Shown: positions 1 to 64,000 of the stretch, one piece after another | Position numbering within the stretch: position 1 is the stretch's first letter | Layout: every line of letters begins with the position of its first letter | NCBI GenBank assembly: GCA_964597575.1 | Contig: CAZQXB010000001.1 | Coordinates: 274,111 to 338,110, forward strand | Source: an uncultured Gammaproteobacteria bacterium | GTDB taxonomy: Bacteria; Patescibacteriota; Patescibacteriia; Magasanikbacterales; UBA922 | Reading direction: 5' to 3' | DNA length: 64,000 bases | Translations under genes and position numbers: made by a program | The notes under the pieces: model-generated | Seen by the model: only the letters and a program-made list of their open reading frames with translations | Told to the model about the DNA's origin: nothing | The model's database searches: none

Positions 1-1077
1 AAAAGTGAACCAAAAACGGAAGAACTAGAAAGAAAACGATGGGCTATCCCCCCGGGAAATAAAGAGTTTACCGTAAAAGTAGGTGCGATTTTTACTCGTT
101 CTCCAGATGGCGCTCCACCCATGTTTGAAGCGCGTATTTTAGGTTGGACGGACACTGCTCGAAAAGAAGATTCGTTTATTATAACGAGTACGGAGAGAGC
201 CGTGGTTCTTGTTGATACCGCAGTTCGAACGACGCTCGTGATAAATGGCAGTAATGCCCCCGTACAAGTTTCTCCGGGGGAAGCACTTCAAACAACCCTT
301 GTGGTTAAAAATACCGGCGAAGCACCGATGACGAACGCGAGTATTCGCTTGGTTTTTGATGCGCCATCATTTAAGAATAGAAGCATGCTCAGCTGGCAGG
401 AGTTGGTCGACGAGGCGGAAGGGTCTGTGCTCGGTGAACAGCTCACACCAACGAAACGCCGTGGATCAATTACCTGGACGTCCAAAAACATTCCAGCGCT
501 TGCGAACTTGAAGCCTGGCGAACAGGTTTCGATTGACCTCTCGCTTCCGCTCAAAGATACGAGTGATAGCGACATTGCTGATTACCCTACCGGGCCGATT
601 TTAGTAACACCTGAAGTGCGGTATGCACGTGGAGGTACAACTGAGGTGGTTTCGCTTGACCCGAGAAGTTTATCTGTTGTTTCTAATGTGAGTCTTGCTC
701 CCACGGTGTCCTCGGTCGTGCGCGGTAGTGAAACAGACTATACCGTGAAATGGGTTGTGAATAATACATTCCATGACTTGAAAGATCTTCGTCTTGAGGC
801 CGATCTGTATGGAAATATTGCATGGAATCAGGCGAAATTATCAGTACCAGCAGGGACCGCGACCTTTGATCCGCAAACGAAAAAGCTCGTGTGGATTATT
901 CCAAGCATGCCCGAAAGTGTTGATGTAAATGCACTTCAATTTGCCTTTACACTCAAAGAAAAAAATCCGACTCAAACAGAATTGATTTCAAAAATTCGCC
1001 TCACCGCGACAGATGCGACGGCGAACGAGCCACTTATTCGAGTAGGGGAGAATACTCCACTTGAAGTGCAAGAATAA
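1..1077 (+). CDS. C-terminal part of a large cell-surface/adhesin-like protein; reading frame is open from base 1, so the gene is truncated at the window edge
   Basis: No stop codon in frame from position 1 to 1077. Thr/Ser/Val-rich beta-strand-like sequence resembling DUF11 conserved-repeat proteins. A terminator hairpin follows. Confidence 0.5.
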   Translation, partial: KSEPKTEELERKRWAIPPGNKEFTVKVGAIFTRSPDGAPPMFEARILGWTDTARKEDSFIITSTERAVVLVDTAVRTTLVINGSNAPVQVSPGEALQTTLVVKNTGEAPMTNASIRLVFDAPSFKNRSMLSWQELVDEAEGSVLGEQLTPTKRRGSITWTSKNIPALANLKPGEQVSIDLSLPLKDTSDSDIADYPTGPILVTPEVRYARGGTTEVVSLDPRSLSVVSNVSLAPTVSSVVRGSETDYTVKWVVNNTFHDLKDLRLEADLYGNIAWNQAKLSVPAGTATFDPQTKKLVWIIPSMPESVDVNALQFAFTLKEKNPTQTELISKIRLTATDATANEPLIRVGENTPLEVQE

Positions 1078-1090
1078 ATCAATTAAAAAT

Positions 1091-1133
1091 GAAAAAATTC
1101 GTCGGGAGCCTCCTGTCTCGCGGCGAATTTTTA
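1091..1133. terminator. Bidirectional rho-independent terminator
   Basis: A-run, then hairpin aattcgtcg...cggcgaatt, then T-run. Confidence 0.5.
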
Positions 1134-1156
1134 ATAATGCTTGTTTCTTTTATCCA

Positions 1157-1561
1157 TCACCGAACCCTTTTCTCCTTCTCTTGTTGTTTTTTCCTTACAC
1201 CAATTGCGACGCAGCACCTGATGTAGAAGTCGAGAAGGGGGAGGTTGAAAAGTATAAAATGAAATCCGTGCGCACTGTATTTTTTGTTGAAAAACATGCA
1301 GATTGCTGCTGCTCCCAAACTAATGCCACCAAGAATAATGCCACATACACATTCTGCGCGAGAGATTTCCGCGGTTACCGGATTGACGAACTTAATTGTG
1401 GAAAGAGCGAGAAAGACAAGCGTGATAGCCATGATGAGCGGTGAGAGTTCAATCACTCGAATCATGAGATACTCCATGTGCTTCACGGTAACGGGAAAAG
1501 AGTAAATTGTCAATTTCTTGGTTGGGTTCTCTTGTCCAAGTAAAATAAAATAGCCCGGCAT
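1157..1561 (-). CDS. Hypothetical small membrane protein immediately downstream of the tRNA pair on the minus strand
   Basis: 134-aa ORF with hydrophobic segments. No recognisable motif. Start codon uncertain. Confidence 0.25.
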   Translation of the reverse strand: MPGYFILLGQENPTKKLTIYSFPVTVKHMEYLMIRVIELSPLIMAITLVFLALSTIKFVNPVTAEISRAECVCGIILGGISLGAAAICMFFNKKYSAHGFHFILFNLPLLDFYIRCCVAIGVRKKQQEKEKRVR

Positions 1562-1582
1562 AAATGCTAAGCTATTTTATAG

Positions 1583-1654
1583 TGCCCCCGGAGGGAATTG
1601 AACCCCCATCAACGGCTTCGAAGGCCGCTGTGTTATCCATTACACCACAAGGGC
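1583..1654 (-). tRNA. tRNA-Arg (anticodon TCG)
   Basis: Reverse complement folds as a cloverleaf: acceptor GCCCTTG/CGGGGGC, anticodon stem GCGGC/GCCGT with loop CTTCGAA, T-arm GGGGG-TTCAATT-CCCTC. CCA is not encoded. Confidence 0.85.
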
Positions 1655-1885
1655 TAGTGGTTTTAACGTATGTATCTTATACACTAATTCGTCGAATTTT
1701 ACCAGTGCCTCAGTCAGATCTGTCACAACAGCCTGGGTTTGGTGCACAAGAGAATGGCAGGGAAACAGTTATCTTTGCCACAAGAACCACCTTCTTGAGG
1801 CTTAGCCTGAAGAAAAGATTCTTGCTTTTTCATAAGCAGCCCCTGGGCTTTCACTTCGGCCACCACAATAAATTTTCTACTAAAT

Positions 1886-1919
1886 ATCACAAAAGCAGCC
1901 TCAAGGCTGCTTTTGTGAT
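1886..1919 (-). terminator. Terminator hairpin directly after tRNA-Lys
   Basis: Perfect 15-bp stem atcacaaaagcagcc / ggctgcttttgtgat with a 4-nt loop. Confidence 0.5.
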
Positions 1920-1922
1920 ATG

Positions 1923-1995
1923 TGACCCGGGCGGGGATCGAACCCGCGACCTTGGGCTTAAGAGGCCCCTGCTCTACCAGCTGAGCTACCAGGTC
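1923..1995 (-). tRNA. tRNA-Lys (anticodon CTT)
   Basis: Reverse complement GACCTGGTAGCTCAGCTGGTAGAGCAGGGGCCTCTTAAGCCC...GGTTCGATCC. Anticodon loop CTCTTAA. Acceptor GACCTGG/CCGGGTC. Confidence 0.85.
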
Positions 1996-2095
1996 TTTTT
2001 TTACTAAACTCCACCCACTTCTAGCAAAAGATCAAATTTGTTTCTTGGAAACGAGACGAGTATACCAAAAAAAGTACAGCTCGTCAATCGTGGCT

Positions 2096-2857
2096 CTAGC
2101 CAATGGGGTCACTGCTCGAACGAGGGAGAATTTCTACCTTTGATCGCTTCCACTTCTTAATAAGAAGTGCAGCTTCGGCTGCGGACACCTGGGCTTCCTG
2201 CTTACTCGATCCATTTCCCTCGGCCACCTTTTCCTTTTCTAAGTAGACCCCGACAATAAATTGTTTATTATGATCAGGCCCTTCCTCTTTGAGGACGCGA
2301 TACGTTGGAGTGATACCTAAAAGTTCCTGAGCCGCTTCTTGGAAGCGAGATTTTGGATCGACCCAAAGACCTTCTTCTAGTACATCGGGAAGGCGGCTAA
2401 TCACGAAGCGGGTGATAAATTGGTTTGTGATATCCCAACCTTGGTCAATGTAAATAGCCCCAATAAGCGCTTCCAGGGCATTCGCGAGAATATATTCTCG
2501 TGCTTTTGTGCCACTGTCTTTCGCTTCACCGTGGCTCAAAAATAAGTATGTTTCAAGGCCGAGTTCAGACGCAACGGCCGCACACATTTTAGCGTTTACA
2601 AGAGACGCGCGCCAGTTGGTCATGTCGCCTTCCGTATTTAAGTAGTTTTCAAATAAATACTGCGTCACCGAAAGTTCGAGAACCGCATCACCTAAAAATT
2701 CCATGCGTTCGTTATGAGCAAGAGGGAAGTCACGGTGTTCGTTTAAGTACGATCGGTGAACAACAGACTGTACTAAGTGATTCTTATTATGAAAATGAAT
2801 TCCAATGTGCTCTTCGAGCGCCGTAAATTTTTTTTCAGCGTATTCAGGAACGATCAT
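2096..2857 (-). CDS. rnc: Ribonuclease III
   Basis: RNase III signature ERMEFLGDAVLELSVTQYL; C-terminal dsRBD-like region. Confidence 0.9.
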   Translation of the reverse strand: MIVPEYAEKKFTALEEHIGIHFHNKNHLVQSVVHRSYLNEHRDFPLAHNERMEFLGDAVLELSVTQYLFENYLNTEGDMTNWRASLVNAKMCAAVASELGLETYLFLSHGEAKDSGTKAREYILANALEALIGAIYIDQGWDITNQFITRFVISRLPDVLEEGLWVDPKSRFQEAAQELLGITPTYRVLKEEGPDHNKQFIVGVYLEKEKVAEGNGSSKQEAQVSAAEAALLIKKWKRSKVEILPRSSSDPIG

Positions 2858-2866
2858 AGGTATAAA

Positions 2867-3367
2867 TTAGCTGGTGACTTCGGTTGATTCTTCGTCTTTT
2901 ACGCCCTCTTTTGGTTCGTCGGGAATTTCTTCAGATTCTTTTCCTTTTCGAGGATCCACCTCATACATTGCCCCTAAGATGCCATTTACAAAGCGGCCGC
3001 TTGACTGCCCTCCAAACGTTTTGGCCATTTCAATCGCTTCGTTAATCGCCACTTTTCCTGGGACAGAATTCACAAATAAGAGTTCGTATACCCCGAGGCG
3101 CAAAATGTTGCGGTCGATATAGGTCATTTGTTCCATCGGCCATTTGGGTGCAAATTTTACAATGGCCTGGTCAATATCCTCAATATGAGACACGACACCT
3201 GCTGCGGTGTCGTGAACAAACTGATGATTTTCTTCAGAAAGACCTTTGCCAAATTCTTCAATTTGCTGATTCGCAATTGCCGGAAGCGCTGCAGTTGGTC
3301 TGCCCTTAAAGTCCCATTGGTAGAGGACTTGCATCACGATTGAGCGGGCCAAGTGCCGGTTTGACAT
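2867..3367 (-). CDS. nusB: NusB-family transcription antitermination factor with acidic C-terminal tail
   Basis: N-terminal ARSIVMQVLYQWDF and overall NusB-like helical pattern. Confidence 0.7.
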   Translation of the reverse strand: MSNRHLARSIVMQVLYQWDFKGRPTAALPAIANQQIEEFGKGLSEENHQFVHDTAAGVVSHIEDIDQAIVKFAPKWPMEQMTYIDRNILRLGVYELLFVNSVPGKVAINEAIEMAKTFGGQSSGRFVNGILGAMYEVDPRKGKESEEIPDEPKEGVKDEESTEVTS

Positions 3368-3381
3368 AAGGGGAGAAAGAA

Positions 3382-3597
3382 TTACCCTTTGCTCTTTGCT
3401 TTACGCATGAGGCGGTTTGCGCGTTTCGCAACATCAATCACCTGGCGACCACGGTACATACCCGTTGCTGGGTTTACGCGGTGAGGGAGTGATGGGTTCC
3501 CGTCAGTGTCAACACCAACGGTGGTTTTCGCGAGCGCAAAGTGTGCTGCGCGTTCGCGTTTCGAGCGGTTTGTGCGTTTTTTCGATGGCAGACCCAT
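3382..3597 (-). CDS. rpmF: 50S ribosomal protein L32
   Basis: MGLPSKKRTNRSKRERAAHFAL...YRGRQVI matches the L32 pattern. Internal ATG at 3597 chosen over the longer ORF. Confidence 0.85.
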   Translation of the reverse strand: MGLPSKKRTNRSKRERAAHFALAKTTVGVDTDGNPSLPHRVNPATGMYRGRQVIDVAKRANRLMRKAKSKG

Positions 3598-3699
3598 AGA
3601 AGTGCAGGAGTTACAAAAATTATGAAAACCCGATTCGGGAGTTTCAGATAAAAAGAGTATAGCGTAGGGGAGGAAAAAAATCAAGAGGTCATTGCCCGA

Positions 3700-4695
3700 A
3701 TGGGAAAATATCAGTATGATAGTCTCATGTCTGAAGAAAACGGCCCTATTTCTGCCCTATTTCCACCGACCCTTCCCCTGTTTGAAGATGGGTCTTTTTT
3801 GCAGTCACCGGAATGGGCTGATTTTCAACGGAGTGTGGGGAGAAAAGTGATTGCGGTACCCTCGACTAAGAGGTCACTACACGCGTTTAAAAACGAATTG
3901 CCTTTAGGTTTGTCATATCTTTACGTTCCCCAGGCCGATGTCTCTGAAACAGCCTTAAAAGAGCTTATCAAGGCGGGTGAGGAAGAGAAGGCTCTGTTTC
4001 TTCGTATTGAGCCATGGAATCAACCGCTCACCTGCTCGGGCTATACGTTTGTCCGAACGGCATCTCGTCAACCGCAGTATTCTTTGTGTGTCCCTGTTAA
4101 AAAAGAAGAAGAAATGCTTCGGGCAATGCATACAAAGACGCGGTATAATATTGGGCTCTCAGAAAGAAAAGAAGTTCAGGTAAAAAAAATAAAAGACGTC
4201 GATATTTTTTGGAGACTTCTGCAGGATACAACGAAACGCGATGGGTTTCGTGCGCACGGAAAAGAATATTATGAAAAAATGGTAACCATACCAGTGGTCG
4301 AGCAGTATGTGGCATTTGCTAGCGGTGTTCCAGTCGCAAGCATCATCACCATTCGCCACGGTGCCACCGTCGTCTATCTGCACGGGGCATCACTTCATGA
4401 GTATCGAAATCTTATGGCGCCATACGCACTTCAGTGGGCGGCACTGAAAGATGCTTTTTCAAGCGGTGCACTGTGGTACGATATGTGGGGCGTGGCCCCT
4501 CCGGCCGAGAGTCATAATGCTCATGCAGAAACATTCCACACCTATACCTGGGACACGCGACACTCTTTTCACGGCATCACACGGTTTAAGGCGGGGTTCG
4601 GTGGTATACCAGTCACGCATCCGAGTGCTGTGGAAATTCCTCTTCGTCCGTGGCTATATAAATTGTATCGTATCCGTCAGTGTTTTATTGGTTAG
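3700..4695 (+). CDS. FemAB-family peptidoglycan interpeptide-bridge aminoacyltransferase (GNAT-like fold)
   Basis: KTRYNIGLSE and GATVVYLHGAS...YDMWGV motifs reminiscent of FemX/FemAB. Confidence 0.45.
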   Translation: MGKYQYDSLMSEENGPISALFPPTLPLFEDGSFLQSPEWADFQRSVGRKVIAVPSTKRSLHAFKNELPLGLSYLYVPQADVSETALKELIKAGEEEKALFLRIEPWNQPLTCSGYTFVRTASRQPQYSLCVPVKKEEEMLRAMHTKTRYNIGLSERKEVQVKKIKDVDIFWRLLQDTTKRDGFRAHGKEYYEKMVTIPVVEQYVAFASGVPVASIITIRHGATVVYLHGASLHEYRNLMAPYALQWAALKDAFSSGALWYDMWGVAPPAESHNAHAETFHTYTWDTRHSFHGITRFKAGFGGIPVTHPSAVEIPLRPWLYKLYRIRQCFIG

Positions 4696-5291
4696 CTTCT
4701 ATACATCACAAACCTACCGTCTCTGAAACTTCTATGAGTGTTTCCTGGAGTCAAAAAATATTTTTAGTGGTAAATGCCTACATTGGCAAAAAACCGTGGC
4801 TCGATACGCTTATGCGTTTTTTTGCGGTGTGGGGGATCTATGTCCTGATCATCCTCATTTTTGTGTGGAGCCTTTTTCAGTTTTCAGAAGGTGGCTTTGC
4901 CCTTTTCGTGTTTTTAGTGGCGTGCCAAGCCTCCTTTGTTATTGGTCTTGCAGTGAATGCACTTCTCGGGGTTATACGCCCAAGAAAGCGCCCAAAAGAC
5001 GAGTTACCAGGAACTGTGGAGTTAATACAACTTCGTCCGTTTGAATATTGGAAATCTTTTCCGTCCGACCACACCATGGCCGCATTTACGTTTGTATTTG
5101 TGGCGATGATATTTGGCCTGTCTGCATTGTGCTCGGTCTTTTTTCTTTTGTTTGCTCTTCTCATTGGGTGTTCCCGGGTGTATGTTGGAGTTCATTTCCC
5201 TCGCGATATTTTTGGGGGACTCCTTGTGGCTTTTGTTGTTAATGCTGTGGTTGTTTCGCTCATCCCTCCTTTTCTGAATCTTTTTTTCTGA
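4680..5291 (+). CDS. PAP2-family membrane phosphatase (undecaprenyl-diphosphate phosphatase-like)
   Basis: PAP2 motifs KxxxxxxRP (VIRPRKRP), PSDH, and SRVYVGVHFPRD; multiple TM helices. Confidence 0.7.
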   Translation: MFYWLASIHHKPTVSETSMSVSWSQKIFLVVNAYIGKKPWLDTLMRFFAVWGIYVLIILIFVWSLFQFSEGGFALFVFLVACQASFVIGLAVNALLGVIRPRKRPKDELPGTVELIQLRPFEYWKSFPSDHTMAAFTFVFVAMIFGLSALCSVFFLLFALLIGCSRVYVGVHFPRDIFGGLLVAFVVNAVVVSLIPPFLNLFF

Positions 5292-5315
5292 AAGAAGTGC
5301 TGTCGTATCTCTTAT

Positions 5316-6011
5316 ATGAATGCCATTATTTTATGTGGTGGACTCTCGACGAGGCTGGGAGACATCACGAAATCAATTCCCAAAATTTTACTTTCCATTG
5401 GTGATCGCACCATGCTTGATTGGCAACTCGACAAGCTTTCTTCGGTTGGTATTACTGAAGTCGTCATGGCCGCCGGACACTTATCAGAAGTACTTATGAA
5501 AGAGGTGGGGGAGGTGCGTCGAGGAGTTCGTGTGCGTTATGCTGTAGAACCAGCTCGGCTTGGAACAGGCGGGGCAATTCAGTTTGCACTTCAGTATGTG
5601 AAAGATTCTACAGAACCCACCATTATCTTGAATGGAGATATTTTTACTACAGTGCCAATGGCCGACATGGTCCGTGCATTACGGAAGGAGAGCGAGGGTT
5701 TAATTTTAGGGTCTTACGTTGAGGATGCTGCAACATATGGTACCCTAGAAATCGGAGAGCACAACAGACTTCACGCATTTAAAGAAAAAGAAGGCCAGCA
5801 TGTGCCTGGGTACATTAATGGAGGATTTTATATCTTCACTCCAGCTACTACCAAATATTTTCCCCCGGAAGATGCGTTTAGTGTTGAATACGACGTATTT
5901 CCAAAAGTGAAAGACATGGATGTTTACCCCTCAAAACATGCCTGGATCGATATCGGCCAGCCCGAACGCTTGGCGTGGGCGCGGGAGCATTGGCAAGAAT
6001 TCTTAATCTAA
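5316..6011 (+). CDS. Sugar-1-phosphate nucleotidyltransferase (NTP_transferase family)
   Basis: N-terminal ILCGGLSTRLG glycine-rich nucleotide-binding motif. Confidence 0.75.
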   Translation: MNAIILCGGLSTRLGDITKSIPKILLSIGDRTMLDWQLDKLSSVGITEVVMAAGHLSEVLMKEVGEVRRGVRVRYAVEPARLGTGGAIQFALQYVKDSTEPTIILNGDIFTTVPMADMVRALRKESEGLILGSYVEDAATYGTLEIGEHNRLHAFKEKEGQHVPGYINGGFYIFTPATTKYFPPEDAFSVEYDVFPKVKDMDVYPSKHAWIDIGQPERLAWAREHWQEFLI

Positions 6012-6017
6012 TTTTTT

Positions 6018-7049
6018 GTGCGTAGAATAAAAAAAAATTTCATCCTTTTTCTTTCCGTCATTATTGTCTGTATTTTTTTAGCATGGTTTCTGACGTTTCG
6101 CTATAGCCGGGAAAGCGGATCGGTTACCATTACCGTGCTCCCTGCCGAAACGATGCAAGATGTGGCAGAGCATTTAAAAACGAATCGGGCTATTGTGTCT
6201 GAAACACTTTTCGGTGTGTATGCTAGGCTGTCGCGGCTTGACAGAAAGCTCCAAGCTGGAACATTTGTGATCGATTCACCTGCCTCAATTGCTCGTATCA
6301 CGAAAGCACTCACTGAGCCTCAAATTCGGGAAGAGCGGGTAATAACAATTATCCCTGGCTGGTCACTGCGTGATATCGCAACGTATTTCGAAAAAGAAGG
6401 GATTGCGACAAGTGGAGAACTGTACGCACTAACAGGAAAACCTGCGGAAAAAAAATCAGGTCAAGTCGGGTTTGGTGTCCCGGTACAAATTCTTAGCGCC
6501 TTACCAAGTGATATTAGTATGGAAGGATATTTGGCACCCAATACATACCGTATTTTTGTAGGTGAGCCACTGATGCAAACCCTCGAGCGCTTAGTCGCAG
6601 AACGTGAAGAAGAAATAACACCAGAACTTCTTCAAGGAATTACGAAAAGCGGTCGAACGTTTCATCAGATTTTAACGATGGCAAGTATCTTAGAGCGCGA
6701 AGTGCCGCATGAGAATGATATGGCGAAGGTGGCAGATTTATTTTGGCGACGGTTCGATGCCGACTGGGGTTTGCAAGCCGATTCCACGGTTCATTATGCT
6801 ACCGGAAAAGAAGGTGATGTATTTACGACCGCTCGTGATCGCGCCTCTGATAATGAATGGAATACGTATAAGTGGAAAGGTCTGCCGCCTGGGCCAATTT
6901 CGACACCGAGTATTGAAGCAATTCGTGCGGCTATTTTTCCAGAAAAAAATGATGCGTGGTTTTTTCTCACAACGCTCGATACTGGGGAAGTGAAGTATGG
7001 CAAGACTCTTGAAGAGCACAATGCAAATGTACGAAAATATTTACGATAA
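6018..7049 (+). CDS. mltG: Endolytic murein transglycosylase MltG/YceG family
   Basis: N-terminal TM helix; YceG-like motifs LTMASILEREV and LQADSTVHYA. Confidence 0.75.
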   Translation: MRRIKKNFILFLSVIIVCIFLAWFLTFRYSRESGSVTITVLPAETMQDVAEHLKTNRAIVSETLFGVYARLSRLDRKLQAGTFVIDSPASIARITKALTEPQIREERVITIIPGWSLRDIATYFEKEGIATSGELYALTGKPAEKKSGQVGFGVPVQILSALPSDISMEGYLAPNTYRIFVGEPLMQTLERLVAEREEEITPELLQGITKSGRTFHQILTMASILEREVPHENDMAKVADLFWRRFDADWGLQADSTVHYATGKEGDVFTTARDRASDNEWNTYKWKGLPPGPISTPSIEAIRAAIFPEKNDAWFFLTTLDTGEVKYGKTLEEHNANVRKYLR

Positions 7050-7084
7050 AAATAAAAAATGATTAAGACCTATTTACATATTGT

Positions 7085-8224
7085 ATGTCCAAAGCACTTT
7101 CATACCACAAAAAATTGAAAGGAAAAATTGAAGTTATTTCGCGTGCAAAACTGAAAAATAGAAATGATTTACGATTAGCCTACACCCCTGGGGTTGCTGA
7201 GCCATGCTTAGAAATTCAAAAAGATGTTTCTAAACTATACGACTATACCCGTAAAGGAAATTTAGTTGCCGTCATTACCGACGGAAGTGCGGTTTTAGGG
7301 TTGGGGAACATTGGCCCAGAAGCAGGGCTGCCGGTTATGGAAGGGAAGTGCGCTTTATTTAAACGCTTTGCTAATGTCGATGCGTTTCCTGTCGCCATAA
7401 AGACGCAAGACGTGGATGAGTTTGTGAGAACAGTCGAATTAATTGCGCCTATGTTTGGGGGAATTAATTTGGAAGATATTGCTGCGCCGCGGTGTTTTGA
7501 AATCGAGGAAAAATTAAAACAAAAATTGGATATTCCTGTATTTCATGATGATCAACATGGCACGGCTATTGTTTGTCTGGCTGGGCTTATTAATGCACTC
7601 AAAGTGGTTAAAAAGAGCATGAAAGATATTACCGTTGTGGTGAACGGACTTGGGGCGGCGGGTGTAGCAATTACCAAGCTTCTTCTTTTGTCCGGCGTAG
7701 GTGAGATGCGCCTTCTTGATTCGAAAGGTATCATTTTTGATGGCCGTGCGGAGGTAGATGGTGTGAAAGCCGAACTCGCCAAAAAAACGAATCGTGAAAA
7801 ACGATCAGGCGGTTTAGCTGAAGCACTTCAGGGGGCGGATGTATTTATTGGGGTGAGTAAACCAAACTTGGTAACGGAAGATATGGTTCGTTCGATGAAC
7901 GAAAAATCGATTCTTTTTGCTATGGCGAATCCCGTGCCTGAAATTATGCCCGATGTGGCGAAAAAGGCCGGGGCGTTTGTTGTGGCAACGGGCCGAAGTG
8001 ATTTCCCGAATCAAATTAATAATGTGCTGGCTTTTCCTGGAATTTTTCGAGGTGCGCTTGATGCTCGGGTGCGATTTATTACCGAAGAGATGAAGCTGGC
8101 AGCTGCGTATGCATTGGCGAAAGCCGTAAAAAAACCAACCGCAAATTATATTATTCCAGATCCTTTTGATAAACGTGTGGCAAAGCTCGTGGCCAAAGCA
8201 GTGAAAAATAAAGCGAAGAAATAA
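7085..8224 (+). CDS. NAD(P)-dependent malic enzyme (short form)
   Basis: LAYTPGVAEPC, VITDGSAVLGLGNIGP and GINLEDI motifs of malic enzymes. Confidence 0.8.
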   Translation: MSKALSYHKKLKGKIEVISRAKLKNRNDLRLAYTPGVAEPCLEIQKDVSKLYDYTRKGNLVAVITDGSAVLGLGNIGPEAGLPVMEGKCALFKRFANVDAFPVAIKTQDVDEFVRTVELIAPMFGGINLEDIAAPRCFEIEEKLKQKLDIPVFHDDQHGTAIVCLAGLINALKVVKKSMKDITVVVNGLGAAGVAITKLLLLSGVGEMRLLDSKGIIFDGRAEVDGVKAELAKKTNREKRSGGLAEALQGADVFIGVSKPNLVTEDMVRSMNEKSILFAMANPVPEIMPDVAKKAGAFVVATGRSDFPNQINNVLAFPGIFRGALDARVRFITEEMKLAAAYALAKAVKKPTANYIIPDPFDKRVAKLVAKAVKNKAKK

Positions 8225-8231
8225 TAAGCAT

Positions 8232-9287
8232 ATGCGAACTGACGATTTCGATTTTTTTCTTCCAGATGAACGGATTGCACAATCACCAATTGAGCCGCGG
8301 GATCATTCAAAACTCATGGTGATTGATCGAAACAAGAAAACGATTGAACATCGGCAGTTTTTTGATCTCTTGTCGTACCTTCGTCCGGGTGATCTTCTTG
8401 TTTGGAATAATTCGAAGGTGTTTCGAGCGCGGTTGTTTGGTCGTTTATTTAGTCCATCCGGAGAACCTCTTCGTGAGCATGCAAAACCCATTGAAATTTT
8501 TCTCGTCCGTCCTACAGAAAATACTGGGGTTTGGCATGCTCTCGCAAAACCTGCCAAACATGTGAGTCATGGTATGCAAATTCGTTTTGCATCAGATTTT
8601 GCCTGTGAAGTGGTGGTAAAAAAAGATGATGGAACACTACTTGTTCAGTTTTCTTACAATGAAGCGACGGTTCGTGTGAAAGCAAATCAATATGGAGAAG
8701 TTCCTCTTCCCCCGTATATTAAAAAGGGCGTGAATGAACTTGTGGCATACCAAACGATCTATGCTCGGGAGGAGGGTTCGGTAGCAGCGCCTACCGCGGG
8801 TTTTCATTTCACCCCCGAACTTATTGAAAAAATAAAAGAGAAAGGTGTCTCGTTTGCAGAGGTGACTCTCCATGTAGGGCTAGGCACTTTTTTACCTGTA
8901 AAAAGTGAGCAGATTGAGGATCATACCATGCATAGTGAATGGGTGGAGCTGCCAGACGCAACAGTTCAGGCTATTCATACTACGAAAGCCAGCGGTGGAA
9001 GAGTTATCGCTGTCGGCACGACGACAGTCCGTACTTTAGAGGGGGTCGCGAAGTATGCTACTGGCCTTGCCGCCTATGCAGGGGATATTAATATGTTTAT
9101 TACCCCAGGATTTCATTTTCAGGTGGTCGATGCGCTTGTCACAAATTTTCATCTTCCAAAATCAACACTCCTTATGCTGGTGTCGGCATTTGCCAATGAC
9201 CGAGAATTTATCTTGCGTGCCTACGCTGAGGCGGTGGAAAAAGAATATCGATTTTTTAGTTTTGGCGATGCTATGTTTATTGTTTAG
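8232..9287 (+). CDS. queA: S-adenosylmethionine:tRNA ribosyltransferase-isomerase
   Basis: Typical QueA N-terminus (DFDFFLPDERIAQ) and VIAVGTTTVRTLE. Confidence 0.9.
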   Translation: MRTDDFDFFLPDERIAQSPIEPRDHSKLMVIDRNKKTIEHRQFFDLLSYLRPGDLLVWNNSKVFRARLFGRLFSPSGEPLREHAKPIEIFLVRPTENTGVWHALAKPAKHVSHGMQIRFASDFACEVVVKKDDGTLLVQFSYNEATVRVKANQYGEVPLPPYIKKGVNELVAYQTIYAREEGSVAAPTAGFHFTPELIEKIKEKGVSFAEVTLHVGLGTFLPVKSEQIEDHTMHSEWVELPDATVQAIHTTKASGGRVIAVGTTTVRTLEGVAKYATGLAAYAGDINMFITPGFHFQVVDALVTNFHLPKSTLLMLVSAFANDREFILRAYAEAVEKEYRFFSFGDAMFIV

Positions 9288-9290
9288 TTT

Positions 9291-9698
9291 ATGAACATCT
9301 TTTTTTCTTCGCTCGTGGCGTTACCGATATTTGTAGCCCTCGACTTTTTGTGGCTCGGCATTATTATGCGTTCTTTTTACGTGCGCGAACTTGGCCCCTT
9401 GGCGAGGCAGGGTATTCATTATCCAAGTGCTTTTGTAGTGTATGTGCTTATGGCGCTCAGTGTTGTGGTGTTTGTTTTGCCCCGGTTTTTCGGAATGCCG
9501 GTAACATTAAAAGTATTTGCGCTCGGTGCACTTCTCGGTTTTTTAATCTACGGAATTTACGATTTCACTAATTACGCCACTCTTGCTCATTGGTCATGGC
9601 GTTTTATGGTCGTTGATATTCTTTGGGGAGGGGTCGTGTATGGCGTAACAAGCATACTAACTCTCTCAATTCTTCGATGGTTAAAAATATTTTCCTAA
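9291..9698 (+). CDS. DUF2177-like small membrane protein
   Basis: Four predicted TM segments; ATGA overlap with the queA stop. Confidence 0.5.
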   Translation: MNIFFSSLVALPIFVALDFLWLGIIMRSFYVRELGPLARQGIHYPSAFVVYVLMALSVVVFVLPRFFGMPVTLKVFALGALLGFLIYGIYDFTNYATLAHWSWRFMVVDILWGGVVYGVTSILTLSILRWLKIFS

Positions 9699-9835
9699 AA
9701 GGTGATTTTTAACGTGAATTCTGTGCGATGGTAGTCAGGGGGCAGGGGAACGATAAGAAGCCACAAGGGTCACCAAATTAGGGTGGACAAGGAGATGGTG
9801 AAGATAAAGAAGAATAGTGACTCTCGCAAAAAATA

Positions 9836-9878
9836 ATGCAAAAAAAGAATGGTGCTTAGTTGCACCATTCTTTTTTTA
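9836..9878. terminator. Bidirectional terminator between convergent genes
   Basis: A-run, gaatggtgc-ttagt-gcaccattc hairpin, T-run. Confidence 0.6.
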
Positions 9879-11031
9879 GTTCCAAAAATCTTTTTTCTTT
9901 GATACTTTCTCGAATGTCTTTTGTCAGAGAAAGAAAGAAGTGGAGGTTGTGAATCGTTGCCAAACGGTAGGCGAGAAGTTCTTCAGCTCGAAAAAGATGG
10001 TGCAAATAACTCCTGGTAAATGTGCGGCAAGTGCTGCATGCACACGTTGGGTCAATAGGTTTTTTATCTTCACGAAATTCTGCGTTGGTAATAGAGAAGC
10101 GATATTTATTTTCTTTCGTCCCTCCAGTTTTTGGAGAAATAAATAAACTTCCATTCCGCGCCATCCGGCTTGGGGAAACACAGTCGAACATGTCTACTCC
10201 ATGTTCCACAACATCAAACAAATCACTTGGTGAAAAACCAAGGCCCATCGTGTAGCGTGGTTTATTTTCTGGAAGAAGTGGAGAGAGGTAGGAAAGAATA
10301 TCCCGTGTCGCTTCCATGTTGTATCCGATGGATTCTCCTCCTATGGCAATTCCGTCAAACGGCATGGCAGTAACAGCTTTTGCGCTCGCTTCGCGGAGTT
10401 CTTTGTGGTTTCCTCCTTGGATAATGCCGAATAAAAATTGACGATATCCGTGATACGACGTATTTTTTTGGTGTTCTTCAATACAACGCGCGGCCCAGCG
10501 GTGGGTGCGCTCCATGGCTTTTGTGGCGTAGGCGGTGTCGGCCGAATCCGGAGTGCATTCATCGAATGCCATAATAATATCTGCTCCTAATTTGTGCTGC
10601 ACCTCAATAGCGGATTCTGGAGTGAAGCGATGTTTGCTTCCGTCGATGTGTGAAGTAAATGTGACTCCGTCTTCGTCAATTGAAGTAAGTTTGTTTGCTC
10701 CTGCTTCTTTTTTTTCTTTTTGTGCACCTAAAGAAAAAACTTGAAATCCACCACTATCCGTTAAGATAGGCTTACCCCACTGCATGAATGTGTGCAATCC
10801 ACCGGCATTGCCAATGAGATCTTCTCCCGGGCGTAAATGGAGGTGATAGGTATTCGCTAAAATAATTTGCGCACCCAGTTCGTTTAGGTCGCGTGGGTCA
10901 AGGCTCTTTACGGTCGCCTGAGTTCCGACCGGCATAAATATGGGCGTTTCAATGTCGCCATGATCCGTATGAATAACCCCGGTGCGTGCACGAGTTTTGG
11001 AATCCTGTGAGGTGATTTCGAAAAAAGACAT
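9856..11031 (-). CDS. tgt: Queuine tRNA-ribosyltransferase
   Basis: MSFFEITSQD...ETPIFMPVGT start and the zinc-site region CxCxxC match Tgt. Start placed at the internal ATG 11031. Confidence 0.9.
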   Translation of the reverse strand: MSFFEITSQDSKTRARTGVIHTDHGDIETPIFMPVGTQATVKSLDPRDLNELGAQIILANTYHLHLRPGEDLIGNAGGLHTFMQWGKPILTDSGGFQVFSLGAQKEKKEAGANKLTSIDEDGVTFTSHIDGSKHRFTPESAIEVQHKLGADIIMAFDECTPDSADTAYATKAMERTHRWAARCIEEHQKNTSYHGYRQFLFGIIQGGNHKELREASAKAVTAMPFDGIAIGGESIGYNMEATRDILSYLSPLLPENKPRYTMGLGFSPSDLFDVVEHGVDMFDCVSPSRMARNGSLFISPKTGGTKENKYRFSITNAEFREDKKPIDPTCACSTCRTFTRSYLHHLFRAEELLAYRLATIHNLHFFLSLTKDIRESIKEKRFLELKKEWCN

Positions 11032-11098
11032 AGAAGAATAGTTGACCATAACAATACGGACTTTTGCGCCGCTTGGCAAGGTGGTCTACAATAGGGGT

Positions 11099-11905
11099 AT
11101 GTCAAAATCCACTCAAACACTCAATGCCGGTCTTATTGTAACGAGCATTCTTCTTTTGGGAGGAATTGTTTGGGTGTGGCCAAGCACGCAAGAATCGAGT
11201 GCCCCTGTAATAAAAACACCCTTTGTCGTTACGCGTCCCTCGACAACAACACCGCCTGCGCCGAGTACAAAACCATCTCCAGTGCCGCCTCCAACTCCGG
11301 AAACCCCATTTCCTGTACCCCCACCTACGGCTTCAATTAAAAATGAGGTACGTCTCGCGGTACCGTTTACTTCGCAAGCTCCAGAAAAAAATTGGGACGA
11401 GCCCTGGCAAAATGCCTGTGAAGAAGCAGCTCTTCTTATGCTTGATGCGTACTATAAGAAGTATCAGCTTTCACCCATTTTTGCTCGAGATGAGCTTCTC
11501 AAAGTTCTCGCCTATGAAGAAAATTTGGGATATGGGGGGAGTATTGATATGGAAAAAATAAAGAAGGTTGCGATTGAAACACTTCACTTAGACCGACACG
11601 GTACGTTAAAGATTATAGAGGATCCGGGTGTCGAAGATATTAAAGCCTATATTGCTGCGAAGAAACCAGTACTTGTGGTTGCTGACGGGAAGAAGTTGCC
11701 TAACCCTAATTTTCAAGGCGGTGGGCCGGCCTATCACGCTCTTATTATCACGGGGTATACGGAAGATACATTTATTACCAATGACCCAGGCACCCGACTC
11801 GGGAAAGATTTTGAATATCACATAGAAGATTTGATGGGTGCGATTCGTGACTGGAATGGGGGAAATGTAAAAACAGGAAGACGAGTTATTTTGGTGGTGG
11901 AGTAG
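11099..11905 (+). CDS. Membrane-anchored protein with Pro/Thr-rich linker and C39-like (Peptidase_C39_2) cysteine-peptidase domain
   Basis: Signal/TM region, then PxP-rich linker. Q..NW..PWQNAC then HALIITGY then NDPG follow the Gln/Cys/His/Asp order of the C39_2 family. Confidence 0.5.
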   Translation: MSKSTQTLNAGLIVTSILLLGGIVWVWPSTQESSAPVIKTPFVVTRPSTTTPPAPSTKPSPVPPPTPETPFPVPPPTASIKNEVRLAVPFTSQAPEKNWDEPWQNACEEAALLMLDAYYKKYQLSPIFARDELLKVLAYEENLGYGGSIDMEKIKKVAIETLHLDRHGTLKIIEDPGVEDIKAYIAAKKPVLVVADGKKLPNPNFQGGGPAYHALIITGYTEDTFITNDPGTRLGKDFEYHIEDLMGAIRDWNGGNVKTGRRVILVVE

Positions 11906-11915
11906 CAGTCCTAGC

Positions 11916-12084
11916 TTGACAGCTTTGATTCGTCGTGTTTTACTATTTTTATATATGAATACAAATCAGAAAAAATCTCTTTCAGTCCAGGCTTGGTGGG
12001 CCACGAATCGTCTGTCGTGGTGTTTCTGATTTGGTAAGATTATTTCTTAAAATCAAGCGCCCCGATAGTGGGGCGTTTCTATTT
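11916..12084 (+). promoter_or_regulatory. Candidate leader-peptide attenuator: promoter, 24-codon ORF with three Trp codons (two in tandem), intrinsic terminator
   Basis: TTGACA at 11916-11921. ORF 11955-12029 reads MNTNQKKSLSVQAWWATNRLSWCF. Hairpin cgcccc-gatagt-ggggcg plus T-run at 12058-12084. Stem aaatcagaaa/tttctgattt brackets the Trp codons. Confidence 0.35.
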
Positions 12085-12158
12085 GGTTTCGGCGAGAGGA
12101 GGAGGGTCTCGCTGGCACCAAATGATGAAATATCGTTTGCGTCCAGAGGGAGGTTCGA

Positions 12159-12926
12159 ATGTCGAACAAGGAAGCTTTTTTTGCTCTGCACACGTTCAAT
12201 CCGGCACTTGCCGGAGCCGTGGGCGCTGAGAGGGAGTTGTTTATCATCGAGAACGGAGTGCTGGTGCCGCGGGCTCCAGAAGTTCTGTCAGCCCTGTCTC
12301 ATGATCCTCGGTGGACGTACGAGCTGAGCGCTTGTCAGGTGGAATGCCGTACCACGCCAACGCATGATCCCTGGGAGTTGGTACGCGAACTGTGCGAACT
12401 TCGGCATCAAGTTGTCGGGGTCGCGAGACCGCTTGGGCTCGACGTGCTCTCTATGGAAGTGGCCCCGGCTACGATTCCACGAGAGGTATATCCCGACCCG
12501 AGATATGCGACCCTCTCAACCACCTTGCCTGAGGATCGGTTCCTTGCCGCGCTTCGTGTTGCCGGCACGCACGTTCATGTTGGTTGCGCGAATCTGGAAG
12601 AGGCTGTGAGAGTTCATGATGCACTCGTGGAGCATCTCGAGGAGCTTATCGCTCTCGGAAACTTTTCGGGCGGTGAGCGAATTCGTTTGTATGAGCGTGT
12701 CACGGCTCCGCATACCTATCCGCATTGTTACGGATCAGTAGATGCCTACTACGAAGATGCGGTTCGCTGCAATTTCACTTTGCAGCTTCGCAATAATTGG
12801 CATTTGATCCGCATTTCTCGGTACGGCACGGTTGAGGTAAGAGCGTTTGGTTCCCCTTTGTGTAACAGTAAAGTCGGGGACTGGGCTGCTCGTATCCAAG
12901 AGATCCGTGCCAACGCCATACGGTAG
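12159..12926 (+). CDS. Carboxylate-amine ligase of the YbdK/GCS2 (glutamate-cysteine ligase family 2) type; high-GC codon usage
   Basis: ERELFII..ELSACQVECRTTP, HVHVGC and GTVEVRAFGSP match GCS2 motifs. RBS agggagg. Shorter than E. coli YbdK at the C-terminus. Confidence 0.7.
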   Translation: MSNKEAFFALHTFNPALAGAVGAERELFIIENGVLVPRAPEVLSALSHDPRWTYELSACQVECRTTPTHDPWELVRELCELRHQVVGVARPLGLDVLSMEVAPATIPREVYPDPRYATLSTTLPEDRFLAALRVAGTHVHVGCANLEEAVRVHDALVEHLEELIALGNFSGGERIRLYERVTAPHTYPHCYGSVDAYYEDAVRCNFTLQLRNNWHLIRISRYGTVEVRAFGSPLCNSKVGDWAARIQEIRANAIR

Positions 12927-13013
12927 TACGAGAGGAGAAAAAATCTCAGACTCTCGTACTACCTCCCCCTCCAATGTATTTCCCTTTAAAATATGATACG
13001 ATAGAAGCGTTTT

Positions 13014-13766
13014 ATGAAACCCATTCTTCTTGTACAATTTCGTACAGACCTAACTGGCCCACATGAAATCTCTTGCTTTAGAAGTGAATTTGATGCGGTA
13101 GGCGCTTCTCTTGAAACAGTTAATGCTGTTACTGAAGCGCTTCCCTCTGATCTTTCTATCTATTCAGGAATTATCTTGGGAGGAAGTGGCGAATTTTATT
13201 TATCTGAAGGTCATGGTGCTGGGACATGGCAAGAAGCGACATTTGCATTGATCGAACGAGCAAGACAACAGTCTGTTCCCCTTTTGGGTATTTGTTTTGG
13301 TTTTCAACTTCTAGGGATGGCGTATGGAGCAACTATCGTGCGGAATGAAAGTATGAGGGAAACCGGTACTTTTCTCGTTACGCAATATAAAGAAGGGGCG
13401 AGTGATGAGCTTTTGTCTTTGGCACCAGAAACATTCTTAGCGCAATTTGCTCACAAAGATTCTTTGATTAATTTTCCACCCTCGGTCATTGTACTTGCTA
13501 AATCAGAACGTGTTGCAGTTGAGGCATTTCGTGTGAGGGGTAGGGATCAGTGGGGCTTCTTGTTCCATCCGGAGTTAAATAAAAAACGTATGAGCGAACG
13601 ATTGTCCTTACTCCCAAGTTATGCTGGTGGTAATTCAGTTGATGCTCTTTTAGAGTCTTTTCACGATACCCCGGCTGCCACCGATCTTCTTCATGCTTTT
13701 ATTAAGTATGCCCAGAATCGAAATGGAAGTATTTCCCTCTCTCAAGAGGAAGCCGTTACGGTATGA
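13014..13766 (+). CDS. Class-I glutamine amidotransferase domain protein (GMP-synthase-like GATase / C26-type)
   Basis: Catalytic Cys motif LLGICFGFQLL and FHPE histidine motif. Confidence 0.75.
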   Translation: MKPILLVQFRTDLTGPHEISCFRSEFDAVGASLETVNAVTEALPSDLSIYSGIILGGSGEFYLSEGHGAGTWQEATFALIERARQQSVPLLGICFGFQLLGMAYGATIVRNESMRETGTFLVTQYKEGASDELLSLAPETFLAQFAHKDSLINFPPSVIVLAKSERVAVEAFRVRGRDQWGFLFHPELNKKRMSERLSLLPSYAGGNSVDALLESFHDTPAATDLLHAFIKYAQNRNGSISLSQEEAVTV

Positions 13767-15853
13767 TTGATTTTGCCAAAGAGCTTAATAGTGAACAGTT
13801 GGCCGTCGTAGAACACGGTGATGGCCCGTGTTTGGTTTTGGCAGGCGCTGGCAGTGGAAAAACCAGAACGATTACGTACCGCGTGGCGTACTTACTTCAA
13901 AACGGTGTTCTTCCTGAAGAAATTTTACTTGTCACATTTACGAATAAAGCCGCGAGAGAAATGACCAGTCGTGTGGAAATGCTCACCAACATGACGAAGC
14001 GTCTTCCCTGGTCAGGAACGTTTCACCATATTGGATTTCGGTTACTCAAACAGTACGCAGCTCTTTTGGGGTATCAACCGAATTTTACGATTCTCGATAG
14101 TGAAGATAGTTTAGACTTACTGAAACTCTGTTTAAAGTACGAAGGAATTGAGCGCAAAGATAAACATTTTCCATCTCCCCAAGTACTTCATGGTCTTATT
14201 AGTTTTGCGCGGAATGCTGAAACCACGCTTGAACACGTGCTTGATGCTAAACATCCACAATGGCTTTCTATTTCCGAAACACTGGTTCGCGTAGCCGAAA
14301 GTTATGAACAAAGAAAACGAAAAGCGAATGCGATGGATTTTGACGATCTCCTCACGAACACCTATTTGCTTCTGTTAAAAAACGAACGTGTACGGGAAAA
14401 GTTTGCCACACAGTTTCGCTATGTGCTCGTTGACGAGTATCAGGATACGAATAAAATCCAAGCTTCAATTGTGCGGCTTTTTTCATCACACCACAAAAAT
14501 TTACTTGTAGTAGGGGATGATGCGCAGAGTATCTACTCATTCCGTGCCGCAGATATTGCGAACATCTTAGATTTTTCTAAAACATTTCCGGAAGCGCAGG
14601 TATTTCGTTTGGAAACAAATTATCGTTCTACTCCAAATATTTTGTCGCTCGCAAATGAGGTGATTGCGAATAACATAAAGCAGCACAGAAAAACACTCAA
14701 AAGTGTTTTGCCGGAATTTGCTCGACCAGAAGTACATGCCTTTACCGATGCGCGTGAGGAGGCGGAATTTGTGGTAAGTCGAATCCAAGAATTACAGGAA
14801 GAAGGCGTACCCCTTCAGGAAATGGCAGTATTATTTCGCGCAGCATTTCATTCCCAAGCGATCGAAATGGAGTTAACCAAACGGGGTATTCCGTACGACT
14901 ACCGTGGTGGAACGCGCTTTTTCGAGCGCGCACACGTGAAAGATGTGTTAGCGTACCTTCGTATTTTCCATAATTCTAAAGACACGATTGCGTGGAGTCG
15001 TGTTCTTGCTATGCAATCGGGAATTGGTCCCGCAGCCATACAGAAAATTCTTCAAGTGCTCGAGATGTTCTCAACACCTCCTACATTTTTTGATATCCGT
15101 CATTTGGGCGCAGAACTTCCTGCGCGAGCACAGCTCGGGTGGAACGATGTGCTCAAAGCCTGGGAGGCTGTTGAGGCGACGAAGACAGAAGCCGGAGCAG
15201 TACTTCCGGGTGATGCTATCTGGGCGATTTTAGAAAGCGTCTATCGGACGTATGCAGAACATGAATTTCCGGACGCTCGGGAGCGATTGCAAGATATTGA
15301 GCAGTTAGCGAACTTTGCAGAGGCGGCAAATAAACGGGAAGAGGATCAATTGAAAGCACTCGAAATATTTTTGGCGGAAGCAAGTTTACAAGAAAGTTTT
15401 ACTGCCGCTCAGGCTCGTAAAACTTTGGATGCAGAAGAAAAGCTCACTCTCTCGACTATCCATCAGGCAAAAGGCTTAGAGTGGGAAGCGGTATTCGTGG
15501 TGCATCTTGCAGCTGGGCAATTTCCTTCTGACCGATCGCTCAAAACAGATCAGGGGCTCGAAGAAGAGCGACGGCTTTTTTATGTGGCGGTCACCCGGGC
15601 CAAAAAACATTTGGCCATGTCGTATCCGCTTGTTGGTGGCTTTGATACGACCCTTCAAGGCCCCAGTCTCTTTTTAGAGGAAATTGACCGTGAGTTATAT
15701 GATGATCACGGGGTGCGCTCGATCGCACCACTTACCGCATTTCGAGATTTAGCAGACCCTATAGAGGGGATTACCTACGAAGCGGAAGATGAACCGTTTT
15801 CTACCAAAAAGAAGCGCCCAACCTCATTTTTGTCGAGTATTGATGATCTTTGA
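13763..15853 (+). CDS. ATP-dependent DNA helicase UvrD/PcrA family
   Basis: Walker A AGAGSGKTRTI, VDEYQDTN, and C-terminal helicase motifs. Confidence 0.9.
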   Translation: MIDFAKELNSEQLAVVEHGDGPCLVLAGAGSGKTRTITYRVAYLLQNGVLPEEILLVTFTNKAAREMTSRVEMLTNMTKRLPWSGTFHHIGFRLLKQYAALLGYQPNFTILDSEDSLDLLKLCLKYEGIERKDKHFPSPQVLHGLISFARNAETTLEHVLDAKHPQWLSISETLVRVAESYEQRKRKANAMDFDDLLTNTYLLLLKNERVREKFATQFRYVLVDEYQDTNKIQASIVRLFSSHHKNLLVVGDDAQSIYSFRAADIANILDFSKTFPEAQVFRLETNYRSTPNILSLANEVIANNIKQHRKTLKSVLPEFARPEVHAFTDAREEAEFVVSRIQELQEEGVPLQEMAVLFRAAFHSQAIEMELTKRGIPYDYRGGTRFFERAHVKDVLAYLRIFHNSKDTIAWSRVLAMQSGIGPAAIQKILQVLEMFSTPPTFFDIRHLGAELPARAQLGWNDVLKAWEAVEATKTEAGAVLPGDAIWAILESVYRTYAEHEFPDARERLQDIEQLANFAEAANKREEDQLKALEIFLAEASLQESFTAAQARKTLDAEEKLTLSTIHQAKGLEWEAVFVVHLAAGQFPSDRSLKTDQGLEEERRLFYVAVTRAKKHLAMSYPLVGGFDTTLQGPSLFLEEIDRELYDDHGVRSIAPLTAFRDLADPIEGITYEAEDEPFSTKKKRPTSFLSSIDDL

Positions 15854-15879
15854 TTTTCGGAGTTTTTTCATTTTCATCG

Positions 15880-15908
15880 TTGACAAAGCCATTTTTAAGT
15901 GGTATACT
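15880..15908 (+). promoter_or_regulatory. Sigma-70-type promoter for ndk
   Basis: TTGACA-17 bp-TATACT. Confidence 0.55.
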
Positions 15909-15933
15909 CGAAAAAATTATCTTACTTGCTTCT

Positions 15934-16536
15934 ATGAATCATCCAAAGAAAGAGCGTTCGTTTGTCATGATTAAGCCAGACGGCGTACAGCGCGGTTTGA
16001 TCGGTTCTATTATTTCTCGTTTTGAACGCACCGGGTTAAAGTTGGTTTCTCTAAAGATGATGCTCGGTACTGAAGATCAATGCTGGAAACACTACAATAA
16101 AGACGATGCGTGGTTTCTTGCGAAGGGAACGATTACGGTACAGAATTTAACAGAAAAGGGTATTGAGGTGACCAAAGAGCCGATTGAATACGGAAAAGAT
16201 ATCTTACGAGGGAATGTGGTATTCATGACTTCTGGCCCAATGATTGCTATGGTTTGGGAAGGAAACCAGGCGGTAGCGGTAGTGAAGAAGCTTGTGGGTT
16301 CAACTGAACCAACGAGCTCAGACGTTGGAACGATTCGTGGAGATTTTACACTTGATTCTTACTCTCTTGCGAATATCGATGGACGTGCAGTACGTAACTT
16401 GGTTCATTGCTCAGATAAACCTGAAGAAGCAGAACGTGAGATCGAAATTTGGCTTGGTAAAGAGGATTTATATAAGTATCGTAATATTCAAGAAGAAATC
16501 TTATACGATGTAAATTTAGATGGAATTCTTGAATAA
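15934..16536 (+). CDS. ndk: Nucleoside diphosphate kinase with ~30-aa internal insertion and C-terminal extension
   Basis: RSFVMIKPDGVQRGLIGSIISRFE and SGPMIAMVWEG motifs. Insertion lies between the KHY and GPM regions. Confidence 0.85.
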   Translation: MNHPKKERSFVMIKPDGVQRGLIGSIISRFERTGLKLVSLKMMLGTEDQCWKHYNKDDAWFLAKGTITVQNLTEKGIEVTKEPIEYGKDILRGNVVFMTSGPMIAMVWEGNQAVAVVKKLVGSTEPTSSDVGTIRGDFTLDSYSLANIDGRAVRNLVHCSDKPEEAEREIEIWLGKEDLYKYRNIQEEILYDVNLDGILE

Positions 16537-16683
16537 GGCAGGAAATTGTGGATAATTTTCTTGACGAATTATCTTTTGCCCGGTAGTCTACATTCATTCA
16601 CCACTATGAAAAATGCGCAAAACAATTTCATTTGCCACATTCTCGATTCAAAACCGGGAGCGTTTGTGTGCCTTTCAACTAAG

Positions 16684-16776
16684 ATGGTCAACACTTACAC
16701 CTTTACCGGTTCCGGGGTGGCTCGTTCGTGTGGTGGATGCGGCAACGATTGTCAATGTGGAAGCTGCAAACCATAA
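16684..16776 (+). CDS. Candidate 30-aa cysteine-rich peptide (MVNTYTFTGSGVARSCGGCGNDCQCGSCKP)
   Basis: Short ORF with 6 Cys in its last 15 residues, followed immediately by a strong terminator. No obvious Shine-Dalgarno sequence. Confidence 0.3.
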   Translation: MVNTYTFTGSGVARSCGGCGNDCQCGSCKP

Positions 16777-16793
16777 TTACGAAAACGATAAAA

Positions 16794-16826
16794 GCCACCC
16801 CGAGAAATCGGGGTGGTTTCTTTTGG
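16794..16826 (+). terminator. Rho-independent terminator
   Basis: gccacccc-gagaaatc-ggggtggt hairpin then ttcttttgg. Confidence 0.6.
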
Positions 16827-16994
16827 GAAGGTTTTCTAAAAAAGTTTGTGGGTAGCACTTAGCTGAAGAAGGGGATCATCTAAGTGCTACCGGACCTTAT
16901 GAGAGGGATACAAAGTTTGAACGGCAATGGCTGTTCAGCTCCGGTGCACAAACGGCAACGCAAACAATTCACCTCAACGACAAGGAGAAGAGTC

Positions 16995-17183
16995 ATGCGC
17001 ACCCAATTCGAGATCGATCCTGATGCGCCCAAGCCAGATCAAGATCGGGCCGCTCAGCTGCTGAGCTCTCTCGGCTCCTCCGGGATGGAGCGACGCCTCT
17101 TGGCACGGGATCTGCCGGAGGGAATCGTCGCCATCAGTGATGGGGACGAGATTCGTCGGGAGGATCTTCTTCGGGAGAAGTGA
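16995..17183 (+). CDS. Small acidic hypothetical protein (62 aa), high-GC codon usage
   Basis: RBS aaggag 8 nt upstream; GC3-rich codons unlike neighbouring genes. Confidence 0.3.
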   Translation: MRTQFEIDPDAPKPDQDRAAQLLSSLGSSGMERRLLARDLPEGIVAISDGDEIRREDLLREK

Positions 17184-17199
17184 TCAAGGAGGGCGCAGG

Positions 17200-17538
17200 G
17201 TGCTTCCTGCGGATCGGTCTCGTGCCATGCACGCGACAGGTCGGAAGAGCAATTGCGTTGCCTTCCCCAACGACATTCGGACCACGGTCCGGTTGTTGTG
17301 CGGGAAAGAAACAATTTTACCAAAGAGAGAGGGGTATCGCTTGAAAAGTGGTACTGGTAAGGTAAAGAGGGGTGATAGGCGGATGACGCCTGCTGATCAC
17401 GACGAGCTCAGCCTCATGAGAGCGGCTCGCGAGGAGGCTATGAAGCGGCCAGAGGCTTCTAGAGTAGTGCGGCATCTGGAGGATGCGATCAAGATGAAGG
17501 AGGAGTGGATCAATGGACAACGGGGAAGCAAACCCTAG
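17200..17538 (+). CDS. Small basic hypothetical protein, high-GC (GTG start after aaggaggg; alternatively a 51-aa product from ATG 17383)
   Basis: RBS followed by an ORF with GC3-rich codons. Confidence 0.25.
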   Translation: MLPADRSRAMHATGRKSNCVAFPNDIRTTVRLLCGKETILPKREGYRLKSGTGKVKRGDRRMTPADHDELSLMRAAREEAMKRPEASRVVRHLEDAIKMKEEWINGQRGSKP

Positions 17539-17659
17539 CTTCGGAGGAACCATCAGTCTTCACGAGCTCGTGAATCCGGGTCAGATCGACCAGAAGAACG
17601 AGCAGTCGGTCGATGAGGTTCCGGCACCCGCGGAAGAAGACACCGCGACGGCCACCTAG
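17513..17659 (+). CDS. Small acidic hypothetical protein (48 aa), high-GC
   Basis: RBS aggagg then ATG; ends TAG; terminator hairpin downstream. Confidence 0.25.
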   Translation: MDNGEANPSFGGTISLHELVNPGQIDQKNEQSVDEVPAPAEEDTATAT

Positions 17660-17690
17660 ATGGCCACACACCCATCACAGCTTGTCTGTG

Positions 17691-17730
17691 GGCCCCGGCT
17701 ATCGCACCTTGCGAGACGCCGGGCTTTTTC
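17691..17730 (+). terminator. Terminator after the GC-rich small-ORF cluster
   Basis: cccggc...gccggg stem followed by ctttttc. Confidence 0.45.
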
Positions 17731-18003
17731 ATTAAAAAAGGGTTTATTTATCCACACTTGCCAGCCTTTTTTCGTGGCGGTATAGTACCTATGATCTTGT
17801 CTATGGTGGATCGAAATTCATATTCTACAATAGATTCTTCTAGGGAAACCTATATTGCCTGTGCCCTTGGGCGCTCGCTGCGGTTACCCACCTACATCGT
17901 AGGGATAGAGAATCTCGTCTGCCTAGATGAGGTCACGAAAGCCAACCACCCCAAAAGGGTTGTTTTTTGTTTTTCTTTATGCTAGAGTACGTGCACAAAA
18001 AAT

Positions 18004-18077
18004 CGGGCTATAGCGCAGTTGGCTAGCGCGCATGCATGGGGTGCATGAGGTCGTGGGTTCAAGTCCCGCTAGCCCGA
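18004..18077 (+). tRNA. tRNA-Pro (anticodon GGG)
   Basis: Acceptor CGGGCTA/TAGCCCG, anticodon stem CATGC/GCATG with loop ATGGGGT, T-arm GTGGG-TTCAAGT-CCCGC. Confidence 0.85.
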
Positions 18078-18096
18078 CAAAAGTAAAAAAGAAATT

Positions 18097-19023
18097 ATGT
18101 ATCACGTCCTCCTCTTCTACAAGCTGTGCAAAGTCGCGAATCCTGATCGCGAAGTTTTAATTCAAAAAGAAGTCTGTAAAGCCCTCGGGCTTACTGGCAG
18201 AATTTTGATTGCAGAATATGGAATTAATGGTACGGTTGGAGGAAGCAAAGAAGCCGTTGCTCAGTACCGCGCGTATATGGACGCCACTCGTCCGTGGCAA
18301 AATATTGATTGGAAAGAGAGTGTAAGTGACGTGGTACCATTCCCACGGTTGCGAGTGCGGGTGCGTGACGAAATTATTACAACCGGTGCGAAAGATATGG
18401 TCACTGGCGCGTGTGCGAGAGCTCGCCATGTATCTCGAGATACATTTCATGACTGGCTCGTGAAAGGCGAAGACATGGTCATTCTCGATATGCGCAATGA
18501 CTATGAGTGGGAAATTGGACGTTTTGTAAACTCAGTTCGTCCACCTATGAAATTTTTTCGTGAACTGAAAGATCATATCGAGTGGTATAAAGAAAACTTT
18601 ATTGGGAAAAAAGTAGTAACCTTTTGTACCGGGGGTATTCGTTGTGAACCAGCGACAGCCTTTTTACTTCAACATGGTTTTGATCCGAAAAATTTATATC
18701 AACTCGAGGGGGGTATTGTGAAGTACGCAGAAAAATATGGAAACGATGGTTTCTATGAAGGGAAGTGCTTTGTGTTTGATGACCGTATTGCGGTGCCAGT
18801 AAATACCAGCGAAACCGCCGTGATTGTAGGTTCGTGCAAACACTGCAAAACAAAAAATGATACATATCGTAACTGTGCCAATAAAGAATGTAATGCACTT
18901 TTTTTGGCATGTGATGCTTGTAATAGCACCCTCATGAATACCTGCAGTGAGGTATGTAAAGGCGTGATTGTACTAGATAAGACCGCTATTCGACCAGTTA
19001 GCCAGACAATGACATTAGGTTGA
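18097..19023 (+). CDS. trhO: Rhodanese-domain tRNA uridine(34) hydroxylase TrhO/YceA family
   Basis: FCTGGIRCE rhodanese active-site loop; KCFVFDDR; C-terminal Cys-rich region. Confidence 0.8.
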   Translation: MYHVLLFYKLCKVANPDREVLIQKEVCKALGLTGRILIAEYGINGTVGGSKEAVAQYRAYMDATRPWQNIDWKESVSDVVPFPRLRVRVRDEIITTGAKDMVTGACARARHVSRDTFHDWLVKGEDMVILDMRNDYEWEIGRFVNSVRPPMKFFRELKDHIEWYKENFIGKKVVTFCTGGIRCEPATAFLLQHGFDPKNLYQLEGGIVKYAEKYGNDGFYEGKCFVFDDRIAVPVNTSETAVIVGSCKHCKTKNDTYRNCANKECNALFLACDACNSTLMNTCSEVCKGVIVLDKTAIRPVSQTMTLG

Positions 19024-19057
19024 CAAAATTCCCTAATTCCTATAGGGTAGAAACCCT

Positions 19058-19190
19058 ATGAGACAAAGAGAAAACAACATGATGATGTATATGATGGCGT
19101 TCGGAATGCTGGAGTTTTTTGCTGCATAGTTTACTTGAAACGCAGAAAAGCACTCCAGCCTTCACTCGAAGGCCTTTTGTTTTTTTAGGG
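19058..19190 (+). promoter_or_regulatory. Candidate Met-codon-rich leader ORF (MRQRENNMMMYMMAFGMLEFFAA) plus terminator hairpin upstream of the SAM hydroxide adenosyltransferase gene
   Basis: ORF 19058-19129 has 7 ATG codons in 23 codons. Stem ctggagt...actccag (19111-19158), then terminator gccttc-actc-gaaggc plus T-run (19158-19190). Confidence 0.3.
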
Positions 19191-19194
19191 TTAT

Positions 19195-19983
19195 ATGTTT
19201 GTTACGATCATTAACGATTGTCGCGATGCGAATGCATTTGGGAGGCAGGGGACGCGGGTAGCTGCTCTTTTTGGTGCACCAATAACGTTGGTTGGTGTCG
19301 AGAATGATTTGGCTGCAGCCGGGAATTTAATTGATGTGCTTGATGCAGGTATGGGAGAAGAGGGGGTTGTGCTTGTGAATGTGGCACCCCGCCACGGAGA
19401 GGCAAAAAAACATGAAAATGGCACACCGTTTGGTTTTTTTTGGTACAAGAAAACACTGATTGTGGCTTCGGTTGACGGGGCGACGGTGGCGCTGGCGAAC
19501 CATCTTGGCCTTGTGAGTGATTTTCAGGTAACGGATATGAGGGAGGTTTTACAGTGGGCTGCGGCAAAGGGATTGATGTCTGAAGAAGATGCTCGAAGAA
19601 TTACCAAAACTCAGTTTCGGAGTTTTGAATATATTCCGCGTTTAGCATTTTGGGTGTGGCAAAAACAGGCGGTTCCTACCACTCCGTATGTGTTTCCTCC
19701 CTGTGATATTGCAGGAAGAATTTGGCAGATCGATAATTTTGGTAACTGCAAAACAACGACTCTCCCTGAAGAAATTAATTTTCCTGAAGGAAAAAGCGTT
19801 GCAACAAGTACTGGCGACACCGTCGCATATGCCCGTCTTAAGGATGTGCCAAACCACGAGCAGGCTCTCGTTATTGGAAGTTCTGGTATTGGAGAAAGGC
19901 GATTTGTTGAATTGGTGATTCAAGGGGGAAATGCCGCGGGGGCTACTGGGCTTAAGCAGGGTGATAAACTCTTTTTTTCGTAA
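19195..19983 (+). CDS. S-adenosyl-L-methionine hydroxide adenosyltransferase (DUF62 / SAM hydrolase family)
   Basis: N-terminal IINDCRDANAFG (TDFG-like) region and C-terminal VIGSSGIGE...GLKQGDKLFF, typical of DUF62. Confidence 0.7.
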   Translation: MFVTIINDCRDANAFGRQGTRVAALFGAPITLVGVENDLAAAGNLIDVLDAGMGEEGVVLVNVAPRHGEAKKHENGTPFGFFWYKKTLIVASVDGATVALANHLGLVSDFQVTDMREVLQWAAAKGLMSEEDARRITKTQFRSFEYIPRLAFWVWQKQAVPTTPYVFPPCDIAGRIWQIDNFGNCKTTTLPEEINFPEGKSVATSTGDTVAYARLKDVPNHEQALVIGSSGIGERRFVELVIQGGNAAGATGLKQGDKLFFS

Positions 19984-20010
19984 CGTACCAAATACTTTAG
20001 GTAAAAAAGA

Positions 20011-20043
20011 AACAAAAAATCCGGCTACTGGCCGGATTTTTTG
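20011..20043. terminator. Bidirectional terminator
   Basis: atccggc-tactg-gccggat flanked by A-run and T-run. Confidence 0.7.
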
Positions 20044-20048
20044 ATGAA

Positions 20049-20291
20049 TTACATTGTTACTTTTGAACCTTTTTTCTGCATTTCTTTGATGAAGGCAAAG
20101 GCCCCTTTTTTCTTCAGAGTACGAAGTGCACGAGTTGAGATCATGACTTTGATTGTCTTTTTGAGCTCAGGAATGAAAACTGATTTTTTTTGTAAGTTTG
20201 CGTACAAGCGGCGTTTGGTTTTCACCTTTGAGTGAGAAACGTTATTGCCGACGATCGTTTTCTTTCCGGTTAAATCGCATTTTCCAGCCAT
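20049..20291 (-). CDS. rpmB: 50S ribosomal protein L28
   Basis: MAGKCDLTGKKTIVGNNVSHSKVKTKRR matches the L28 pattern. Confidence 0.85.
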   Translation of the reverse strand: MAGKCDLTGKKTIVGNNVSHSKVKTKRRLYANLQKKSVFIPELKKTIKVMISTRALRTLKKKGAFAFIKEMQKKGSKVTM

Positions 20292-20392
20292 AGTAAGGGG
20301 GTTTCTAGATTATTTAGAGGGGCGTGGTATACTTGAAACCAAAGCGCAGGACCTCTGCAAAGATGCCAGCATAATACCCTAGACACATTGTT

Positions 20393-21007
20393 TTGTCAAG
20401 TTTCACTATGGATCTCCTTCTTTTTTACCTCATCATTGTTCCGTCAGCCATTCTTCATGAATATATGCATGGCTGGATGGCTGAACGCCTCGGCGACCCA
20501 ACGGCCCGATATGCCGGACGCCTAACCCTCAATCCGTTAGCTCATATTGACCCTATCGGCACAGTTCTTTTACCTCTTCTTCTTATACCCACAGGGATTC
20601 TTTTTGCCTACGCGAAGCCGGTTCCCTATAATCCGTATAATTTACGGAATCAGCGATTTGGCCCGGTGGCAGTGGCACTCGCAGGCCCATTCGCAAATGT
20701 GGTTTTGGCCCTTGTGTTTGGGTATATGGTCCGTATGGGTATTGGGGGTACGGCCACCGAAGCATTCGGGCTTATTGCCTATGCGAATGTGATGCTCTTT
20801 GTGTTTAACTTGGTACCTATTCCGCCTCTCGATGGGTCAAAGGTGCTTCTCGCACTTATTCCGGATGCCCTGTGGCGCCTCCGTCAGCTTCTTGAACAAT
20901 ATGGTTTTATTCTGCTTATCGCGTTTATCTTCTTCTTTTCTAGTGCGCTAAGTCCCATCGTAGAATTTTTGTATCAGCTCATTGTAGGTACCCCTTCTTT
21001 ATTCTAG
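20393..21007 (+). CDS. M50-family (site-2 protease-like) zinc metalloprotease
   Basis: HEYMHG (HExxH) and FNLVPIPPLDG motifs; TM helices. Confidence 0.75.
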   Translation: MSSFTMDLLLFYLIIVPSAILHEYMHGWMAERLGDPTARYAGRLTLNPLAHIDPIGTVLLPLLLIPTGILFAYAKPVPYNPYNLRNQRFGPVAVALAGPFANVVLALVFGYMVRMGIGGTATEAFGLIAYANVMLFVFNLVPIPPLDGSKVLLALIPDALWRLRQLLEQYGFILLIAFIFFFSSALSPIVEFLYQLIVGTPSLF

Positions 21008-21018
21008 GGCTAATGGTA

Positions 21019-21048
21019 TTGACAAATTTGCTTCTTTTTTGCTATACT
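21019..21048 (+). promoter_or_regulatory. Promoter P1 upstream of rpsL
   Basis: TTGACA-18-TATACT. Confidence 0.5.
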
Positions 21049-21164
21049 TTTTCTCGCTTTGTCTGAAAATACTCCAAGTAGAGTGCGTCAGACTTAGTAA
21101 GGAGAATGTATCGTGACTAATCTCGTGACAAGAAGACTTCAGTTCCTCATAGGCGTTGATAGCT

Positions 21165-21192
21165 TGACAAAAACATCCTCCTTCGCTATACT
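21165..21192 (+). promoter_or_regulatory. Promoter P2 upstream of rpsL, followed by a structured leader with a hairpin/T-run just before the RBS
   Basis: TTGACA-16-TATACT. Leader hairpins ccgcctttcggcgg and ggccc-gaatg-gggcc plus T-run. Confidence 0.5.
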
Positions 21193-21337
21193 CTCCACAC
21201 AATGGTTTTAGAACGGAGTAATCCGCCTTTCGGCGGGTGAAGCGTTATCGCCTCGTGCGAACGCCGTTCGGGATATCTTTTCTTCTAGAATTGGCCCGAA
21301 TGGGGCCATTTTATTTTTAATATTTGTTGGACAACCT

Positions 21338-21757
21338 ATGCCAACCATGAACCAGATGCTCCGCAAGGGTCGTCAGGCGGTGAAGACCAAGTCAAAGTCG
21401 CCAGCCTTGCAGTACACCTACGATAGTTTGCATCGCAAACGCACTGACCTGCGTCGCGGAAGCCCATTTAAACGTGGGGTATGTACGAAGGTATATACCA
21501 CGACTCCAAAGAAACCGAACTCAGCGCTTCGTAAAGTTGCCAAAGTTCGTCTTTCAAATGGGGCTGAAATTATCGCCTACATTCCAGGTGAAGGACACAA
21601 TTTGCAAGAACACTCGATTGTTCTTATTCGCGGCGGTCGTGTAAAAGACTTGCCAGGTGTGCGCTACCACATTGTGCGTGGCGTGTATGATACTCAGGGT
21701 GTCTCGGATCGTCGCCGAGGTCGCTCACTCTACGGCGCGAAGCGTCCGAAGAAATAA
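21338..21757 (+). CDS. rpsL: 30S ribosomal protein S12
   Basis: [12 protein letters not shown]...[10 protein letters not shown]. Confidence 0.95.
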
Positions 21758-21769
21758 ACCCTTCTTTAT

Positions 21770-22249
21770 ATGGCTCGCGGAAGATATATTCCAAAACGTG
21801 TCGTCGCCCCTGATCCAAAATATCGGAGCGAACTTGTCGCAAAATTTACGAACATGGTCATGGAAGCGGGAAAGAAAACCGTAGCACAAGCAATTGTGTA
21901 CCATGCTATGGAACATCTTGAAGAAAAGAAAAAAGGCAATGCACTGAAATTGTTTGAACAGGTTATTGAAACCGTTAAACCACAGGTGGAAGTTCGTTCT
22001 CGCCGTGTTGGTGGTGCAAACTACCAAGTGCCGCTTCCTGTACCAAGTCATCGTCAGAATGCTTTGGCATTCCGCTGGATTATTGAAGCTGCTCGCGGAC
22101 GAAAAGGCCGCACGATGGCTGAACGTCTTTCTCAGGAATTCGTTGATATTATCGATGGCGTCGGTGGTGCATTGAAAAAGAAAGAAGATGTGCACCGCAT
22201 GGCTGAAGCTAACAAGGCTTTTGCGCATTTTGCTCGCTTTACTCGCTAA
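21770..22249 (+). CDS. rpsG: 30S ribosomal protein S7
   Basis: Conserved S7 sequence. Confidence 0.95.
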   Translation: MARGRYIPKRVVAPDPKYRSELVAKFTNMVMEAGKKTVAQAIVYHAMEHLEEKKKGNALKLFEQVIETVKPQVEVRSRRVGGANYQVPLPVPSHRQNALAFRWIIEAARGRKGRTMAERLSQEFVDIIDGVGGALKKKEDVHRMAEANKAFAHFARFTR

Positions 22250-22333
22250 TCTCTTTTTTCGCTGTCAGACATTTTTACGGAAAGTACTTTCTGTAAAAAA
22301 TACTGAGCCGAAAAAGAAGAACTACATTATTCT

Positions 22334-24409
22334 ATGCCTCGAGAATATTCTCTCGAAAAAACCCGTAATATTGGGATCATGGCCCATATTGATGCGGGCA
22401 AAACCACGACCTCTGAGCGTATTCTTTTCTATACCGGAAAGAAACACAAAATCGGGGAAGTGCATGAAGGGGAAGCTACGATGGACTGGATGGAACAAGA
22501 ACGTGAACGTGGTATTACGATTACCTCAGCTGCGACCACTTGTTTCTGGAAAGACTATCGTATTAACCTTATCGATACTCCAGGGCACGTAGACTTTACC
22601 GTTGAGGTAGAGCGCTCACTTCGTGTACTCGACGGTGCGGTAGCTGCATTCGACGGATCACAAGGTGTTGAGCCACAGTCAGAAACCGTATGGCGCCAAG
22701 CCGACAAGTACCATGTGCCTCGTATTTGTTTTGCGAACAAAATGGATAAAATGGGCGCAGACTTTTACATGACACTTGATTCGATCCAAGAACGTCTTTC
22801 AAAGAACGCCGTTGCGATTCAACTTCCTATCGGAGAAGAATCGAGCTTTAGTGGTTTGGTTGACCTTGTTCAAGAAAAAGCATTTAAGTTTGAGGGAGAT
22901 CATGGAATTAATATTGTTGAAATTCCAATTCCTGAAGACATGAAAGCAAAAGTTGCTGATTTTCGTAGCAAACTTCTTGAAAAGGTAGCTGAAGCAAACG
23001 AAACACTCACTAACAAATATCTTGAAACTAACTCACTTACTGTTGAAGAAATTCGCGCAGGTATTCGTGAGATGGTATTGACCGACCGTATTTATCCGGT
23101 GATGTGTGGATCGGCTTTGGGAAATATCGGTGTTCAGCTGGTTCTTGATGCGGTTATTTACTACCTCCCATCTCCACTCGACAAGCCATCAATGGTGGCA
23201 AATGATCCGGATGATGTGGAAAAGCATATCGATGTAAAAATCGACGATAAAGAGCCCTTCGTTGGTTTAGCGTTTAAGATCGCGAGTGATCCTTTCGTTG
23301 GAAAACTGGTCTTTTTCCGCGTGTACTCTGGAACGTTGGCTGCCGGTAGTTACGTTCTTAATACCGTTACTGGTGAAAAAGAACGTATCGGACGTATCGT
23401 TCGTTTGCATGCAAACTCACGTGAAGATGTGCAGGAAGTATATGCCGGAGAAATTGCAGCGGCGATTGGTTTGAAGAATGTTCGAACGGGTCATACCATT
23501 TGCGATGAAAAACGTCCTGTCGTTCTTGAGTCAATGTCATTTCCTGAGCCGGTTATTCACATTGCGATTGAACCAAAAACCAAAGCCGACCAAGAAAAAA
23601 TGGGTATGGCGATGCAGAAACTCGCAGAAGAAGATCCGACGTTCAAAATTCACACAGATCAAGAAACGCTTCAGACAATTATTTCAGGAATGGGAGAACT
23701 TCACCTCGATATTATCGTTGACCGCATGAAACGCGAATACGGTGTTGGGGCAAACGTTGGTGCGCCTCAAGTTGCGTATAAAGAAACCATTCGTGGTTCA
23801 GCTGAAGCCGAAGGTAAATACATTAAGCAGTCTGGTGGTCGTGGACAATACGGTCATTGCTGGCTTAAAGTGGAACCACTTGAAACCGGAAAAGGATTTG
23901 AGTTCGTGGAAGAAATTAAAGGTGGTGCAATTCCTCGTGAATTTATTCCAGCGATTGAAAAAGGTATTAAAGAATCACTTACCAAAGGTGTGGTTGCTGG
24001 ATACCCACTCGTGGATGTAAAAGCAACTGTATTCGACGGTACATACCATGATGTTGATTCGTCTGAGGTTGCCTTTAAGATGGCAGGTTCTATGGCCTTC
24101 CAGGATGCGTGTAAGAAAGCGCAGCCAGTCCTTCTTGAGCCGATCATGAAGATCGAGGTAACCACCCCAGAAGCAAACATGGGTGATGTTATTGGGGATC
24201 TTTCGTCAAAACGTGGTCAGATTCAGGAAATGACTGATCGTGGACAGAATAAAATTGTCCGCGCTCAGGTACCTCTCGCTGAACTCTTTGGATATGTGAC
24301 GAACCTTCGTTCGATTTCACAAGGTCGTGCGTCAGCAAGTATGGAATTCAGTCACTACGCTGAATGTCCAAAAAATGTTGAACAAAAAGTTGTTGAGGGG
24401 AAGAAGTAA
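22334..24409 (+). CDS. fusA: Elongation factor G
   Basis: [11 protein letters not shown]-domain and full-length EF-G. Confidence 0.95.
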
Positions 24410-24432
24410 GATTAAATTATTTTCTCCAATCA

Positions 24433-24468
24433 AACCCCCCGCAAAAAAGTGCGGGGGGTTTGCGTTTA
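24433..24468 (+). terminator. Terminator after fusA
   Basis: accccccgc-aaaaaagt-gcggggggt then T-rich. Confidence 0.7.
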
Positions 24469-24499
24469 TGTAAGGTTCCTTGGTACCATTGTAAAGAGT

Positions 24500-25243
24500 A
24501 TGAAATTCAACGTCCTTACTATTTTTCCAAATATTATTTCTCAGTACACCAATGAGACGATTTTAGGGCGTGCTCAAAAAAAGAATATTATTTCCGTGAA
24601 TCCCGTTTTTTTACGTGACTTTGCCGAAGGTCGCCACCGAAAAGTCGATGATACACCGTATGGCGGGGGAGCAGGAATGGTGATGAAGCCAGATTCTATT
24701 TATAAGGCCCTCCAATCGATTGACGCGATTCCGATGAAAAAAACGACTGGGCTCGCTCGACTGAAAAAAGTGTTCAATCCAAAAAAAAATAAAAAAAGAA
24801 CCGTGCTGTTATCTCCACGGGGTCGTCAGTTTAATCAACGTATTGCTGAAGACTGGTCAAAACTTTCCGAGATTACTTTTATTTGCGGTCGTTACGAAGG
24901 GGTTGATCAGCGAGTCGTTGATCACATGATCGATGAGGAAATTTCTGTCGGGCCATACGTCCTCGCAGGGGGAGAACTTGGTGCGCTCATTATTATTGAA
25001 GCCGTTTCCCGACTCCTTCCAGGAGTACTCGGCAATCCAGAATCACTCTCCGAAGAAACGTTTGGGGCTTCGGTCGTAGACAAAGAAACACTTGGTCGTG
25101 CAGATGTGAAACATGATGGTGCAGAGTACCCACAATATACGAAGCCCGTAGATTTTATGGGCCACAAAGTACCGGACGTTTTATTAAACGGAGATCATAA
25201 AAAAATCGCCGCGTGGCGGGAGGCGAGTGCAAAAAAAATATGA
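24500..25243 (+). CDS. trmD: tRNA (guanine37-N1)-methyltransferase
   Basis: MKFNVLTIFP start, VDDTPYGGGAGMVM, CGRYEGVDQRV. Start chosen downstream of the fusA terminator. Confidence 0.85.
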   Translation: MKFNVLTIFPNIISQYTNETILGRAQKKNIISVNPVFLRDFAEGRHRKVDDTPYGGGAGMVMKPDSIYKALQSIDAIPMKKTTGLARLKKVFNPKKNKKRTVLLSPRGRQFNQRIAEDWSKLSEITFICGRYEGVDQRVVDHMIDEEISVGPYVLAGGELGALIIIEAVSRLLPGVLGNPESLSEETFGASVVDKETLGRADVKHDGAEYPQYTKPVDFMGHKVPDVLLNGDHKKIAAWREASAKKI

Positions 25244-25623
25244 ACTACGAAGCAAGAAACGGACCTTTCGCTACGCCTGAGGCTGAAGAAACAACCGAGA
25301 GAATTATTTCTCCTCGGGAGCGTATTGATGCAGGGTATTTACAGATGATTCATCGGGAAGCTGCTCTTTTGGCGAGCGTTCTTCGTGAACATGGGTGGAA
25401 CAAGGAAAAGTATGAAAATTTTGTTGCTCAAAAAGATTTTTTGGCAGCCATTTTTTTCCTTGGAGATCAATCCGATATTGTGCTTAAAACAGTCTCCGCC
25501 CTTAGTAAAAAGTTAAATACCATAGAGCTCTTACCAGAAGATAGGGTGTGGTGTTTCGAATTATTTAGTGAACTGGTATCAAACGGGATTCGTGATGATG
25601 AGGATACCTTGGTTGATGGGTAA
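25240..25623 (+). CDS. Hypothetical protein (ATGA overlap with trmD)
   Basis: ORF coupled to the trmD stop; no recognisable motif. Confidence 0.4.
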   Translation: MNYEARNGPFATPEAEETTERIISPRERIDAGYLQMIHREAALLASVLREHGWNKEKYENFVAQKDFLAAIFFLGDQSDIVLKTVSALSKKLNTIELLPEDRVWCFELFSELVSNGIRDDEDTLVDG

Positions 25624-25637
25624 TTTGAGAAGATTAA

Positions 25638-25698
25638 AGTTATCCCCAATTATCCACAGATGACTGCCCTTGACAGTGGGTACAAACGCATATACAAT
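25638..25698 (+). promoter_or_regulatory. 16S rRNA promoter with conserved upstream element
   Basis: agttatccccaattatccacag-N10-TTGACA-17-TACAAT. Confidence 0.55.
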
Positions 25699-25971
25699 GC
25701 TCCTGCAATTACCTCCCTACTATCCAATTGAATCTCCTCTCAAGTCTGGACAGATACTGAGAAGAAAAAAGAGAAACTGAAAATTCGGTTCCTCTTTTTT
25801 CTTTCTTAGGCCTTATAAGCCACAGAAAGATGCTCGTGACAATTCGTAATACAACCATACATTAGAGTAAGGTTTCACAAGATATATGTGACAAGTGACG
25901 AAGATCACCCTTCGGGGTTTGGTCTTTGGAACGTCTATTCTAAAACCATGTTTCATGAGACTGAAACATGT

Positions 25972-27505
<1,534 letters not shown>

Positions 27506-27642
27506 TGGAGTCACTCGCTCGGAAGAGCGTGACCATCATCTTCACCTGAATCTTGATTCAGGATGAAATTAGCAATCAGAATACCGTTCCACGTCCTTGT
27601 CACATACATCCGGTGAAATTACTCTAAAAGTATAATGAAATC

Positions 27643-27668
27643 ATCTCTCCTTAGGGGGAGATGTTTTA
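27643..27668 (+). terminator. Terminator after 16S
   Basis: atctctcc-ttag-ggggagat then gtttt. Confidence 0.5.
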
Positions 27669-27732
27669 ATTATATGGCTTGACTGTCTTTTTCTTTTTTC
27701 GTTATACTTCAATTTCACTTACCAATTCTTGT

Positions 27733-28320
27733 ATGTCCTTTGAGCGCCTTATCCGACTCGCACAAAAAACCGGCCACACCCTCATTGTTCATGATCCGAT
27801 TCAAGGACGGGACGTGGTGCTTGTTTCGGTTGATGAATATGAAGAATTGCTTTCAGGAAGAGAGCGGGAAAAAGAGCTTCAAGAAGCTGTGCGTCAGTCC
27901 CTTGTTCCCACCTGGCAAGAGCAGGTGTTTGTGCCAGACGTACCACCTCCTCCGCCAATGCCGCCAGTTGTTGATCCAGATACGGATATTCCGCCGCTTC
28001 GGGAGTATGAGTTCTCTTCTCATGAAGAGGAAAAAGACGACACTTCTCTTTTGGAAGGCGATGAGGAGGACCTCGGGGATTTGTTTGAAGAAGAAAAAGA
28101 AAAAACCGAAAAAACGACTATTGAGAGGAGCGTATCTGCGGAAGCCGCACCAGGATGGAATTCTTTAGGTGCTATAGCCCGACAACGTTTTCAAAGTGGA
28201 GCGTGGATGCGAGGGGAGAGGGAGCGTTTAGCCGATGAGGTATTTGCCCCAAAACAAACTGAAAAAAAGAGCGATGAAGAGGGGGAAGAACCCATTTTTT
28301 ACGAAGAGCCGGTGGGCTAA
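27733..28320 (+). CDS. Hypothetical protein: Phd/YefM-antitoxin-like N-terminal fold plus long proline/acidic C-terminal region
   Basis: HTLIVHDPIQGRDVVLVSVDEYEELL resembles the Phd/YefM N-terminus. PPPPPMPP then an E/D-rich tail. Confidence 0.45.
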   Translation: MSFERLIRLAQKTGHTLIVHDPIQGRDVVLVSVDEYEELLSGREREKELQEAVRQSLVPTWQEQVFVPDVPPPPPMPPVVDPDTDIPPLREYEFSSHEEEKDDTSLLEGDEEDLGDLFEEEKEKTEKTTIERSVSAEAAPGWNSLGAIARQRFQSGAWMRGERERLADEVFAPKQTEKKSDEEGEEPIFYEEPVG

Positions 28321-28382
28321 AAGTTATCCCCGAAAATTCCACAGGCACAGGGCTTGACGACTGTAAAAAAATACCGTATACT
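28321..28382 (+). promoter_or_regulatory. tuf/S10-operon promoter with the same upstream element as the 16S promoter
   Basis: aagttatccccgaaaattccacag-N10-TTGACG-16-TATACT. Confidence 0.55.
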
Positions 28383-28502
28383 CCTCGTTACATGAAGTTA
28401 GTCTTCGTGTATCTATTTTAGTTAATTATTTCTAATTTTCGGTCCCGCTGGACAACAAAACTCCTTTTGACCATTCAAAAGGGTGCGGGCGAACGTATTG
28501 GT

Positions 28503-29690
28503 ATGACAGAATTTCAACGTGTAAAGCCACACGTGAACGTGGGAACTATTGGTCACGTTGACCATGGTAAAACCACCACAACTGCTGCAATTCTTAAGGT
28601 TGCCGCAGCGCAGGGTTTGACTGCGGACGTGCAGGATGTAAATGCGCTCGATAAAGCGCCAGAATCAAAGGCGCGTGGTATTACCATCGCAACCGCACAC
28701 GTAGAATACGAAACCGCAAATCGTCATTACGCTCACGTTGATTGTCCAGGGCATGCGGACTATGTGAAGAACATGATCACTGGTGCCGCTCAGATGGACG
28801 GCGCCATTCTCGTAGTTTCAGCTGCTGACGGCCCAATGCCTCAGACTCGTGAACATATCCTTCTTTCACGCCAGGTAGGTGTACCATACATTATCGTGTA
28901 CATGAACAAGATCGACATGGTGTCAGATCCAGAACTTGCTGATCTTGTTGAGGCTGAAATTCGTGATCTTTTGAACAAATACGGCTTCCCTGGTGACACC
29001 ACTCCAATTATCCGTGGTTCATCAATCAAAGCTCTTGAAAACCCAACAGATCCAGAAGCGGCAAAACCAATTTTGGAATTGTTGAAAACTCTTGATGAGT
29101 ATATTCCAGAACCAGTTCGTGACCTCGACAAACCCCTCCTTATGCCGATTGAAGACGTGTTTTCAATCGAAGGTCGTGGTACGGTTGTTACCGGTCGTAT
29201 TGAACGTGGTATTGTGAAGATCGGCGACACCATCGAAATCGTTGGGGTACGCGACACACAAACTACAACGGTGACTGGTGTCGAAATGTTTAACAAATCT
29301 CTTGGTCAAGGTCAGGCTGGAGACAACGCTGGTATCCTTCTTCGTGGTACGAAGAAAGAAGACGTTGAACGTGGTATGGTTATTGCGAAACCTGGTTCAA
29401 TTAAACCTCACACAGAAATTGAAGCTGAAGTGTACGCCCTCACGAAAGATGAAGGTGGTCGTCATAAACCATTCTTCAACGGCTATAAACCTCAGTTTTA
29501 CATCCGCACCACGGACGTAACTGGTGATGTTACTCTTCCAGAAGGAACTGAAATGATGATGCCTGGTGACACTGCAAACTTGAAGATCAAGCTCATCGTA
29601 CCAGTTGCGATTGAAGAAAAAATGCGCTTCGCTATCCGCGAAGGTGGCCGCACTGTAGGTGCCGGCGTCGTTACCAAAATTATCAACTAA
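28503..29690 (+). CDS. tuf: Elongation factor Tu
   Basis: [18 protein letters not shown]; full-length EF-Tu. Confidence 0.95.
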
Positions 29691-29701
29691 TACCAACTTT
29701 T

Positions 29702-29735
29702 AGAGGAGGGGGGATTTCCCCCTCCTCTTGTTCTT
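29702..29735 (+). terminator. Terminator/attenuator hairpin between tuf and rpsJ
   Basis: agaggaggggg-att-tccccctcctct then T-rich, 7 nt before the rpsJ ATG. Confidence 0.5.
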
Positions 29736-29741
29736 TGATCT

Positions 29742-30110
29742 ATGGCCACCACTGCAACAAAAAATGTAAAACAGGTAAAAGTTGAACAGGATGCTGAGGG
29801 GGCAGGTCCAAAAATTCGCGTGAAGATCTCAGCCTACGACAGTAAAATTATCGATATTGCGACAAAAACCATTATCGATACGGCTGAACGTAATAATGCG
29901 AAGGTTGTTGGCCCAGTACCATTGCCAACCGAGATCCGTAAATACAGTGTGAACCGCTCAACGTTCGTTCACCGCACAGCGGCTGAACAGTATGAAATGC
30001 GTACGCATAAGCGTCTCATTGATATTGTGAATCCAAACCAAAAGGTGATTGATGCGTTGGGAAGTTTAAACCTTCCAAGCGGGGTAGATGTAGAGATCAA
30101 AATGATCTAA
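29742..30110 (+). CDS. rpsJ: 30S ribosomal protein S10 (N-terminal ~25-aa extension)
   Basis: Conserved S10 core IRVKISAYDSKIID... Confidence 0.9.
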   Translation: MATTATKNVKQVKVEQDAEGAGPKIRVKISAYDSKIIDIATKTIIDTAERNNAKVVGPVPLPTEIRKYSVNRSTFVHRTAAEQYEMRTHKRLIDIVNPNQKVIDALGSLNLPSGVDVEIKMI

Positions 30111-30142
30111 ATTGAGGGAAGAAAGGAGAGGGGAAGAGCCCC

Positions 30143-30171
30143 TTGACAGAGTAACGAGAGTACGCTATAAT
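30143..30171 (+). promoter_or_regulatory. Internal promoter between rpsJ and rplC with ~280-nt leader
   Basis: TTGACA-17-TATAAT. Confidence 0.5.
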
Positions 30172-30453
30172 AGGCCTCGTTATAACAACCAAGGCACGAG
30201 CTCGATAAGATTACCCTGAATACGGGTCTAAAAACATCGAGAATAAGGCCAAATGGTTGACAAAGGTGAAGCACCAAATTTACTAACGATCACACAATTC
30301 TCGGTTACTCGACGCGTCTTTTTCACAAAAGGCGAGCCGAACGTAACTAAAAAGAGAGGTATCACACCACTCATGTGTTCAAAGGTAAAAAACATAGGTG
30401 CAAGATACGTCTCTTTTTTGTTTGATTTTCCGAATTTTCGAAATAGCAAATGT

Positions 30454-31158
30454 ATGAAATGCATTCTTGGTACAAAACTTGGCATGACGCAGGTGTTTGA
30501 TGCGAACGGCACAGTAATTCCTGTGACGCGCGTCCAAGCTGGTCCTTGTACAGTCACTCAGGTAAAAACAGTGGAAAAAGATGGGGTATCTGCCGTCCAG
30601 ATTGGATACGGTACTACGCCACTTTTTCGTATGAACCAACCAAAGCAGGGTCATGTTCGAGGCCTTGCTCATGTCCGCTTTTTGCGTGATTTTCGTATCG
30701 CGGAAGACCATGCGCTGACTCGTGGAGGCACATTTGGTGCATCTATCTTTGCGCCAGGTGATGTGGTTCAGGTTGTCGGTACATCAAAAGGCCGTGGATT
30801 CCAGGGTGTGGTAAAACGCCATGGGTTCAAGGGTGCTCCGAAAACACACGGTCATAAACATGACCTTCGTGCGCCAGGAAGTATCGGTGCCGGTGGTGTA
30901 CAGCGTGTGTTTAAAGATATGCGCATGGCGGGACATATGGGCGACGCCCGTGTGACCGTTAAAAACTTAACCGTGGTTGAAGTTCATCCTGAGACGAACG
31001 AACTTTATATTAAAGGTGCACTTCCAGGAAGCCGTGGAGGATTAGTGCTCATTTCCACACAGAACGGTTCGTTTGAAGTGGAATCAATGGTACAGGAAAA
31101 AGAAGCGCCAGCTACCCCTGTAGTTGCCGAAGAGGTTCCTGTTGCAGTCAACGCCTAA
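30454..31158 (+). CDS. rplC: 50S ribosomal protein L3
   Basis: MKCILGTKLGMTQVF start chosen over the longer upstream ORF. Confidence 0.9.
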   Translation: MKCILGTKLGMTQVFDANGTVIPVTRVQAGPCTVTQVKTVEKDGVSAVQIGYGTTPLFRMNQPKQGHVRGLAHVRFLRDFRIAEDHALTRGGTFGASIFAPGDVVQVVGTSKGRGFQGVVKRHGFKGAPKTHGHKHDLRAPGSIGAGGVQRVFKDMRMAGHMGDARVTVKNLTVVEVHPETNELYIKGALPGSRGGLVLISTQNGSFEVESMVQEKEAPATPVVAEEVPVAVNA

Positions 31159-31179
31159 TACTCTCCAGATTGATTTTGT

Positions 31180-31806
31180 ATGAAAAACGTACCACTCTAC
31201 TCGATTGATGGAAAAGCTGTAGGCACGCTCGATGTAAACGAAGCGGTGTTTGGGGTGAAACCAAAACGATCCCTCGTCCATCAGGTCTATGTGACTTTAG
31301 TTGGCAATGCTCGTGAACCTTGGGCTCATACCAAAGACCGCAGTGATGTTCGCGGTGGTGGTAAAAAACCATGGAAACAGAAAGGGACTGGACGCGCTCG
31401 TCACGGTTCTATCCGCTCACCAATTTGGAAAGGCGGAGGTGTGACTTTTGGTCCAACAAACTTGCGTAATTACAGCCGTAAGTTAAACGTGAAGATGAAA
31501 CAGGCTGCGCTTAAAATGTGTTTGTCTGGTATGGTTGCTGCTGAACGTTTGCAAGGACTTGAAGACGCTGCTTTTTCTGGAAAAACTAAGCAGTTTGTCA
31601 CTTTTCGTAGCGCTTTACCAGGAAACAATAAAAGCACTCTTATTTTGACAGCAAAAAAAGACGAAACTCTTCTTCGTGCGACCAAAAATATCCCTCGCGT
31701 TGATGTGGTGCGTGCTGAAGATTTGAATGTGGTTGATGTGCTTCACCATCAGTATATTATTGCGACGAAAGGTGCCATTTTGGCCCTGACGAAACGTTTA
31801 GCGTAA
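31180..31806 (+). CDS. rplD: 50S ribosomal protein L4
   Basis: Conserved L4. Confidence 0.9.
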   Translation: MKNVPLYSIDGKAVGTLDVNEAVFGVKPKRSLVHQVYVTLVGNAREPWAHTKDRSDVRGGGKKPWKQKGTGRARHGSIRSPIWKGGGVTFGPTNLRNYSRKLNVKMKQAALKMCLSGMVAAERLQGLEDAAFSGKTKQFVTFRSALPGNNKSTLILTAKKDETLLRATKNIPRVDVVRAEDLNVVDVLHHQYIIATKGAILALTKRLA

Positions 31807-31818
31807 ACTTGAATCTGT

Positions 31819-32187
31819 ATGGCAAAAGCTACTACAACAAAAAAGAAAGCTGCACCAAAGGCAGCGAAAGAGAAAAAGGTAAAGACGGCCGCAGTGGCGA
31901 TGAGTTTTAATCGACAAATTTTACTCCGCCCCATCACCAGCGAAAAAACCGTGAGTCGTGAGTCACGCGGGGTGTACACCTTTTTGGTGAAACCAACCGC
32001 TACAAAGGTAGACGTAAAATTTGCAGTAAAGGAAGCCTATGGAGTCATGCCAGTGAAAGTAAATATGGTTTTGACCGACGGCAAGACAGTTCGCGCAGGT
32101 AAAGCTTTTGGGAAGCGTGGTGGTACAAAAAAAGCCATTGTGACATTGCCAAAAGATGCCCGCATTAGTATCCATGAAGGTGTCTAA
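31819..32187 (+). CDS. rplW: 50S ribosomal protein L23 (Lys-rich N-terminal extension)
   Basis: Conserved L23 core. Confidence 0.9.
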   Translation: MAKATTTKKKAAPKAAKEKKVKTAAVAMSFNRQILLRPITSEKTVSRESRGVYTFLVKPTATKVDVKFAVKEAYGVMPVKVNMVLTDGKTVRAGKAFGKRGGTKKAIVTLPKDARISIHEGV

Positions 32188-32210
32188 GCATTCCTCATTG
32201 ATCTTACCGT

Positions 32211-33056
32211 ATGCCAATCACCATTTATAAACCAACGACAAACGGCCGACGCAACTCTAGTGTGCAGGTCTTTTCCGATGTTACAAAAACTCAGCCAGAA
32301 AAATCACTGATTGAGCCAAAGAAAAAACACAGTGGTCGTAATAATACAGGGAACATTACCGTTCGTCATCGTGGCGGCGGTGTGAAACGTTATTACCGTA
32401 TTATTGATTTCAAACAGCAAAAGTTTGATATGCCAGCGACGGTCACTGCGATCGAATATGATCCAAACCGCGGTGCCCGCATTGCTCTTGTTGAGTATAC
32501 CGACAACACCAAAGCCTATGTTTTGGCAGCTGATGGTATGGGTGTGGGCTCGGTTATTGTTTCTTCAGAAAAGGCAATTGAACCATCTGTCGGTTCTCGT
32601 ATGCCTCTCCAATATATTCCTGTTGGTCTCTTTGTTCACAATGTTGAAATGACTCGTGGCAAGGGCGGACAGATTATCCGCGGTGCAGGCACGGGTGCCC
32701 AGCTTCAGGTAATTGAAGGGGATTATGCCCAGCTTAAACTCCCTTCTGGTGAAGTTCGTTTGGTGAAAAAAGATTGTTTAGCTTCTGTTGGAAAAGTAAG
32801 TAACCCAGACTTTAAACTCGTGCGTTACGGAAAAGCCGGACGCATGCGCTACCTCGGCTGGAGACCAGTCGTTCGTGGTAAGGTGATGAACCCGGTTGAT
32901 CACCCGCACGGAGGTGGTGAAGGGCGAAACCCTATTGGTTTGAAGGGTGGTCCAAAAAATGTATACGGAAAGAAAGCCATGGGTATCAAAACACGAAAAC
33001 GCGATAACTGGAGTAACAAATTTATTCTTCAACGCCGTAAGGGTAGAAAAGTGTAA
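32211..33056 (+). CDS. rplB: 50S ribosomal protein L2
   Basis: Conserved L2. Confidence 0.95.
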   Translation: MPITIYKPTTNGRRNSSVQVFSDVTKTQPEKSLIEPKKKHSGRNNTGNITVRHRGGGVKRYYRIIDFKQQKFDMPATVTAIEYDPNRGARIALVEYTDNTKAYVLAADGMGVGSVIVSSEKAIEPSVGSRMPLQYIPVGLFVHNVEMTRGKGGQIIRGAGTGAQLQVIEGDYAQLKLPSGEVRLVKKDCLASVGKVSNPDFKLVRYGKAGRMRYLGWRPVVRGKVMNPVDHPHGGGEGRNPIGLKGGPKNVYGKKAMGIKTRKRDNWSNKFILQRRKGRKV

Positions 33057-33059
33057 TGT

Positions 33060-33383
33060 ATGTCTCGCAGCTTAAAAAAAGGACCATTTGTCGATCCTAA
33101 GTTGGCAGAAAAAGTCGCGAAAGCGAAAGCCATGAACGACAAGAAGGCGATTAAAACTTGGGCCCGCGCTTCAACTATTACACCAGAAATGGTGGGGATG
33201 AATTTCGCAGTCCACAATGGGAAAGACTTCTTGAACGTCTTTGTGACGGAAAACATGGTGGGTCACAAACTCGGAGAATTTTCTTCGACTCGTAAGTTTA
33301 TTCGCCATGGTGGAAAAGCTGGTAAAGAAGCAGCTGCTCCTGCAGCAGCCCCAGCCGCTGCAGCAAAACCTGCTGCTAAATAA
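33060..33383 (+). CDS. rpsS: 30S ribosomal protein S19 (Ala/Pro-rich C-terminal tail)
   Basis: Conserved S19. Confidence 0.9.
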
Positions 33384-33901
33384 TGCATATGACGACGATT
33401 CAAACATCGGCCACACTTCGCAGTTTACGCATGTCACCTCGCAAGGTGCGCCTTTTGATCGACCTTATTCGTGGCATGAACGCACACGAAGCACTTGTTC
33501 AGCTTCAGTTTTCAGCGAAAGAAGCAGCGCGTCCTGTATATAAACTTCTTGCTTCTGGAATTGCGAATGCTACCCATAACCATGGAGCAGATGCAAAAAC
33601 ATTAGTGGTTTCAAAAGCGACCGTTGATGGGGGGGCGATGATGTATCGTTATACTCCACGCGCAATGGGTCGGGCGACTCCTGTGCGTCACCGCACTTCC
33701 CACATTACGCTTGTGTTGACGGGTGTTGGTTCGGCGACACATCGCGCTGAAGCTGCTCACGATCATGAAAATCATGAAGGGCATGATCATGCGCATGAAG
33801 AAGCGCCGAAAAAAGTAACTAAAGCACGCAAGGCACCAGCAACCAAGAAACCCCGCGCTGCGTCAAAGGCTTCCACTGCCAAGGCGAAGAAAAACGCGTA
33901 A
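33383..33901 (+). CDS. rplV: 50S ribosomal protein L22 (His/Lys-rich C-terminal extension)
   Basis: Conserved L22 core. Confidence 0.9.
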   Translation: MHMTTIQTSATLRSLRMSPRKVRLLIDLIRGMNAHEALVQLQFSAKEAARPVYKLLASGIANATHNHGADAKTLVVSKATVDGGAMMYRYTPRAMGRATPVRHRTSHITLVLTGVGSATHRAEAAHDHENHEGHDHAHEEAPKKVTKARKAPATKKPRAASKASTAKAKKNA

Positions 33902-33919
33902 TCCACTCTCAAGAATCCT

Positions 33920-34618
33920 ATGGGTCATAAAGTCCATCCCATTATCCATCGCACACAGGTTATCTATACCTGGGATTCGCGTTGGTTTTCTCGAAAAAAG
34001 TATCCTGAATATATTAAACAGGATATTCAAATTCGTGAATTTTTGAAAAAGAAATATAAAGATGCTCATATTGATGCGATCAGTGTTGAGCGTGGTCCAA
34101 AACAAACAACGATCACTATTTTAGCCGCAAAACCAGGGTTTATTATCGGCCGTGGTGGTGAGAGTTTGGATGTTCTCCGCAAAGAAATTGAACGCAAGTT
34201 TTTGCAGATGTCATCAAAAGTGAAATTGCAAATTCATGAAGTCAAATCTCCAGCACTTTCTGCTGAAATTGTGGCACAGACGATTGCACAAGAGACAGAA
34301 AATCGTATGCCATTTCGTCGCGTGATGAAGCAAACGATTGAACGCGTAATGAAGGCTGGCGGACTTGGAGTAAAAATTTGTATGTCGGGCCGCTTGAACG
34401 GAGCTGAAATTGCTCGTACCGAAAAATTGGCGGCTGGTAAAGTTCCATTGATCACTCTTCGCAGTGCTGTTGATTACGCTTCAACCGCCGCTTATACCAT
34501 GTATGGTAAAGTAGGAATTAAAGTGTGGATCTATCACGGTGAAGTGTTCGGTCGTAAAGATAAGTTTCGTGATGCTGCTGAAGCTCCTGCTCAGCCTCGT
34601 CGTGACAAGAAATCATAA
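33920..34618 (+). CDS. rpsC: 30S ribosomal protein S3
   Basis: Conserved S3. Confidence 0.95.
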   Translation: MGHKVHPIIHRTQVIYTWDSRWFSRKKYPEYIKQDIQIREFLKKKYKDAHIDAISVERGPKQTTITILAAKPGFIIGRGGESLDVLRKEIERKFLQMSSKVKLQIHEVKSPALSAEIVAQTIAQETENRMPFRRVMKQTIERVMKAGGLGVKICMSGRLNGAEIARTEKLAAGKVPLITLRSAVDYASTAAYTMYGKVGIKVWIYHGEVFGRKDKFRDAAEAPAQPRRDKKS

Positions 34619-34627
34619 TCGTGTTGT

Positions 34628-35041
34628 ATGTTGTTACCTAAAAAAGTAAAACACCGCAAGTGGCATAAACCACGCCGCCGCAACCTCGGGGTTGCGACTC
34701 GATTAACGACCGTGGCTTTCGGAACGTACGGACTCCGTGCGACGACTCATGCCTGGGTTTCATCCCGTCAAATCGAAGCTGCTCGTCGTGTCCTTACCCG
34801 ATACGTGAAGCGCGGAGGTAAGGTATGGGTGCGCATTTTCCCTGATCGCCCAATGACCAAAAAAGGTGCAGAAGTTCCGATGGGAAAAGGAAAAGGGGCG
34901 CCGGATTTCTACGTATGTACGGTAAAGCCAGGAGCAGTTCTCTTTGAAATGACTGGTTTGACCGAAGCGAGCGCGCAAGAAGCTCTCTTAGCCGCAGCAT
35001 ACAAGCTTCCGCTCAAGGCGAAATTTGTGAAAAAAGTATAA
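34628..35041 (+). CDS. rplP: 50S ribosomal protein L16
   Basis: Conserved L16. Confidence 0.95.
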
Positions 35042-35051
35042 CGCATGATGT

Positions 35052-35237
35052 ATGGAAAAACTTTCTCTTGGAACAAAAACAAAAGAAGAGCTTACCGCCA
35101 TGCTTCATGAGTCTCGTCACGAGCTCACTAAGCTTCGCTTCCAAGTAAGTGAACGCCAGCTCAAACAAGTTCACCGCATCGCTCTCATTCGCCGCACGAT
35201 TGCACGGGTTCAAACGGCCTTGGGGAAACTTCGCTAA
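35052..35237 (+). CDS. rpmC: 50S ribosomal protein L29
   Basis: Conserved L29. Confidence 0.85.
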   Translation: MEKLSLGTKTKEELTAMLHESRHELTKLRFQVSERQLKQVHRIALIRRTIARVQTALGKLR

Positions 35238-35246
35238 TATTCATGT

Positions 35247-35516
35247 ATGAAAACAACGCAGCCTACAACTCAAGCTACACATCGCCAGTTTACTGGTGAA
35301 GTTCTTCGTACGCTTGAAACAAAAACGATCCGCGTTCGCGTGGAAACCGTTATGACTCATCCGAAGTACCGCAAGCAATACGCGAAGCAAACGACCTTTC
35401 CAGTTCACGATGAGCATGCGAAAGCGAAAGTAGGGGATATTGTTACGTTTGAAGAGTGCCGACCATTGTCGAAAACCAAACGGTGGCGTCTCGTTTCTAT
35501 TCAGAAGACTGCCTAA
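35247..35516 (+). CDS. rpsQ: 30S ribosomal protein S17
   Basis: Conserved S17. Confidence 0.9.
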   Translation: MKTTQPTTQATHRQFTGEVLRTLETKTIRVRVETVMTHPKYRKQYAKQTTFPVHDEHAKAKVGDIVTFEECRPLSKTKRWRLVSIQKTA

Positions 35517-35525
35517 GACACTTCT

Positions 35526-35897
35526 ATGATTCAACATCGCGCCATGCTCTCGGTGGCAGATAACACCGGAGCGAAAAAATTGATGTGTATCCGCGTATTA
35601 GGCGGGTACAAAAAACGCTATGCACGCATCGGCGACATTATCACCTGTTCTGTAAAAGAAGCAGCTCCTCGCGGGCTCGTGAAAAAAGGTGAAGTGGTTC
35701 ACGCTGTGATTGTTCGTACGCGCAAAGAAACACGCCGCAAAGACGGAACCTATATTCGCTTTGATGATAACGCGGTAGTGATTGTTGATGATAAAAATAA
35801 AGAACCAAAAGGGACTCGTATCTTTGGACCAGTTGCTCGTGAAATCCGCGCGATGGGTTACCAGAAGATCGTCTCATTGGCTCCTGAAGTATTGTAA
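35526..35897 (+). CDS. rplN: 50S ribosomal protein L14
   Basis: Conserved L14. Confidence 0.95.
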
Positions 35898-35899
35898 GC

Positions 35900-36220
35900 T
35901 TGGCCTCTATGAAGATTAAAACTGGCGACAATGTAAAAGTGCTCTCTGGTCGTGATCGCGGTAAAACCGGAAAGATCATCCAGGTGATTGCAAGTGATCG
36001 TGGAGCCCTGGTCGTAGTCGAGGGTGTAAACCTTCGAAAGAAACATCTGAAGGCACGAGGAACAGAGAAGGGAAGACTTCTCGAACTCGCAAGTCCGATT
36101 CATATGTCAAACGTCATGCTCCTTGATCCGAAAGATAGCAAACCAACTCGAGTAGGATACAAAACAGAAGGAGACAAAAAGATTCGCGTCGCTCGTCGCA
36201 GTGGCAACTCAATCGCATAA
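35900..36220 (+). CDS. rplX: 50S ribosomal protein L24
   Basis: Conserved L24 (KOW). Confidence 0.9.
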   Translation: MASMKIKTGDNVKVLSGRDRGKTGKIIQVIASDRGALVVVEGVNLRKKHLKARGTEKGRLLELASPIHMSNVMLLDPKDSKPTRVGYKTEGDKKIRVARRSGNSIA

Positions 36221-36225
36221 TCACT

Positions 36226-36771
36226 ATGGTTCCAGAACTTCTCAAAACTTATAAAACCATCGCTGTACCTTTTTTGAAGCAAAAGTTTGGGTACAAAAAT
36301 GTTATGCAAGTTCCACGGGTTGAAAAAGTAACCCTGAACATTGGATACGGCCGTATGGTGAAAGATACTGCGTTTATTGAACGTATTACTCAAACGCTTT
36401 CTCTTATCTCTGGTCAAAAACCAGTTCACCAAAAAGCAAAGAAGTCCATTTCGAACTTCAAGACTCGCCAAGGAATGAACATTGCCGCCTCAGTTACGCT
36501 TCGCGGTCCTGCCATGTATGAGTTTTTGTATCGCTTCGTTCACCTTACTCTTCCTCGTATTCGTGACTTTCGAGGGTTAAACCCAAAGAGTTTCGATCGT
36601 CAGGGGAACTACACAATCGGCTTTAAAGAACAGATCGCCTTCCCTGAAGTTCAGGGTGATGCGGCTGATAAGATCCACGGTCTTGAAGTGGTTATTACCA
36701 CATCAGCAAAAAATCGTGAAGAAGGCCACGCCCTTCTTTCGAGCTTAGGTTTTCCCTTTCGCGATAAGTAA
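36226..36771 (+). CDS. rplE: 50S ribosomal protein L5
   Basis: Conserved L5. Confidence 0.95.
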
Positions 36772-36776
36772 TCTCT

Positions 36777-36962
36777 ATGGCTACTCAAGGACAAATTGCT
36801 AAATCAAATCGTCGACCAAAATTCTCGACCCGCATCGTTCGTCGGTGCTGGAAGTGCGGTCGTAAGCGCTGGTTCATGCGCGACTTTGGGCTCTGCCGTA
36901 TTTGTTTCCGCGAACTTGCGAACTCTGGGAAGCTCCCGGGCGTTCGTAAGTCGAGCTGGTAA
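36777..36962 (+). CDS. rpsN: 30S ribosomal protein S14 type Z (zinc-binding)
   Basis: [20 protein letters not shown]. Confidence 0.9.
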
Positions 36963-36981
36963 GGCCTTATAATGATGTACT

Positions 36982-37371
36982 ATGATGACAGATCCAATTG
37001 CAGACATGCTCACTCGCGTTCGAAATGCCTCGGCGTCTCGAAAAGCAAGTGCCACCATGCCATTCTCTAACATGAAAAAGGCCGTTCTCGATATTTTGCT
37101 CCGTGAAGGATATCTCGAGAATGTGGAAGTAGAAGGCGACACCAAGAAAACTTTGGTTGTTACCCTCAAATACACCAACAGAATTCCAGCGATTCAATCT
37201 CTTGCTCGTGAAAGCAAGCCAGGGCACCGTATGTACCGCCGAGCTGATGAATTGCCAAGAATTTTAAACGATATCGGTCTCGCGATCGTTTCTACCCCAG
37301 AGGGGATGATGACGAATAAAGAGGCACGCAAAAAAGGAATTGGTGGAGAAATTGTTTGTTCCGTATACTAA
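36982..37371 (+). CDS. rpsH: 30S ribosomal protein S8
   Basis: Conserved S8. Confidence 0.95.
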   Translation: MMTDPIADMLTRVRNASASRKASATMPFSNMKKAVLDILLREGYLENVEVEGDTKKTLVVTLKYTNRIPAIQSLARESKPGHRMYRRADELPRILNDIGLAIVSTPEGMMTNKEARKKGIGGEIVCSVY

Positions 37372-37442
37372 TGTTGATGCACGAAATGGCTGGCGCCTGA
37401 TGCACGCCCTGCCACTTCCCTAATCACACCTATTTATTATAT

Positions 37443-37988
37443 ATGTCACGTATTGGAAAGAAACCACTTGCAATTCCTTCGGGAGTCACTGTTACAGTGG
37501 CTGAAGGAGTTGTGCATGTGAAGGGTCCTAAGGGAGAACTTCACCGTACGCTCCCACCACAGGTAGCTGTGGTTGTTGCATCAAACGAAGTAACGGTAAG
37601 TGTTAAAAATCCTGAAGAAAAGAGTGAGCGCTCTTTGTGGGGAACTTTTGCGGCTCATATTGGAAACATGATAGAGGGGGTAACCGTTGGTTTTTCAAAA
37701 CAACTTGAAATTAATGGAGTAGGATACCGCGGAGCTATGCAAGGAAAAGATATTCGTCTCGAGGTCGGTTTTTCTCATCCAGTCATTTTTAAAGTTCCAG
37801 AGGGTGTGACTGCGCAAATGGAAAAAAACATTATCACTTTGACCTCAACGAATAAAGAACTCTTGGGTCAGACGACTGCTGAAATTCGTGCTATTCGCAA
37901 ACCAGAACCATATAAAGGCAAAGGGATTAAATATACGACTGAAACGATTCGCCGCAAGGCTGGTAAGGCTGCGAAAGCTGCTGCCTAA
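37443..37988 (+). CDS. rplF: 50S ribosomal protein L6
   Basis: Conserved L6. Confidence 0.95.
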   Translation: MSRIGKKPLAIPSGVTVTVAEGVVHVKGPKGELHRTLPPQVAVVVASNEVTVSVKNPEEKSERSLWGTFAAHIGNMIEGVTVGFSKQLEINGVGYRGAMQGKDIRLEVGFSHPVIFKVPEGVTAQMEKNIITLTSTNKELLGQTTAEIRAIRKPEPYKGKGIKYTTETIRRKAGKAAKAAA

Positions 37989-38012
37989 GCCATTCTTTAA
38001 GAATACCTTTAT

Positions 38013-38384
38013 ATGAAATATTCTCATCAGTCAGCTAATGCCAAACGCCTTCGTCGCCACCGCCGTGTTCGCGCTCGTGTGGTTGGAACTGCCGAACGCC
38101 CTCGTTTGAACGTGTTCCGTAGCTTGAAAAATATTCATGCCCAGCTTATTGACGATGCTACTGGTATGGTACTTGCAGCAGCGAATGCTCGCGAACTCAA
38201 AGCAGGGGATGCTGGAGAACGCACCGGGAAAGTAGCGCAAAGCTACCTTACAGGAAAGGCACTCGCTGAAAAAGCCAAGACCAAAAATATCACCACCGTA
38301 GTATTTGATCGTGGCGGATATGCGTATCATGGTCGTGTTCGCGCACTCGCTGAAGGCGCCCGCGATGGTGGTCTCGTGTTTTAA
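38013..38384 (+). CDS. rplR: 50S ribosomal protein L18
   Basis: Conserved L18. Confidence 0.9.
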   Translation: MKYSHQSANAKRLRRHRRVRARVVGTAERPRLNVFRSLKNIHAQLIDDATGMVLAAANARELKAGDAGERTGKVAQSYLTGKALAEKAKTKNITTVVFDRGGYAYHGRVRALAEGARDGGLVF

Positions 38385-38401
38385 GCTTACAGAGGTTTTA
38401 T

Positions 38402-39004
38402 ATGAATATGAAAGAACAACAGGGTAGAGGTGGACGTGGTGGTCGCGGTCCTCGCGACAATCGTCCTCGTCGTGAAAAACCTGAGTTTGACCAACAAACC
38501 ATTGATGTGTCACGTGTGACACGTGTAACGAAGGGTGGTAAACAACTTTCGTTCCGTGTTTGTATCGTTATCGGAGACCGTAAAGGCCGTGTTGGATACG
38601 GAGTTGATAAAGGGAAAGATGTTCAGATGGCAATGGAAAAGGCTTTGAATCAGGCAAAGAAAAGTATGATTCGAGTTCCTATGTCAAATGACACCATTCC
38701 TCATCAGGTTTTTGCGAAAGAGAATGCGGGGAAGATCCTTCTTATGCCAGCCCCTCGTGGTTCGGGTATCGTTGCAGGAAGTGTCGTTCGTATCATTCTT
38801 GACTTGGCCGGAGTTCCAAATGCGTCTGCTAAGATTTTAGGAACAACAAAAAATAAATTAACGAACGTGAAGGCTACTTTTGCAGCACTCCGCGCGCTTC
38901 GTCCTTATGTAAAGCGCGTAAGTCCATCAAGAGAAAGTAAACCATCTGAGCCTCGCGAAGAAGGGGAAAAGAAGAAGGCCGTTGCCAAAAAAGCGAAAGC
39001 CTAA
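38402..39004 (+). CDS. rpsE: 30S ribosomal protein S5 (RGG-rich N-terminal and charged C-terminal extensions)
   Basis: Conserved S5 core. L15 follows directly, with no L30 gene between them. Confidence 0.95.
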   Translation: MNMKEQQGRGGRGGRGPRDNRPRREKPEFDQQTIDVSRVTRVTKGGKQLSFRVCIVIGDRKGRVGYGVDKGKDVQMAMEKALNQAKKSMIRVPMSNDTIPHQVFAKENAGKILLMPAPRGSGIVAGSVVRIILDLAGVPNASAKILGTTKNKLTNVKATFAALRALRPYVKRVSPSRESKPSEPREEGEKKKAVAKKAKA

Positions 39005-39025
39005 CTTTTGTAACCTCCACTCTAT

Positions 39026-39463
39026 ATGATTCAACTTCATACATTAAGCGATAATAGTCGCTCACGCAAAGGAAAGCGTGTCGGCCGCGGTGATGCTTCT
39101 GGGAAAGGGAAGTCCGCAGGTCGTGGTACAAAAGGTCAGCGTTCACGTGCGGGTGGCCGTCGTGGTATGCTTCGCCGTTCATTTAAAGATACGGTACAGA
39201 AAATGAAAAAATTGCGTGGTTTTAAGAGCCACACCGCACCGCTTGAAACCGTCACTCTTTCAACGCTTGAACGCGTGGCTATGCCGGGTGCCACCATTAC
39301 TCCAACATTTCTTCGAAAACGAGGCGTGGTTAATCAGCCAAAAAATGGCGTGAAAATCGTTGCTTCAGGAACCCTAACAAAAAAACTGGTGATTCGTGGT
39401 TGTTTGGTAACAAAAAATGCCGTAGAAATTATTCAGTCTAAAGGTGGTTCCATTGCCGTCTAG
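39026..39463 (+). CDS. rplO: 50S ribosomal protein L15
   Basis: Conserved L15. Confidence 0.9.
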   Translation: MIQLHTLSDNSRSRKGKRVGRGDASGKGKSAGRGTKGQRSRAGGRRGMLRRSFKDTVQKMKKLRGFKSHTAPLETVTLSTLERVAMPGATITPTFLRKRGVVNQPKNGVKIVASGTLTKKLVIRGCLVTKNAVEIIQSKGGSIAV

Positions 39464-39510
39464 TAACGAGTGTTCGTGGGCGAGGCGCCTCTCTCTTATA
39501 CATTATACGT

Positions 39511-40779
39511 ATGTGGGAAACTCTGAAACGCGTGTGGGCAGTTAAAGAAATTCGTCACAGCATGCTCTTTGTGTTGGGGGTATTAGTAGTATTTCGTATT
39601 ACTGCTCATATTCCAGTTCCTGGTGTTGATGTGAATGCCCTTCGTCAGTTTTTGTCTGGAAACGAAATTTTTGGTTTGCTTAACATCTTTGCGGGTGGAA
39701 GCATTCAAAACTTTTCGATTATCATGCTCGGTATTGGGCCCTACATCACTGCGTCCATCATCTTTCAGCTTTTGGCCATGGTAGTCCCAGCTTTTGAAGA
39801 GCTTTCAAATGAAGGGGAGACCGGACGACAGAAAATCAACATGTATACTCGTATTGCAACGGTACCACTTGCTTTGCTTCAAGGGTACTCCTTTTTGCAA
39901 CTGCTTCGCTCGTCGCAGCATCAAGTATTTACGACTGACTCTACTTGGCACATTCTCGCGGTTATGCTCATCGTGACCGCCGGCACCATCTTCCTTATGT
40001 GGCTTGGGGAATTGGTTACTGAGAAAAAGATCGGAAACGGAATTTCCTTGCTCATTTTTGCGGGTATCGTCGCATCGTTTCCGACCTACGTACAAAACGC
40101 TGTAGCAAACTACACTCCTGCTGACCTCACCACCTATATCTTGTTTGCCGCGATTGTTGTTGCAACTATTGTTGGCGTGGTTTTTGTCTCAGAAGGGCAA
40201 CGGAATATTCCAGTTCAGTACGCACGTCAGGCGAGCCGTGGCCGTGGGGTTGGGGCGGTTATGAGTCAGCTTCCGCTTCGGGTGAATATGGCAGGGGTAA
40301 TTCCGATCATCTTTGCGGTGTCGCTTATGCTCATGCCAACGGTGATCGCTCAGTTTTTCCTGAATGGTACCGGTCGTCTTGCTTCACTTGCGCAATCAGT
40401 AACACTTCTCTTCCAGAATCAACTCTTTTACGGAATTCTCTACTTTGTGATGGTGTTTGGGTTTACCTACTTCTACACCTCCGTAGTATTTCAGCCAAGA
40501 AAGATTGCCGAGAACTTGCAGCGTCAAGGCGGGTTTATTCCAGGAATTCGTCCAGGAAAAGAAACCGAAGAGTATCTTTCACGTACCATGACTCGTTTGG
40601 TGTTTGTCGGAGCGCTCTTCTTGGCCATGATCGCCATCTTGCCTCTTCTCATGCAGCTCGTCACCAGCTCACAAAACTTAGTGATTGGCGGAACGAGTTT
40701 GCTTATCGTGGTTTCAGTAGCTATTGAAATTGCGAAACAGCTTGAGTCGCAGCTCACCATGCACGAATACGATCGGTAA
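39511..40779 (+). CDS. secY: Preprotein translocase subunit SecY
   Basis: 10-TM SecY. Confidence 0.95.
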   Translation: MWETLKRVWAVKEIRHSMLFVLGVLVVFRITAHIPVPGVDVNALRQFLSGNEIFGLLNIFAGGSIQNFSIIMLGIGPYITASIIFQLLAMVVPAFEELSNEGETGRQKINMYTRIATVPLALLQGYSFLQLLRSSQHQVFTTDSTWHILAVMLIVTAGTIFLMWLGELVTEKKIGNGISLLIFAGIVASFPTYVQNAVANYTPADLTTYILFAAIVVATIVGVVFVSEGQRNIPVQYARQASRGRGVGAVMSQLPLRVNMAGVIPIIFAVSLMLMPTVIAQFFLNGTGRLASLAQSVTLLFQNQLFYGILYFVMVFGFTYFYTSVVFQPRKIAENLQRQGGFIPGIRPGKETEEYLSRTMTRLVFVGALFLAMIAILPLLMQLVTSSQNLVIGGTSLLIVVSVAIEIAKQLESQLTMHEYDR

Positions 40780-40919
40780 AATTTTCTCTTTCGAATGAAA
40801 GTCCTCCGGTGACCCCGGGGGCTTTTAATTCCCCCCACCCTGAAGCCTTGAAAAAAGGAGGGAGATATGATATGGTTCTTGTGTAGAAAATACCTTCTCA
40901 TTCAACGTCACTACATTCT

Positions 40920-41264
40920 ATGAGTCTTTTCTCAGAGCTTATTGGCCAAGTGACAGGCCGAAAGTCAAATTCTTCACGAGGGTCAGAGGATAGTTCTGGT
41001 AGCCAAGGTTCCGTATTGGTCGTGACGAACGACATGATTAATGAGGTTTCAAATCGTACCGTAGGGGGGCTCAGTGCAGACCGAGATTACAGTACCGAAA
41101 CAAAGGAGGATATGGTTCGTGAAGCACTTCGTGGGGCAAGAAACGGAACAGACACAAATAGCGGGAAAATCGAAAAAGCGCTGAGAAAGCTTAAGACTCC
41201 TGGCGGAAATAGACTCATTTCAGATGGTACCATAGATAAAATTATCGCAAGATTTTCTAATTAA
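40920..41264 (+). CDS. Hypothetical Ser/Gly-rich protein inserted between secY and adk
   Basis: 114-aa ORF with no RBS and unusual composition; could be non-coding. Confidence 0.3.
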   Translation: MSLFSELIGQVTGRKSNSSRGSEDSSGSQGSVLVVTNDMINEVSNRTVGGLSADRDYSTETKEDMVREALRGARNGTDTNSGKIEKALRKLKTPGGNRLISDGTIDKIIARFSN

Positions 41265-41270
41265 ACATTC

Positions 41271-41849
41271 ATGAAGCATATTACAATTCTCCTCGGAGTT
41301 CCGGGGAGTGGAAAAGGAACGCAGGCAGAACGGTTAGCAAAAGAAGGGTATAGCCATATTTCAACCGGGGAAATGCTCAAGGCATTGGAATTCAATCCGA
41401 ATGCCCTTCCTGATGAAATTGCCGCTCTTGAAGCTGTGAAAAAGGGTGACATGGCTCCTGATCATGTGGTCTTTCGTCACTTATTTACGAGGCTTGATGC
41501 AGAAATTCCTCTTGGGTTAGACATTGTTATTGATGGAGCTCCACGTTCTGTTCGACAGGCAGAGATTCTCGAAGAATACTTTACTCGTATGGAAGCAAAT
41601 GATCGAGTAAAGGTGATTGAGATTCATGTGCCTGACGAAGAAATCATGAAGCGTCTTCAAATGCGGAAAGCCGCCGGGGTTCGTCGTGTGGACGATGATC
41701 CAGAAATCATGAAGCATCGCATTGAGCAGCAGGGAAATGCTTCTATTTCTAAAATCGTGGCATTCTATAAAGAGCGAGGACAATTATCCGTTGTTGATGG
41801 TTTAAAATCAATTGAAGAGGTTTCGTCCGAAATTAAGGCTCTTCTCTAA
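41271..41849 (+). CDS. adk: Adenylate kinase
   Basis: GVPGSGKGTQ P-loop. Confidence 0.9.
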   Translation: MKHITILLGVPGSGKGTQAERLAKEGYSHISTGEMLKALEFNPNALPDEIAALEAVKKGDMAPDHVVFRHLFTRLDAEIPLGLDIVIDGAPRSVRQAEILEEYFTRMEANDRVKVIEIHVPDEEIMKRLQMRKAAGVRRVDDDPEIMKHRIEQQGNASISKIVAFYKERGQLSVVDGLKSIEEVSSEIKALL

Positions 41850-41872
41850 AGAAGACAAAGAATTATTTTCGT

Positions 41873-42670
41873 ATGTCGTACACCAAAAAAGCCCATGAAG
41901 TGCAGGCTATCGAAGAAGGTGGTAAGCGTATGGGGGAAATTCTCGATACACTGGTCGACATGGTGCGCCCCGGTGTTTTGTTGTCCGACATCGATGCGAA
42001 AGCGGAAGCGCTTATTATCGCTGCAGGTGGTGTGCCCGCTTTTAAAGGGTATCGTCCGAGAGGTATTTCAACACCGTTTCCAGGAACGATCTGTGCTTCG
42101 GTGAACGATGAGGTGGTTCACGGGATTCCAGGTCCCGGGCGCATGCTTCTTGATGGAGATATTTTTACGATAGACATTGGTATGCGCTGGCCAGAAGGGA
42201 AAGGATATTTTACTGATACTGCGGTTACAGTAGCTGTGGGAAAGCCTAAGCCTGAGGCACTCGAATTAATGCGCGTTACAAGAGAGTCGCTTGAGGTTGG
42301 GATTCGTGAATGTGTGGCCGGGAAAACCATTGCGGATATTGGTCGTGCCATTGAAAATTATGTCAAAAGTCAGGGGGAGTATGGTATTGTCCGCGATTTA
42401 TGTGGACATGGGGTCGGGCATGCGGTTCATGAAGCTCCGTTTGTGCTCAACTATTACGATCGAAAAATGGAAGAATGGGAGTTAAAACCAGGTGTGGTGC
42501 TTGCGCTTGAGCCTATGATTACACTTGGAGATTGGCGCGTAAACACCAAGGAAGACGATTGGACCATTGTAACTGCTGATGGAAGTTTGGCAGCTCATTA
42601 CGAACATACCGTTATTATTACCGATGGCGAACCTGTGGTTGCAACTCGCCGTGCGAGCGAAGTTGTATAG
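41873..42670 (+). CDS. map: Methionine aminopeptidase type I
   Basis: Conserved MAP metal-ligand pattern. Confidence 0.9.
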   Translation: MSYTKKAHEVQAIEEGGKRMGEILDTLVDMVRPGVLLSDIDAKAEALIIAAGGVPAFKGYRPRGISTPFPGTICASVNDEVVHGIPGPGRMLLDGDIFTIDIGMRWPEGKGYFTDTAVTVAVGKPKPEALELMRVTRESLEVGIRECVAGKTIADIGRAIENYVKSQGEYGIVRDLCGHGVGHAVHEAPFVLNYYDRKMEEWELKPGVVLALEPMITLGDWRVNTKEDDWTIVTADGSLAAHYEHTVIITDGEPVVATRRASEVV

Positions 42671-42671
42671 T

Positions 42672-43055
42672 ATGAATGTTCTTGGAGTTGATGTCGGAAA
42701 AAAAAGAACTGGTTTAGCATGGATTGATACTGCGATTGGGGTTATCTTGCCCTACGGTGTCATAGAAAGCTCTGGAAACGAGGTAATAACAGCGCTCGAG
42801 AAATATATTACAGAAGAAAAAATAGAGGCCATAGTGTTTGGGCTTCCTTTAAATAATGAAGGAGAGGAAACCGATGCGTGTCGCGATATTCGTTTACTTG
42901 GAAATGCTATTCAGCAAAAGATGCATGTCGAGGTGGCGTATGAAGACGAACGATTTTCTTCTCGGCTTGGGGATGCTATGGGTGGAGATGCTACGCGTGA
43001 CGAAAAGGCCGCCATGGCCATTCTTGATACCTATATTCAAAAAAGAAAAAAATAA
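42672..43055 (+). CDS. ruvX: Holliday-junction resolvase-like RuvX/YqgF
   Basis: MNVLGVDVGKKRTGLA start. Confidence 0.8.
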   Translation: MNVLGVDVGKKRTGLAWIDTAIGVILPYGVIESSGNEVITALEKYITEEKIEAIVFGLPLNNEGEETDACRDIRLLGNAIQQKMHVEVAYEDERFSSRLGDAMGGDATRDEKAAMAILDTYIQKRKK

Positions 43056-43067
43056 TTTTGCGGGCTT

Positions 43068-43787
43068 ATGCACGCGCTTGTTCTTTCTCGCGCGCCGCGT
43101 CAGGAATATGATGAGCGTCTTACCTTTCTTTCGGAAGGCGATCAGCTTATTGAAGCGATTGCGCGCGGTTCGAAAAAAAATACCAGCAAAAATTCATTTC
43201 ATCTTGAACCTGGAACGCACATTGAGGTAGAAATTGTTCAGGGGAAAGAGCAGCGCTATGTGGGGAGTGTGGTGCCTCTTGAAGACGCGATGTTTTTAAG
43301 CACGAATGTGCTTGCTCTTCAGGCACTCATGTATGCTACCTCACTCGTATCACGAGTTTTTGAAGAGCGGGCAGACTATCAAGGATTCTACCGATTCTTT
43401 ATTCGGTGGCGTCAAAAACTCCAGAGAAACGAAGGGTCGGTTACTGCTGCAATGGCAGAATTTTTTGCCTTCTCACTCTCAAGTTTAGGATATGAGCCTG
43501 TGGTCAATGAATGTGCCCATTGTGCAAAAGCATTGTCCGAACCATATTTTTTTAGCCATACGCATGGCGGTATGATCTGTGCTGTTTGTAAAGGTTTGAT
43601 GGTTCATTCATTACATCAAGCGACCTTGCTTACCTCAGAGGAGTTTGGTTTTCTACGCACGCTCTTTACGGAGAAGCAGGGGGGTACCCCGGAGCTAAGA
43701 TCAGAAAAAATACACTCACTCCTCCGTTCGTTTCTCGAATTTCATCTCGAACAATCGATTCCTCCATTCACACCTTTTTCTCTGTAA
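43068..43787 (+). CDS. recO: DNA repair protein RecO
   Basis: OB-fold N-terminus and CxxC...CxxC zinc motif. Confidence 0.8.
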   Translation: MHALVLSRAPRQEYDERLTFLSEGDQLIEAIARGSKKNTSKNSFHLEPGTHIEVEIVQGKEQRYVGSVVPLEDAMFLSTNVLALQALMYATSLVSRVFEERADYQGFYRFFIRWRQKLQRNEGSVTAAMAEFFAFSLSSLGYEPVVNECAHCAKALSEPYFFSHTHGGMICAVCKGLMVHSLHQATLLTSEEFGFLRTLFTEKQGGTPELRSEKIHSLLRSFLEFHLEQSIPPFTPFSL

Positions 43788-43850
43788 AACAAAAAGGGTA
43801 GTCGTTTTTCGACATACCCGCCCTCCGAGACCCCCCTTCCAAAAGCACCT

Positions 43851-43955
43851 CTATCTGTCGAGATAGGCGTAGATCATCCATCCGATCATCCCAGCGGTAA
43901 GAAGGGTTGCGAAGTTTACTGCGAGAAATTCAGGATCTTGCCATATTGTAGACAT
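43851..43955 (-). CDS. Candidate 34-aa membrane peptide (MSTIWQDPEFLAVNFATLLTAGMIGWMIYAYLDR)
   Basis: Single TM helix; no RBS. Confidence 0.2.
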   Translation of the reverse strand: MSTIWQDPEFLAVNFATLLTAGMIGWMIYAYLDR

Positions 43956-44110
43956 TCTTTTTTTCACGGAAAAACTTCTCCTTATTTGCCTTATTTTAGC
44001 AAAAAATGTAAATATTTTTTCTGTTTGGAGGTAGGTATTGTACGCCTCGGTGGGGTTCAAGTCAATCGACATACCTCTTCGTATTGCGAAGAGGAGGATC
44101 TCGTGATAGG

Positions 44111-44134
44111 ATGAAAAAGCCATTTTTGAATTGA
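44111..44134 (+). promoter_or_regulatory. 7-codon uORF (MKKPFLN) with strong SD, terminating 2 nt before the asnS ATG
   Basis: gaagaggagg RBS then ATG. asnS itself has no SD. Confidence 0.35.
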
Positions 44135-44136
44135 TT

Positions 44137-45432
44137 ATGCAGACATTCATAACACAACTTGCTGAACGTGTCGGCGCGGAAGTTTTGATCCAAGGTTGGG
44201 TGCACAACACGCGTTCTTCAGGGTCAGTCATGTTTATTGAACTCCGTGACGGAACAGGGTTTATTCAGGCGGTTATTGCAAAGCCAAGTGTTTCGGAAGA
44301 AGTGTGGGCAAAAGCGCAGTCTCTCACCCAAGAATCATCTGTTGCGCTCACGGGTACGGTTTCAAAGCACCCCAAAAAAGAAAATGTTTTTGAACTTCAG
44401 GTGAAGGACATAAAAATTTATCAAATTGCAGAAGAGTATCCGATTGGGAATAAAGAACATGGTCCAGACTTTCTTATGGACCATCGACATCTTTGGCTCC
44501 GCAGTTCCCGCCAATGGGCAATTTTGCGTATTCGTGATGTGGTAACTGCGGCAATTCAGGAATACTTGCACAGCGAGCATTTTGTCCGCACCGATTCACC
44601 CGTATTCACGCCGAATGCGTGTGAAGGAACAACGAATCTTTTCCCGGTGAATTATTTCGATGAAGGAACCGCCTATCTTTCTCAATCAGGACAATTGTAT
44701 ATTGAAGCTGCCATTGCATCGGTTGGTCGATGTTATGATTTTGGTCCAGTGTTCCGTGCTGAGAAAAGCAAAACCAAACGACATTTGGCGGAATTTTGGA
44801 TGATGGACGCAGAGGCTGCCTTTGTTGAGCATGATGAAAATTTGCGTATCCAAGAAGCGTTGGTAAAACATATTGTGAAGCGTTGCTTAGAAAAATGTCA
44901 GGCAGAGTTTGCGGTGCTTGAGCGTGACATAACAAAACTCCAAAAAATTGTTGATCTTCCATTTAAGCGCCTCACTTACGACGAAGCGATTCCAGAACTC
45001 AACCGCTTAGGTTCAGATATTAAGCATGGTGAAGATTTAGGGAACGATGATGAAGCCATGCTTACGAAAGATTCTGACGTACCTATCTTTATTGAGAAAT
45101 GGCCACGTGAAATCAAATCGTTTTACATGAAAGTTGATCCGTCAAATTCCGAGCGGGTATTTAATGCTGACCTTATTGCAACGGAGGGAGCGGGGGAGAT
45201 TATTGGTGGAAGTCAGCGCGAAGAAAGTAAAGAACTTCTTTTAGAACGTATTCGGAAAGAAAATCTTCCTGAAGCTGAATTTGAGTGGTATCTTGATACG
45301 CGCCGTTTTGGTGCCGTACCACATTCTGGTTTTGGAATTGGGCTTGAGCGTATGGTGCGCTGGATGTCGGGGGTAGAGCATATTCGGGAATGTATTCCGT
45401 TTCCTCGGACGATTTCGAGACTTCGACCGTAA
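44137..45432 (+). CDS. asnS: Asparaginyl-tRNA synthetase
   Basis: Class II motifs GPVFRAEKSKTKRHLAEFWMMDAEAAF and GAGEIIGGSQRE; size typical of AsnRS. Confidence 0.85.
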   Translation: MQTFITQLAERVGAEVLIQGWVHNTRSSGSVMFIELRDGTGFIQAVIAKPSVSEEVWAKAQSLTQESSVALTGTVSKHPKKENVFELQVKDIKIYQIAEEYPIGNKEHGPDFLMDHRHLWLRSSRQWAILRIRDVVTAAIQEYLHSEHFVRTDSPVFTPNACEGTTNLFPVNYFDEGTAYLSQSGQLYIEAAIASVGRCYDFGPVFRAEKSKTKRHLAEFWMMDAEAAFVEHDENLRIQEALVKHIVKRCLEKCQAEFAVLERDITKLQKIVDLPFKRLTYDEAIPELNRLGSDIKHGEDLGNDDEAMLTKDSDVPIFIEKWPREIKSFYMKVDPSNSERVFNADLIATEGAGEIIGGSQREESKELLLERIRKENLPEAEFEWYLDTRRFGAVPHSGFGIGLERMVRWMSGVEHIRECIPFPRTISRLRP

Positions 45433-45440
45433 GATACTGT

Positions 45441-46439
45441 ATGGCAAAACGCGGAAAAGGAGCCTCACAATCACAGGGAATCCCTGAACTTTTTATTGAA
45501 CGACTGAAAGAGATGGTCGGTGATTCTGTTTTTTCACGCATTAAAAGTACGTTTGCTGAGCGCCCCACCACGTTTCGTGTGAATACGCTCAAAACTACGA
45601 AAGCCGAAGTCAAAGAAGTATTATTTTCTCAGGGCTTTAAAATGAAGGATGTTTCCTGGATGCCTGATGCGTTTATTTTGCAAAACAAAACGAAGCGTGA
45701 ATTAACCGACACTGATTTGTATAAGCAGGGAAAAATTTATATCCAAAGCTTAGCGAGCATGGTTCCGCCGATTATTCTCCAACCAAAACCCGGTGAAAAA
45801 GTTCTCGATCTCACGGCAGCTCCAGGAAGCAAAACGTCACAGATGGCCGCGATGATGCAGGGAAAAGGAGAGCTTGTGGCGAATGATGTGAACAAAGTGC
45901 GCTTTTTCAAACTCAAACACAACATGGAAATTTTAGGAGTTACCGATGAGCGCCCTGATTGGACGTTTAAGCTCCGTATGGAACATGGAGCAGATCTTGT
46001 TCGTGAATACCCGAATTATTTCGATAAAATTTTGGTTGATGCTCCTTGCAGTGCCGAAGCCCGTTTCGTCGAAGGGGAGCGAGAAACCTATGGATATTGG
46101 AAAGAAGCGAAAATAAAAGAAATGGCCTATAAGCAGCGCCAACTTCTTTTGTCGGTGTGGAGCGCGCTTAAACCCGGAGGGCTTTTAGTCTATTCCACCT
46201 GTACGTTTGCGCCTGAAGAAAATGAGGCTCAAGTTTCCCGTTTATTAGAGCGTTTTCTTGATGCGGAAATTGAGTCTGTGTGTGTTGATGGGTTAACGGC
46301 CATACCAATTCTTAAAGCATGGAAAGAAAAATCATTTCACGAAGGGGTCAAAAAAACATTACGTATTCTTCCGACTAATGAAATTGAGGGATTTTATATC
46401 GCACTCATTCGCAAAAAAATAAACCCGACTAACACCTAG
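45441..46439 (+). CDS. RsmB/NSUN-family RNA m5C methyltransferase
   Basis: DLTAAPGSKTSQMAA SAM-binding motif and DKILVDAPCSAEA catalytic motifs. Confidence 0.8.
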   Translation: MAKRGKGASQSQGIPELFIERLKEMVGDSVFSRIKSTFAERPTTFRVNTLKTTKAEVKEVLFSQGFKMKDVSWMPDAFILQNKTKRELTDTDLYKQGKIYIQSLASMVPPIILQPKPGEKVLDLTAAPGSKTSQMAAMMQGKGELVANDVNKVRFFKLKHNMEILGVTDERPDWTFKLRMEHGADLVREYPNYFDKILVDAPCSAEARFVEGERETYGYWKEAKIKEMAYKQRQLLLSVWSALKPGGLLVYSTCTFAPEENEAQVSRLLERFLDAEIESVCVDGLTAIPILKAWKEKSFHEGVKKTLRILPTNEIEGFYIALIRKKINPTNT

Positions 46440-46642
46440 CGTAGGTCGGGCTCTTCTTCCTTTTGGTTTACTCCTTTCTTTTTCGCCCGCCATCCTCCCC
46501 AGGCGGTTTTTAGGCGTGGTACCCATACTTCATGGGTGAATACAGCTATGGCCACGGCCAGAATCATCATGAGCATGGCTCGATCACCAGTCGTGTTGAA
46601 GAGAAGCGTGTCGAGAAGATACTCTCCTGGCTCCTGATACAT
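46436..46642 (-). CDS. Small membrane protein; possibly leaderless (ATG directly after TATATAT)
   Basis: 68-aa ORF with one TM helix. Confidence 0.3.
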   Translation of the reverse strand: MYQEPGEYLLDTLLFNTTGDRAMLMMILAVAIAVFTHEVWVPRLKTAWGGWRAKKKGVNQKEEEPDLR

Positions 46643-46848
46643 ATATATACCCTAATTGATCGGGTATTTTTTGTCAAAATGAAAAGGGCCACCGCGTCGC
46701 AGCCCTCTTGGAAGAGAAAAACGACGCGGTGGTGGGGCAGTGCTCGTGATTCAACGAGTGTTAGAAGAGGAAAGGGTAGAGACATTTGGGTCTATGCCCT
46801 CTGTCTACCTTCATCCTGTCAATGAGCACGTTATTGTTTACTCCTTTT

Positions 46849-46866
46849 GTCCAAAATTTTGGACAG
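46849..46866. promoter_or_regulatory. 18-bp perfect palindrome TGTCCAAAATTTTGGACA (candidate operator)
   Basis: Perfect inverted repeat lying between two minus-strand terminators. Confidence 0.4.
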
Positions 46867-46959
46867 GAAAGAGCATATAAAAAAACACCGCTTGTTAAGC
46901 GGGTAGGGGGGGGGCGTAGATCCCTCCGAAGAAGTGGTTCAGAAGAATCTACGCTGTTC

Positions 46960-47553
46960 TTAACTCCACGAATGGGTATTTTTTGCGGTCGTTAGGAGTA
47001 GTGCGTGGAGGTCCATCATGTGATTTTCGTGGTCTCCGGCAAGCTCGCTACACATTCGGCTTACCTTCTGACCTTGGTGGTCGAACTTTTGGATCTCACG
47101 AATCACATAGTCAAGCATGAAGACCATGTGGCTGGGGTCTGATCTCCAAATAAGGCCACGGAGATCCAAGTACATCGCCTCGTACTCGGCCCTGGCTCGC
47201 TCAAGCTCTATACTCCGTGGTGGCGGAGGAGCTGCGGAGACCACTACCACCCTCGTTACTCTCGTTTCGACTTTAGGCGGCTCTTCCTTCGGAGGTGGGG
47301 GCAATTTCTCCGGAGGAGGCACTGGGAGTGTGCTACTCTGCTGTCGTACCCTGTGACCCCAGGTGTAGAGGAGTACGGAGACGAAGAGGATGATGAGTAG
47401 TTCGAGAATTCGCGGATCCGCCGTCTTTTCTTCTGTGATGAAATGAACCATGAAAAGGGTGGTCGCACACGCTGCCAGGGAGACGGCAAAAGCCGTGCTA
47501 TTGTTCCTGAGATGCCGCACAACCCAGGGATCAGAGTGTCGCTTTGTTTTCAT
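46960..47553 (-). CDS. Membrane protein with Pro-rich linker; high-GC codon usage
   Basis: RBS gaaggagg 7 nt upstream of ATG 47553. One TM helix, PPPEKLPPPPKEEPP linker, helical C-terminal domain. Confidence 0.5.
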   Translation of the reverse strand: MKTKRHSDPWVVRHLRNNSTAFAVSLAACATTLFMVHFITEEKTADPRILELLIILFVSVLLYTWGHRVRQQSSTLPVPPPEKLPPPPKEEPPKVETRVTRVVVVSAAPPPPRSIELERARAEYEAMYLDLRGLIWRSDPSHMVFMLDYVIREIQKFDHQGQKVSRMCSELAGDHENHMMDLHALLLTTAKNTHSWS

Positions 47554-47641
47554 CGACTTTCCTCCTTCTAAGATTAAGAGTAAGCCTGTCAAAAAGGCTT
47601 GTCAAATGGGTATATTTTCCCTCTTGTCAGAAGGAGAAATT

Positions 47642-49447
47642 ATGCTATACTACGAACACTATTTTGTTATCTGTATGTACCGAACACACACCTGCGGAGC
47701 CTTGCGCAAAGAAGAGGTAGGTCAGTCAGTAACGATATCGGGCTGGGTTCATAAACGTCGCGATTTAGGCGGTCTTATTTTTGTTGATTTGCGTGATCGG
47801 TACGGCATGACCCAGGTAGTATTTCACCCTGAAACAGTGAAAGATTTTACTATTGCTGAATCGCTCAAATACGAATACGTTATCCGAATTGAAGGGGAGG
47901 TTATGCTCCGCGATGAGAAAGCCATTAACCGAGATTTGGTTACGGGAGAAATTGAAGTGCGTGCAAAAACAGTTGAAATTTTGAGCCGTGCTAAAGCCAT
48001 GCCATTTGAAATTTTTGATGCTGGCAAAGGCGAAGAAGATGAAGAGATTCGTTTGAAGTATCGTTTCCTTGAACTTCGCCGTGAGAAATTAAAAAATAAT
48101 ATCTTGTTTCGCGCGAAAATGATTAAACATATTCGCGAGTACATGGAGTCACGCAATTTTATTGATATTGCGACACCTATTTTAACGGTGTCTTCGCCAG
48201 AAGGTGCACGTGATTTTTTGGTGCCGAGCCGTATTCACCCAGGAAAATTTTATGCGCTTCCACAAGCGCCTCAGCAGTATAAACAGTTGCTCATGGTAGC
48301 TGGGTTTGATCGGTATTATCAAATTGCGCCATGTATGCGCGATGAAGACCCGCGGGCAGATCGCTCCCCGGGAGAGTTTTATCAGCTCGACTGTGAAACA
48401 TCATTTCTGACAAGAGAAGAATTTTTCCAACTCATGGAGCCGTTGTTTGTTGAGCTTACTGAAAAAGTGGCTGGCAAGAAAGTTCAAGAGAAGCCATTTC
48501 CTCGGATTAAATACCGTGAAGTCATGGAGACGTACGGAGTAGATCGCCCTGATTTACGTTTCGACATGAAAATTCAGAATGTCTCTGAGTGGGCCAAGAA
48601 GACATCGTTTAGTGTCTTTTCATCGGCTGAATTTGTACGAGCGCTCGTTGTGCCGGGCGGTGCTGCTTTATCCCGAAAAGACATTGATGGGGAATATAGC
48701 GATGTTGCCAGACGTGCGAAAGCAAAAGGTTTGGCGTGGCTCAAATTTCAAAATAATGCGTTTGAAGGAACTATTGCTAAGTTTTTTACCTCTGAAGAAT
48801 TTGCTGCGCTTCAAGCCGCCGTACAACCAGAAGAGGGAAGTATTGTCTTTTTTGTGGCAGACGCTTGGGAGGTATCGTGTAAAGCGCTTGGTGCAGTGCG
48901 TGCCTTTGCAGGAGAAAAAATGGGTTTGGCTGACCCGAACGTAATCGCTTGGGCTTGGGTCGTAGATTTTCCATTTTTTGAGTGGAACGAAGATGATAAG
49001 AAGGTAGACTTCGCGCACAACCCATTTTCCATGCCACAAGGTGGGCTCGAAGCACTGAATACCAAAGACCCGCTCACAATCGATGCCGACCAGTACGACA
49101 TTATTGCAAATGGGCTGGAATTATCGAGTGGAGCTGTGCGTAATAAAGATCCAGAAGTGATGTATCGTGCCTTTGAAATCGCGGGCTACGATCGTTCTGT
49201 GGTCGATAAAAAGTTTGGCCACATGATCGATGCGTTTGAATATGGCGCACCACCTCACTGCGGGTTTGCCCCGGGAATTGATCGCCTCGTTATGCTTCTC
49301 ACGGGCGAGAAAAATATTCGCGCAGTTGTTCCATTTCCAAAAAATCAACGAGCAGAAGAACCAATGATGGGAAGCCCAAGTGAAGTCAGTGATAAACAAT
49401 TAAAAGACTTACATATTCGTGTTGCTGCTGACGGTCCACGTACGTAA
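47642..49447 (+). CDS. aspS: Aspartyl-tRNA synthetase (bacterial type)
   Basis: GWVHKRRDLGGLIFVDLRDRYG and class II motifs. Start at the ATG with AAGGAG 5 nt upstream; alternative start at 47675. Confidence 0.9.
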   Translation: MLYYEHYFVICMYRTHTCGALRKEEVGQSVTISGWVHKRRDLGGLIFVDLRDRYGMTQVVFHPETVKDFTIAESLKYEYVIRIEGEVMLRDEKAINRDLVTGEIEVRAKTVEILSRAKAMPFEIFDAGKGEEDEEIRLKYRFLELRREKLKNNILFRAKMIKHIREYMESRNFIDIATPILTVSSPEGARDFLVPSRIHPGKFYALPQAPQQYKQLLMVAGFDRYYQIAPCMRDEDPRADRSPGEFYQLDCETSFLTREEFFQLMEPLFVELTEKVAGKKVQEKPFPRIKYREVMETYGVDRPDLRFDMKIQNVSEWAKKTSFSVFSSAEFVRALVVPGGAALSRKDIDGEYSDVARRAKAKGLAWLKFQNNAFEGTIAKFFTSEEFAALQAAVQPEEGSIVFFVADAWEVSCKALGAVRAFAGEKMGLADPNVIAWAWVVDFPFFEWNEDDKKVDFAHNPFSMPQGGLEALNTKDPLTIDADQYDIIANGLELSSGAVRNKDPEVMYRAFEIAGYDRSVVDKKFGHMIDAFEYGAPPHCGFAPGIDRLVMLLTGEKNIRAVVPFPKNQRAEEPMMGSPSEVSDKQLKDLHIRVAADGPRT

Positions 49448-49451
49448 CCCT

Positions 49452-50144
49452 ATGACCATTGCCTTCCAGCTTGGGCAATTCAGTGGACCGCTTGATCTTC
49501 TTCTCTCGCTTCTCTCTGAGGAGAGGTTGTCGATTAATGATGTTTCGCTTTCAGCTGTCACGGAACAGTACTTGCGCTACTTAGATTCTTTGGAGGAACG
49601 AAATGCCGATGAGTTGGCCGACTTCTTGGTGGTCGCTGCAAAATTACTGTTGCTAAAATCTAAAACCCTTTTACCTAATTTTCTTCCAGAAGAAGAGGAT
49701 GGAGGAAGTTTAGAAGCACAACTCAAGTTGTATAAACAGTTTGTTGATGCAAGTAAAAAAGTGCACAAGCTGTGGTTGAGCCCGTGGCGTAGCATTGGCC
49801 GAGAGCGCACGGTAAAGAAACCAGACGGGTTTGTGCCTCCAAGTAATGTAACCGCCGAGCGTTTGGTGATGGCAATGAAAAGTATCGTGAATCGGTTAGC
49901 CCCACCGAAACCTCTTCCGCAGACCCACATCGATAAATCTATTTCACTCAAAGAAAAGATTGATGCGATTCGTCGATTGGTTTCTTCAGGTCAGCGCCTG
50001 CTTTTCCATGAAATTTTAGAAAGTTCTCAAAACAAAACAGAAATTATTGTCAGCTTTCTCGCGATTCTCGAACTCATGAAACAGCAACAGATATTTTTAG
50101 AGCAAAGTGATTCTTTTAGTGATATCATGATCCTACCTGTATGA
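49452..50144 (+). CDS. scpA: Segregation and condensation protein A
   Basis: Typical ScpA N-terminus. Confidence 0.8.
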   Translation: MTIAFQLGQFSGPLDLLLSLLSEERLSINDVSLSAVTEQYLRYLDSLEERNADELADFLVVAAKLLLLKSKTLLPNFLPEEEDGGSLEAQLKLYKQFVDASKKVHKLWLSPWRSIGRERTVKKPDGFVPPSNVTAERLVMAMKSIVNRLAPPKPLPQTHIDKSISLKEKIDAIRRLVSSGQRLLFHEILESSQNKTEIIVSFLAILELMKQQQIFLEQSDSFSDIMILPV

Positions 50145-50692
50145 GTCTCATTCCCCAAATCGAAGCCATTTTATTTGTGGCGGGCGGTCCGGTCAGTGTT
50201 AAGGCCCTCGCAAAAGCACTCGGGAAGCAAGAACCGGATATTGCCGAAGCACTTGATAACGCTGCCAAAAAACACGAGACCACCGATTCCGGACTCGCAA
50301 TTTTGAGAACCGAGGACGGTGCACAGATGGTATCCCGGGCTTCTTTTGTGGAAATTGTTGATCAGTTTTCTCGTGATGAGGTTGCTGGTGAGTTAACGAA
50401 GGCGCAGCTTGAAACCCTCACGGTTATTGCGTATCGCGGGCCAATTACTCGCCCTGAACTTGAAGAGGTGCGTGGAGTAAACTGTGCTCTTATTTTGCGG
50501 AATTTGCTCATGCGTGGGCTTATTGAAGAAGGGGAAGATCCCGCGAAACTCGGTCGCGTGTACAGTATTTCAGCCGAAGCACTCCGTCATTTGGGAATTG
50601 TCAGCGTTCAAGATTTACCAGAATACGAAACGCTTCATGCTCATCCGCATATTGAACGCGTTCTTACTCAAGATACTTCCGATCCGTCATAG
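50141..50692 (+). CDS. scpB: Segregation and condensation protein B
   Basis: IEAILFVAGGPVS; winged-helix repeats. Confidence 0.8.
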   Translation: MSLIPQIEAILFVAGGPVSVKALAKALGKQEPDIAEALDNAAKKHETTDSGLAILRTEDGAQMVSRASFVEIVDQFSRDEVAGELTKAQLETLTVIAYRGPITRPELEEVRGVNCALILRNLLMRGLIEEGEDPAKLGRVYSISAEALRHLGIVSVQDLPEYETLHAHPHIERVLTQDTSDPS

Positions 50693-50695
50693 CTT

Positions 50696-51727
50696 ATGAA
50701 TACTCCGGCCCTGGAGGGCAGAGTGCAGAAAAGAAAAAAAGGAGTTGTTGGAGCAAGCCTCCTTTTTTTGGCTATACTTGCCCTTGGTCTTGGATTCTTT
50801 TTTGGTCTTGATGTGGTAAAAGCGCCTACAAAAACAGTAAACAAAGCGCCTCAGATTGATTTTTCTTTATCTGATGTTGCATCTCTTGCTGCGGCGCTTT
50901 TTGCTGAACGCAGTACGCCGGCAGTTGTGGTTGAGCCAGCAGTTCTTCCGCCACTTCGGGTAAGTGAAGGGGACTTGCCGACAACCAGTGCTCACGCCTT
51001 TCTCGTGCGTGATGTTTCTTCGGGCGCGTTCCTTCTGAATGGTGATGCCTATACACCATTTGCGATTGCAAGCATTACAAAGCTTATGAGTGCGCTCGTC
51101 CTTCTTGATACCAAAATTGATTGGGAGGCTACAGCCATTGTACCCGCAGATGAAGTGTCAGATAGCCATGTGCTTTCGGGGGAAGTGCAAACAAAAGCAT
51201 GGCTTTGGCAGGCAGGCCTAGTTGGATCATCAAATAAAGCCATTCTTGCGCTGGTTGATAGTAGTGGTTTAACGCGCGAAGCCTTTGTGGTTCGCATGAA
51301 CGAAAAGGCCCGTGTGCTCGGAATGTCTCGTGCTGTGTTTACCGATCCAACCGGGCTTGAGGTGGGGAATCAGGCGAGTGTGGCTGATGTTTCGACGTTA
51401 CTCGATGCTGCCATGAAACAAGGAGAAATTCGCTCAGCCCTTATGACCCCGTCGTACGATATTGTTCGGGGTGGAAAAAAAGTGTCAACGGTTTGGAGTA
51501 CGAACTGGCTTATGCTTGGCTGGGTGCCGCATACATTTGCAAGTGTGATTGGTGGAAAAACAGGATACATTCCAGAATCTGGATATAACGTATCGCTTCG
51601 TATTAAAAATGAAGATGATCGTGAAATTGATGTGGTGGTGCTTGGATCAAGCTCGACCGAATCACGATTTACTGATGCGAAAAGTTTGGCCGAGTGGGTT
51701 TTTGCACATTACGAGTGGAAGGAATAG
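50696..51727 (+). CDS. D-alanyl-D-alanine carboxypeptidase (S11, PBP5-like)
   Basis: Signal/TM region; SITK (SxxK), SSN (SxN) and KTG motifs. Confidence 0.85.
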   Translation: MNTPALEGRVQKRKKGVVGASLLFLAILALGLGFFFGLDVVKAPTKTVNKAPQIDFSLSDVASLAAALFAERSTPAVVVEPAVLPPLRVSEGDLPTTSAHAFLVRDVSSGAFLLNGDAYTPFAIASITKLMSALVLLDTKIDWEATAIVPADEVSDSHVLSGEVQTKAWLWQAGLVGSSNKAILALVDSSGLTREAFVVRMNEKARVLGMSRAVFTDPTGLEVGNQASVADVSTLLDAAMKQGEIRSALMTPSYDIVRGGKKVSTVWSTNWLMLGWVPHTFASVIGGKTGYIPESGYNVSLRIKNEDDREIDVVVLGSSSTESRFTDAKSLAEWVFAHYEWKE

Positions 51728-51740
51728 GAGATATAAAACA

Positions 51741-51770
51741 AAAACAGCCAATTGATGCGGCTGTTTTTGT
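51741..51770 (+). terminator. Terminator after the carboxypeptidase gene
   Basis: aaacagcc-aattgatgc-ggctgttt then ttgt. Confidence 0.6.
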
Positions 51771-51853
51771 AAACTCTCTTTGAAAACAAACTCATGTTTA
51801 TTTTCACAGTGAAATTTTGGGCCAGAGCATTCGCGAAGGAATGTCTGGCCCGA
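51771..51853. repeat. 83-bp direct repeat copy 1 (3' of the island lipoprotein gene), containing palindrome TTTCACAGTGAAA and hairpin gggccaga/tctggccc
   Basis: Near-identical (about 96%) to 54399-54481. Confidence 0.85.
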
Positions 51854-51884
51854 TACCTACTGCAGGATTGCGAGTAGGGTGTGG

Positions 51885-53051
51885 CTACGGAGCCACGACG
51901 TTCAGGTAGCGGATGATCTGTCCCTCCATCCCGATTTCACTCGGTTGAAGCGGCTGACCGTTGCTCCAGAATCTGGTCCCTGTGAGCTGCGCAGCGTAGA
52001 TGGTGTCGGTGTGCCCTTGTCCCGGCTCGAGCCGGGCGATGTCCACCACGACGGTGAGCTGAATGGTTTCACCTCTCTCGACGGTCTGTACCTGTCCTTC
52101 TTTCGCGAGGGACATGATGCCATCCTGGTCGCTTCTCAGCATGCCGGTCCGCCGAACAAGCGGCGTCCTTTCAGACGTGAGCCCTTCGAGACCTCCGACA
52201 TGGAAACGACCATTCGTGATCACCGGATTGTCGCCCTGCCAGAGCGTCATGTTGCCGTTGCCGATCTGCCAGATGAAGTACTCGATGCCGCCGAACTGCA
52301 GCAGATCGCAGGCGGTGATGTTGAGCACCGCTACGAGCTCGTTCGTGACGCCCGTCGGTCCGAAGTAGTCGGGGAAACCCTGGTCTTGCGTGATCCAGAC
52401 TTTCCGGCCCGTCACCGAGCACGGATCGCTCGCCGGACGAACCACACGATATGTGTCGTGCGTGGCGTCGTTCCGGATGAGCCGCGCTGCCTTCCCATCC
52501 TCCGTGCGGGTTGCGCGGAGCATGTCTCTCATGAGCCGGACCGAGTAGATACCATCCTCCTCGGCCGTTATGGGAATCCGACCGTACAGGGTGAGTCGGA
52601 GCGTGCGCCTTTCGGGCACGTTCGTTACATCCTGCGCGAGAGGTACCGAGATGATCCCGCCGATCATCTCGAAGAGCTTCTCGTAGCTTCCGTCGTGCTC
52701 CACCTTGCGGAACACTTCGGTCATGTGCGGGATCTCGAGGAAGATCGGGCTGACGTCGACCGTATTGCAGGCCGTGATCTCGAGGGTGATGAGGCGGGCC
52801 TCCCACCCGCGGTTGTACGTCCGCAGATCGTCGGTGGTGACCACGTTGATGTCGTAGTCGCCGTCCGGACACTTCTGGTCGAGTCGCTCCTCGAGCGTGA
52901 GCTCGGGATCCTCCCCCGACGGCTCCCCCTGGGGGAACGTGACGTCCGGCAGATGGATGTTGACGGTCGGCGCCGGGGCCATGGGCTCCTCACCGCACGC
53001 GGCGATGATGCTGGCGAGCGCGATGCTCGCCAGCAGGTTGAACTTCTTCAT
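51885..53051 (-). CDS. Lipoprotein (388 aa), high-GC codon usage
   Basis: RBS gggaggaag. Signal peptide MKKFNLLASIALASIIAAC with lipobox. GC3-rich codons. Confidence 0.7.
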   Translation of the reverse strand: MKKFNLLASIALASIIAACGEEPMAPAPTVNIHLPDVTFPQGEPSGEDPELTLEERLDQKCPDGDYDINVVTTDDLRTYNRGWEARLITLEITACNTVDVSPIFLEIPHMTEVFRKVEHDGSYEKLFEMIGGIISVPLAQDVTNVPERRTLRLTLYGRIPITAEEDGIYSVRLMRDMLRATRTEDGKAARLIRNDATHDTYRVVRPASDPCSVTGRKVWITQDQGFPDYFGPTGVTNELVAVLNITACDLLQFGGIEYFIWQIGNGNMTLWQGDNPVITNGRFHVGGLEGLTSERTPLVRRTGMLRSDQDGIMSLAKEGQVQTVERGETIQLTVVVDIARLEPGQGHTDTIYAAQLTGTRFWSNGQPLQPSEIGMEGQIIRYLNVVAP

Positions 53052-53246
53052 GGTAACTTCCTCCCTGGAAGTATGGTGAGAATGGACGCGTGATTGCGCC
53101 AGTCTATATTTGGGTTTTTGATTCCCCTTCGAGAGAAGATACATCAGTGTCCCATATAGGGCCACGACGTACCCTCCTTCGAAGGAGAATATTGTAAAGA
53201 AATTGTTGTTCACTTGTAGAGACAGATCTCTATTTATGAACAAGAG

Positions 53247-53317
53247 AGTATATCATAAAATGGTGGTTTTGTCAAGAGGTAAAAGGTTATATTTCTCTTA
53301 TTTTAGGTAAATTATGA
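53247..53317 (-). promoter_or_regulatory. Island promoter 1 (TTGACA-17-TATACT on the minus strand) plus conserved upstream element
   Basis: -35 at 53270-53275, -10 at 53247-53252. Element tcttattttaggtaaattatga lies 21 bp beyond the -35. Confidence 0.6.
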
Positions 53318-53343
53318 CGTCTATGTTTGCCTTTAAAAAGTAA

Positions 53344-53381
53344 AACTTCCTCGTGTCGACCCGATGGGACAGGAGGAAGTA
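53344..53381 (-). terminator. Terminator for the 250-aa island gene
   Basis: cttcctc...gaggaag stem followed (minus strand) by ttttacttttt. Confidence 0.5.
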
Positions 53382-53438
53382 GGTGGGCGTAGTGCCCGGT
53401 AGGTAGGACCCCACATCACTCCGGAGAGTGGAAAGAGG

Positions 53439-54191
53439 TTATGACTTGGTTCCAGAGAGAGTATCGAAGAATTTGCCTAGGCCCAAGTAGACCCGGTACT
53501 TCTTCTTATCCGGCTCCCTCGGACCGTAGAACAGACCCTCGTCGTTGAGGTACGGCTCTCCGTACATTACTCCCATGACCGGTCTGTAGTATGGGCGCCA
53601 ACACTCGGGATCGCGCTCGCCTGCTTGTTGGGCGAAGAAGAAGATCCGGTTCGGCATCTTGCGCGTCCAATGGACTATCCCGTACGAGTCCTTCAGGTCA
53701 GGACGCTCTTGTTCCGGTCTCACTTCGAAACTCATCGAGGTGGAGGCTTCGAAGAGCTCTCGGAAGTCCGCGTGGGATGAGTTGAACGGGACATCCATTC
53801 CGGGGTTCAAAAGCCCCTCGGTGAACAGTCCTTGGTCCATTCGGAAACCGTGCATCCCACCTTCATCTTCTGGGACGTACCAGTTCCTTCTCATCGTGAG
53901 CTTAAGTTCTTTCGTGTGAAAGGCCTTTTGAGAGGCCTCGAGAAAGCTACCGCATTGAGCGCGGAACTCGTCGGGGGAGATCGGGATCGTGAACACCCCC
54001 ATCCTCTTTTTTCTTTCGAGGATGGCGAAGAAGTGGCTAGGTGAATCGCTGGTCAAATGTCCAGCATCCTCCTCGCTCTTCTCGGTCATCTCCCATCCCC
54101 AGAGCCTCTGCCTTTTCTTCGCCACCACGACCTGCGCGACCCGCTCTTCCTTAGAGAAGAAGTTCTTTGCGTCTTCATTGTTATTGGCCAT
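53439..54191 (-). CDS. Hypothetical cytoplasmic protein (250 aa), high-GC codon usage
   Basis: RBS ggagagggaag; no signal peptide; no recognisable motif. Confidence 0.55.
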   Translation of the reverse strand: MANNNEDAKNFFSKEERVAQVVVAKKRQRLWGWEMTEKSEEDAGHLTSDSPSHFFAILERKKRMGVFTIPISPDEFRAQCGSFLEASQKAFHTKELKLTMRRNWYVPEDEGGMHGFRMDQGLFTEGLLNPGMDVPFNSSHADFRELFEASTSMSFEVRPEQERPDLKDSYGIVHWTRKMPNRIFFFAQQAGERDPECWRPYYRPVMGVMYGEPYLNDEGLFYGPREPDKKKYRVYLGLGKFFDTLSGTKS

Positions 54192-54252
54192 CTGATCTTC
54201 CCTCTCCTTTTTGGGGTTGTTATGCTACCTTTGCTTTAAAAAGGTAACAAAA

Positions 54253-54326
54253 AATTATACTCCTTTTTTTTGGTTTTGTCAAGAGGTAAAAGGTTATATT
54301 TCTCTTATTTTAGATAAATTATATGA
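54253..54326 (-). promoter_or_regulatory. Island promoter 2 (TTGACA-17-TATAAT) plus conserved upstream element
   Basis: -35 at 54276-54281, -10 at 54253-54258. Element 54303-54326 lies 22 bp from the -35. 40 bp identical to promoter 1. Confidence 0.6.
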
Positions 54327-54398
54327 TTCATACGGGTCATAAAAATGAGAGCAAACAAAAACCACCAACCGGTGAAAAGGTTGGTGGTTAATATGAGC

Positions 54399-54481
54399 AA
54401 ACTCTCTTTGAAAACAAACTCATGTTTATTTTCACAGTGAAATTTGGGGCCAGAGCATTCGCGAACGAATGTCTGGCCCGA
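54399..54481. repeat. 83-bp direct repeat copy 2
   Basis: See copy 1. Confidence 0.85.
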
Positions 54482-54534
54482 ACCTGCCGGGGGAGTCTCG
54501 GTAGACTCTACCTAGGTAGGCGGGCAGGGTGCCC

Positions 54535-55128
54535 TTACTGATTCGACATGATGGTGTAGCTTCTCGTCGTGTTGCTGAACTCGACGATCGCCGGAGACCC
54601 ATCTGCGCGGAGCGCGTCGAATTCGACGAGCCTGACCTCTCGGGTAACGCCCGGTCGGATCCACGGATTGGTGTCCACGACGAACGTGAGCAGGTGGGGA
54701 CCATCTTCGACGAGAACGTCATCGTCATCTTCGTTGAGCGTCTCGCTCCACGAGATCACGAGGTTGTTCGACCCGTCATCGACGCGCTCGACGTCGCCGA
54801 GGTTCCTTCCATCGAAGGAGACCGCGACGATGTTCGAGATCGAGTCGTTGAAGAGGGTGCCGAGGAGAACCTCGGTGTACTCCACCGAAACGTCCTTGGA
54901 AGCCGGGTTCCACCGGAGCTCGAGGGTGACGGCGAAGGGTTCACCTGCCTCGACTTCGAGCCCATCGTTGATGGGGAACATGGTCACCGCCATGTCCGGG
55001 TCCGGTTGCGGTTCGCCCAGGTTCTTGATGTCGACCTCGCGGTAATCGAGGGGCGACAGATCCGTCCTCCCACATGCCGTGGAGAAGAGCGTGGGGAGCA
55101 AAGCGTAGCAGAGCAGTCGGTTGAACAT
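54535..55128 (-). CDS. Lipoprotein (197 aa), high-GC codon usage
   Basis: RBS aaggaggaag; signal peptide ending LFSTAC; acidic mature part. Confidence 0.65.
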   Translation of the reverse strand: MFNRLLCYALLPTLFSTACGRTDLSPLDYREVDIKNLGEPQPDPDMAVTMFPINDGLEVEAGEPFAVTLELRWNPASKDVSVEYTEVLLGTLFNDSISNIVAVSFDGRNLGDVERVDDGSNNLVISWSETLNEDDDDVLVEDGPHLLTFVVDTNPWIRPGVTREVRLVEFDALRADGSPAIVEFSNTTRSYTIMSNQ

Positions 55129-55334
55129 GGCAACTTCCTCCTTGGAAGTGTGTTAGAGTGGCGCTCCATGCGCCAATCTCTCTATCAAGGTTTGTATTTA
55201 TTCCCCTTCGAGTAAAGATACATCAGACGCTCCACCTGGGAACGCGACGTACCTGTATTCGAAGAGGAATGTGTCTATATAAAGAGCAAAAATGCTTCAC
55301 AGGTGGCTTTTTAGGCAAACACTGTGAACGGCAT

Positions 55335-55405
55335 AGTATAGCACAAAAACACTGTTTTGTCAATATGTGATTGGAAAAATTTGTCTTATTTTAGCTAAAT
55401 ATGAT
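55335..55405 (-). promoter_or_regulatory. Island promoter 3 (TTGACA-17-TATACT) plus conserved upstream element
   Basis: -35 at 55358-55363, -10 at 55335-55340. Element tcttattttagctaaatatga lies 22 bp from the -35. Confidence 0.6.
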
Positions 55406-55588
55406 GTGTATAAGTTTACAAAGTCTGCGTGAAAAATACCCATTGACTTTTTTCAAAGAATATGGTACAAATATATGTCGCTTTTTTGTATAAAAAATTT
55501 GAATAATGCGACATCAGTAACGTCACCAAAACTCAACTTGCATGGTGCAGGAAGAGGGATGGTGCAACAACTGAGGGAGACAAAAGAA

Positions 55589-56080
55589 ATGACGACCGAC
55601 AACTTGCTCAACAGCTTCAAGAGCGCGGGCATCGCGTTCGCGTATTCGGGATCTGCGATGTATCCGCAGATCCCCTCGGTCAAGGACGTGCTCTATGTCC
55701 TCAGGATCGAGGAGAAGCCGGACGTGTACCAGAGTGCCCTCGGGAACCACTACGACTATGTGAGCAACGTCGCTCTGGTCGTGTCCGCGGTCGCGTTCAA
55801 CGTGCTCGACGACATGCTCGATACGATGACGCGGGAGATGGTCGTGGCGCTCGCGATCATCGATCTGTGCCCGGACGAGGCCAGGTGTCTCTCCAATCCG
55901 CGGTACGCCGACGTGTTCCGGATCGTGAACCAGGATCCGTCGCTCGAGCCCGCGCTCGCGCCGGATGCGACGAGGGAGATACTCCAGGGGTTCTGCACCT
56001 GCCCCGCACACGGGAAGGCGGGTGCGGCGCAGGGCGGCGGCAGCGTCGCGGACCAGCACCGCGGCTGGAGCGCGAGCTGA
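55589..56080 (+). CDS. Hypothetical protein (about 163 aa; alternative start 55559), high-GC, divergent from lipoprotein gene 3
   Basis: RBS gagggag; GC3-rich codons; strong terminator downstream. The antisense ORF is Arg-rich junk. Confidence 0.55.
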   Translation: MTTDNLLNSFKSAGIAFAYSGSAMYPQIPSVKDVLYVLRIEEKPDVYQSALGNHYDYVSNVALVVSAVAFNVLDDMLDTMTREMVVALAIIDLCPDEARCLSNPRYADVFRIVNQDPSLEPALAPDATREILQGFCTCPAHGKAGAAQGGGSVADQHRGWSAS

Positions 56081-56106
56081 ACATGGCTCGGCGCTGAGTA
56101 TACATG

Positions 56107-56160
56107 TCCGGCAGGAAAATCGAACTTCGGTTCGACGAGTACTGCCGGGCTTTTTTAATT
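56107..56160 (+). terminator. Rho-independent terminator ending the island
   Basis: ccggcag...ctgccgg stem then gcttttttaatttgttttttt. Confidence 0.7.
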
Positions 56161-56358
56161 TGTTTTTTTGTTGGGAGGGGGATCTCACTCGTCGCTCATT
56201 TCATTCGCTCCTCTTGGGAAAGGGCTTCCGCCCCTTCCCAACCATCCCCCAGCAAAAGTGAAAACCTACCGGTTTTCAAGCTTTCCCCAGTTCGACCCAC
56301 CTCCTGCCCTGTCAAACAAATTATAAAACCAACCTGGTTAGGTCGGTTTTATTATTTG

Positions 56359-56442
56359 TGGGCGAGGAGGGGGTCGAACCCTCAAGACCTTGCGATCGCG
56401 GGATTTTGAGTCCCGTGCGTCTGCCAGTTCCGCCACTCGCCC
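56359..56442 (-). tRNA. tRNA-Leu (anticodon CAA), long variable arm
   Basis: Reverse complement GGGCGAGTGGCGGAACTGGCAGACGCACGGGACTCAAAATCCCG...GGTTCGACCCCCTCCTCGCCCA. Confidence 0.85.
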
Positions 56443-56526
56443 GTATTTGTACGAGCATAATACTCATTTTTGTCTTTTTTGTCAATTTTCGGTATACTTG
56501 TCTGAACAGTTCGGCTTCCTTGTTTT

Positions 56527-57327
56527 ATGACCAAAATTATTGCTGTCGTTAATCAAAAAGGTGGAGTGGGAAAAACCACGACCGCCATGAATTTGGCTGC
56601 GGCACTCGCTGAGGAAGGAAAGTTTGTGCTCCTTGTTGATATGGATCCCCAAGGGAATGCTTCAAGTGGGCTCGGGGTAAATAAAAGCACGACCGAACAC
56701 GGGGTATACGAGGCACTTGCAAAACAAAAGCGGCTACATGATGTCGTACAGAATACTGGCCATGAGGGTCTGCGCGTTGCCCCTGCCACGTCAAATCTCG
56801 CTGGAGCGAATGTTGAATTAATCGACGTAGAACGCCGTGAATTTCAGCTGTCAGACCTTCTCGAAGAGGTGCGTCATGCGTACGATTACATTGTTATCGA
56901 TTGCCCACCCTCGCTTGGTCTCCTTACCATTAATAGTTTGGTTGCCGCGGACGAGCTTCTTATCCCGGTTCAAGCCGAATACTATGCGCTTGAGGGGTTA
57001 GGTCAACTTTTGGAAACCATCGGGCTTATTAAAGAACATATTAAAGCTGATTTGAAGGTGCTTGGTGCGGTCATTACCATGTTTGATAAACGGAACAAGC
57101 TGTCGACCGACATCATGAATGAATTATACAAATATTTTCCCAACAATATTTTCCAAAGTGTTATTCCTCGCACGGTCCGTTTGGCCGAGGCGCCAAGCTT
57201 TGGAAAATCGATTTTTCATTACGAACCAGGAGGTAAGGGGGCGAAAGCGTACGAACGCTTAGTCAAAGAAATTCTTTTACGCCATGATGAAGAACTGGCC
57301 TTGGCCGCTTCTCAGGCACAATCATAA
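56527..57327 (+). CDS. parA: Chromosome partitioning ATPase ParA/Soj
   Basis: KGGVGKTTTA deviant Walker A. Confidence 0.9.
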   Translation: MTKIIAVVNQKGGVGKTTTAMNLAAALAEEGKFVLLVDMDPQGNASSGLGVNKSTTEHGVYEALAKQKRLHDVVQNTGHEGLRVAPATSNLAGANVELIDVERREFQLSDLLEEVRHAYDYIVIDCPPSLGLLTINSLVAADELLIPVQAEYYALEGLGQLLETIGLIKEHIKADLKVLGAVITMFDKRNKLSTDIMNELYKYFPNNIFQSVIPRTVRLAEAPSFGKSIFHYEPGGKGAKAYERLVKEILLRHDEELALAASQAQS

Positions 57328-57333
57328 TTTTCT

Positions 57334-58248
57334 ATGGCTTTGGGCAAAGGCTTACAATCACTTATTGGCGCACCAGGGAAATCTTCCACATCCACATCCA
57401 CTTCCACGATGAATCCTCTTTCTGCTTCTTCAAAAAAAACAGAATCTGGAGTATCAGAAAAGAAAGAGCATCGAGGGAATGAAGTGTGGCAAATTCCGCT
57501 TGGTGAAATCGTTCCGAATCGCGAACAACCACGCAAACACTTTGCGAGAGAAGACCTTGATAATTTAGTTGCTTCCATTAAAGAGCATGGGCTACTGCAG
57601 CCGATTACGGTTTCAGAAAAAGCCGGTGGCGGGTATGAGCTTATTGCAGGTGAACGCCGGTTTCGCGCTTCGCAAATTGTTGGTCTTCCTACCATTCCAG
57701 CACTCGTTCGAAAAACAAAAGATGATGCTGAGCGACTAGAGTTAGCACTTATTGAAAATATTCAACGACAGGATTTAAACCCAGTTGAAGAAGCGTTTGC
57801 ATACGACCGGTTGATTCATGAATTTGGTTTGACGCAAGAGGAAGTGTCTAAAAAGGTGGGCAAGAGCCGCTCTGCTGTTGCAAACGCAGTGCGCTTACTT
57901 GATTTACCAGAAGACATGCAAAAGGCGCTCATGGAGGGAACACTTTCAGCCGGAAAGGCGCGCGCGATTTTGAGTTTAAGTAGCGCCGAAGCCCAGCGAG
58001 AAATGTTTCAGAGTATGATGGGGGAAAGCATGACCGTGCGTGAAGCTGAGGCGCGTGTGGCAGCAAAAGGGAGTGAATCGCGCAAAGGATCGGTCCGACG
58101 TGATCCGAATGTCGTCGCTCAGGAAAAACTGATTGAAGAGCGATTAGGAACAAAGGTGCACATTACCAAAAAAGGGGAGAAGGGAACGATTGTGATTGAC
58201 TACTACTCTTTGGAGGAATTGAATCGGCTTCTAAGTGAATTAACCTAA
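57334..58248 (+). CDS. parB: Chromosome partitioning protein ParB/Spo0J (S/T-rich N-terminal extension)
   Basis: GERRFRAS ParB box and HTH region. Confidence 0.9.
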   Translation: MALGKGLQSLIGAPGKSSTSTSTSTMNPLSASSKKTESGVSEKKEHRGNEVWQIPLGEIVPNREQPRKHFAREDLDNLVASIKEHGLLQPITVSEKAGGGYELIAGERRFRASQIVGLPTIPALVRKTKDDAERLELALIENIQRQDLNPVEEAFAYDRLIHEFGLTQEEVSKKVGKSRSAVANAVRLLDLPEDMQKALMEGTLSAGKARAILSLSSAEAQREMFQSMMGESMTVREAEARVAAKGSESRKGSVRRDPNVVAQEKLIEERLGTKVHITKKGEKGTIVIDYYSLEELNRLLSELT

Positions 58249-58266
58249 TTTTTTAAAGGAGGGGGT

Positions 58267-61200
58267 ATGAGGTATTATTTTATCTTCGCTTTTCTTTTCT
58301 TTAGTTTTTTTGTACCCCACAAAATTTTAGCGGCTACCTCGGTTACAGGGGATATTCAATCGGACACAACTTGGGTTTTGGCTGGGAGTCCATATATTGT
58401 AGAGAATGAAACGTATGTGCTTCCTGGCGCAACACTACGGATTGAGCCTGGGGTGGTGGTAAAATTACGACGACCATTTAGTGCGCTTTTTGTAACAGGC
58501 TCAATGATTGCTGAAGGAACATCATCTTCGCCAATTTTTTTTACATCATACCGAGATGATAGTGTTGGTGGTGATACCAACGGTGACGGAGCACGTTCTG
58601 TTCCAGCACCTCGCGATTGGGATAAAGTTTTTGTAGGATCAGGTGGACGCGTATCTTTAGCCTACGCAACTATTCGTTATGCTGGGCAATTTGCACCAAG
58701 CGCAGCACTCTACAATAATGGCGGTACAGTGTCTTCAACAGGAAGCACTTTTTCCCAAAGTATTGTTGGGGTGTATGCGGAAGGGGGAACTACTACTATA
58801 CAACGGAGTACATTTTCTGATCAATCAGTTGGATATTATTACGTGCGTGGGGTAACCCACATATCACTCAATCGTTTTTTGAATTTAAGTCGATATGCTT
58901 TCGACAATTCGTTCGGTCGTCCGATTGACGCGCGGTATAACTACTGGGGAAGTGCCTCAGGTCCATTTCATGCAACGGAACATCCTACGGGTACTGGCGG
59001 CGTGATTCATGGCGCTCGTGTACAATTTACGCCTTGGATTGACTTTGATCCTGTGCTCGAATCAGCACGAGGAGTATGTTTCTCGAACTGTCGGAATCCG
59101 GTCATTTTTATTCCGGGGATTATGGGCACTGAGTTTGTGCGACGAGAGGTGAATGGAGATGAGGAGGTGGTGTGGTTAGACATAACAAAAGTTGCGGTAA
59201 GTGATCAGGATTATTTCATGAGGTACCTTAGTTTAGATTTAGTCGGAAATCCTCTTTTTGATAATGTGTTTGCTACGAGTGTTATGCGTTTTAAAAACAT
59301 TCTTCGTACAACAATTTTTAACTATACAGAAAGTTTAATAGGGAATTTAATTGCACAGGGATATCAAGAGAATACAAATCTTTTCTTCTTCCCTTATGAC
59401 TGGCGTTTGAGTAATGCCCATACGGCCCAACTGTTGGCAGCTCGAATAGATGAGGTTCTCGCGCAAACTGGTGCTACTAAAGTAGATATCATTGCCCATA
59501 GTATGGGAGGGCTTGTGGTTAAAGAATATATCCGTACTCACGAGACTGAACCAAAGATAGATAAACTCCTATTTCTAGGTACCCCTCACTTAGGTTCCCC
59601 TGACGCTATTAAAAATCTCCTTTTTGGGGGAGACTTAGGTCTTAAATATAAAGATCACAGCTTTCTCGATCGTACTCGGGTAAAAGAACTTGCGCGAAAT
59701 ATGCGAAGTATTTACGAACTTCTCCCTACAGAGCAGTATTTACAATCGTACGGCTCAGTCGTGAGTGATTTAGAACAAAGAAAAGCGTACGACCATGAAG
59801 AAACAAAATCTTTTTTTGGTGAGCAACATTTAAACATGTTTTTGGTTTGGGGTGCGGAGTCTTTTCACCAGAATTTAGATAACTTTGTTCTCCCAGACAG
59901 TATTGAAAGTTATAGTATCCAAGGGTGTGGAATTCCCACTATTCGACGACTGGTCAAACAGTCACCAAAATTTGGAGAAGTTGAATGGCTTATGCATGTT
60001 GGAAATGGAGACAGTACCGTGCCGCTATCCAGTGCCAGTTTTGTCTCTGTCCCAGAGAGTCATAAAATTACCATTCCAGGTCTGGGCCACTCTGAGATGC
60101 CAAGTGATGATTTGATTCAACCTCTTATTATTAGTTTGTTATCCGGAAATACATCAACTATTCAAGCATCAGTACAGGCATCAAATCACCCAGATCAATG
60201 CGGTCTTCATGGTTCTCTCGTGTCAGTGCATAGCCCTGTAGCGATTTCAGCAACAGATAGTATGGGTCGGTATGTCGGAGCCTCAGTTTCTGGAGGTGTA
60301 GATTTGGGCATACCAGGATCAATGTATGAAGAGCTGGATGGAAATAAGTTTATCTTTTTACCCACAAATGAGAGTGGGGAACCATACATAATTACACTCG
60401 ATGGTATGGCCACAGGAACATTTAATGCTAGGGTTACACGTATTGTTGAAGACATTCCAGAAGAAACAAGTATTTTTATTGATATTCCAGTAACAAGTGA
60501 ATCAGTGGGATCGTTCACACTTCCCTCAGGTGAAGAAGAGTTTTCACCCGTATTAGTGTACGATGAAGAGGGGGGTGGAACCAGTACAAATATCATCCCT
60601 GACGCAACCACAAACGAAGAAGATGAGGGAGATTTTACCCCTCCTACTACAACAATAAGTATTTCTGGCACGGTTGGGGATCATGGTTGGTATAAAAGTG
60701 TGGTGACTCTTGTACCAAGCTCAGTCGATGATGAGAGTGGGGTACTACGAACTATGTACTCAGTTAATGGTGGGTCTACATGGCATGTGTACGCCACACC
60801 CCTTTTAGTGACTGGTGACGGTACTCATACTCTGCAGTATTTTAGTATTGATGCTATAGGTAATAGAGAGGATCCTCGAGAAATCAGATTCTCTATCGAT
60901 CAAACCCCACCAGAAGCAGAGTTTTATTTTGACTCTACAATTCAAGATATGAGAGTACAGGGTACTGATGTGTTAAGCGCTACAACAGTCTCAACTACAC
61001 CGACGACTTATGTAGTACGAGACCAGGCTGGTAACACACTAGAATTGGTGTTTAAAGAGGTTAATAGAAGAATACTCAAGCGAGCTTCTCTCGATCGGCT
61101 TGTCTATAATGGTCAGGTAATACTTCCAAATGCACGTCTGACATCGTTTGTCTGGCTAACAAACACAAGAAATGAGATACTATCCCTGCAGCAAGCTCTG

Positions 61201-61362
61201 CGATATGAAGTGGATGAGGGGTTATATGCGTTGTATACCAAACTCGGGAATCGTACGTTTATTCGAGAAAGAGTAAATTGGAATACGTTCGTTGATCGAT
61301 TTGAGAGTGGGATGAGGGCGTTTCGGTTTAGGACTAATAATGGTTCGATTAACTACTATTGA
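58267..61362 (+). CDS. Large secreted protein with N-terminal beta-helix-like region, a central alpha/beta-hydrolase lipase domain (PGAP1/LCAT-like) and C-terminal Ig-like domains
   Basis: Signal peptide MRYYFIFAFLFFSFFVPHKILAAT. Nucleophile elbow IAHSMGG, then GTPHLGSP. Confidence 0.65.
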   Translation: MRYYFIFAFLFFSFFVPHKILAATSVTGDIQSDTTWVLAGSPYIVENETYVLPGATLRIEPGVVVKLRRPFSALFVTGSMIAEGTSSSPIFFTSYRDDSVGGDTNGDGARSVPAPRDWDKVFVGSGGRVSLAYATIRYAGQFAPSAALYNNGGTVSSTGSTFSQSIVGVYAEGGTTTIQRSTFSDQSVGYYYVRGVTHISLNRFLNLSRYAFDNSFGRPIDARYNYWGSASGPFHATEHPTGTGGVIHGARVQFTPWIDFDPVLESARGVCFSNCRNPVIFIPGIMGTEFVRREVNGDEEVVWLDITKVAVSDQDYFMRYLSLDLVGNPLFDNVFATSVMRFKNILRTTIFNYTESLIGNLIAQGYQENTNLFFFPYDWRLSNAHTAQLLAARIDEVLAQTGATKVDIIAHSMGGLVVKEYIRTHETEPKIDKLLFLGTPHLGSPDAIKNLLFGGDLGLKYKDHSFLDRTRVKELARNMRSIYELLPTEQYLQSYGSVVSDLEQRKAYDHEETKSFFGEQHLNMFLVWGAESFHQNLDNFVLPDSIESYSIQGCGIPTIRRLVKQSPKFGEVEWLMHVGNGDSTVPLSSASFVSVPESHKITIPGLGHSEMPSDDLIQPLIISLLSGNTSTIQASVQASNHPDQCGLHGSLVSVHSPVAISATDSMGRYVGASVSGGVDLGIPGSMYEELDGNKFIFLPTNESGEPYIITLDGMATGTFNARVTRIVEDIPEETSIFIDIPVTSESVGSFTLPSGEEEFSPVLVYDEEGGGTSTNIIPDATTNEEDEGDFTPPTTTISISGTVGDHGWYKSVVTLVPSSVDDESGVLRTMYSVNGGSTWHVYATPLLVTGDGTHTLQYFSIDAIGNREDPREIRFSIDQTPPEAEFYFDSTIQDMRVQGTDVLSATTVSTTPTTYVVRDQAGNTLELVFKEVNRRILKRASLDRLVYNGQVILPNARLTSFVWLTNTRNEILSLQQALRYEVDEGLYALYTKLGNRTFIRERVNWNTFVDRFESGMRAFRFRTNNGSINYY

Positions 61363-61365
61363 TGT

Positions 61366-61689
61366 ATGCAGAAAATTTCAACAAGCGTAAAAAGAAATAT
61401 TTTGTTATTTTCAATTTGGTTGGTTGTGGTTCTTTTTCCCCATGTATTTATCTATATTAGAAATGGTAAGCCTCAAACACATTTACCCATAGAATGGGAG
61501 TATTTTTATGAGGCCGTAAGTTTTGCCGGCATTATCGCCATAATCATCTTTGTTATGGCTATGGGAAAAGCAAATAGAAATCTTTTTTCATATATTACGC
61601 TGATTCTCTGCATTCCCGTACTCTGTTTTATAGCGTTGGTCATTATTTATCGTATAGCCGCTCAACAGGCAATGGGAGCCTTTTTTTAA
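61366..61689 (+). CDS. Small membrane protein (107 aa)
   Basis: Three TM helices; C-terminus YRIAAQQAMGAFF. Confidence 0.5.
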   Translation: MQKISTSVKRNILLFSIWLVVVLFPHVFIYIRNGKPQTHLPIEWEYFYEAVSFAGIIAIIIFVMAMGKANRNLFSYITLILCIPVLCFIALVIIYRIAAQQAMGAFF

Positions 61690-61808
61690 AGACTCTCAGC
61701 TTAGACGTACGTTAAATTTTGAACGCGGATGCTATGGTTTACTCCGAGTGATACCCCGTCAGCCCCTGTGGGGTAGTTCATTTTTTTGTTTATGAAAAAA
61801 AGTCACTA

Positions 61809-62086
61809 TTGATCTCCGCATGGTTTTTAGTAATTTTATCTCAGGCCGCAATTTTTATAGCGAATTTTTTAATCGGAACACGATTAAACATATTTTGGGA
61901 TCATCTATCGTCCGCAGTTTCAATTGCAGGTTCCTGTATATTTTTCTTGTTTTTTATTTTGTTAGACCGTGTAGAGCGAAATTGGAAATCCTGGGAATGT
62001 TTATTTCTATAATACTCATAGTTTGTTTTTTAGGGGTTTTATATATTTTTAGGGCTGTTGCACGTGATGCAATGGGAGTATTCTAA
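61809..62086 (+). pseudogene. Frameshifted paralog of the 61366 membrane protein
   Basis: Frame A (61809-62012) matches the central part (AVSIAGSCIFFLFF vs AVSFAGIIAIIIFV). Frame B (to 62086) matches the C-terminus (YIFRAVARDAMGVF vs IIYRIAAQQAMGAFF). Confidence 0.5.
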
Positions 62087-62300
62087 CTTATGTCACAGAA
62101 GAGGTCCACACCAAAAAGATCGAGCGAATCGACCAGTCGAGAACGAGCAAATTGAAGTACATTTACCGACCGGTTTGAGAGTGGCGGGAGAGACTAATCA
62201 TTCACTATGAAAAGAATTAACCTTGAACTAAGCATACTCAGTATCGTGGGCATTATTTTGCCACATGTGTATCTCTCTTTTAGAGAGAAGAGCACGACGA

Positions 62301-63794
62301 CTACTTCTTTCGCGGCAACACGGCTTTCAACCAACCACTCAACCGACTCTTCTGCTTGCCACGAATATGGGCGCGCGCGGTTTGGGTTTTCACGACATTA
62401 ATCCAATCAGGGTTTGGACCTTTGCGATTTTTATCAACGAGAATTTCTACGACATCACCATTTTTGAGTGCAGTTTCGAGACTCGTCAGTTTATCGTTCA
62501 CGATCGCGCCACTACATTTATTTCCGATATCTGAATGAATGTGATACCCAAAATCGATCGGTGTGGCGCCTTCTGGTAAGTCGATGACATCCCCCTTCGG
62601 GGTAAACACGAAAATACGGTCCTGAAGAAAATTCACTTTAATTTCTTCTAAGTCCGAGAGGCCGTTTAATAAGTCTTTTTGAATTTCGGCTAATTCCTTT
62701 ACCCAGCGGAGTTCTTTTTTAGGAATAAGAGCACCGTTCTCATCGTAATGCCAGTGTGCGGCCACACCGTACTCAGCTTCCTCGTGCATTTCTGTGGTAC
62801 GGATTTGAAACTCAATCGTATCTCCATTTTCTAAAAATACGGACGTGTGGAGTGATTTATACCCATTCGGTTTCGGTTGAGAAATATAATCTTTAATACG
62901 CCCTTTGACCGGCTTCCATAATTTATGAAGAACGCCAAGGGCTGCATAACAATCGGCCATGGTGGGCACAATAATCCGGAAAGCAATGAGGTCGTGGATA
63001 TTGGTCACTTCACCTTGTTTGCGCTGAAGTTTCAAAAAGAAACTATAGAGTCTCTTTTTTCGTCCATACAAACTGAGATAGGGGATGCCCGCTTCGGCCA
63101 GTTCTTTCTTAACCAGTTCTTCAATTCTCGTAAATTCTGTTTCTTTGCCGGCCAACTTTTCTTCTTGAATTTTCTTTGTTTTTACGTATTCTTCAGGATA
63201 CACATACTGAAACGACAGGTCTTCAAGTTCACCTTTCATTTCTCCCATACCCAGACGGTTGGCAATTGGAGCGTAAATTTCTAAACTCTCAAGGGCAATG
63301 CGATAGCGTTTGTTCGGGGGCAGGGCGCCGAGCGTTTCCAAATTGTGAATGCGGTCGGCAAATTTAATAATCATGACCCGAATATCTTCGGCCATGGCGA
63401 TAAACATTTTTCGTAAATTCTCAATGTAGCGCTCCACGCCACGGTATTTTAATTTTCCAAGCTTGGTAATACCATTTACAAGGTTCATGATTTCGCTCCC
63501 GAATTCTTTTTCAATATCTTCAAGTGTAGTCGAAGTGTCTTCTGGTACATCATGAAGAAGGGTCGCCATGACAAGAACTGGGTCAATACGCATTCCGGCT
63601 AAGCGGTGCGCGGCTGCAAGCGGGTGAATGATATAGGGCTCTCCAGATTTACGAAACTGACCTTCATGAGCCCGCGCTGCGAATTCGTAGGCGCGCCGCA
63701 CTTTTTGAATATCAAAAGACTTCGGAGTATACCCCTCAATAATCTGAATAAGAGTCTCGATCGTTTGCGGATTTGGTTGTGGGGTGCTCGGCAT
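62301..63794 (-). CDS. rel: Short RelA/SpoT-family (p)ppGpp synthetase/hydrolase (HD + synthetase + TGS; no ACT domain)
   Basis: HDVPEDT HD motif, RIKDYISQPKPNGYKSLHTSV synthetase motif, and TGS region. Confidence 0.85.
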   Translation of the reverse strand: MPSTPQPNPQTIETLIQIIEGYTPKSFDIQKVRRAYEFAARAHEGQFRKSGEPYIIHPLAAAHRLAGMRIDPVLVMATLLHDVPEDTSTTLEDIEKEFGSEIMNLVNGITKLGKLKYRGVERYIENLRKMFIAMAEDIRVMIIKFADRIHNLETLGALPPNKRYRIALESLEIYAPIANRLGMGEMKGELEDLSFQYVYPEEYVKTKKIQEEKLAGKETEFTRIEELVKKELAEAGIPYLSLYGRKKRLYSFFLKLQRKQGEVTNIHDLIAFRIIVPTMADCYAALGVLHKLWKPVKGRIKDYISQPKPNGYKSLHTSVFLENGDTIEFQIRTTEMHEEAEYGVAAHWHYDENGALIPKKELRWVKELAEIQKDLLNGLSDLEEIKVNFLQDRIFVFTPKGDVIDLPEGATPIDFGYHIHSDIGNKCSGAIVNDKLTSLETALKNGDVVEILVDKNRKGPNPDWINVVKTQTARAHIRGKQKSRLSGWLKAVLPRKK

Positions 63795-63806
63795 ACCAGG
63801 AAAGGG

Positions 63807-64000
63807 TTATGCGGTCTTCCGGCGGCGTTTTGTGGCAGGTTTTTTCGAAGCCAAAAGATCAAGTGCTTTTTCAAGGGTAAGTTCTTCCTGAGTCATTTCT
63901 TTCGGAAGTGAGATAAACGTTCTCGTGCCATTTGAAATATATGGTCCATATCGACCGTCAAGAAGTTGGATTGGCTTTTCTGTTTTTGGATCAACTCCAA
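63807..64000 (-). CDS. topA: C-terminal end of DNA topoisomerase I, truncated at the window edge
   Basis: ...GVDPKTEKPIQLLDGRYGPYISNGTRTFISLPK...KRRRKTA resembles a TopA C-terminal Lys-rich tail. Confidence 0.5.
   Translation of the reverse strand, partial: GVDPKTEKPIQLLDGRYGPYISNGTRTFISLPKEMTQEELTLEKALDLLASKKPATKRRRKTA

Follow-up and report, generated by a model that had tools for sequence, protein, structure and literature searches.

Why would a short open reading frame with tandem Trp codons and an intrinsic terminator precede the gene of a carboxylate-amine ligase in a member of the Patescibacteria (CPR), organisms that have been reported to be without amino-acid biosynthesis (PMC11665869)? 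The question is raised by a 253-nt intergenic region between a Peptidase_C39_2-like gene and a ligase gene, located in a 64,000-nt stretch of Patescibacteria DNA that was analysed here as a whole and is termed the window. A preliminary description had read this region as a ribosome-stalling attenuator in front of a foreign-looking gene. Regulation in ultrasmall Patescibacteria symbionts is largely unexplored (PMC11665869), and our search of the searchable literature turned up neither leader-peptide attenuators nor T-boxes in Patescibacteria/CPR, and a search for YbdK in CPR likewise gave no relevant result. As detailed below, the sequence of the region, its predicted RNA structures and the corresponding regions of orthologous loci suggest a trpL-type ribosome-mediated transcription attenuator that would sense charged tRNA-Trp, a reading to which we assign a probability of about 80%. 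The attenuator reading of the preliminary description is thus supported by the antiterminator, by masking simulations and by the orthologous loci, and the claim of foreignness had to be given up.

Gene order at the locus

Upstream of the intergenic region, the window contains, in this order, genes for malic enzyme, QueA (queA), a DUF2177 protein and, on the minus strand, tgt, followed by the Peptidase_C39_2-like gene (Pfam E 4.5e-10), which ends with the stop codon TAG at 11903-05 and whose product has an N-terminal membrane/Pro-rich region. The ligase gene on the plus strand (12159-12926) encodes a short YbdK/GCS2-like carboxylate-amine ligase of 255 aa (Pfam GCS2 E 1.6e-12), and the ribosome-binding site and start codon that had been ascribed to it are indeed present, with the Shine-Dalgarno sequence GAGGGAGG at 12146-53 (plus strand) and the ATG at 12159. 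The next gene (13014-13766, plus strand) encodes a class-I glutamine amidotransferase (GATase)/Peptidase C26-like protein and is possibly co-transcribed with the ligase gene. Beyond it are a UvrD-family helicase gene, which we take to be PcrA, and ndk. The GATase had been assigned a TrpG fold; it is a class-I amidotransferase, but it is no closer to TrpG than to Peptidase C26 and generic class-I amidotransferases. Searches within the window for trpS, TrpR and other ligase-partner genes found none, and exact-protein look-ups of the ligase gave matches in the same organism only, including Logan assemblies (SRR13355620/22).

A leader reading frame close to the predicted transcription start

The promoter that the preliminary description had recognized after the C39-like gene has a perfect -35 hexamer, TTGACA, at 11916-11921 (plus strand), and an extended -10 element, TG-n-TTTACT, at 11936-11944 (plus strand; TG at 11936-37, TTTACT at 11939-44), with a spacer of 17 nt (TTGACA-17-TTTACT). 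The -10 hexamer is weak, with 4/6 consensus positions, and due to this weakness the promoter was missed by the consensus promoter scan. As the -10 element ends 10 nt 5' of the ATG of the leader, a 5' untranslated region of only about 3 nt is predicted, and we infer that transcription would start a few nucleotides 5' of 11955, giving rise to a near-leaderless transcript.

The leader reading frame, MNTNQKKSLSVQAWWATNRLSWCF, consists of 24 codons and a stop codon and extends from 11955 to 12029 on the plus strand (ATG 11955-57, TGA 12027-29). Its length and its Trp codons had been described correctly, but the ATG lies 1 nt earlier than had been implied. There is no Shine-Dalgarno sequence 5' of the leader ATG, and ribosomes probably translate the frame on a (near-)leaderless transcript, a prediction that needs leaderless or A/U-rich initiation. 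The tandem Trp codons UGG UGG (W14 and W15; 11994-11999, plus strand) are the proposed sensing site. The third Trp codon, UGG at 12018-12020 (W22, plus strand), lies within the 3' arm of a hairpin, termed hairpin A in the following, and within the antiterminator strand. When masking was set for a ribosome stalled at W22, segment 2 of the leader RNA (see below) was covered and the terminator remained intact. Since W22 is part of the antiterminator strand and stalling at this codon would favor termination, it is probably a structural by-product of hairpin A and not a sensor.

The reading frame alone is not beyond what can be expected by chance, as neither two adjacent Trp codons nor three Trp codons within 24 codons are significant after correction for multiple testing. 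Among the short ATG reading frames of the window, 9/616 contain two adjacent Trp codons and 10/616 contain at least three Trp codons; Trp accounts for 1.08% of the residues in the window, and adjacent Trp codons occur in 0/49 long reading frames. The idea that the Trp codon frequency would mark such a reading frame as improbable was therefore not borne out, since with 9/616 the tandem is not rare by chance.

Mutually exclusive RNA structures downstream of the Trp codons

The leader RNA structures are non-random. The free leader RNA folds at -41.5 kcal/mol (z -3.6), and its minimum-energy fold comprises, besides the terminator, a stem formed by 11962-72 and 12022-32, hairpin A (12000-06/12015-21) and a small hairpin. 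The long-range stem contains the pairing that had already been noticed in the letters, i.e. the 10-mers AAATCAGAAA (11963-72) and TTTCTGATTT (12023-32), which are exact complements and are paired in the minimum-energy fold. We designate the 5' strand of this stem (11962-11972, plus strand), which in the minimum-energy folds acts as an anti-antiterminator by pairing with 12022-12032, as segment 1a. Hairpin A (GCCACGA / UCGUGGU; 12000-12021, plus strand) provides with its 5' arm segment 1b, which is positioned directly 3' of the tandem Trp codons. The antiterminator would be formed by segment 2 as 5' strand (CUGUCG.GGUGUU..UGAUUU; 12012-12032, plus strand) and by segment 3 as 3' strand (AAAUCA AGCGCC. 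CGAUAG; 12050-12068, plus strand), and the latter includes the 5' arm and the loop of the terminator.

The intrinsic terminator (12055-12089, plus strand; -15.9 kcal/mol) has a 9-bp stem, 12055-63/12070-78, with the loop GAUAGU. The sequence CGCCCC-GATAGT-GGGGCG, which had been described as a clean terminator with U-run, is found inside this GC-rich 9-bp stem and is followed by UUUCUAUUUGGUUU, though the U-tract is interrupted. The terminator is located 150 nt past the stop codon of the upstream C39-like gene, with the leader promoter between them, which argues against a terminator that belongs to the C39-like gene only, a concern that the preliminary description had voiced. A second hairpin of 17 bp (12080-12124, plus strand; loop GGAGGAGGG; z -2.8) lies between the terminator and the Shine-Dalgarno sequence of the ligase gene.

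The antiterminator pairing of 12012-32 with 12050-68, calculated for the segment 12009-12069, has a predicted energy of -21.7 kcal/mol and a z-score of -5.53, and 0/200 shuffled sequences folded as well. This structure uses up the 5' arm of the terminator, and the two structures are therefore mutually exclusive. A ribosome whose A site is occupied by UGG14 or UGG15 was modeled by masking the strands up to 12008. Under these conditions, 12007-12086 reaches its minimum energy as the antiterminator (-22.7) and not as the terminator (-15.9), and if masking is extended up to 13 nt past the stop codon, the terminator is restored. Accordingly, 0/9 terminator pairs were formed in the masking simulation at the W14/15 stall and 8/9 at the stop codon, and the search for exclusive antiterminator and terminator folds that had been recommended thus turned out in favor of the switch. 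Segment 1a would be just behind the footprint of the stalled ribosome, and if it were free to pair with 12022-32, the terminator would be favored (-31.4 kcal/mol). In that case, antitermination would need a steric exclusion of this segment or a second, queued ribosome. With this reservation, the three modeled pairings correspond to the classical 1:2 / 2:3 / 3:4 arrangement.

How could such a switch operate? Transcription would start just 5' of 11955, and the 24-codon leader would be translated behind the advancing RNA polymerase. When Trp-tRNA is plentiful, the ribosome would reach the stop codon at 12027-29 and cover segment 2 (12012-32), the terminator would form, and transcription would end before the ligase gene. 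Without translation, segments 1a and 1b would together hold segment 2, and again the terminator (12055-78) would form. When Trp-tRNA is scarce, the ribosome would come to a halt with its A site at UGG14 or UGG15 and would thereby melt the 5' arm of this hairpin A. The freed segment 2 could then pair with 12050-68 once these positions emerge, consuming the 5' arm of the terminator and permitting read-through into the ligase gene and probably also into the GATase gene. We infer for this mechanism a coupling of transcription and translation as well as a physiological response to Trp.

Trp-linked devices upstream of orthologous ligase genes

The leader of the window itself was not found conserved, and as there is no close relative, the nearest ligase being only 46% identical, we sought support in the orthologues of other species. 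For this comparison, the ligase-upstream regions of 80 orthologous loci were used, one per species. The exact leader is thus not shared, but analogous devices were found at the same position: Trp-codon leader reading frames followed by a terminator lie 5' of the ligase gene in about 26 other species, and T-boxes occupy this position in 33 other species.

In the 33 T-box loci, the T-box core GGUGG(C/U)ACC(G/A)CG is followed by a terminator. Only the T-box of locus L025 passes the Rfam gathering score (95.6 bits vs 93), and the T-box loci other than L025 have a short Stem I. An alignment of Stem I from 27 T-box sequences revealed compensatory changes at 10/13 pairs, and the sequence of the 3' bulge is (A/G)(U/C/A)UGG and then a purine, the UGG being invariant in all 27 Stem I sequences; in L004 and L025, which have a canonical long Stem I, it reads GAAAU-UGG-A. 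As the invariant UGG is at the position of the specifier codon, the Patescibacteria T-boxes upstream of the ligase are expected to sense tRNA-Trp. The T-box core was found in 24 ligase-upstream regions and in 0 control regions (p = 2e-17).

The Trp-codon leaders of the relatives are short ATG reading frames with WW, WWW, WxW or Y/F-W-F, with Trp at codons 9-14. Examples are the peptides MNKLVSANLNHWWWTSSDARS (L008), MNQFRVNNSWWKARLSG (L033), ...PNLWWCARNLP (L038), ...FVYWWHIM... (L044) and ...NNFWWTWQNL (L052), and apart from the Trp codons and where these are placed, the leader peptides of the relatives have nothing in common. Sixteen of these leaders are alignable and contain an invariant UGG-UUU after UAU or UUU (Y/F-W-F). 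Short reading frames with such Trp codons occur in 14/33 ligase-upstream regions, compared with 5/178 control intergenic regions of the same loci (Fisher p = 2e-9). Like in the window, about 16 of 23 leaders of relatives have a promoter of the type TTGAC(A/G/C)-17-TAnnnT with about 8-13 nt from its end to the ATG, and they have no Shine-Dalgarno sequence. The predicted switch is found there as well: when the relatives' leaders were masked up to the Trp codon, the terminator was lost in 18/21 cases, and when they were masked up to the stop codon, it was back in 20/21 cases. The RNAalifold consensus of the 16-member leader class is the antiterminator, with compensatory changes at 8/22 pairs.

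A third kind of Trp-linked device is indicated by the Uhrbacteria loci L007 and L016, in which a Trp_repressor-family reading frame abuts the ligase gene (Pfam E ~1e-20); in L026, a TrpR-family frame abutting the ligase is recognizable by sequence resemblance only. In addition, trpS (TIGR00233, 320 bits) is located within about 4 kb of the ligase gene in 28 loci. The leader accompanies the ligase gene and not the C39-like gene, which is missing from all other 80 loci. T-box, TrpR and stalling attenuator all turn on their gene at low Trp, which is consistent with a shared logic across the devices.

Comparison with known systems

From its sequence, the leader of the window is predicted to belong to the mechanistic class of leader-peptide attenuators, as it has the features of this class that can be assessed at this level. 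In the E. coli trpL system, ribosome stalling at Trp codons leads to read-through. The leader of the window resembles trpL in having a short leader reading frame, two adjacent Trp codons, the logic of four segments and an intrinsic terminator, but it differs from trpL in that it has no Shine-Dalgarno sequence, a predicted near-leaderless start and a segment 1 that is split into two parts. Moreover, the probable target in the window is a YbdK-like ligase gene in a Patescibacterium, whereas the target of E. coli trpL is trpE. Searches with Rfam, carried out for 9000-15000 at E <= 10 and for the whole window at gathering score, detected no family in the leader, including Trp_leader.

A combination of two of these device kinds is found in the B. 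subtilis rtpA-ycbK (anti-TRAP) leader, which comprises a T-box with Trp specifier and a leader peptide with consecutive Trp codons and precedes genes that do not encode biosynthetic enzymes; Sarsero, Merino and Yanofsky reportedly showed in PNAS in 2000 that this leader senses the charging of tRNA-Trp. For one gene family, the Patescibacteria loci employ these two kinds of devices as well. In B. subtilis the two devices share a transcript and the leader peptide acts at the level of translation, whereas the Patescibacteria loci have one device or the other per species, and the leader would control a terminator.

The T-box mechanism has been described (PMC2494555). The T-box (RF00230) with Trp specifier occupies the same slot before the orthologous ligase in 33 species and would respond to the same signal, uncharged tRNA-Trp, but the leader of the window would sense this signal through translation and the T-box through direct binding of the tRNA. 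The T-box core GGUGGNACCGCG was sought upstream of the terminator of the window and is absent there, and there was no RF00230 match at E <= 10. A hidden T-box was also considered because of two resemblances, that of TTGGTGGGCC, close to the Trp codons, to the Stem I bulge TTGGGCC and that of TGGCACC at 12113 to the T-box bulge. This candidate was rejected; TGGCACC as a T-box bulge is ruled out by its 9 occurrences vs 6.2 expected, by its position 3' of the terminator and by its being part of an arm of the 17-bp hairpin. Likewise, a resemblance of TATTTGGTTT (12080-89) to the conserved UAUUGGUUU of the relatives was rejected, as the frame has no start codon and the sequence forms the other arm of the 17-bp hairpin.

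Close architectural counterparts are the 16 alignable Y/F-W-F leaders of relatives, from which a covariance model, R1, was built. A cmsearch with R1 over the window gave no match at 11955-12089, and the best matches elsewhere had E-values of 0.65-0.97. The leader of the window is therefore either analogous to the Y/F-W-F class or too diverged from it, and the likeness is at the level of architecture. This likeness comprises the slot, the spacing from promoter to ATG, the position of a Trp codon about 10-14 codons into the reading frame, and the antiterminator/terminator switch. In addition, the peptides of L045 and L022, ...YWFT..LSRGRCF, share their length and ending with the window peptide ...AWWATNRLSWCF. 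In contrast, the terminator and antiterminator sequences of the window are unrelated to the conserved CCUCUUCCUCGGAAGAGG of this class, and the window has WW and an extra 1:2 anti-antiterminator where the class has Y/F-W-F.

What alternatives exist for an attenuator?

The promoter and the terminator around about 130 nt would also be the signature of a small RNA gene, and the region could in principle be an independent unit, either a small RNA of about 125 nt or a micro-protein of 24 aa, with the ligase gene having its own promoter. The stable fold of the leader (z -3.6) and the extra hairpin with 80 nt between terminator and ligase gene would agree with this, but no Rfam family matched, the interval from the terminator to the ligase gene yielded no promoter-like site, and nothing but the Trp codons and their placement is common to the relatives' peptides. 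As a strong antiterminator overlapping the terminator has no role in a plain small RNA gene, and as T-boxes fill the same slot in 33 species, we regard an independent unit as unlikely. A mere chance combination, in which the hairpin would terminate or insulate the C39-like gene and the reading frame would have no meaning, might be suspected because short frames with adjacent Trp codons arise by chance (9/616), because the -10 element is weak, and because the hairpin can be read as a minus-strand terminator also. This is very unlikely in view of the hairpin position 150 nt past the upstream stop codon with a perfect -35 element in between, the antiterminator z-score of -5.5, and the placement of the Trp codons exactly in front of segment 1b. 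Moreover, the orthologues show an enrichment of upstream leader frames and T-boxes (p = 2e-9 / 2e-17), and none of the other loci has the C39-like gene.

Two further explanations take the peptide itself as the functional entity. TnaC consists of 24 residues, among them an essential Trp, an Asp at W+4 and, as the last residue before the stop codon, a Pro, and the peptide of the window, which is of the same length, could act as a TnaC-like nascent-peptide sensor or as a Trp-induced arrest peptide, in which case high Trp would be the inducer. The conserved W-F-(T/I/S)-N of the relatives indeed resembles the K-W-F-N of TnaC. However, the window peptide ends with ...SWCF* and shows no TnaC-type features, lacking both the Asp at W+4 and the terminal Pro; in the relatives, W and the stop codon are separated by widely varying distances, the predicted structures would give read-through upon stalling at W and not at the stop codon, and the control of orthologues by T-box and TrpR implies induction at low Trp. 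Such a sensor is thus highly improbable. Finally, the location of a small reading frame between a C39-family peptidase gene and genes for an ATP-dependent amide ligase and a GATase is reminiscent of a RiPP or bacteriocin precursor that is processed by the C39-like peptidase and modified by ligase and amidotransferase, but the peptidase is of the Peptidase_C39_2 type and not the C39 domain of ABC transporters, and it is linked to the ligase in none of the other 80 loci. As the window peptide has no double-glycine motif, as the peptides are not conserved except for Trp, and as T-boxes replace the reading frame in 33 species, a RiPP precursor is hardly credible. The trpL-type attenuator therefore remains the preferred reading.

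The presumably regulated ligase and its neighbours

The ligase belongs to a family of 267 homologues, of which the named ones are nearly all from Patescibacteria or Parcubacteria. It passes the Pfam GCS2 model (47.8 bits vs a cut-off of 21), but reaches only 28-64 bits with the NCBIfam YbdK/GshA models, for which the cut-offs are 176-437, and with 255 aa it is shorter than the full-length proteins of about 370 aa. On sequence grounds, it therefore represents a distinct short YbdK-like subfamily. The solved structures nearest to it by sequence are of the YbdK type (1R8G and 1TT4), and the columns of catalytic-type Glu, His and Arg residues are invariant across 27 members. The GC content of the ligase gene is high, as had been pointed out (0.555 vs 0.46 in the window, 10 points above the flanks). 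The conclusion that the gene looks foreign did not hold, since the family is typical of the phylum and since the orthologues, too, generally exceed their flanks in GC content, by 3.8 points on average (81 loci measured); the ligase is not foreign to the lineage. The neighbouring C39-like gene has a GC3 similar to that of the ligase gene.

The direct neighbour of the ligase gene varies among the loci, but it nearly always encodes an amide hydrolase or another ligase. An AstE/AspA-like deacylase is the neighbour in 31 loci, a larger GCS2 protein in 14 loci, a GATase/Peptidase C26 protein in about 17 loci, among them the window, and a GGCT/AIG2-like protein in 5 loci. A fusion of a chorismate-mutase domain with a methyltransferase is encoded near the ligase in 10 loci, often adjoining trpS. 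By analogy to gamma-glutamyl 'protecting-group' pathways, a pair of ligase and hydrolase might raise the Trp supply, which is a guess that we make with low confidence. It is conceivable, at somewhat less than even odds, that the ligase forms together with a variable amide hydrolase an unrecognized module for Trp supply or salvage, that this module is the principal regulon of Patescibacteria responding to tRNA-Trp charging, and that its sensor has been swapped repeatedly. The sensors of the proposed module would be a Trp-codon leader peptide, a Trp T-box or a TrpR-family repressor, and its hydrolase partners would be a class-I GATase/Peptidase C26, an AstE/AspA-like deacylase or a gamma-glutamyl-cyclotransferase-like protein. 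The Trp T-boxes often have an ultrashort Stem I and stay under the Rfam threshold.

Implications for Patescibacteria

The attenuation mechanism itself is classical textbook knowledge, and the interesting part is the ligase as a putative Trp-regulated target. One uncharacterised enzyme family, often encoded beside trpS, is the point of convergence of three independent Trp-sensing devices. The leaders, moreover, appear to be translated from transcripts that are leaderless or nearly so, an unusual feature among classical attenuators. There is precedent for functional leads from regulatory RNAs in T-box-guided annotation (PMC2494555), and the convergence described here provides such a testable lead, as enzymes of the ligase family should raise the supply of Trp or of charged tRNA-Trp. 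As Patescibacteria genetics is short of tools (PMC11665869), the attenuator could in addition serve as a native inducible element for the genetics of these organisms.

Conserved elements of the ligase leaders

In the Y/F-W-F class of leaders, i.e. the 16 alignable leader ORFs with terminator that precede the ligase gene in relatives, the terminator CCUCUUCCUCGGAAGAGG is near-invariant, even between distant lineages (loci L003, L006, L019, L029, L040, L075 and others). A conserved CUUCCG lies immediately downstream of this terminator, and because this motif is complementary to the CGGAAG within the terminator, the sequences suggest an extra alternative pairing in these leaders.

About 30 Patescibacteria loci (L027, L042, L047-L082) carry T-box leaders with a very short Stem I 5' of the ligase gene, for example at L061:3705-3953. 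In these short leaders, the Stem I hairpin has a 3' bulge with the motif UGGG; Stem II and a IIA/B-like region come next. Only the T-box leader of L025 scores above the Rfam gathering score for T-boxes; all others fall under it and would therefore be overlooked by standard annotation.

Further features of the window

In the window, a 17-bp hairpin (12080-12124) stands between the terminator of the attenuator and the SD of the ligase gene. Its 5' arm overlaps the U-tract of the terminator, and its purine-rich loop (GGAGGAGGG) resembles an SD. This hairpin might stabilise the mRNA, mark a processing site or act as a second control element. A further hairpin with a perfect 12-bp stem, GTAGTACGAGAG...CTCTCGTACTAC (12923-12962), begins within the ligase stop codon and is followed by a C/T-rich stretch instead of a clean U-run. 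The expression of the GATase gene, which lacks an obvious SD, may be separated or modulated by this second hairpin.

Upstream of the leader, the mechanical ORF of the C39_2-like gene, with its TTG start at position 11042, and the divergent tgt ORF (9856-11079) overlap. The public assembly calls this gene from an ATG at 11099 (268 aa), which is the more plausible start. A second local rise in GC content, to 0.55-0.58 versus ~0.44, is present at 16800-17800, just before tRNA-Pro, and GC heterogeneity in the window is therefore not confined to the ligase gene. The window also holds a complete bacterial 16S rRNA gene (25972-27504; Rfam, 1437 bits), which could be used for the taxonomic placement of the organism.

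Genes adjoining the ligase in other species

In Uhrbacteria-type genomes, the RNA leader is replaced by a Trp_repressor-family ORF that directly adjoins the ligase gene or overlaps it by ~10 nt. Such ORFs lie upstream of the ligase at L007:3610-3984, L016:3602-3949 and apparently in L026, and L018:3609-3788 is possibly a further one. At 10 loci (L042, L051, L054, L060, L062, L063, L071, L076, L078 and others; e.g. L078:5214-6377), trpS and the ligase gene are adjoined by a gene whose product fuses a chorismate mutase type II domain to a SAM methyltransferase, which is unexpected in organisms that are believed to lack aromatic amino-acid biosynthesis.

Follow-up and report, generated by a model that had tools for sequence, protein, structure and literature searches.

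A short GCS2-type ligase beside a class-I GATase-fold enzyme in a Patescibacteria genome: a candidate pair for making and breaking an amide bond

Two neighbouring genes in the window, the 64-kb stretch of DNA analysed here, raise the question of whether a carboxylate-amine ligase and the hydrolase-like enzyme encoded next to it act on a common compound or simply lie side by side. The preliminary description had assigned them to the GCS2/YbdK and class-I glutamine amidotransferase (GATase)/C26 families and had proposed that they could make and break a gamma-glutamyl-type amide. Both open reading frames proved to be real and intact. The ligase gene (12159–12926, + strand) encodes 255 aa, with GAERE at residue 22, HVHVGC at 138, and GTVEVR at 223, while the GATase gene (13014–13766, + strand) encodes 250 aa, with GGSGE at residue 56, GICFGFQLL at 92, and FHPE at 184. 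The coordinates and motifs originally named were exact, and Pfam agreed with both family assignments.

The ligase passed the gathering cutoff of Pfam GCS2 (PF04107; 47.8 bits, cutoff 21), with a match spanning model positions 26–156 of 291 only, and failed the NCBIfam YbdK/GshA cutoffs (TIGR02050, 61.0 vs. 176.4 bits; NF010040, 52.1 vs. 425; NF010043, 63.7 vs. 409). By curated scores and architecture, it is not a member of the YbdK family proper (TIGR02050/PRK13516 and the related GshA equivalogs). Its AF2 model (pLDDT 96.7, pTM 0.92) is a compact YbdK-like core, and the best PDB fold matches obtained with Foldseek were YbdK (1tt4 and 1r8g; TM 0.73–0.76), then plant GCL, and then GlnA, which corresponds to a glutamine-synthetase-like (GS) fold. 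The family-invariant residues G22-A-E24-R-E26, H138-V-H140, and G223-T-V-E226-V-R228 align to the YbdK motifs, and the family profile aligns motif by motif to YbdK residues 6–259 of 372. E. coli YbdK (PDB 1R8G/1TT4) resembles the ligase in its GS-fold catalytic core, where the GhExE, R-Y, HVH, and GTVExR motifs align, but it shares only ~20% identity with it and is 372 aa long, compared with 255 aa. The difference corresponds to the C-terminal helical domain of YbdK (~110 aa), which is absent from the ligase, as the preliminary description had noted in giving ~100 missing residues. The GhExE signature for Mg/ATP, as defined in PMC2588565, is found in the ligase.

An open reading frame ~110 C-terminal residues shorter than YbdK could be a decaying, truncated pseudogene. 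Nevertheless, short length is common to nearly all of its homologues, which we refer to as mini-GCS2: at least 267 were found, nearly all of 246–265 aa, forming 188 clusters at 50% identity (E ≤ 1e-30). All family-invariant residues (20 of 20, including those of GhExE, HVH, and GTVExR) are kept in the window ligase, which deviates at six of the 62 columns conserved at ≥90% (family median two, maximum 14). Given the family-wide length, the retained residues, and the confident, compact model, the pseudogene reading was rejected; on sequence comparison, mini-GCS2 is a separate family in which a length of ~250 aa is a conserved trait and not decay. Relatives are encoded in at least 146 stretches of a species-representative genome collection, those named being Patescibacteria MAGs, to which the family is to date almost confined. 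The module had been called unexpected for a reduced genome; it is instead common in CPR. Among 42 members, 31 matched Pfam GCS2 and two also matched PF12224 (Amidoligase_2), which we take to be the amidoligase family considered below. A literature search combining Patescibacteria with glutamate-cysteine ligase found nothing relevant. The window ligase forms an isolated deep branch in the NJ tree, with its nearest non-self relative at 46% identity, so the context of other mini-GCS2 clades may not transfer to it. Regarding a phage origin, tblastn against 50,697 phage records gave no match and PHROGs gave generic GATase matches only; regarding a defence origin, PADLOC gave no match.

The GATase passed the cutoffs of Pfam GATase (PF00117; 58.8 bits, cutoff 22.8) and Peptidase_C26 (PF07722; 39.7 bits, cutoff 20.5). 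Its triad Cys94-His185-Glu187 occurs in GICFG and HPE contexts, together with the S1 residue Gln98; in a family alignment of 38 sequences, Cys94 and His185 were invariant and Glu187 was conserved at ≥90%. The weak similarity of the protein to models of GMP synthase subunit A and TrpG/PabA could indicate a piece of GuaA, TrpG, or PabA with its partner elsewhere, but the scores fell far under the respective cutoffs (GMP synthase: TIGR00888, 60.6 vs. 172.15 bits, and PRK00758, 59.7 vs. 198; TrpG/PabA: TIGR00566, 32.2 vs. 121, PRK08007, 31.9 vs. 332, and PRK07765, 46.7 vs. 308). The best NCBIfam matches, near full length, were also below cutoff (PRK09065, 127.5 vs. 205; PRK07567, 101.1 vs. 264). 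GuaA subunit A from the PDB aligned to core positions 75–193 only, and the GATase family has N- and C-terminal extensions that TM1158 and GGP1 also carry and that the 188-aa GuaA subunit A lacks. The canonical fragment reading was thus rejected on curated cutoffs and architecture, and the combined account, a decaying ligase beside a stray amidotransferase piece, which the preliminary description had named as what would refute its proposal, is barely credible.

The full-length matches of the GATase in both sequence and fold (PDB profile and Foldseek; AF2 model pLDDT 94.9) were T. maritima TM1158 (1O1Y; TM 0.75) and the Arabidopsis gamma-glutamyl peptidase GGP1 (PDB 9K7I-L; TM 0.75–0.76), with a profile E of 1.8e-26 over positions 21–218 and with the triad and S1 Gln kept. 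Identity to the window protein is nonetheless only ~20%, and GGP1 acts on plant glutathione and its conjugates. From the Pfam, NCBIfam, alignment, PDB profile, AF2, and synteny evidence, we describe the protein as a standalone enzyme with a class-I GATase fold, peptidase C26-like and of the TM1158/GGP1 type. Residues C94/H185/E187 and Q98 of the GATase are the counterparts of the triad and the S1 Gln in GGP1, and this type of S1 pocket is common to glutaminases and gamma-glutamyl peptidases (PMC12958103), so the fold cannot separate one activity from the other.

When the neighbourhoods of mini-GCS2 genes were compared, an amide-bond enzyme was found within 3 kb in 58 of 81 loci. The stretches within this distance make up only 37% of the sampled bases but include 17/17 GATase1 genes (p = 5e-8), 27/28 AstE/AspA deacylases (p = 5e-11), 7/7 GGCT genes (p = 1e-3), and 4/4 class-II GATases (p = 2e-2). 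The +1 slot after mini-GCS2 is occupied alternately by AstE/AspA, GGCT, class-II GATase, or GATase1, and since these enzymes share the slot, a ligase–hydrolase pair is favoured over ammonia channelling. Comparative genomics thereby backs the make-and-break pairing originally suggested. The order of mini-GCS2 followed by a window-type GATase, 76–94 nt apart, was also present in two other unrelated lineages (L061 and L077). In the NJ tree these two are surrounded by sister lineages that carry AstE in the +1 position, which suggests that the hydrolytic partners are interchangeable. To judge from gene order, pairing of a ligase with a GATase of this type recurs across Patescibacteria. Other frequent mini-GCS2 neighbours encode TrpRS, chorismate-mutase-methyltransferase, tryptophan dioxygenase, and a decarboxylase.

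The window pair is situated among genes encoding a C39-like peptidase, a uvrD-like helicase (13763–15853, + strand), whose start codon overlaps the stop of the GATase gene (ATGA), and ndk, which follows and overlaps too. The order GATase-uvrD-ndk is a conserved backbone block, identical in L162, L163, L165, and L082. Relatives keep the arrangement of C39 peptidase, variable slot, and GATase-uvrD-ndk, with the slot holding other ATP-dependent ligases or M20 peptidases. Window-type GATases often adjoin GCS2 genes, as in L166 and L167, or ATP-grasp ligases, as in L162 and L163. Two slot proteins of relatives, of 457 aa and 464 aa, gave no match to the GS-fold ligase profiles constructed for this analysis; the one from L162, like a 357-aa L163 protein, gave weak ATP-grasp/PGM1 matches. 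GATases of this type are also linked by translational coupling to M20 peptidases or uvrD. Approximately half of those sampled have no adjoining ligase, and linkage of the GATase to uvrD is as consistent as its linkage to ligases. Several relatives have no ligase in the neighbourhood, so the GATase can presumably work standalone. A metagenome scan for GATase relatives used the generic pattern PxLGICFGx[QH]; among the matches listed, most were distant GATases and few were informative.

The two genes differ in composition. The ligase has a GC content of 0.555 and a GC3 of 0.562, and the GATase has values of 0.430 and 0.303, respectively; relative to a backbone GC3 of 0.406 ± 0.045 (56 ORFs), these GC3 values correspond to z = +3.5 and z = −2.3. 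The ligase, earlier called strongly GC3-rich, is so relative to this genome but not in absolute terms, and the backbone-like composition attributed to the GATase was corroborated, at the AT-rich edge of the backbone range. With the same measure, the GC3 excess over neighbours averaged +0.04 across 74 mini-GCS2 loci, compared with +0.14 here. The anomaly is a feature of the locus and not of the mini-GCS2 family, and several other loci show a similar excess.

The ligase also lies between two copies of a perfect 12-nt direct repeat, AGAAAAAATCTC, and the 64-kb window contains no others. Copy 1 (11968–11979), 63 nt past the stop of the C39-like peptidase, is the candidate left boundary, and copy 2 (12936–12947), 10 nt past the ligase stop, is the candidate right boundary; shuffling produced a 12-mer common to both spacers 0.06% of the time, and among 1698 real-sequence controls 9 had one. 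Copy 2 lies in the 16-nt loop of a perfect 13-nt inverted repeat (12922–12963, + strand) that overlaps the ligase stop. Upstream, 80 nt 5′ of the ligase start, a G+C-rich terminator-like hairpin (12055–12078, + strand; 10 pairs, loop of 4, T-rich tail) is also readable as a terminator on the − strand; G+C content climbs at this hairpin, and the spacer 11906–12160 folds with z = −3.5. A Shine-Dalgarno-like element, GAGGGAGG (12146–12153, + strand), was read from the sequence 5 nt before the ligase ATG. In the 253-nt ligase leader, an Rfam scan gave nothing at gathering scores (chance-level matches at E 0.3–0.9), and no sigma-70-like promoter was found. Based on the GC3 deviation, the variable slot in the C39 peptidase…GATase-uvrD-ndk synteny, and the direct repeat, the ligase was probably acquired horizontally and inserted into the variable slot upstream of a resident GATase. 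Because the genes contrast in composition and are separated by an 87-bp spacer with a hairpin, their co-transcription is only putative.

Several known systems resemble this arrangement in part. The PuuA/PuuD pair of E. coli putrescine metabolism and IpuC/IpuF likewise combine a GS-fold gamma-glutamyl-amine ligase with a class-I GATase-fold (C26) hydrolase, and the window GATase has PuuD and SpuA among its structural neighbours (TM ~0.66), although PuuD is farther from it than TM1158 and GGP1 are. The analogy with PuuA/PuuD drawn in the preliminary description holds as a functional likeness only: PuuA is GlnA-type, whereas the window ligase is GCS2-type; no PuuB/PuuC-type oxidase or dehydrogenase genes were found near the pair; and the C26-type hydrolase is the only component of the pathway present at the locus. 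EgtA/EgtC of ergothioneine metabolism join a GCS2 ligase with a GATase-type gamma-glutamyl hydrolase, and Dug2/Dug3 of yeast glutathione degradation unite M20 peptidases and a GATase; genes of the mini-GCS2 family and of window-type GATases have neighbours of both these kinds. In contrast to the class-I window enzyme, EgtC and Dug3 belong to the class-II (Ntn) GATases, and no EgtB or EgtD genes are present here. The amidoligases described by Iyer, Burroughs, and Aravind (2008; PMC2588565) adjoin genes for GATase-like thiol peptidases or Aig2/GGCT and were predicted to make glutathione-like peptides or metabolites. The logic of the neighbourhood is the one seen for mini-GCS2, in which a GATase-fold thiol peptidase or a gamma-glutamyl cyclotransferase accompanies a carboxylate-amine ligase of the GS fold. 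However, mini-GCS2 is a different and shorter family (the window protein matches GCS2 only), and it comes from Patescibacteria, with AstE/AspA and class-II GATase as extra partners, while the amidoligases come from proteobacteria and firmicutes.

We favour, with modest confidence, the reading that ligase and GATase work as a small pair in the cytosol, one making and the other breaking an amide, which is most likely gamma-glutamyl. For the organism itself, we infer substrate, catalysis, and shared compound as follows. By analogy with YbdK/GCS2 enzymes, the ligase would bind Mg-ATP via its GhExE, HVH, and GTVExR motifs and phosphorylate a carboxylate, probably that in the gamma position of glutamate, after which an amine would attack the acyl-phosphate. 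The GATase, with its Cys-His-Glu triad, would cleave the gamma-glutamyl amide via a Cys94 thioester, releasing glutamate and the amine; it would have been resident with uvrD and ndk when the ligase was inserted horizontally just upstream. AstE/AspA enzymes cleave N-acyl-Asp/Glu bonds, and the bond shared by mini-GCS2 partners therefore need not be gamma-glutamyl. A wider version is speculative and, in our estimation, improbable: mini-GCS2 as a CPR/Patescibacteria-specific minimal 'writer' with interchangeable 'erasers' (AstE/AspA deacylase, GGCT, class-II GATase, GATase1) in a reversible gamma-glutamylation, directed at a novel low-molecular-weight gamma-glutamyl thiol or metabolite of these organisms or at a macromolecule (protein or cell-wall peptide) in a PafA/Dop-like manner. 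On this version, the frequent TrpRS, chorismate-mutase-methyltransferase, tryptophan dioxygenase, and decarboxylase genes near mini-GCS2 would hint at an aromatic-amine substrate.

Two other accounts accept both enzymes as functional. The adjacency could lack a common function, with a backbone GATase acting as a standalone housekeeping hydrolase or glutaminase and a ligase that landed in a permissive slot working on unrelated substrates. The contrasting composition, the flanking 12-nt repeat, the hairpin in the 87-nt spacer, a GATase-uvrD-ndk synteny that is independent of the ligase, the GATase relatives without a ligase nearby, and the orphan lineage of the window ligase are all compatible with this account. 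It is nevertheless rather unlikely, since the same order arose in the two other unrelated lineages, the slot in relatives repeatedly holds ligases or peptidases and not random genes, and every GATase1 match in the ligase loci lay within 3 kb.

Alternatively, the genes could encode a two-subunit glutamine-dependent amidotransferase resembling CarA/CarB, GatD/MurT, or GatCAB, in which the GATase would hydrolyse glutamine and channel the ammonia to mini-GCS2, and the latter would activate a carboxylate with ATP and turn it into a primary amide. Consistent with this, the triad of the class-I fold is intact and its S1 pocket is of the Gln/Glu type, the ATP-dependent ligases that the GATase repeatedly adjoins are of three kinds (mini-GCS2, full-length GCS2, and ATP-grasp), and in one mini-GCS2 clade a conserved operon combines a second GATase1 subfamily with three ligases of the GS fold. 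Sister lineages, however, fill the +1 slot with AstE/AspA or GGCT, which are incapable of supplying ammonia; window-type GATases occur without a neighbouring ligase, so that co-occurrence with a synthase is not obligate, and show translational coupling to M20 peptidases or uvrD; and GGP1, the sole functionally characterised full-length structural match, is a hydrolase. Moreover, we know of no GCS2/YbdK-family enzyme with a glutaminase subunit. Ammonia supply for an amidation, also raised in the preliminary description, is accordingly less likely, and we regard the two-subunit account as a marginal one.

For the window, the impression of the ligase as a pseudogene is corrected, and the locus documents a probable gene insertion into a variable slot beside a conserved hydrolase. 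Mini-GCS2 is the smallest GS-fold carboxylate-amine ligase found in these searches, and its 255-aa core offers a compact model of what a GS-fold ligase minimally needs. Its amide-cleaving partners are of four unrelated kinds, and this systematic pairing leads to a testable hypothesis, in which a gamma-glutamyl compound would be both formed and recycled. CPR/Patescibacteria genomes lack most biosynthesis, and because so little of it is left, an enzyme family that is both specific to and widespread in this group is a clue to the lifestyle of these organisms.

The ligase and the glutamine amidotransferase (GATase) genes lie on the same strand at 12159–12926 and 13014–13766, exactly where the preliminary description had placed them, and encode proteins of 255 and 250 aa in which every motif it had quoted was found. 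The HMM assignments it proposed were borne out, with Pfam GCS2 matching the ligase (47.8 bits, cutoff 21) and Pfam GATase and Peptidase_C26 matching the second protein (58.8 bits, cutoff 22.8, and 39.7 bits, cutoff 20.5). The pair is surrounded by queA, DUF2177, tgt, a gene encoding a secreted C39-like peptidase, uvrD, and ndk; this gene content and the organisms named for the homologues indicate a Patescibacteria (CPR) genome. The contrasting composition of the two genes is real: the ligase gene has a GC content of 0.555 and a GC3 of 0.562, compared with 0.430 and 0.303 for the GATase gene. Against the 56 backbone ORFs of the window (GC3 0.406 ± 0.045), these values correspond to z = +3.5 for the ligase and z = −2.3 for the GATase, at the AT-rich edge of the backbone.

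The window ligase lacks approximately 110 C-terminal residues of YbdK, close to the ~100 estimated beforehand. The family profile covers YbdK residues 6–259 of 372, and the protein covers the NCBIfam YbdK/GshA models only to about position 260 of ~380, failing all of these curated cutoffs by a wide margin; it belongs to the GCS2 superfamily at the domain level only. We infer that the segment without a counterpart corresponds to the region discussed by Iyer et al. The search for homologues gave at least 267, almost all of them 246–265 aa long and most from Patescibacteria MAGs, and when 1.84 billion representatives were searched exhaustively with a profile, the result was 188 clusters at 50% identity (E ≤ 1e-30), nearly all of ~250–300 aa, with the window ligase forming a cluster of its own. 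In this family, here called mini-GCS2, 20 residues are invariant in a 42-sequence alignment, including G22-x-E24-x-E26 (the GhExE Mg/ATP signature), E55, Q60, E62, R115-Y116, H140, R174, R218, and G223-T-x-E226-x-R228. The window ligase keeps all 20 and deviates at 6 of the 62 columns that are ≥90% conserved (family median 2, maximum 14). Its AlphaFold2 (AF2) model is a compact single domain (pLDDT 96.7, pTM 0.92), closest to the YbdK structures 1tt4 and 1r8g (TM 0.73–0.76, ~20% identity), followed by plant glutamate-cysteine ligase and then glutamine synthetases. Sequence and model together predict that mini-GCS2 is the catalytic core of a GS-fold carboxylate-amine ligase. The decaying YbdK fragment that had been considered beforehand is ruled out by the family-wide shortness, the retained invariant residues, and the compact model, and a pseudogene or fragment scenario is essentially excluded.

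The possibility, likewise raised beforehand, that the GATase is a canonical GuaA/PabA/TrpG fragment was rejected, as those models scored 32–61 bits, far below their cutoffs of 121–332. The top NCBIfam matches, near full length and both below cutoff, were PRK09065 and PRK07567, two uncharacterised models for standalone "glutamine amidotransferase" proteins. Among 65 homologues, mostly of 235–275 aa, Cys94 and His185 are invariant and Glu187 is ≥90% conserved; the homologues also have in common a QFRTD..HE motif near the N terminus and a helical extension at the C-terminal end. In a profile search of PDB sequences, the only full-length matches were TM1158 (1O1Y) and Arabidopsis gamma-glutamyl peptidase 1 (GGP1), and the match to GMP synthase subunit A was limited to the core. 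The AF2 model (pLDDT 94.9) is likewise nearest to TM1158 (TM 0.75) and GGP1 (0.75–0.76), with GuaA subunit A (0.60–0.69) and PuuD/SpuA (~0.66) further away. The GGP1 triad C100/H192/E194 and S1 residue Q104 (PMC12958103) have the counterparts C94/H185/E187 and Q98. Since glutaminases and gamma-glutamyl peptidases have this S1 pocket in common (PMC12958103), the fold alone cannot separate these two activities.

Eighty genomic loci carrying mini-GCS2 relatives were fetched, their ORFs were called, and the neighbouring genes were clustered and the clusters annotated. An amide-bond enzyme was located ≤3 kb from mini-GCS2 in 58 of 81 loci. The slot directly 3′ of mini-GCS2 (+1) is on the same strand at a gap of 5–150 nt, and its occupant alternates among an AstE/AspA-type zinc deacylase (PF24827; ≤3 kb in 27 loci, most at +1), an AIG2/GGCT gamma-glutamyl cyclotransferase (7 loci), a class-II (Ntn) GATase (4 loci ≤3 kb, 3 of these at +1), a 465-aa GCS2 paralogue, and a class-I GATase of the TM1158/GGP1 type in the window, L061, and L077 (88, 94, and 76 nt away, respectively). 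Within the ±10 kb sampled, 37% of the bases lie ≤3 kb from mini-GCS2, and this interval contained 17 of 17 GATase1 matches (p = 5e-8), 27 of 28 AstE matches (p = 5e-11), 7 of 7 GGCT matches (p = 1e-3), and 4 of 4 class-II GATase matches (p = 2e-2). A neighbour-joining tree places L061 and L077 within groups of sisters carrying AstE at +1, which implies repeated exchange of the hydrolytic partner. To our knowledge, neither AstE/AspA nor GGCT enzymes can supply ammonia; their interchange with the GATase therefore speaks for a partner that serves to cleave the mini-GCS2 product.

A separate mini-GCS2 clade carries an operon encoding a 311-aa GCS-like protein (without a Pfam match), a second GATase1 subfamily, mini-GCS2, and the 465-aa GCS2, conserved in L005, L018, L020 (about 7900–12200), L027, L039, L045, and L080. 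Three GS-fold ligase homologues and one GATase per operon suggest that a small peptide or amide is put together in successive steps. In the AstE-partner clade, tryptophanyl-tRNA synthetase was a repeated neighbour (26 loci in the neighbour clustering), sometimes in two copies (L051, L064, L078), along with a fusion of chorismate-mutase-like and SAM-methyltransferase domains (11 loci), tryptophan 2,3-dioxygenase (4 loci), and a PLP decarboxylase (3 loci). This tryptophan or aromatic-amine theme (L014, L028, L034, L038, L042, L051, L054, L062–L065, L068, L071, L077, L078, L081) might point to the mini-GCS2 substrate. Many "binchicken" co-assembly MAGs (L004, L008, L014, L017, and others) are titled "uncultured Gammaproteobacteria" or "Candidatus Saccharibacteria" despite typical Patescibacteria genes; these titles are probably placeholders or taxonomic misassignments in the public records.

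Seen from the GATase, its closest relatives (43–51% identity; L162, L163, L165) share the synteny of the window: the C39-like peptidase gene, a variable slot, the GATase, and then uvrD and ndk. The slot holds PGM1-like (pheganomycin-type) ATP-grasp ligases in L162 (4534–5907, with a second, at 6962–8188, 3′ of the GATase), an ATP-grasp-like protein (3666–4739) and two M20 peptidases in L163, and a methyltransferase and an M20 peptidase in L165; a class-IV (D-amino-acid type) aminotransferase lies on the opposite strand in L163. L082 shows the order M20 ... GATase-uvrD, and in L166 and L167 more distant GATases are directly 5′ of full-length GCS2 genes (441 and 443 aa). The GATase thus attracts ATP-dependent ligases and peptidases as neighbours; its relatives in L168, L083, L086, L088, and L090 have no nearby ligase. 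In the window, the GATase stop overlaps the uvrD start (ATGA, 13763–13766), and uvrD and ndk also have overlapping stop and start codons (15850–15853); the GATase-uvrD(-ndk) order, kept in L162, L163, L165, and L082, is an odd pairing with a repair helicase. Given the conserved GATase-uvrD-ndk synteny and the ligase-free relatives, the GATase is a backbone gene, and it evidently can work alone.

The ligase gene, by its GC3 (z = +3.5), is foreign in composition. Its GC3 excess over its neighbours is +0.14, compared with a mean of +0.04 in 74 loci by the same measure, so the G+C excess is not a general mini-GCS2 trait. Its best relative among the matches listed has ≤46% identity, and it forms an isolated deep branch in the neighbour-joining tree. 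On either side of the gene stands one copy of a perfect direct repeat of 12 nt, AGAAAAAATCTC (11968–11979 and 12936–12947), which has no further copy in the 64-kb window; a 12-mer common to both spacers turned up in 9 of 1698 controls taken from real sequence and in 0.06% of shuffles. Upstream, the rise in G+C content is marked by a strong terminator-like hairpin (12055–12078) that reads in both directions. The stop codon falls within a perfect inverted repeat of 13 nt (12922–12963), and the ATG has a good Shine-Dalgarno sequence, GAGGGAGG, in front of it. These features lead us to conclude that the variable slot 5′ of the resident GATase received the ligase by horizontal transfer, the donor probably being a different Patescibacterium with a higher GC content. 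The 253-nt upstream spacer (11906–12158) has a folding z of −3.5 (0 of 200 shuffles as stable), includes an 11-nt inverted repeat (11962–11972/12023–12033), and matched no Rfam family; it could be the C39-peptidase terminator, a piece of inserted DNA, or a regulatory leader.

Other GC-rich segments occur in the window. Four ORFs at 51885–56188 (452, 250, 228, and 221 aa; GC 0.54–0.60, GC3 0.58–0.78 versus a backbone of ~0.41), none with a Pfam match, look like a foreign island integrated at a tRNA, since they adjoin a minus-strand tRNA gene (56359–56442). A 133-aa plus-strand ORF at 17137–17538 (GC3 0.63, no Pfam match), just 5′ of a tRNA at 18004–18077, is another small GC-rich patch beside a tRNA. 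A complete 16S rRNA gene is present at 25972–27504, and no 23S or 5S rRNA was detected across the 64-kb window, which fits the unlinked rRNA genes often reported in CPR bacteria.

The analysis shows the folds, motifs, conservation, linkage, and insertion. For the substrate, the activities, and their coupling in the organism, we propose that the two proteins act as a ligase-hydrolase pair, a reading that we favour with some reserve. Mini-GCS2 would form an acyl-phosphate with ATP, the glutamate gamma-carboxylate being the probable site by analogy with YbdK/GCS2, and couple it to an amine, and the GATase-fold enzyme would cleave the resulting gamma-glutamyl amide via a Cys94 thioester. An adjacency that arose fortuitously upon insertion is supported by the contrasting composition and by a GATase-uvrD synteny that is independent of the ligase, but the independent recurrence of the mini-GCS2-GATase order in L061 and L077 and the abundance of ligases and peptidases in the slot of relatives make it rather unlikely. 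That the GATase donates ammonia for a glutamine-dependent amidation appears improbable given the interchange of the +1 slot with non-glutaminase partners and the GATase contexts without a ligase.

The ligase-hydrolase pair would work like PuuA/PuuD, IpuC/IpuF, EgtA/EgtC, and the Iyer-Aravind amidoligase modules, yet it belongs to none of them; the earlier analogy with PuuA/PuuD therefore stands for the mode of working and not for membership. In the modules, a GS-fold ligase of another family has as its neighbour either an Aig2 cyclotransferase or a thiol peptidase resembling a GATase (Iyer et al. 2008, PMC2588565), so the logic of gene pairing is alike and the ligase family differs from mini-GCS2. 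What is new here is an uncharacterised minimal GCS2 subfamily, largely CPR-restricted, with swappable hydrolase partners. Such a module had seemed unexpected in a reduced genome, a view that fails because mini-GCS2 is widespread in Patescibacteria. The proposed ligase-hydrolase biochemistry is plausible and precedented, and the family is both widespread and readily testable.

Follow-up and report, generated by a model that had tools for sequence, protein, structure and literature searches.

The region upstream from the DUF62-type gene in the window (the whole stretch of DNA analysed, 64 kb in length) probably carries a methionine-specific, ribosome-mediated (leader-peptide) transcription attenuator, as judged from computational evidence. 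A short ORF containing a run of Met codons is followed by an intrinsic terminator and by an alternative, overlapping antiterminator hairpin, and the same arrangement was found before DUF62 genes in syntenic relatives and at a substantial fraction of distant Patescibacteria loci. The coordinates of these elements and of their neighbours, with the evidence on which each rests, are given in Table 1.

Table 1. Features of the candidate attenuator and of the surrounding genes, in window coordinates.
Feature	Position	Strand	Basis and remarks
trhO (UPF0176/rhodanese tRNA U34 hydroxylase family), context only	18097..19023	+	Pfam UPF0176_N, Rhodanese, Rhodanese_C
Putative -35 box TTGACA	19020..19025	+	Read from the sequence; overlaps the trhO stop codon TGA (19021-23); kept in L002 and L005
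Putative -10 box TAGGGT	19043..19048	+	TAGAGT in L002 and L005; 17-nt spacer; ends 9 nt before the leader ATG
Leader ORF	19058..19129	+	23 codons plus TAG; product MRQRENNMMMYMMAFGMLEFFAA
Putative regulatory Met-codon run ATG ATG ATG TAT ATG ATG	19079..19096	+	Single site in the window
Antiterminator 5' arm (segment 2)	19098..19125	+	Minimum-free-energy fold and four-sequence consensus; within the leader ORF, towards its 3' end, with 1 nt between it and the stop codon
Antiterminator 3' arm (segment 3)	19142..19172	+	Minimum-free-energy fold; shares bases with the terminator
Intrinsic terminator hairpin GCCTTC-ACTC-GAAGGC (segments 3:4)	19158..19173	+	Terminator scan; -8.0 kcal/mol; kept in L001, L002 and L005
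Terminator U-tract CTTTTGTTTTTTT	19174..19186	+	Sequence and terminator scan
Weak Shine-Dalgarno AGGG (inferred)	19187..19190	+	Read from the sequence; 4 nt before the DUF62 start codon
Regulated gene, divergent Patescibacteria member of the DUF62/SAM hydroxide adenosyltransferase (SAM hydrolase, chlorinase, fluorinase) fold	19195..19983	+	Pfam SAM_HAT_C, AlphaFold model
13-bp palindromic terminator-like hairpin	20013..20043		Between the convergent DUF62 and rpmB genes; terminator scan
rpmB	20049-20291	-	Pfam Ribosomal_L28

The leader ORF, described in the initial annotation as having 23 codons with five Met codons in six, was borne out by the sequence and by the ORF list. The Met codons of the run occupy 19079-81, 19082-84, 19085-87, 19091-93 and 19094-96 (five of six consecutive codons), and a sixth ATG lies beyond the run, at 19106-08. 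This is the only place within the 64-kb window at which at least four ATG codons occur in six in-frame codons. Likewise, a search with ATGATGATGNNNATGATG, allowing at most one mismatch, gave a single match in 64 kb over both strands, for an expected number of 0.00 (100 shuffles), and Tandem Repeats Finder did not call the run as a repeat. Two other readings of the run, as Asp (GAU GAU) and as stop codons (UGA), were rejected; starts in the ATG frame fit the promoter spacing. Stops are present in the +1 frame of the run.

The position of the putative promoter relative to the ORF was consistent across leader loci. Relative to the leader ATG, 13 of 28 loci had a TTGAC motif at -40..-34 (0.22 expected), and 22 of these loci had a TAnnnT motif at -17..-12 (3.0 expected). 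The fixed distance of the -35 and -10 boxes from the ATG provides independent validation of the reading frame. Inspection of the sequence before the leader ATG of the window revealed no Shine-Dalgarno motif and, because the putative -10 box ends so close to this codon, transcription probably starts at or just before it, yielding a leaderless, or almost leaderless, mRNA; we infer this start site from the location of the box.

The terminator scan identified an intrinsic terminator just before the DUF62 gene, as had been proposed from the letters alone; the hairpin with its U-run lies 21 nt upstream from the DUF62-fold gene. The whole intergenic region folds significantly better than shuffled sequences (z = -5.06). 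In the minimum-free-energy fold, GCTGGAGT (19108-15), at the 3' end of the ORF, pairs with ACTCCAGC (19152-59), a downstream pairing that the initial annotation had anticipated. The antiterminator hairpin (~19098-19172; about -26 kcal/mol, -26.2 as calculated) uses five of the six bases of the terminator 5' arm and four of the six bases of its 3' arm: its own 3' arm takes G19158, C19159 and U19161-C19163 from the former, and C19167-A19170 and G19172 from the terminator loop and 3' arm. The two hairpins are predicted to be mutually exclusive. There was no clear 1:2 "protector" hairpin in the window, in which the ORF region gave a weak fold of -10.5 kcal/mol, so an untranslated leader would be expected to read through.

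The window and its three syntenic relatives (L001, L002 and L005) constitute a group of four sequences, hereafter referred to as the window clade. The ORF, the Met run, the antiterminator and the terminator were all kept in the three relatives. Structure prediction, suggested at the outset as a check for alternative pairings, yielded an RNAalifold consensus for the clade corresponding to the antiterminator (26 pairs, 96% of cells paired), a hairpin consuming both terminator arms, and analogous pairings were obtained in most of the other loci. The N-terminus of the leader ORF was variable among the three relatives; conservation was confined to the RNA-structure-forming part of the leader, with the C-terminal AF..LEFFAA kept, and the apical loop of the antiterminator varied within the clade. 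The antiterminator displayed one compensatory change, from G-C to A-U in L001; with one compensatory pair in four sequences, covariation was not significant (115 of 500 shuffles reached the same value), and greater weight is given here to the architecture shared between lineages.

The distant sample comprised 80 further Patescibacteria DUF62 loci, for each of which 300 nt of upstream sequence was scanned. On the sense strand, at least four ATG in six in-frame codons were found upstream from 21 of the 80 DUF62 genes, whereas the same run was found in none of the 80 upstream regions on the antisense strand, in none of the 80 coding sequences on either strand, and only once in 86.6 kb lying further upstream. 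A short Met-run ORF was present at about 26 of the 80 loci, nearly all with the terminator and antiterminator layout of a classical attenuator, and the leader was absent from about 50. The same leader, which the initial annotation had proposed looking for before the DUF62 genes of related genomes, was thus recovered in all three syntenic relatives and in roughly a third of the distant loci. The Met-run ORFs start at ATG, are mostly 14-43 codons long, and were found upstream of DUF62 proteins with identity as low as 38%.

The geometry of the alternative pairing was also shared by most of these loci. The scan of 28 leader loci revealed a terminator at 26, with none passing the scan criteria in L076 and L077, and the antiterminator was not detectable in L062. 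In most loci, the 5' arm of the terminator pairs with a segment located 5-30 nt before the leader stop codon and beginning 7-16 nt past the last Met codon, with z-scores mostly between -2 and -5 relative to shuffles. In a swap control, in which cognate and non-cognate segment/arm pairs were compared, the cognate segment had a mean rank of 7.8 of 25, versus 13 expected. This control is supportive, but blunted by the GGAGG/CCUCC-type arms common to many loci, and the poor rank of the window clade reflects an antiterminator that pairs mostly with the bases immediately 5' of the terminator. A 1:2 hairpin was visible by inspection in L063, L020 and L041.

The classical 1:2 plus 3:4 design, with a clear 1:2 hairpin, was present at locus L074, where the gene behind the leader forms a DUF62-metG operon with its neighbour (MetRS Pfam E = 2e-86). 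This operon points to a link with Met-tRNA charging. The metG gene was part of the unit in one of the 84 DUF62 loci examined. Met leaders were also sought before metG genes without DUF62, in five Dojkabacteria metG contexts in six loci, and only L208 had an ORF of this type, a weak MMM ORF with a fold that was not significant. A metagenome scan for ATGATGATGNNNATGATGATG before other genes was uninformative; nearly every match was an (ATG)n/(CAT)n microsatellite on a eukaryote-like contig, and just one weak candidate had a terminator.

The assignment of the gene downstream from the leader to the DUF62 type, made in the initial annotation, was upheld by both profile and fold. The protein scored 30.5 bits with Pfam SAM_HAT_C (cut-off 25.5), and SAM_HAT_N was not detected by Pfam at E <= 1e-3. 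A fold comparison was needed, because a profile search of the DUF62-like family against PDB sequences gave no match at E <= 0.01; the same profile gave a 43-residue motif match at E = 0.05. The AlphaFold model had a pLDDT of 92.5, and all 32 PDB matches obtained with Foldseek at E <= 1e-3 were DUF62, SalL, ClA or fluorinase structures (E-values from 5e-13 to 8e-7, TM-scores of 0.53-0.68), that is, exclusively SAM hydrolase, chlorinase and fluorinase structures. At the DxFGN motif, "vdnFGNckt" of the window protein aligns with "iDRFGNiit" of MJ1651, which is named "(R)-SAM hydrolase" in the PDB. The window enzyme is very divergent within the DUF62 fold. In this genome, the regulated unit is monocistronic, owing to the hairpin that separates the convergent DUF62 and rpmB genes.

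To our knowledge, all characterized enzymes of the DUF62 fold cleave SAM at C5', with the release of L-methionine. In the proposed mechanism, transcription would begin at the promoter directly before the leader AUG, and the 23-codon leader would be translated, probably from a leaderless mRNA. With plentiful Met-tRNA(Met), the ribosome would pass the Met codons, continue to the stop codon (19127-29) and cover segment 2; segment 3, left free, would form the terminator with segment 4, and transcription would stop 21 nt before DUF62. With scarce charged elongator tRNA-Met, the ribosome would stall in the Met run. The ribosome footprint reaches some 12-15 nt past the A site in the 3' direction, so the stalled ribosome would reach at most the base of segment 2, and the -26 kcal/mol antiterminator (2:3) could form. 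This would cost the terminator, at the least, the two G-C pairs nearest the U-tract, and RNA polymerase would read into DUF62. The induction of this gene would return methionine from the SAM pool, since the characterized members of the fold release L-Met from SAM (bioRxiv 10.1101/2025.08.29.672840). Against this interpretation, a supply of Met from SAM is circular if the SAM comes solely from MetK.

An RNA of identical architecture would be expected if the Met-rich nascent peptide acted as a ligand-sensing arrest peptide, stalling the ribosome on SAM or free methionine in the manner of TnaC or SpeFL, with an excess of SAM, and not a lack of Met, as the inducing signal. The induction by SAM of a SAM-cleaving enzyme would be physiologically sensible, and the retention of the C-terminal AF..LEFFAA in the window clade might be taken to favour such a peptide; however, this conservation is fully explained by the RNA hairpin encoded there. 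Between lineages, only the Met run of the leader peptide is conserved, the residues in and after the run varying freely, and we know of no arrest peptide that does not require a specific conserved motif. The DUF62-metG operon also points to tRNA charging instead, and we consider an arrest peptide improbable.

A structured RNA (a riboswitch or a protein-binding leader) sensing the signal, with the small ORF incidental, is less probable still. No Rfam family matched the window at the gathering threshold over its whole length, including His_leader, Leu_leader, Thr_leader, Trp_leader and Phe_leader, and the matches obtained for 18950-19260 at E <= 10 were at chance level (three miRNA families and rnk_pseudo, the latter with 14.3 bits against a threshold of 55). 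In 20 related DUF62 loci of the leaderless type, no riboswitch, T-box or leader family, and no SAM/SAH family, was found at the gathering threshold. The significant folding of the intergenic region would fit a structured RNA, as would the use of S-box, SAM-II and T-box RNAs by Met and SAM genes in other phyla (PMC1262725, PMC2965389), but the predicted fold is a plain hairpin with no conserved junctions or loops and with a variable apical loop. The leaders of different lineages have no alignable RNA sequence in common and share, instead, an in-frame Met run in a promoter-proximal ORF, which a ligand-binding RNA would not need.

We accord the same low likelihood to a functional small Met-rich protein encoded by the ORF, with hairpins that simply end the short transcript of this ORF or the trhO transcript. 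In favour of this reading, the ORF is conserved behind a putative promoter of its own, and the window terminator would also halt read-through from trhO, but the peptide is not conserved outside the Met run and its length varies across the range given above. DUF62 always follows on the same strand as the leader ORF, 11-110 nt from the terminator, and an antiterminator overlapping the end of the ORF would be needless for a simple small gene. The gene upstream from the leader is not conserved between lineages, and at 9 of 23 loci it is transcribed divergently; the element travels with DUF62, whatever the upstream gene. Together with the putative promoter directly before the leader ATG, these differences argue against the terminator being simply that of trhO, a possibility raised in the initial annotation, and trhO is not part of the regulatory unit. 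Finally, the null hypothesis of a chance, unconserved ATG microsatellite beside an ordinary terminator is refuted: no shuffle matches were expected, no repeat was called, and the run is kept in frame in the three syntenic relatives, while comparable runs, strictly specific in strand and position, occur in about 26 of the 80 distant Patescibacteria species.

Leader-peptide attenuation is itself a known mechanism; what would be new here is a methionine-specific variant of ribosome-mediated transcription attenuation. The candidate resembles the classical leader-peptide attenuators (trpL, hisL, leuL, thrL, pheL and ilv of E. coli and Salmonella; His, Leu, Thr, Trp and Phe leaders of Rfam) in having a short ORF with a cluster of codons for one amino acid, mutually exclusive antiterminator and terminator structures, an antiterminator 5' strand that lies in the last part of the ORF, where a ribosome terminating there would reach it, and a U-tract terminator close upstream from the structural gene. 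It differs from them in its amino acid, methionine, in its Patescibacteria host and in its target, a SAM-cleaving salvage-type enzyme rather than a biosynthetic operon. Furthermore, the leader mRNA is apparently leaderless, the window copy lacks a convincing 1:2 hairpin, and there is no sequence or covariance-model similarity to known leaders. No description of a Met leader peptide was found in Rfam 15 or in the literature searched. Such leaders may be rare because Met codons double as start codons, and a leaderless context without a Shine-Dalgarno motif would avoid internal initiation at these codons.

Three other types of system provide points of comparison. In E. coli, the aminoacyl-tRNA synthetase genes pheST are under leader-peptide control. 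Similarly, a His-codon leader controls hisS/hisZ in bacilli (PMC2965389), and trpS and leuS are subject to leader-peptide control in Streptomyces (PMC1262725). The Met-run leader of L074, which precedes an operon including the methionyl-tRNA synthetase gene, resembles these systems in that the cognate charged tRNA would be sensed; unlike in these systems, metG belongs to the unit at just one of the 84 DUF62 loci, and only one of the five Dojkabacteria metG contexts without DUF62 has even a weak MMM ORF. A second type consists of the polycysteine leaderless short ORFs of mycobacteria, in which, according to Canestrari et al. (bioRxiv 10.1101/834739), stalled ribosomes block an mRNA structure sequestering a downstream ribosome-binding site, resulting in translational control. 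These systems share with the Met leaders a short ORF, leaderless in mycobacteria and probably so here, a run of codons for one amino acid, a ribosome-stalling sensor (proposed, in the case of the Met leaders) for the genes of that amino acid's metabolism, and an occurrence at several loci in several lineages. They differ in amino acid, in phylum and in output, which here would be a GC hairpin with a U-tract terminator, the AGGG and ATG of DUF62 lying 3' of the hairpins and outside them. Finally, S-box/SAM riboswitches and Met-specific T-boxes also exert RNA-level, termination-based control over methionine and SAM genes (PMC2965389, PMC1262725), but in these systems the structured RNA itself detects SAM or uncharged tRNA, and no ORF is needed.

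If this interpretation is correct, the Met leader would join a very short list of cis-regulatory RNA elements recognized in Patescibacteria/CPR. A leaderless Met-run ORF, preceded by a promoter and followed by a terminator, would provide a simple signature for the annotation of CPR genomes. The regulatory context would also constitute an argument for a physiological role of DUF62 in the supply of methionine from SAM, complementing recent work on (R)-SAM hydrolase. More speculatively, and with clearly less confidence than we place in the attenuator itself, this could be the first methionine-specific ribosome-stalling attenuator, acting on a leaderless mRNA and forming a phylum-wide "Met ribulon" in Patescibacteria. 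These reduced and probably Met-auxotrophic symbionts might then use a SAM pool (their own, host-derived, or the inactive (R)-epimer) as a methionine reserve, mobilized by a starvation-induced DUF62 hydrolase that would be co-regulated with MetRS in some lineages.

The initial annotation had described a 23-codon ORF with five Met codons in six ahead of the DUF62-type gene, and had proposed that it attenuates this gene, for a SAM-cleaving, Met-releasing enzyme, in response to methionine. The ORF was confirmed from the sequence: ATG codons occur at 19079, 19082, 19085, 19091 and 19094, in five of six consecutive codons, with an additional ATG at 19106. The motif ATGATGATGNNNATGATG, with up to one mismatch, had a single match on both strands of the 64 kb, versus 0.00 expected (100 shuffles). 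No other run of at least four ATG in six in-frame codons was found in the window, and Tandem Repeats Finder called no repeat at the Met run.

Features of the leader region and its surroundings in the window
Feature	Position	Strand	Description
queA and tgt	8232-11079		8-10 kb upstream of the leader
trhO (upstream gene)	18097-19023	+	identified as TrhO from its UPF0176_N, Rhodanese and Rhodanese_C domains
Putative -35 box	19020-25	+	TTGACA; contains the trhO stop codon (TGA)
Putative -10 box	19043-48	+	TAGGGT; last base 9 nt ahead of the leader ATG
Leader ORF	19058-19129	+	encodes MRQRENNMMMYMMAFGMLEFFAA
Terminator	19158-19173	+	GCCTTC-ACTC-GAAGGC, then T-rich CTTTTGTTTTTTT; terminator scan
DUF62-type gene (downstream)	19195-19983	+	Pfam SAM_HAT_C
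Palindromic hairpin, likely a bidirectional terminator	20013-20043		13 bp, T-runs on both sides, between convergent DUF62 and rpmB
16S rRNA gene	25972-27504		complete
G+C-rich block	51885-55215		54% G+C (42-47% in rest of window); three ORFs (452, 250, 228 aa)
RelA/SpoT homologue	62301-63794		at window end

The intergenic RNA was predicted to fold far more stably than shuffled sequences (z = -5.06). The dominant fold is a long hairpin (~19098 to 19172, -26.2 kcal/mol), the 5' arm of which (19098-19125) corresponds to the final nine codons of the leader ORF; the TAG stop codon falls within the apical loop. On the 3' side, the hairpin arm includes ACTCCAGC, the downstream segment with which the 3' end of the ORF had been proposed to pair, and then runs into the terminator. 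The intrinsic terminator expected ahead of DUF62 was recovered by the scan, and its hairpin alone has a free energy of -8.0 kcal/mol. The long hairpin pairs terminator-region bases (G19158, C19159, U19161-C19163, C19167-A19170 and G19172), and the two structures are therefore mutually exclusive. Structure prediction thus yielded the alternative pairing sought, and the long hairpin is, in the modelled fold, an antiterminator in the classical sense. A weakness of the attenuator model is that folding the window copy gave no strong protector (1:2) hairpin; if the leader were not translated, read-through would follow.

Three relatives encode a DUF62-like protein with 74-77% identity to that of the window, on contigs with conserved synteny (trhO, leader, DUF62, rpmB on the minus strand, M50 peptidase). 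An intergenic ORF of 23-25 codons is retained in all three (MQRNQGNKSMMGMMMAFETLEFFAA, MKKSQQQNVMMGMMMAFETLEFFAA and MKDHLFTSMRVMMAFRTLEFFAA), with a variable N-terminal half but a maintained reading frame; from the Met run through the U-tract, the alignment is nearly invariant, except in the apical loop. The RNAalifold consensus of the four sequences is the antiterminator (26 pairs), in which 96% of cells are paired, versus 39-55% with the partners slid. One compensatory change (G-C to A-U) was found in the antiterminator of one relative (L001); with four sequences and this single change, covariation was not statistically significant.

A profile of the DUF62-like family, scanned against the genome collection, identified 80 Patescibacteria loci encoding proteins 44-55% identical to that of the window. 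At least four ATG in six in-frame codons were present in the 300 nt upstream, on the sense strand, in 21 of the 80 loci, versus none of the 80 on the antisense strand, none within the coding sequence on either strand and one occurrence in 86.6 kb farther upstream. With a looser cut-off (three ATG in six), the counts were 29 and 2 loci for the sense and antisense strands, respectively. This asymmetry, together with retention in the relatives, rules out a mere unconserved (ATG)n microsatellite. A convincing short Met-run ORF (e.g. MRDTFAVMMMSMMMAGRLGPVRSRA, MTTSNPTMMKMMMPRLRGLLS, MNVKAQIEMMMAMMTLKNEGTFSYI and MNKLSYNMMTMMSRPLCG) was found in ~26 of the 80 loci; the leader predicted for related genomes thus precedes DUF62 in these and in all three syntenic relatives. 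The Met run is the sole feature shared by the distant peptides. In nearly all ~26 loci, a GC hairpin plus T-run lies 11-110 nt ahead of the DUF62 ATG. In most, the terminator 5' arm pairs with a segment 5-30 nt ahead of the leader stop codon (z-scores mostly -2 to -5), and this segment begins 7-16 nt past the last Met codon. A cross-locus swap control supported cognate complementarity (mean rank of cognate pairs 7.8 of 25, versus 13 expected). No antiterminator was detected at one locus (L062), and two others (L076 and L077) had no terminator by the criteria used.

Leader-bearing DUF62 genes are spread over several clades, including records named Wildermuth-, Uhr-, Falkow-, Yanofsky-, Komeili-, Moranii- and Dojkabacteria, and their proteins have a minimum pairwise identity of 38% (median 50%). 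The leader is absent throughout one clade of 26 loci (named records including Levy-, Roizman- and Woesebacteria), in which a -10 box often precedes the start codon of DUF62 by ~10 nt; no Rfam element was found there (20 leader-less DUF62 loci searched). A TATAAT-like box ~10 nt from the DUF62 start (~10-25 nt upstream) was seen at L013, L016, L029, L061, L071 and others. Judging from these positions, the DUF62 mRNA itself looks leaderless in clades without the Met leader, and the leader ORF of other clades seems to take the same promoter-proximal position. Two leader-less loci, from Levyibacteriota and a relative (L009:1380-1500 and L010:1400-1500), have a common promoter, followed by a short untranslated leader, with no ORF or Rfam match, ending in a small hairpin plus T-run right before the ATG. 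LOOT RNA (L019:273-394, 85 bits) and a group I intron (L039:812-1008, 69 bits) were identified with Rfam near the DUF62 genes of two Patescibacteria MAGs.

The gene upstream of the leader is not conserved among leader-bearing loci and is on the opposite strand in 9 of 23. TTGAC was found at -40..-34 from the leader ATG in 13 of 28 loci (0.22 expected), and TAnnnT at -17..-12 in 22 of 28 (3.0 expected). The varying upstream genes and the leader's own predicted promoter contradict the suggestion that the terminator simply belongs to trhO. The fixed spacing of the promoter boxes to the ATG indicates that ATG, rather than GAT or TGA, is the frame read. There is no Shine-Dalgarno sequence ahead of the window leader ATG, and the putative transcription start site would place the leader ORF on a leaderless or nearly leaderless mRNA. 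As the trhO-leader interval contains no terminator, read-through from trhO would enter the attenuator with a leader ORF that is not leaderless.

From these features and their conservation, all observed computationally, we infer the following mechanism. If Met-tRNA were plentiful, the ribosome would run to the stop codon, occupying 19098-19125; the terminator would form and transcription would stop ahead of DUF62. If Met-tRNA were scarce, the ribosome would stall at 19079-96. Since the footprint of a stalled ribosome extends ~12-15 nt past the A site on the 3' side, no less than the core 19108-25 would stay available for pairing with 19142-59. The paired antiterminator would deprive the terminator of its two U-tract-proximal G-C pairs, or of all its pairs for a stall early in the run, and RNA polymerase would read through into DUF62. 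A ligand-sensing arrest peptide is disfavoured because peptide conservation is limited to the Met run. A riboswitch is also disfavoured, given the plain hairpin structure, the lack of an Rfam match and the need for an ORF that is in frame and close to the promoter. A functional small protein fits poorly with a peptide that is not conserved and a linkage to DUF62 that is invariable. Chance occurrence of the Met run is excluded by the shuffles and the strand counts.

Elsewhere in the window, queA encodes a SAM-dependent queuosine-synthesis enzyme that releases methionine, and the RelA/SpoT homologue represents a second uncharged-tRNA-linked system kept in a reduced genome; neither queA/tgt nor this homologue has a Met-run leader. 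No 23S rRNA gene was found in the 36 kb following the 16S gene, and the rRNA genes are therefore unlinked. At related loci, rRNA or tRNA genes are often present no more than 1-2 kb from DUF62, with 23S upstream in L009 and L010, and 16S downstream in L014, L018, L059 and L078. The three ORFs of the G+C-rich block had no Pfam match at E ≤ 1e-5, and the block may be acquired DNA.

Assignment of the regulated gene to DUF62 is thin by sequence, only SAM_HAT_C being matched (30.5 bits, Pfam); a profile of the family matched no PDB sequence at E ≤ 0.01. A fold search with the AlphaFold model of its product (pLDDT 92.5) yielded 32 matches at E ≤ 1e-3 (TM-scores 0.53-0.68), exclusively to DUF62-family structures: TM and TTHA uncharacterised proteins, PH0463 SAM hydroxide adenosyltransferase, MJ1651 SAM hydrolase, the SalL and ClA chlorinases and fluorinase. 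At the DxFGN motif, the protein can be aligned with MJ1651. On the basis of the AlphaFold model, structural support is much stronger than sequence support. To our knowledge, all characterised members of this fold cleave SAM at C5', releasing L-methionine, the activity presumed here. Archaeal DUF62 members have been reported to prefer the inactive (R)-SAM epimer (2025 preprint, bioRxiv 10.1101/2025.08.29.672840).

In a Candidatus Dojkabacteria MAG (JAUZRK010000011.1; L074:1354-3790), a Met leader (MKIFIVNTNSMMMPRIGGIC) and terminator, with the complete classical 1:2 plus 3:4 design, precede a two-gene operon in which DUF62 overlaps the methionyl-tRNA synthetase gene by 11 nt (Pfam tRNA-synt_1g, E = 2e-86). 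This arrangement, the only one of 84 loci examined with metG adjacent to DUF62, ties the leader element to Met-tRNA. In another Dojkabacteria genome (GCA_054680995.1; L208:2366-2500), an 18-codon ORF (MQFELNENKMMMQTSILF) and a 10-T run immediately precede metG, without an intervening DUF62 gene; this ORF could represent a Met leader of metG. However, it folded no more stably than shuffled sequences (z = +0.46), and nothing similar was found in four other Dojkabacteria metG contexts (five loci). In a metagenome scan for Met-run leaders on other genes, matches were swamped by microsatellites.

The Met leader has the defining sequence features of the trp, his, leu, thr and phe leaders, but matches none of their Rfam models. 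The mycobacterial polycysteine sORFs, as described in a preprint (bioRxiv 10.1101/834739), are leaderless, as the Met leader probably is, and sense a single amino acid, but their output is RBS unmasking rather than a terminator. A 2005 survey explicitly places methionine among pathways under riboswitches, not attenuators. In full-text literature searches, neither a leader peptide nor an attenuator for methionine turned up, nor was any leader peptide reported from CPR. The proposed mechanism is that of the known leaders; what appears to be new is the amino-acid specificity, the phylum and the class of target gene, on a transcript that is probably leaderless.
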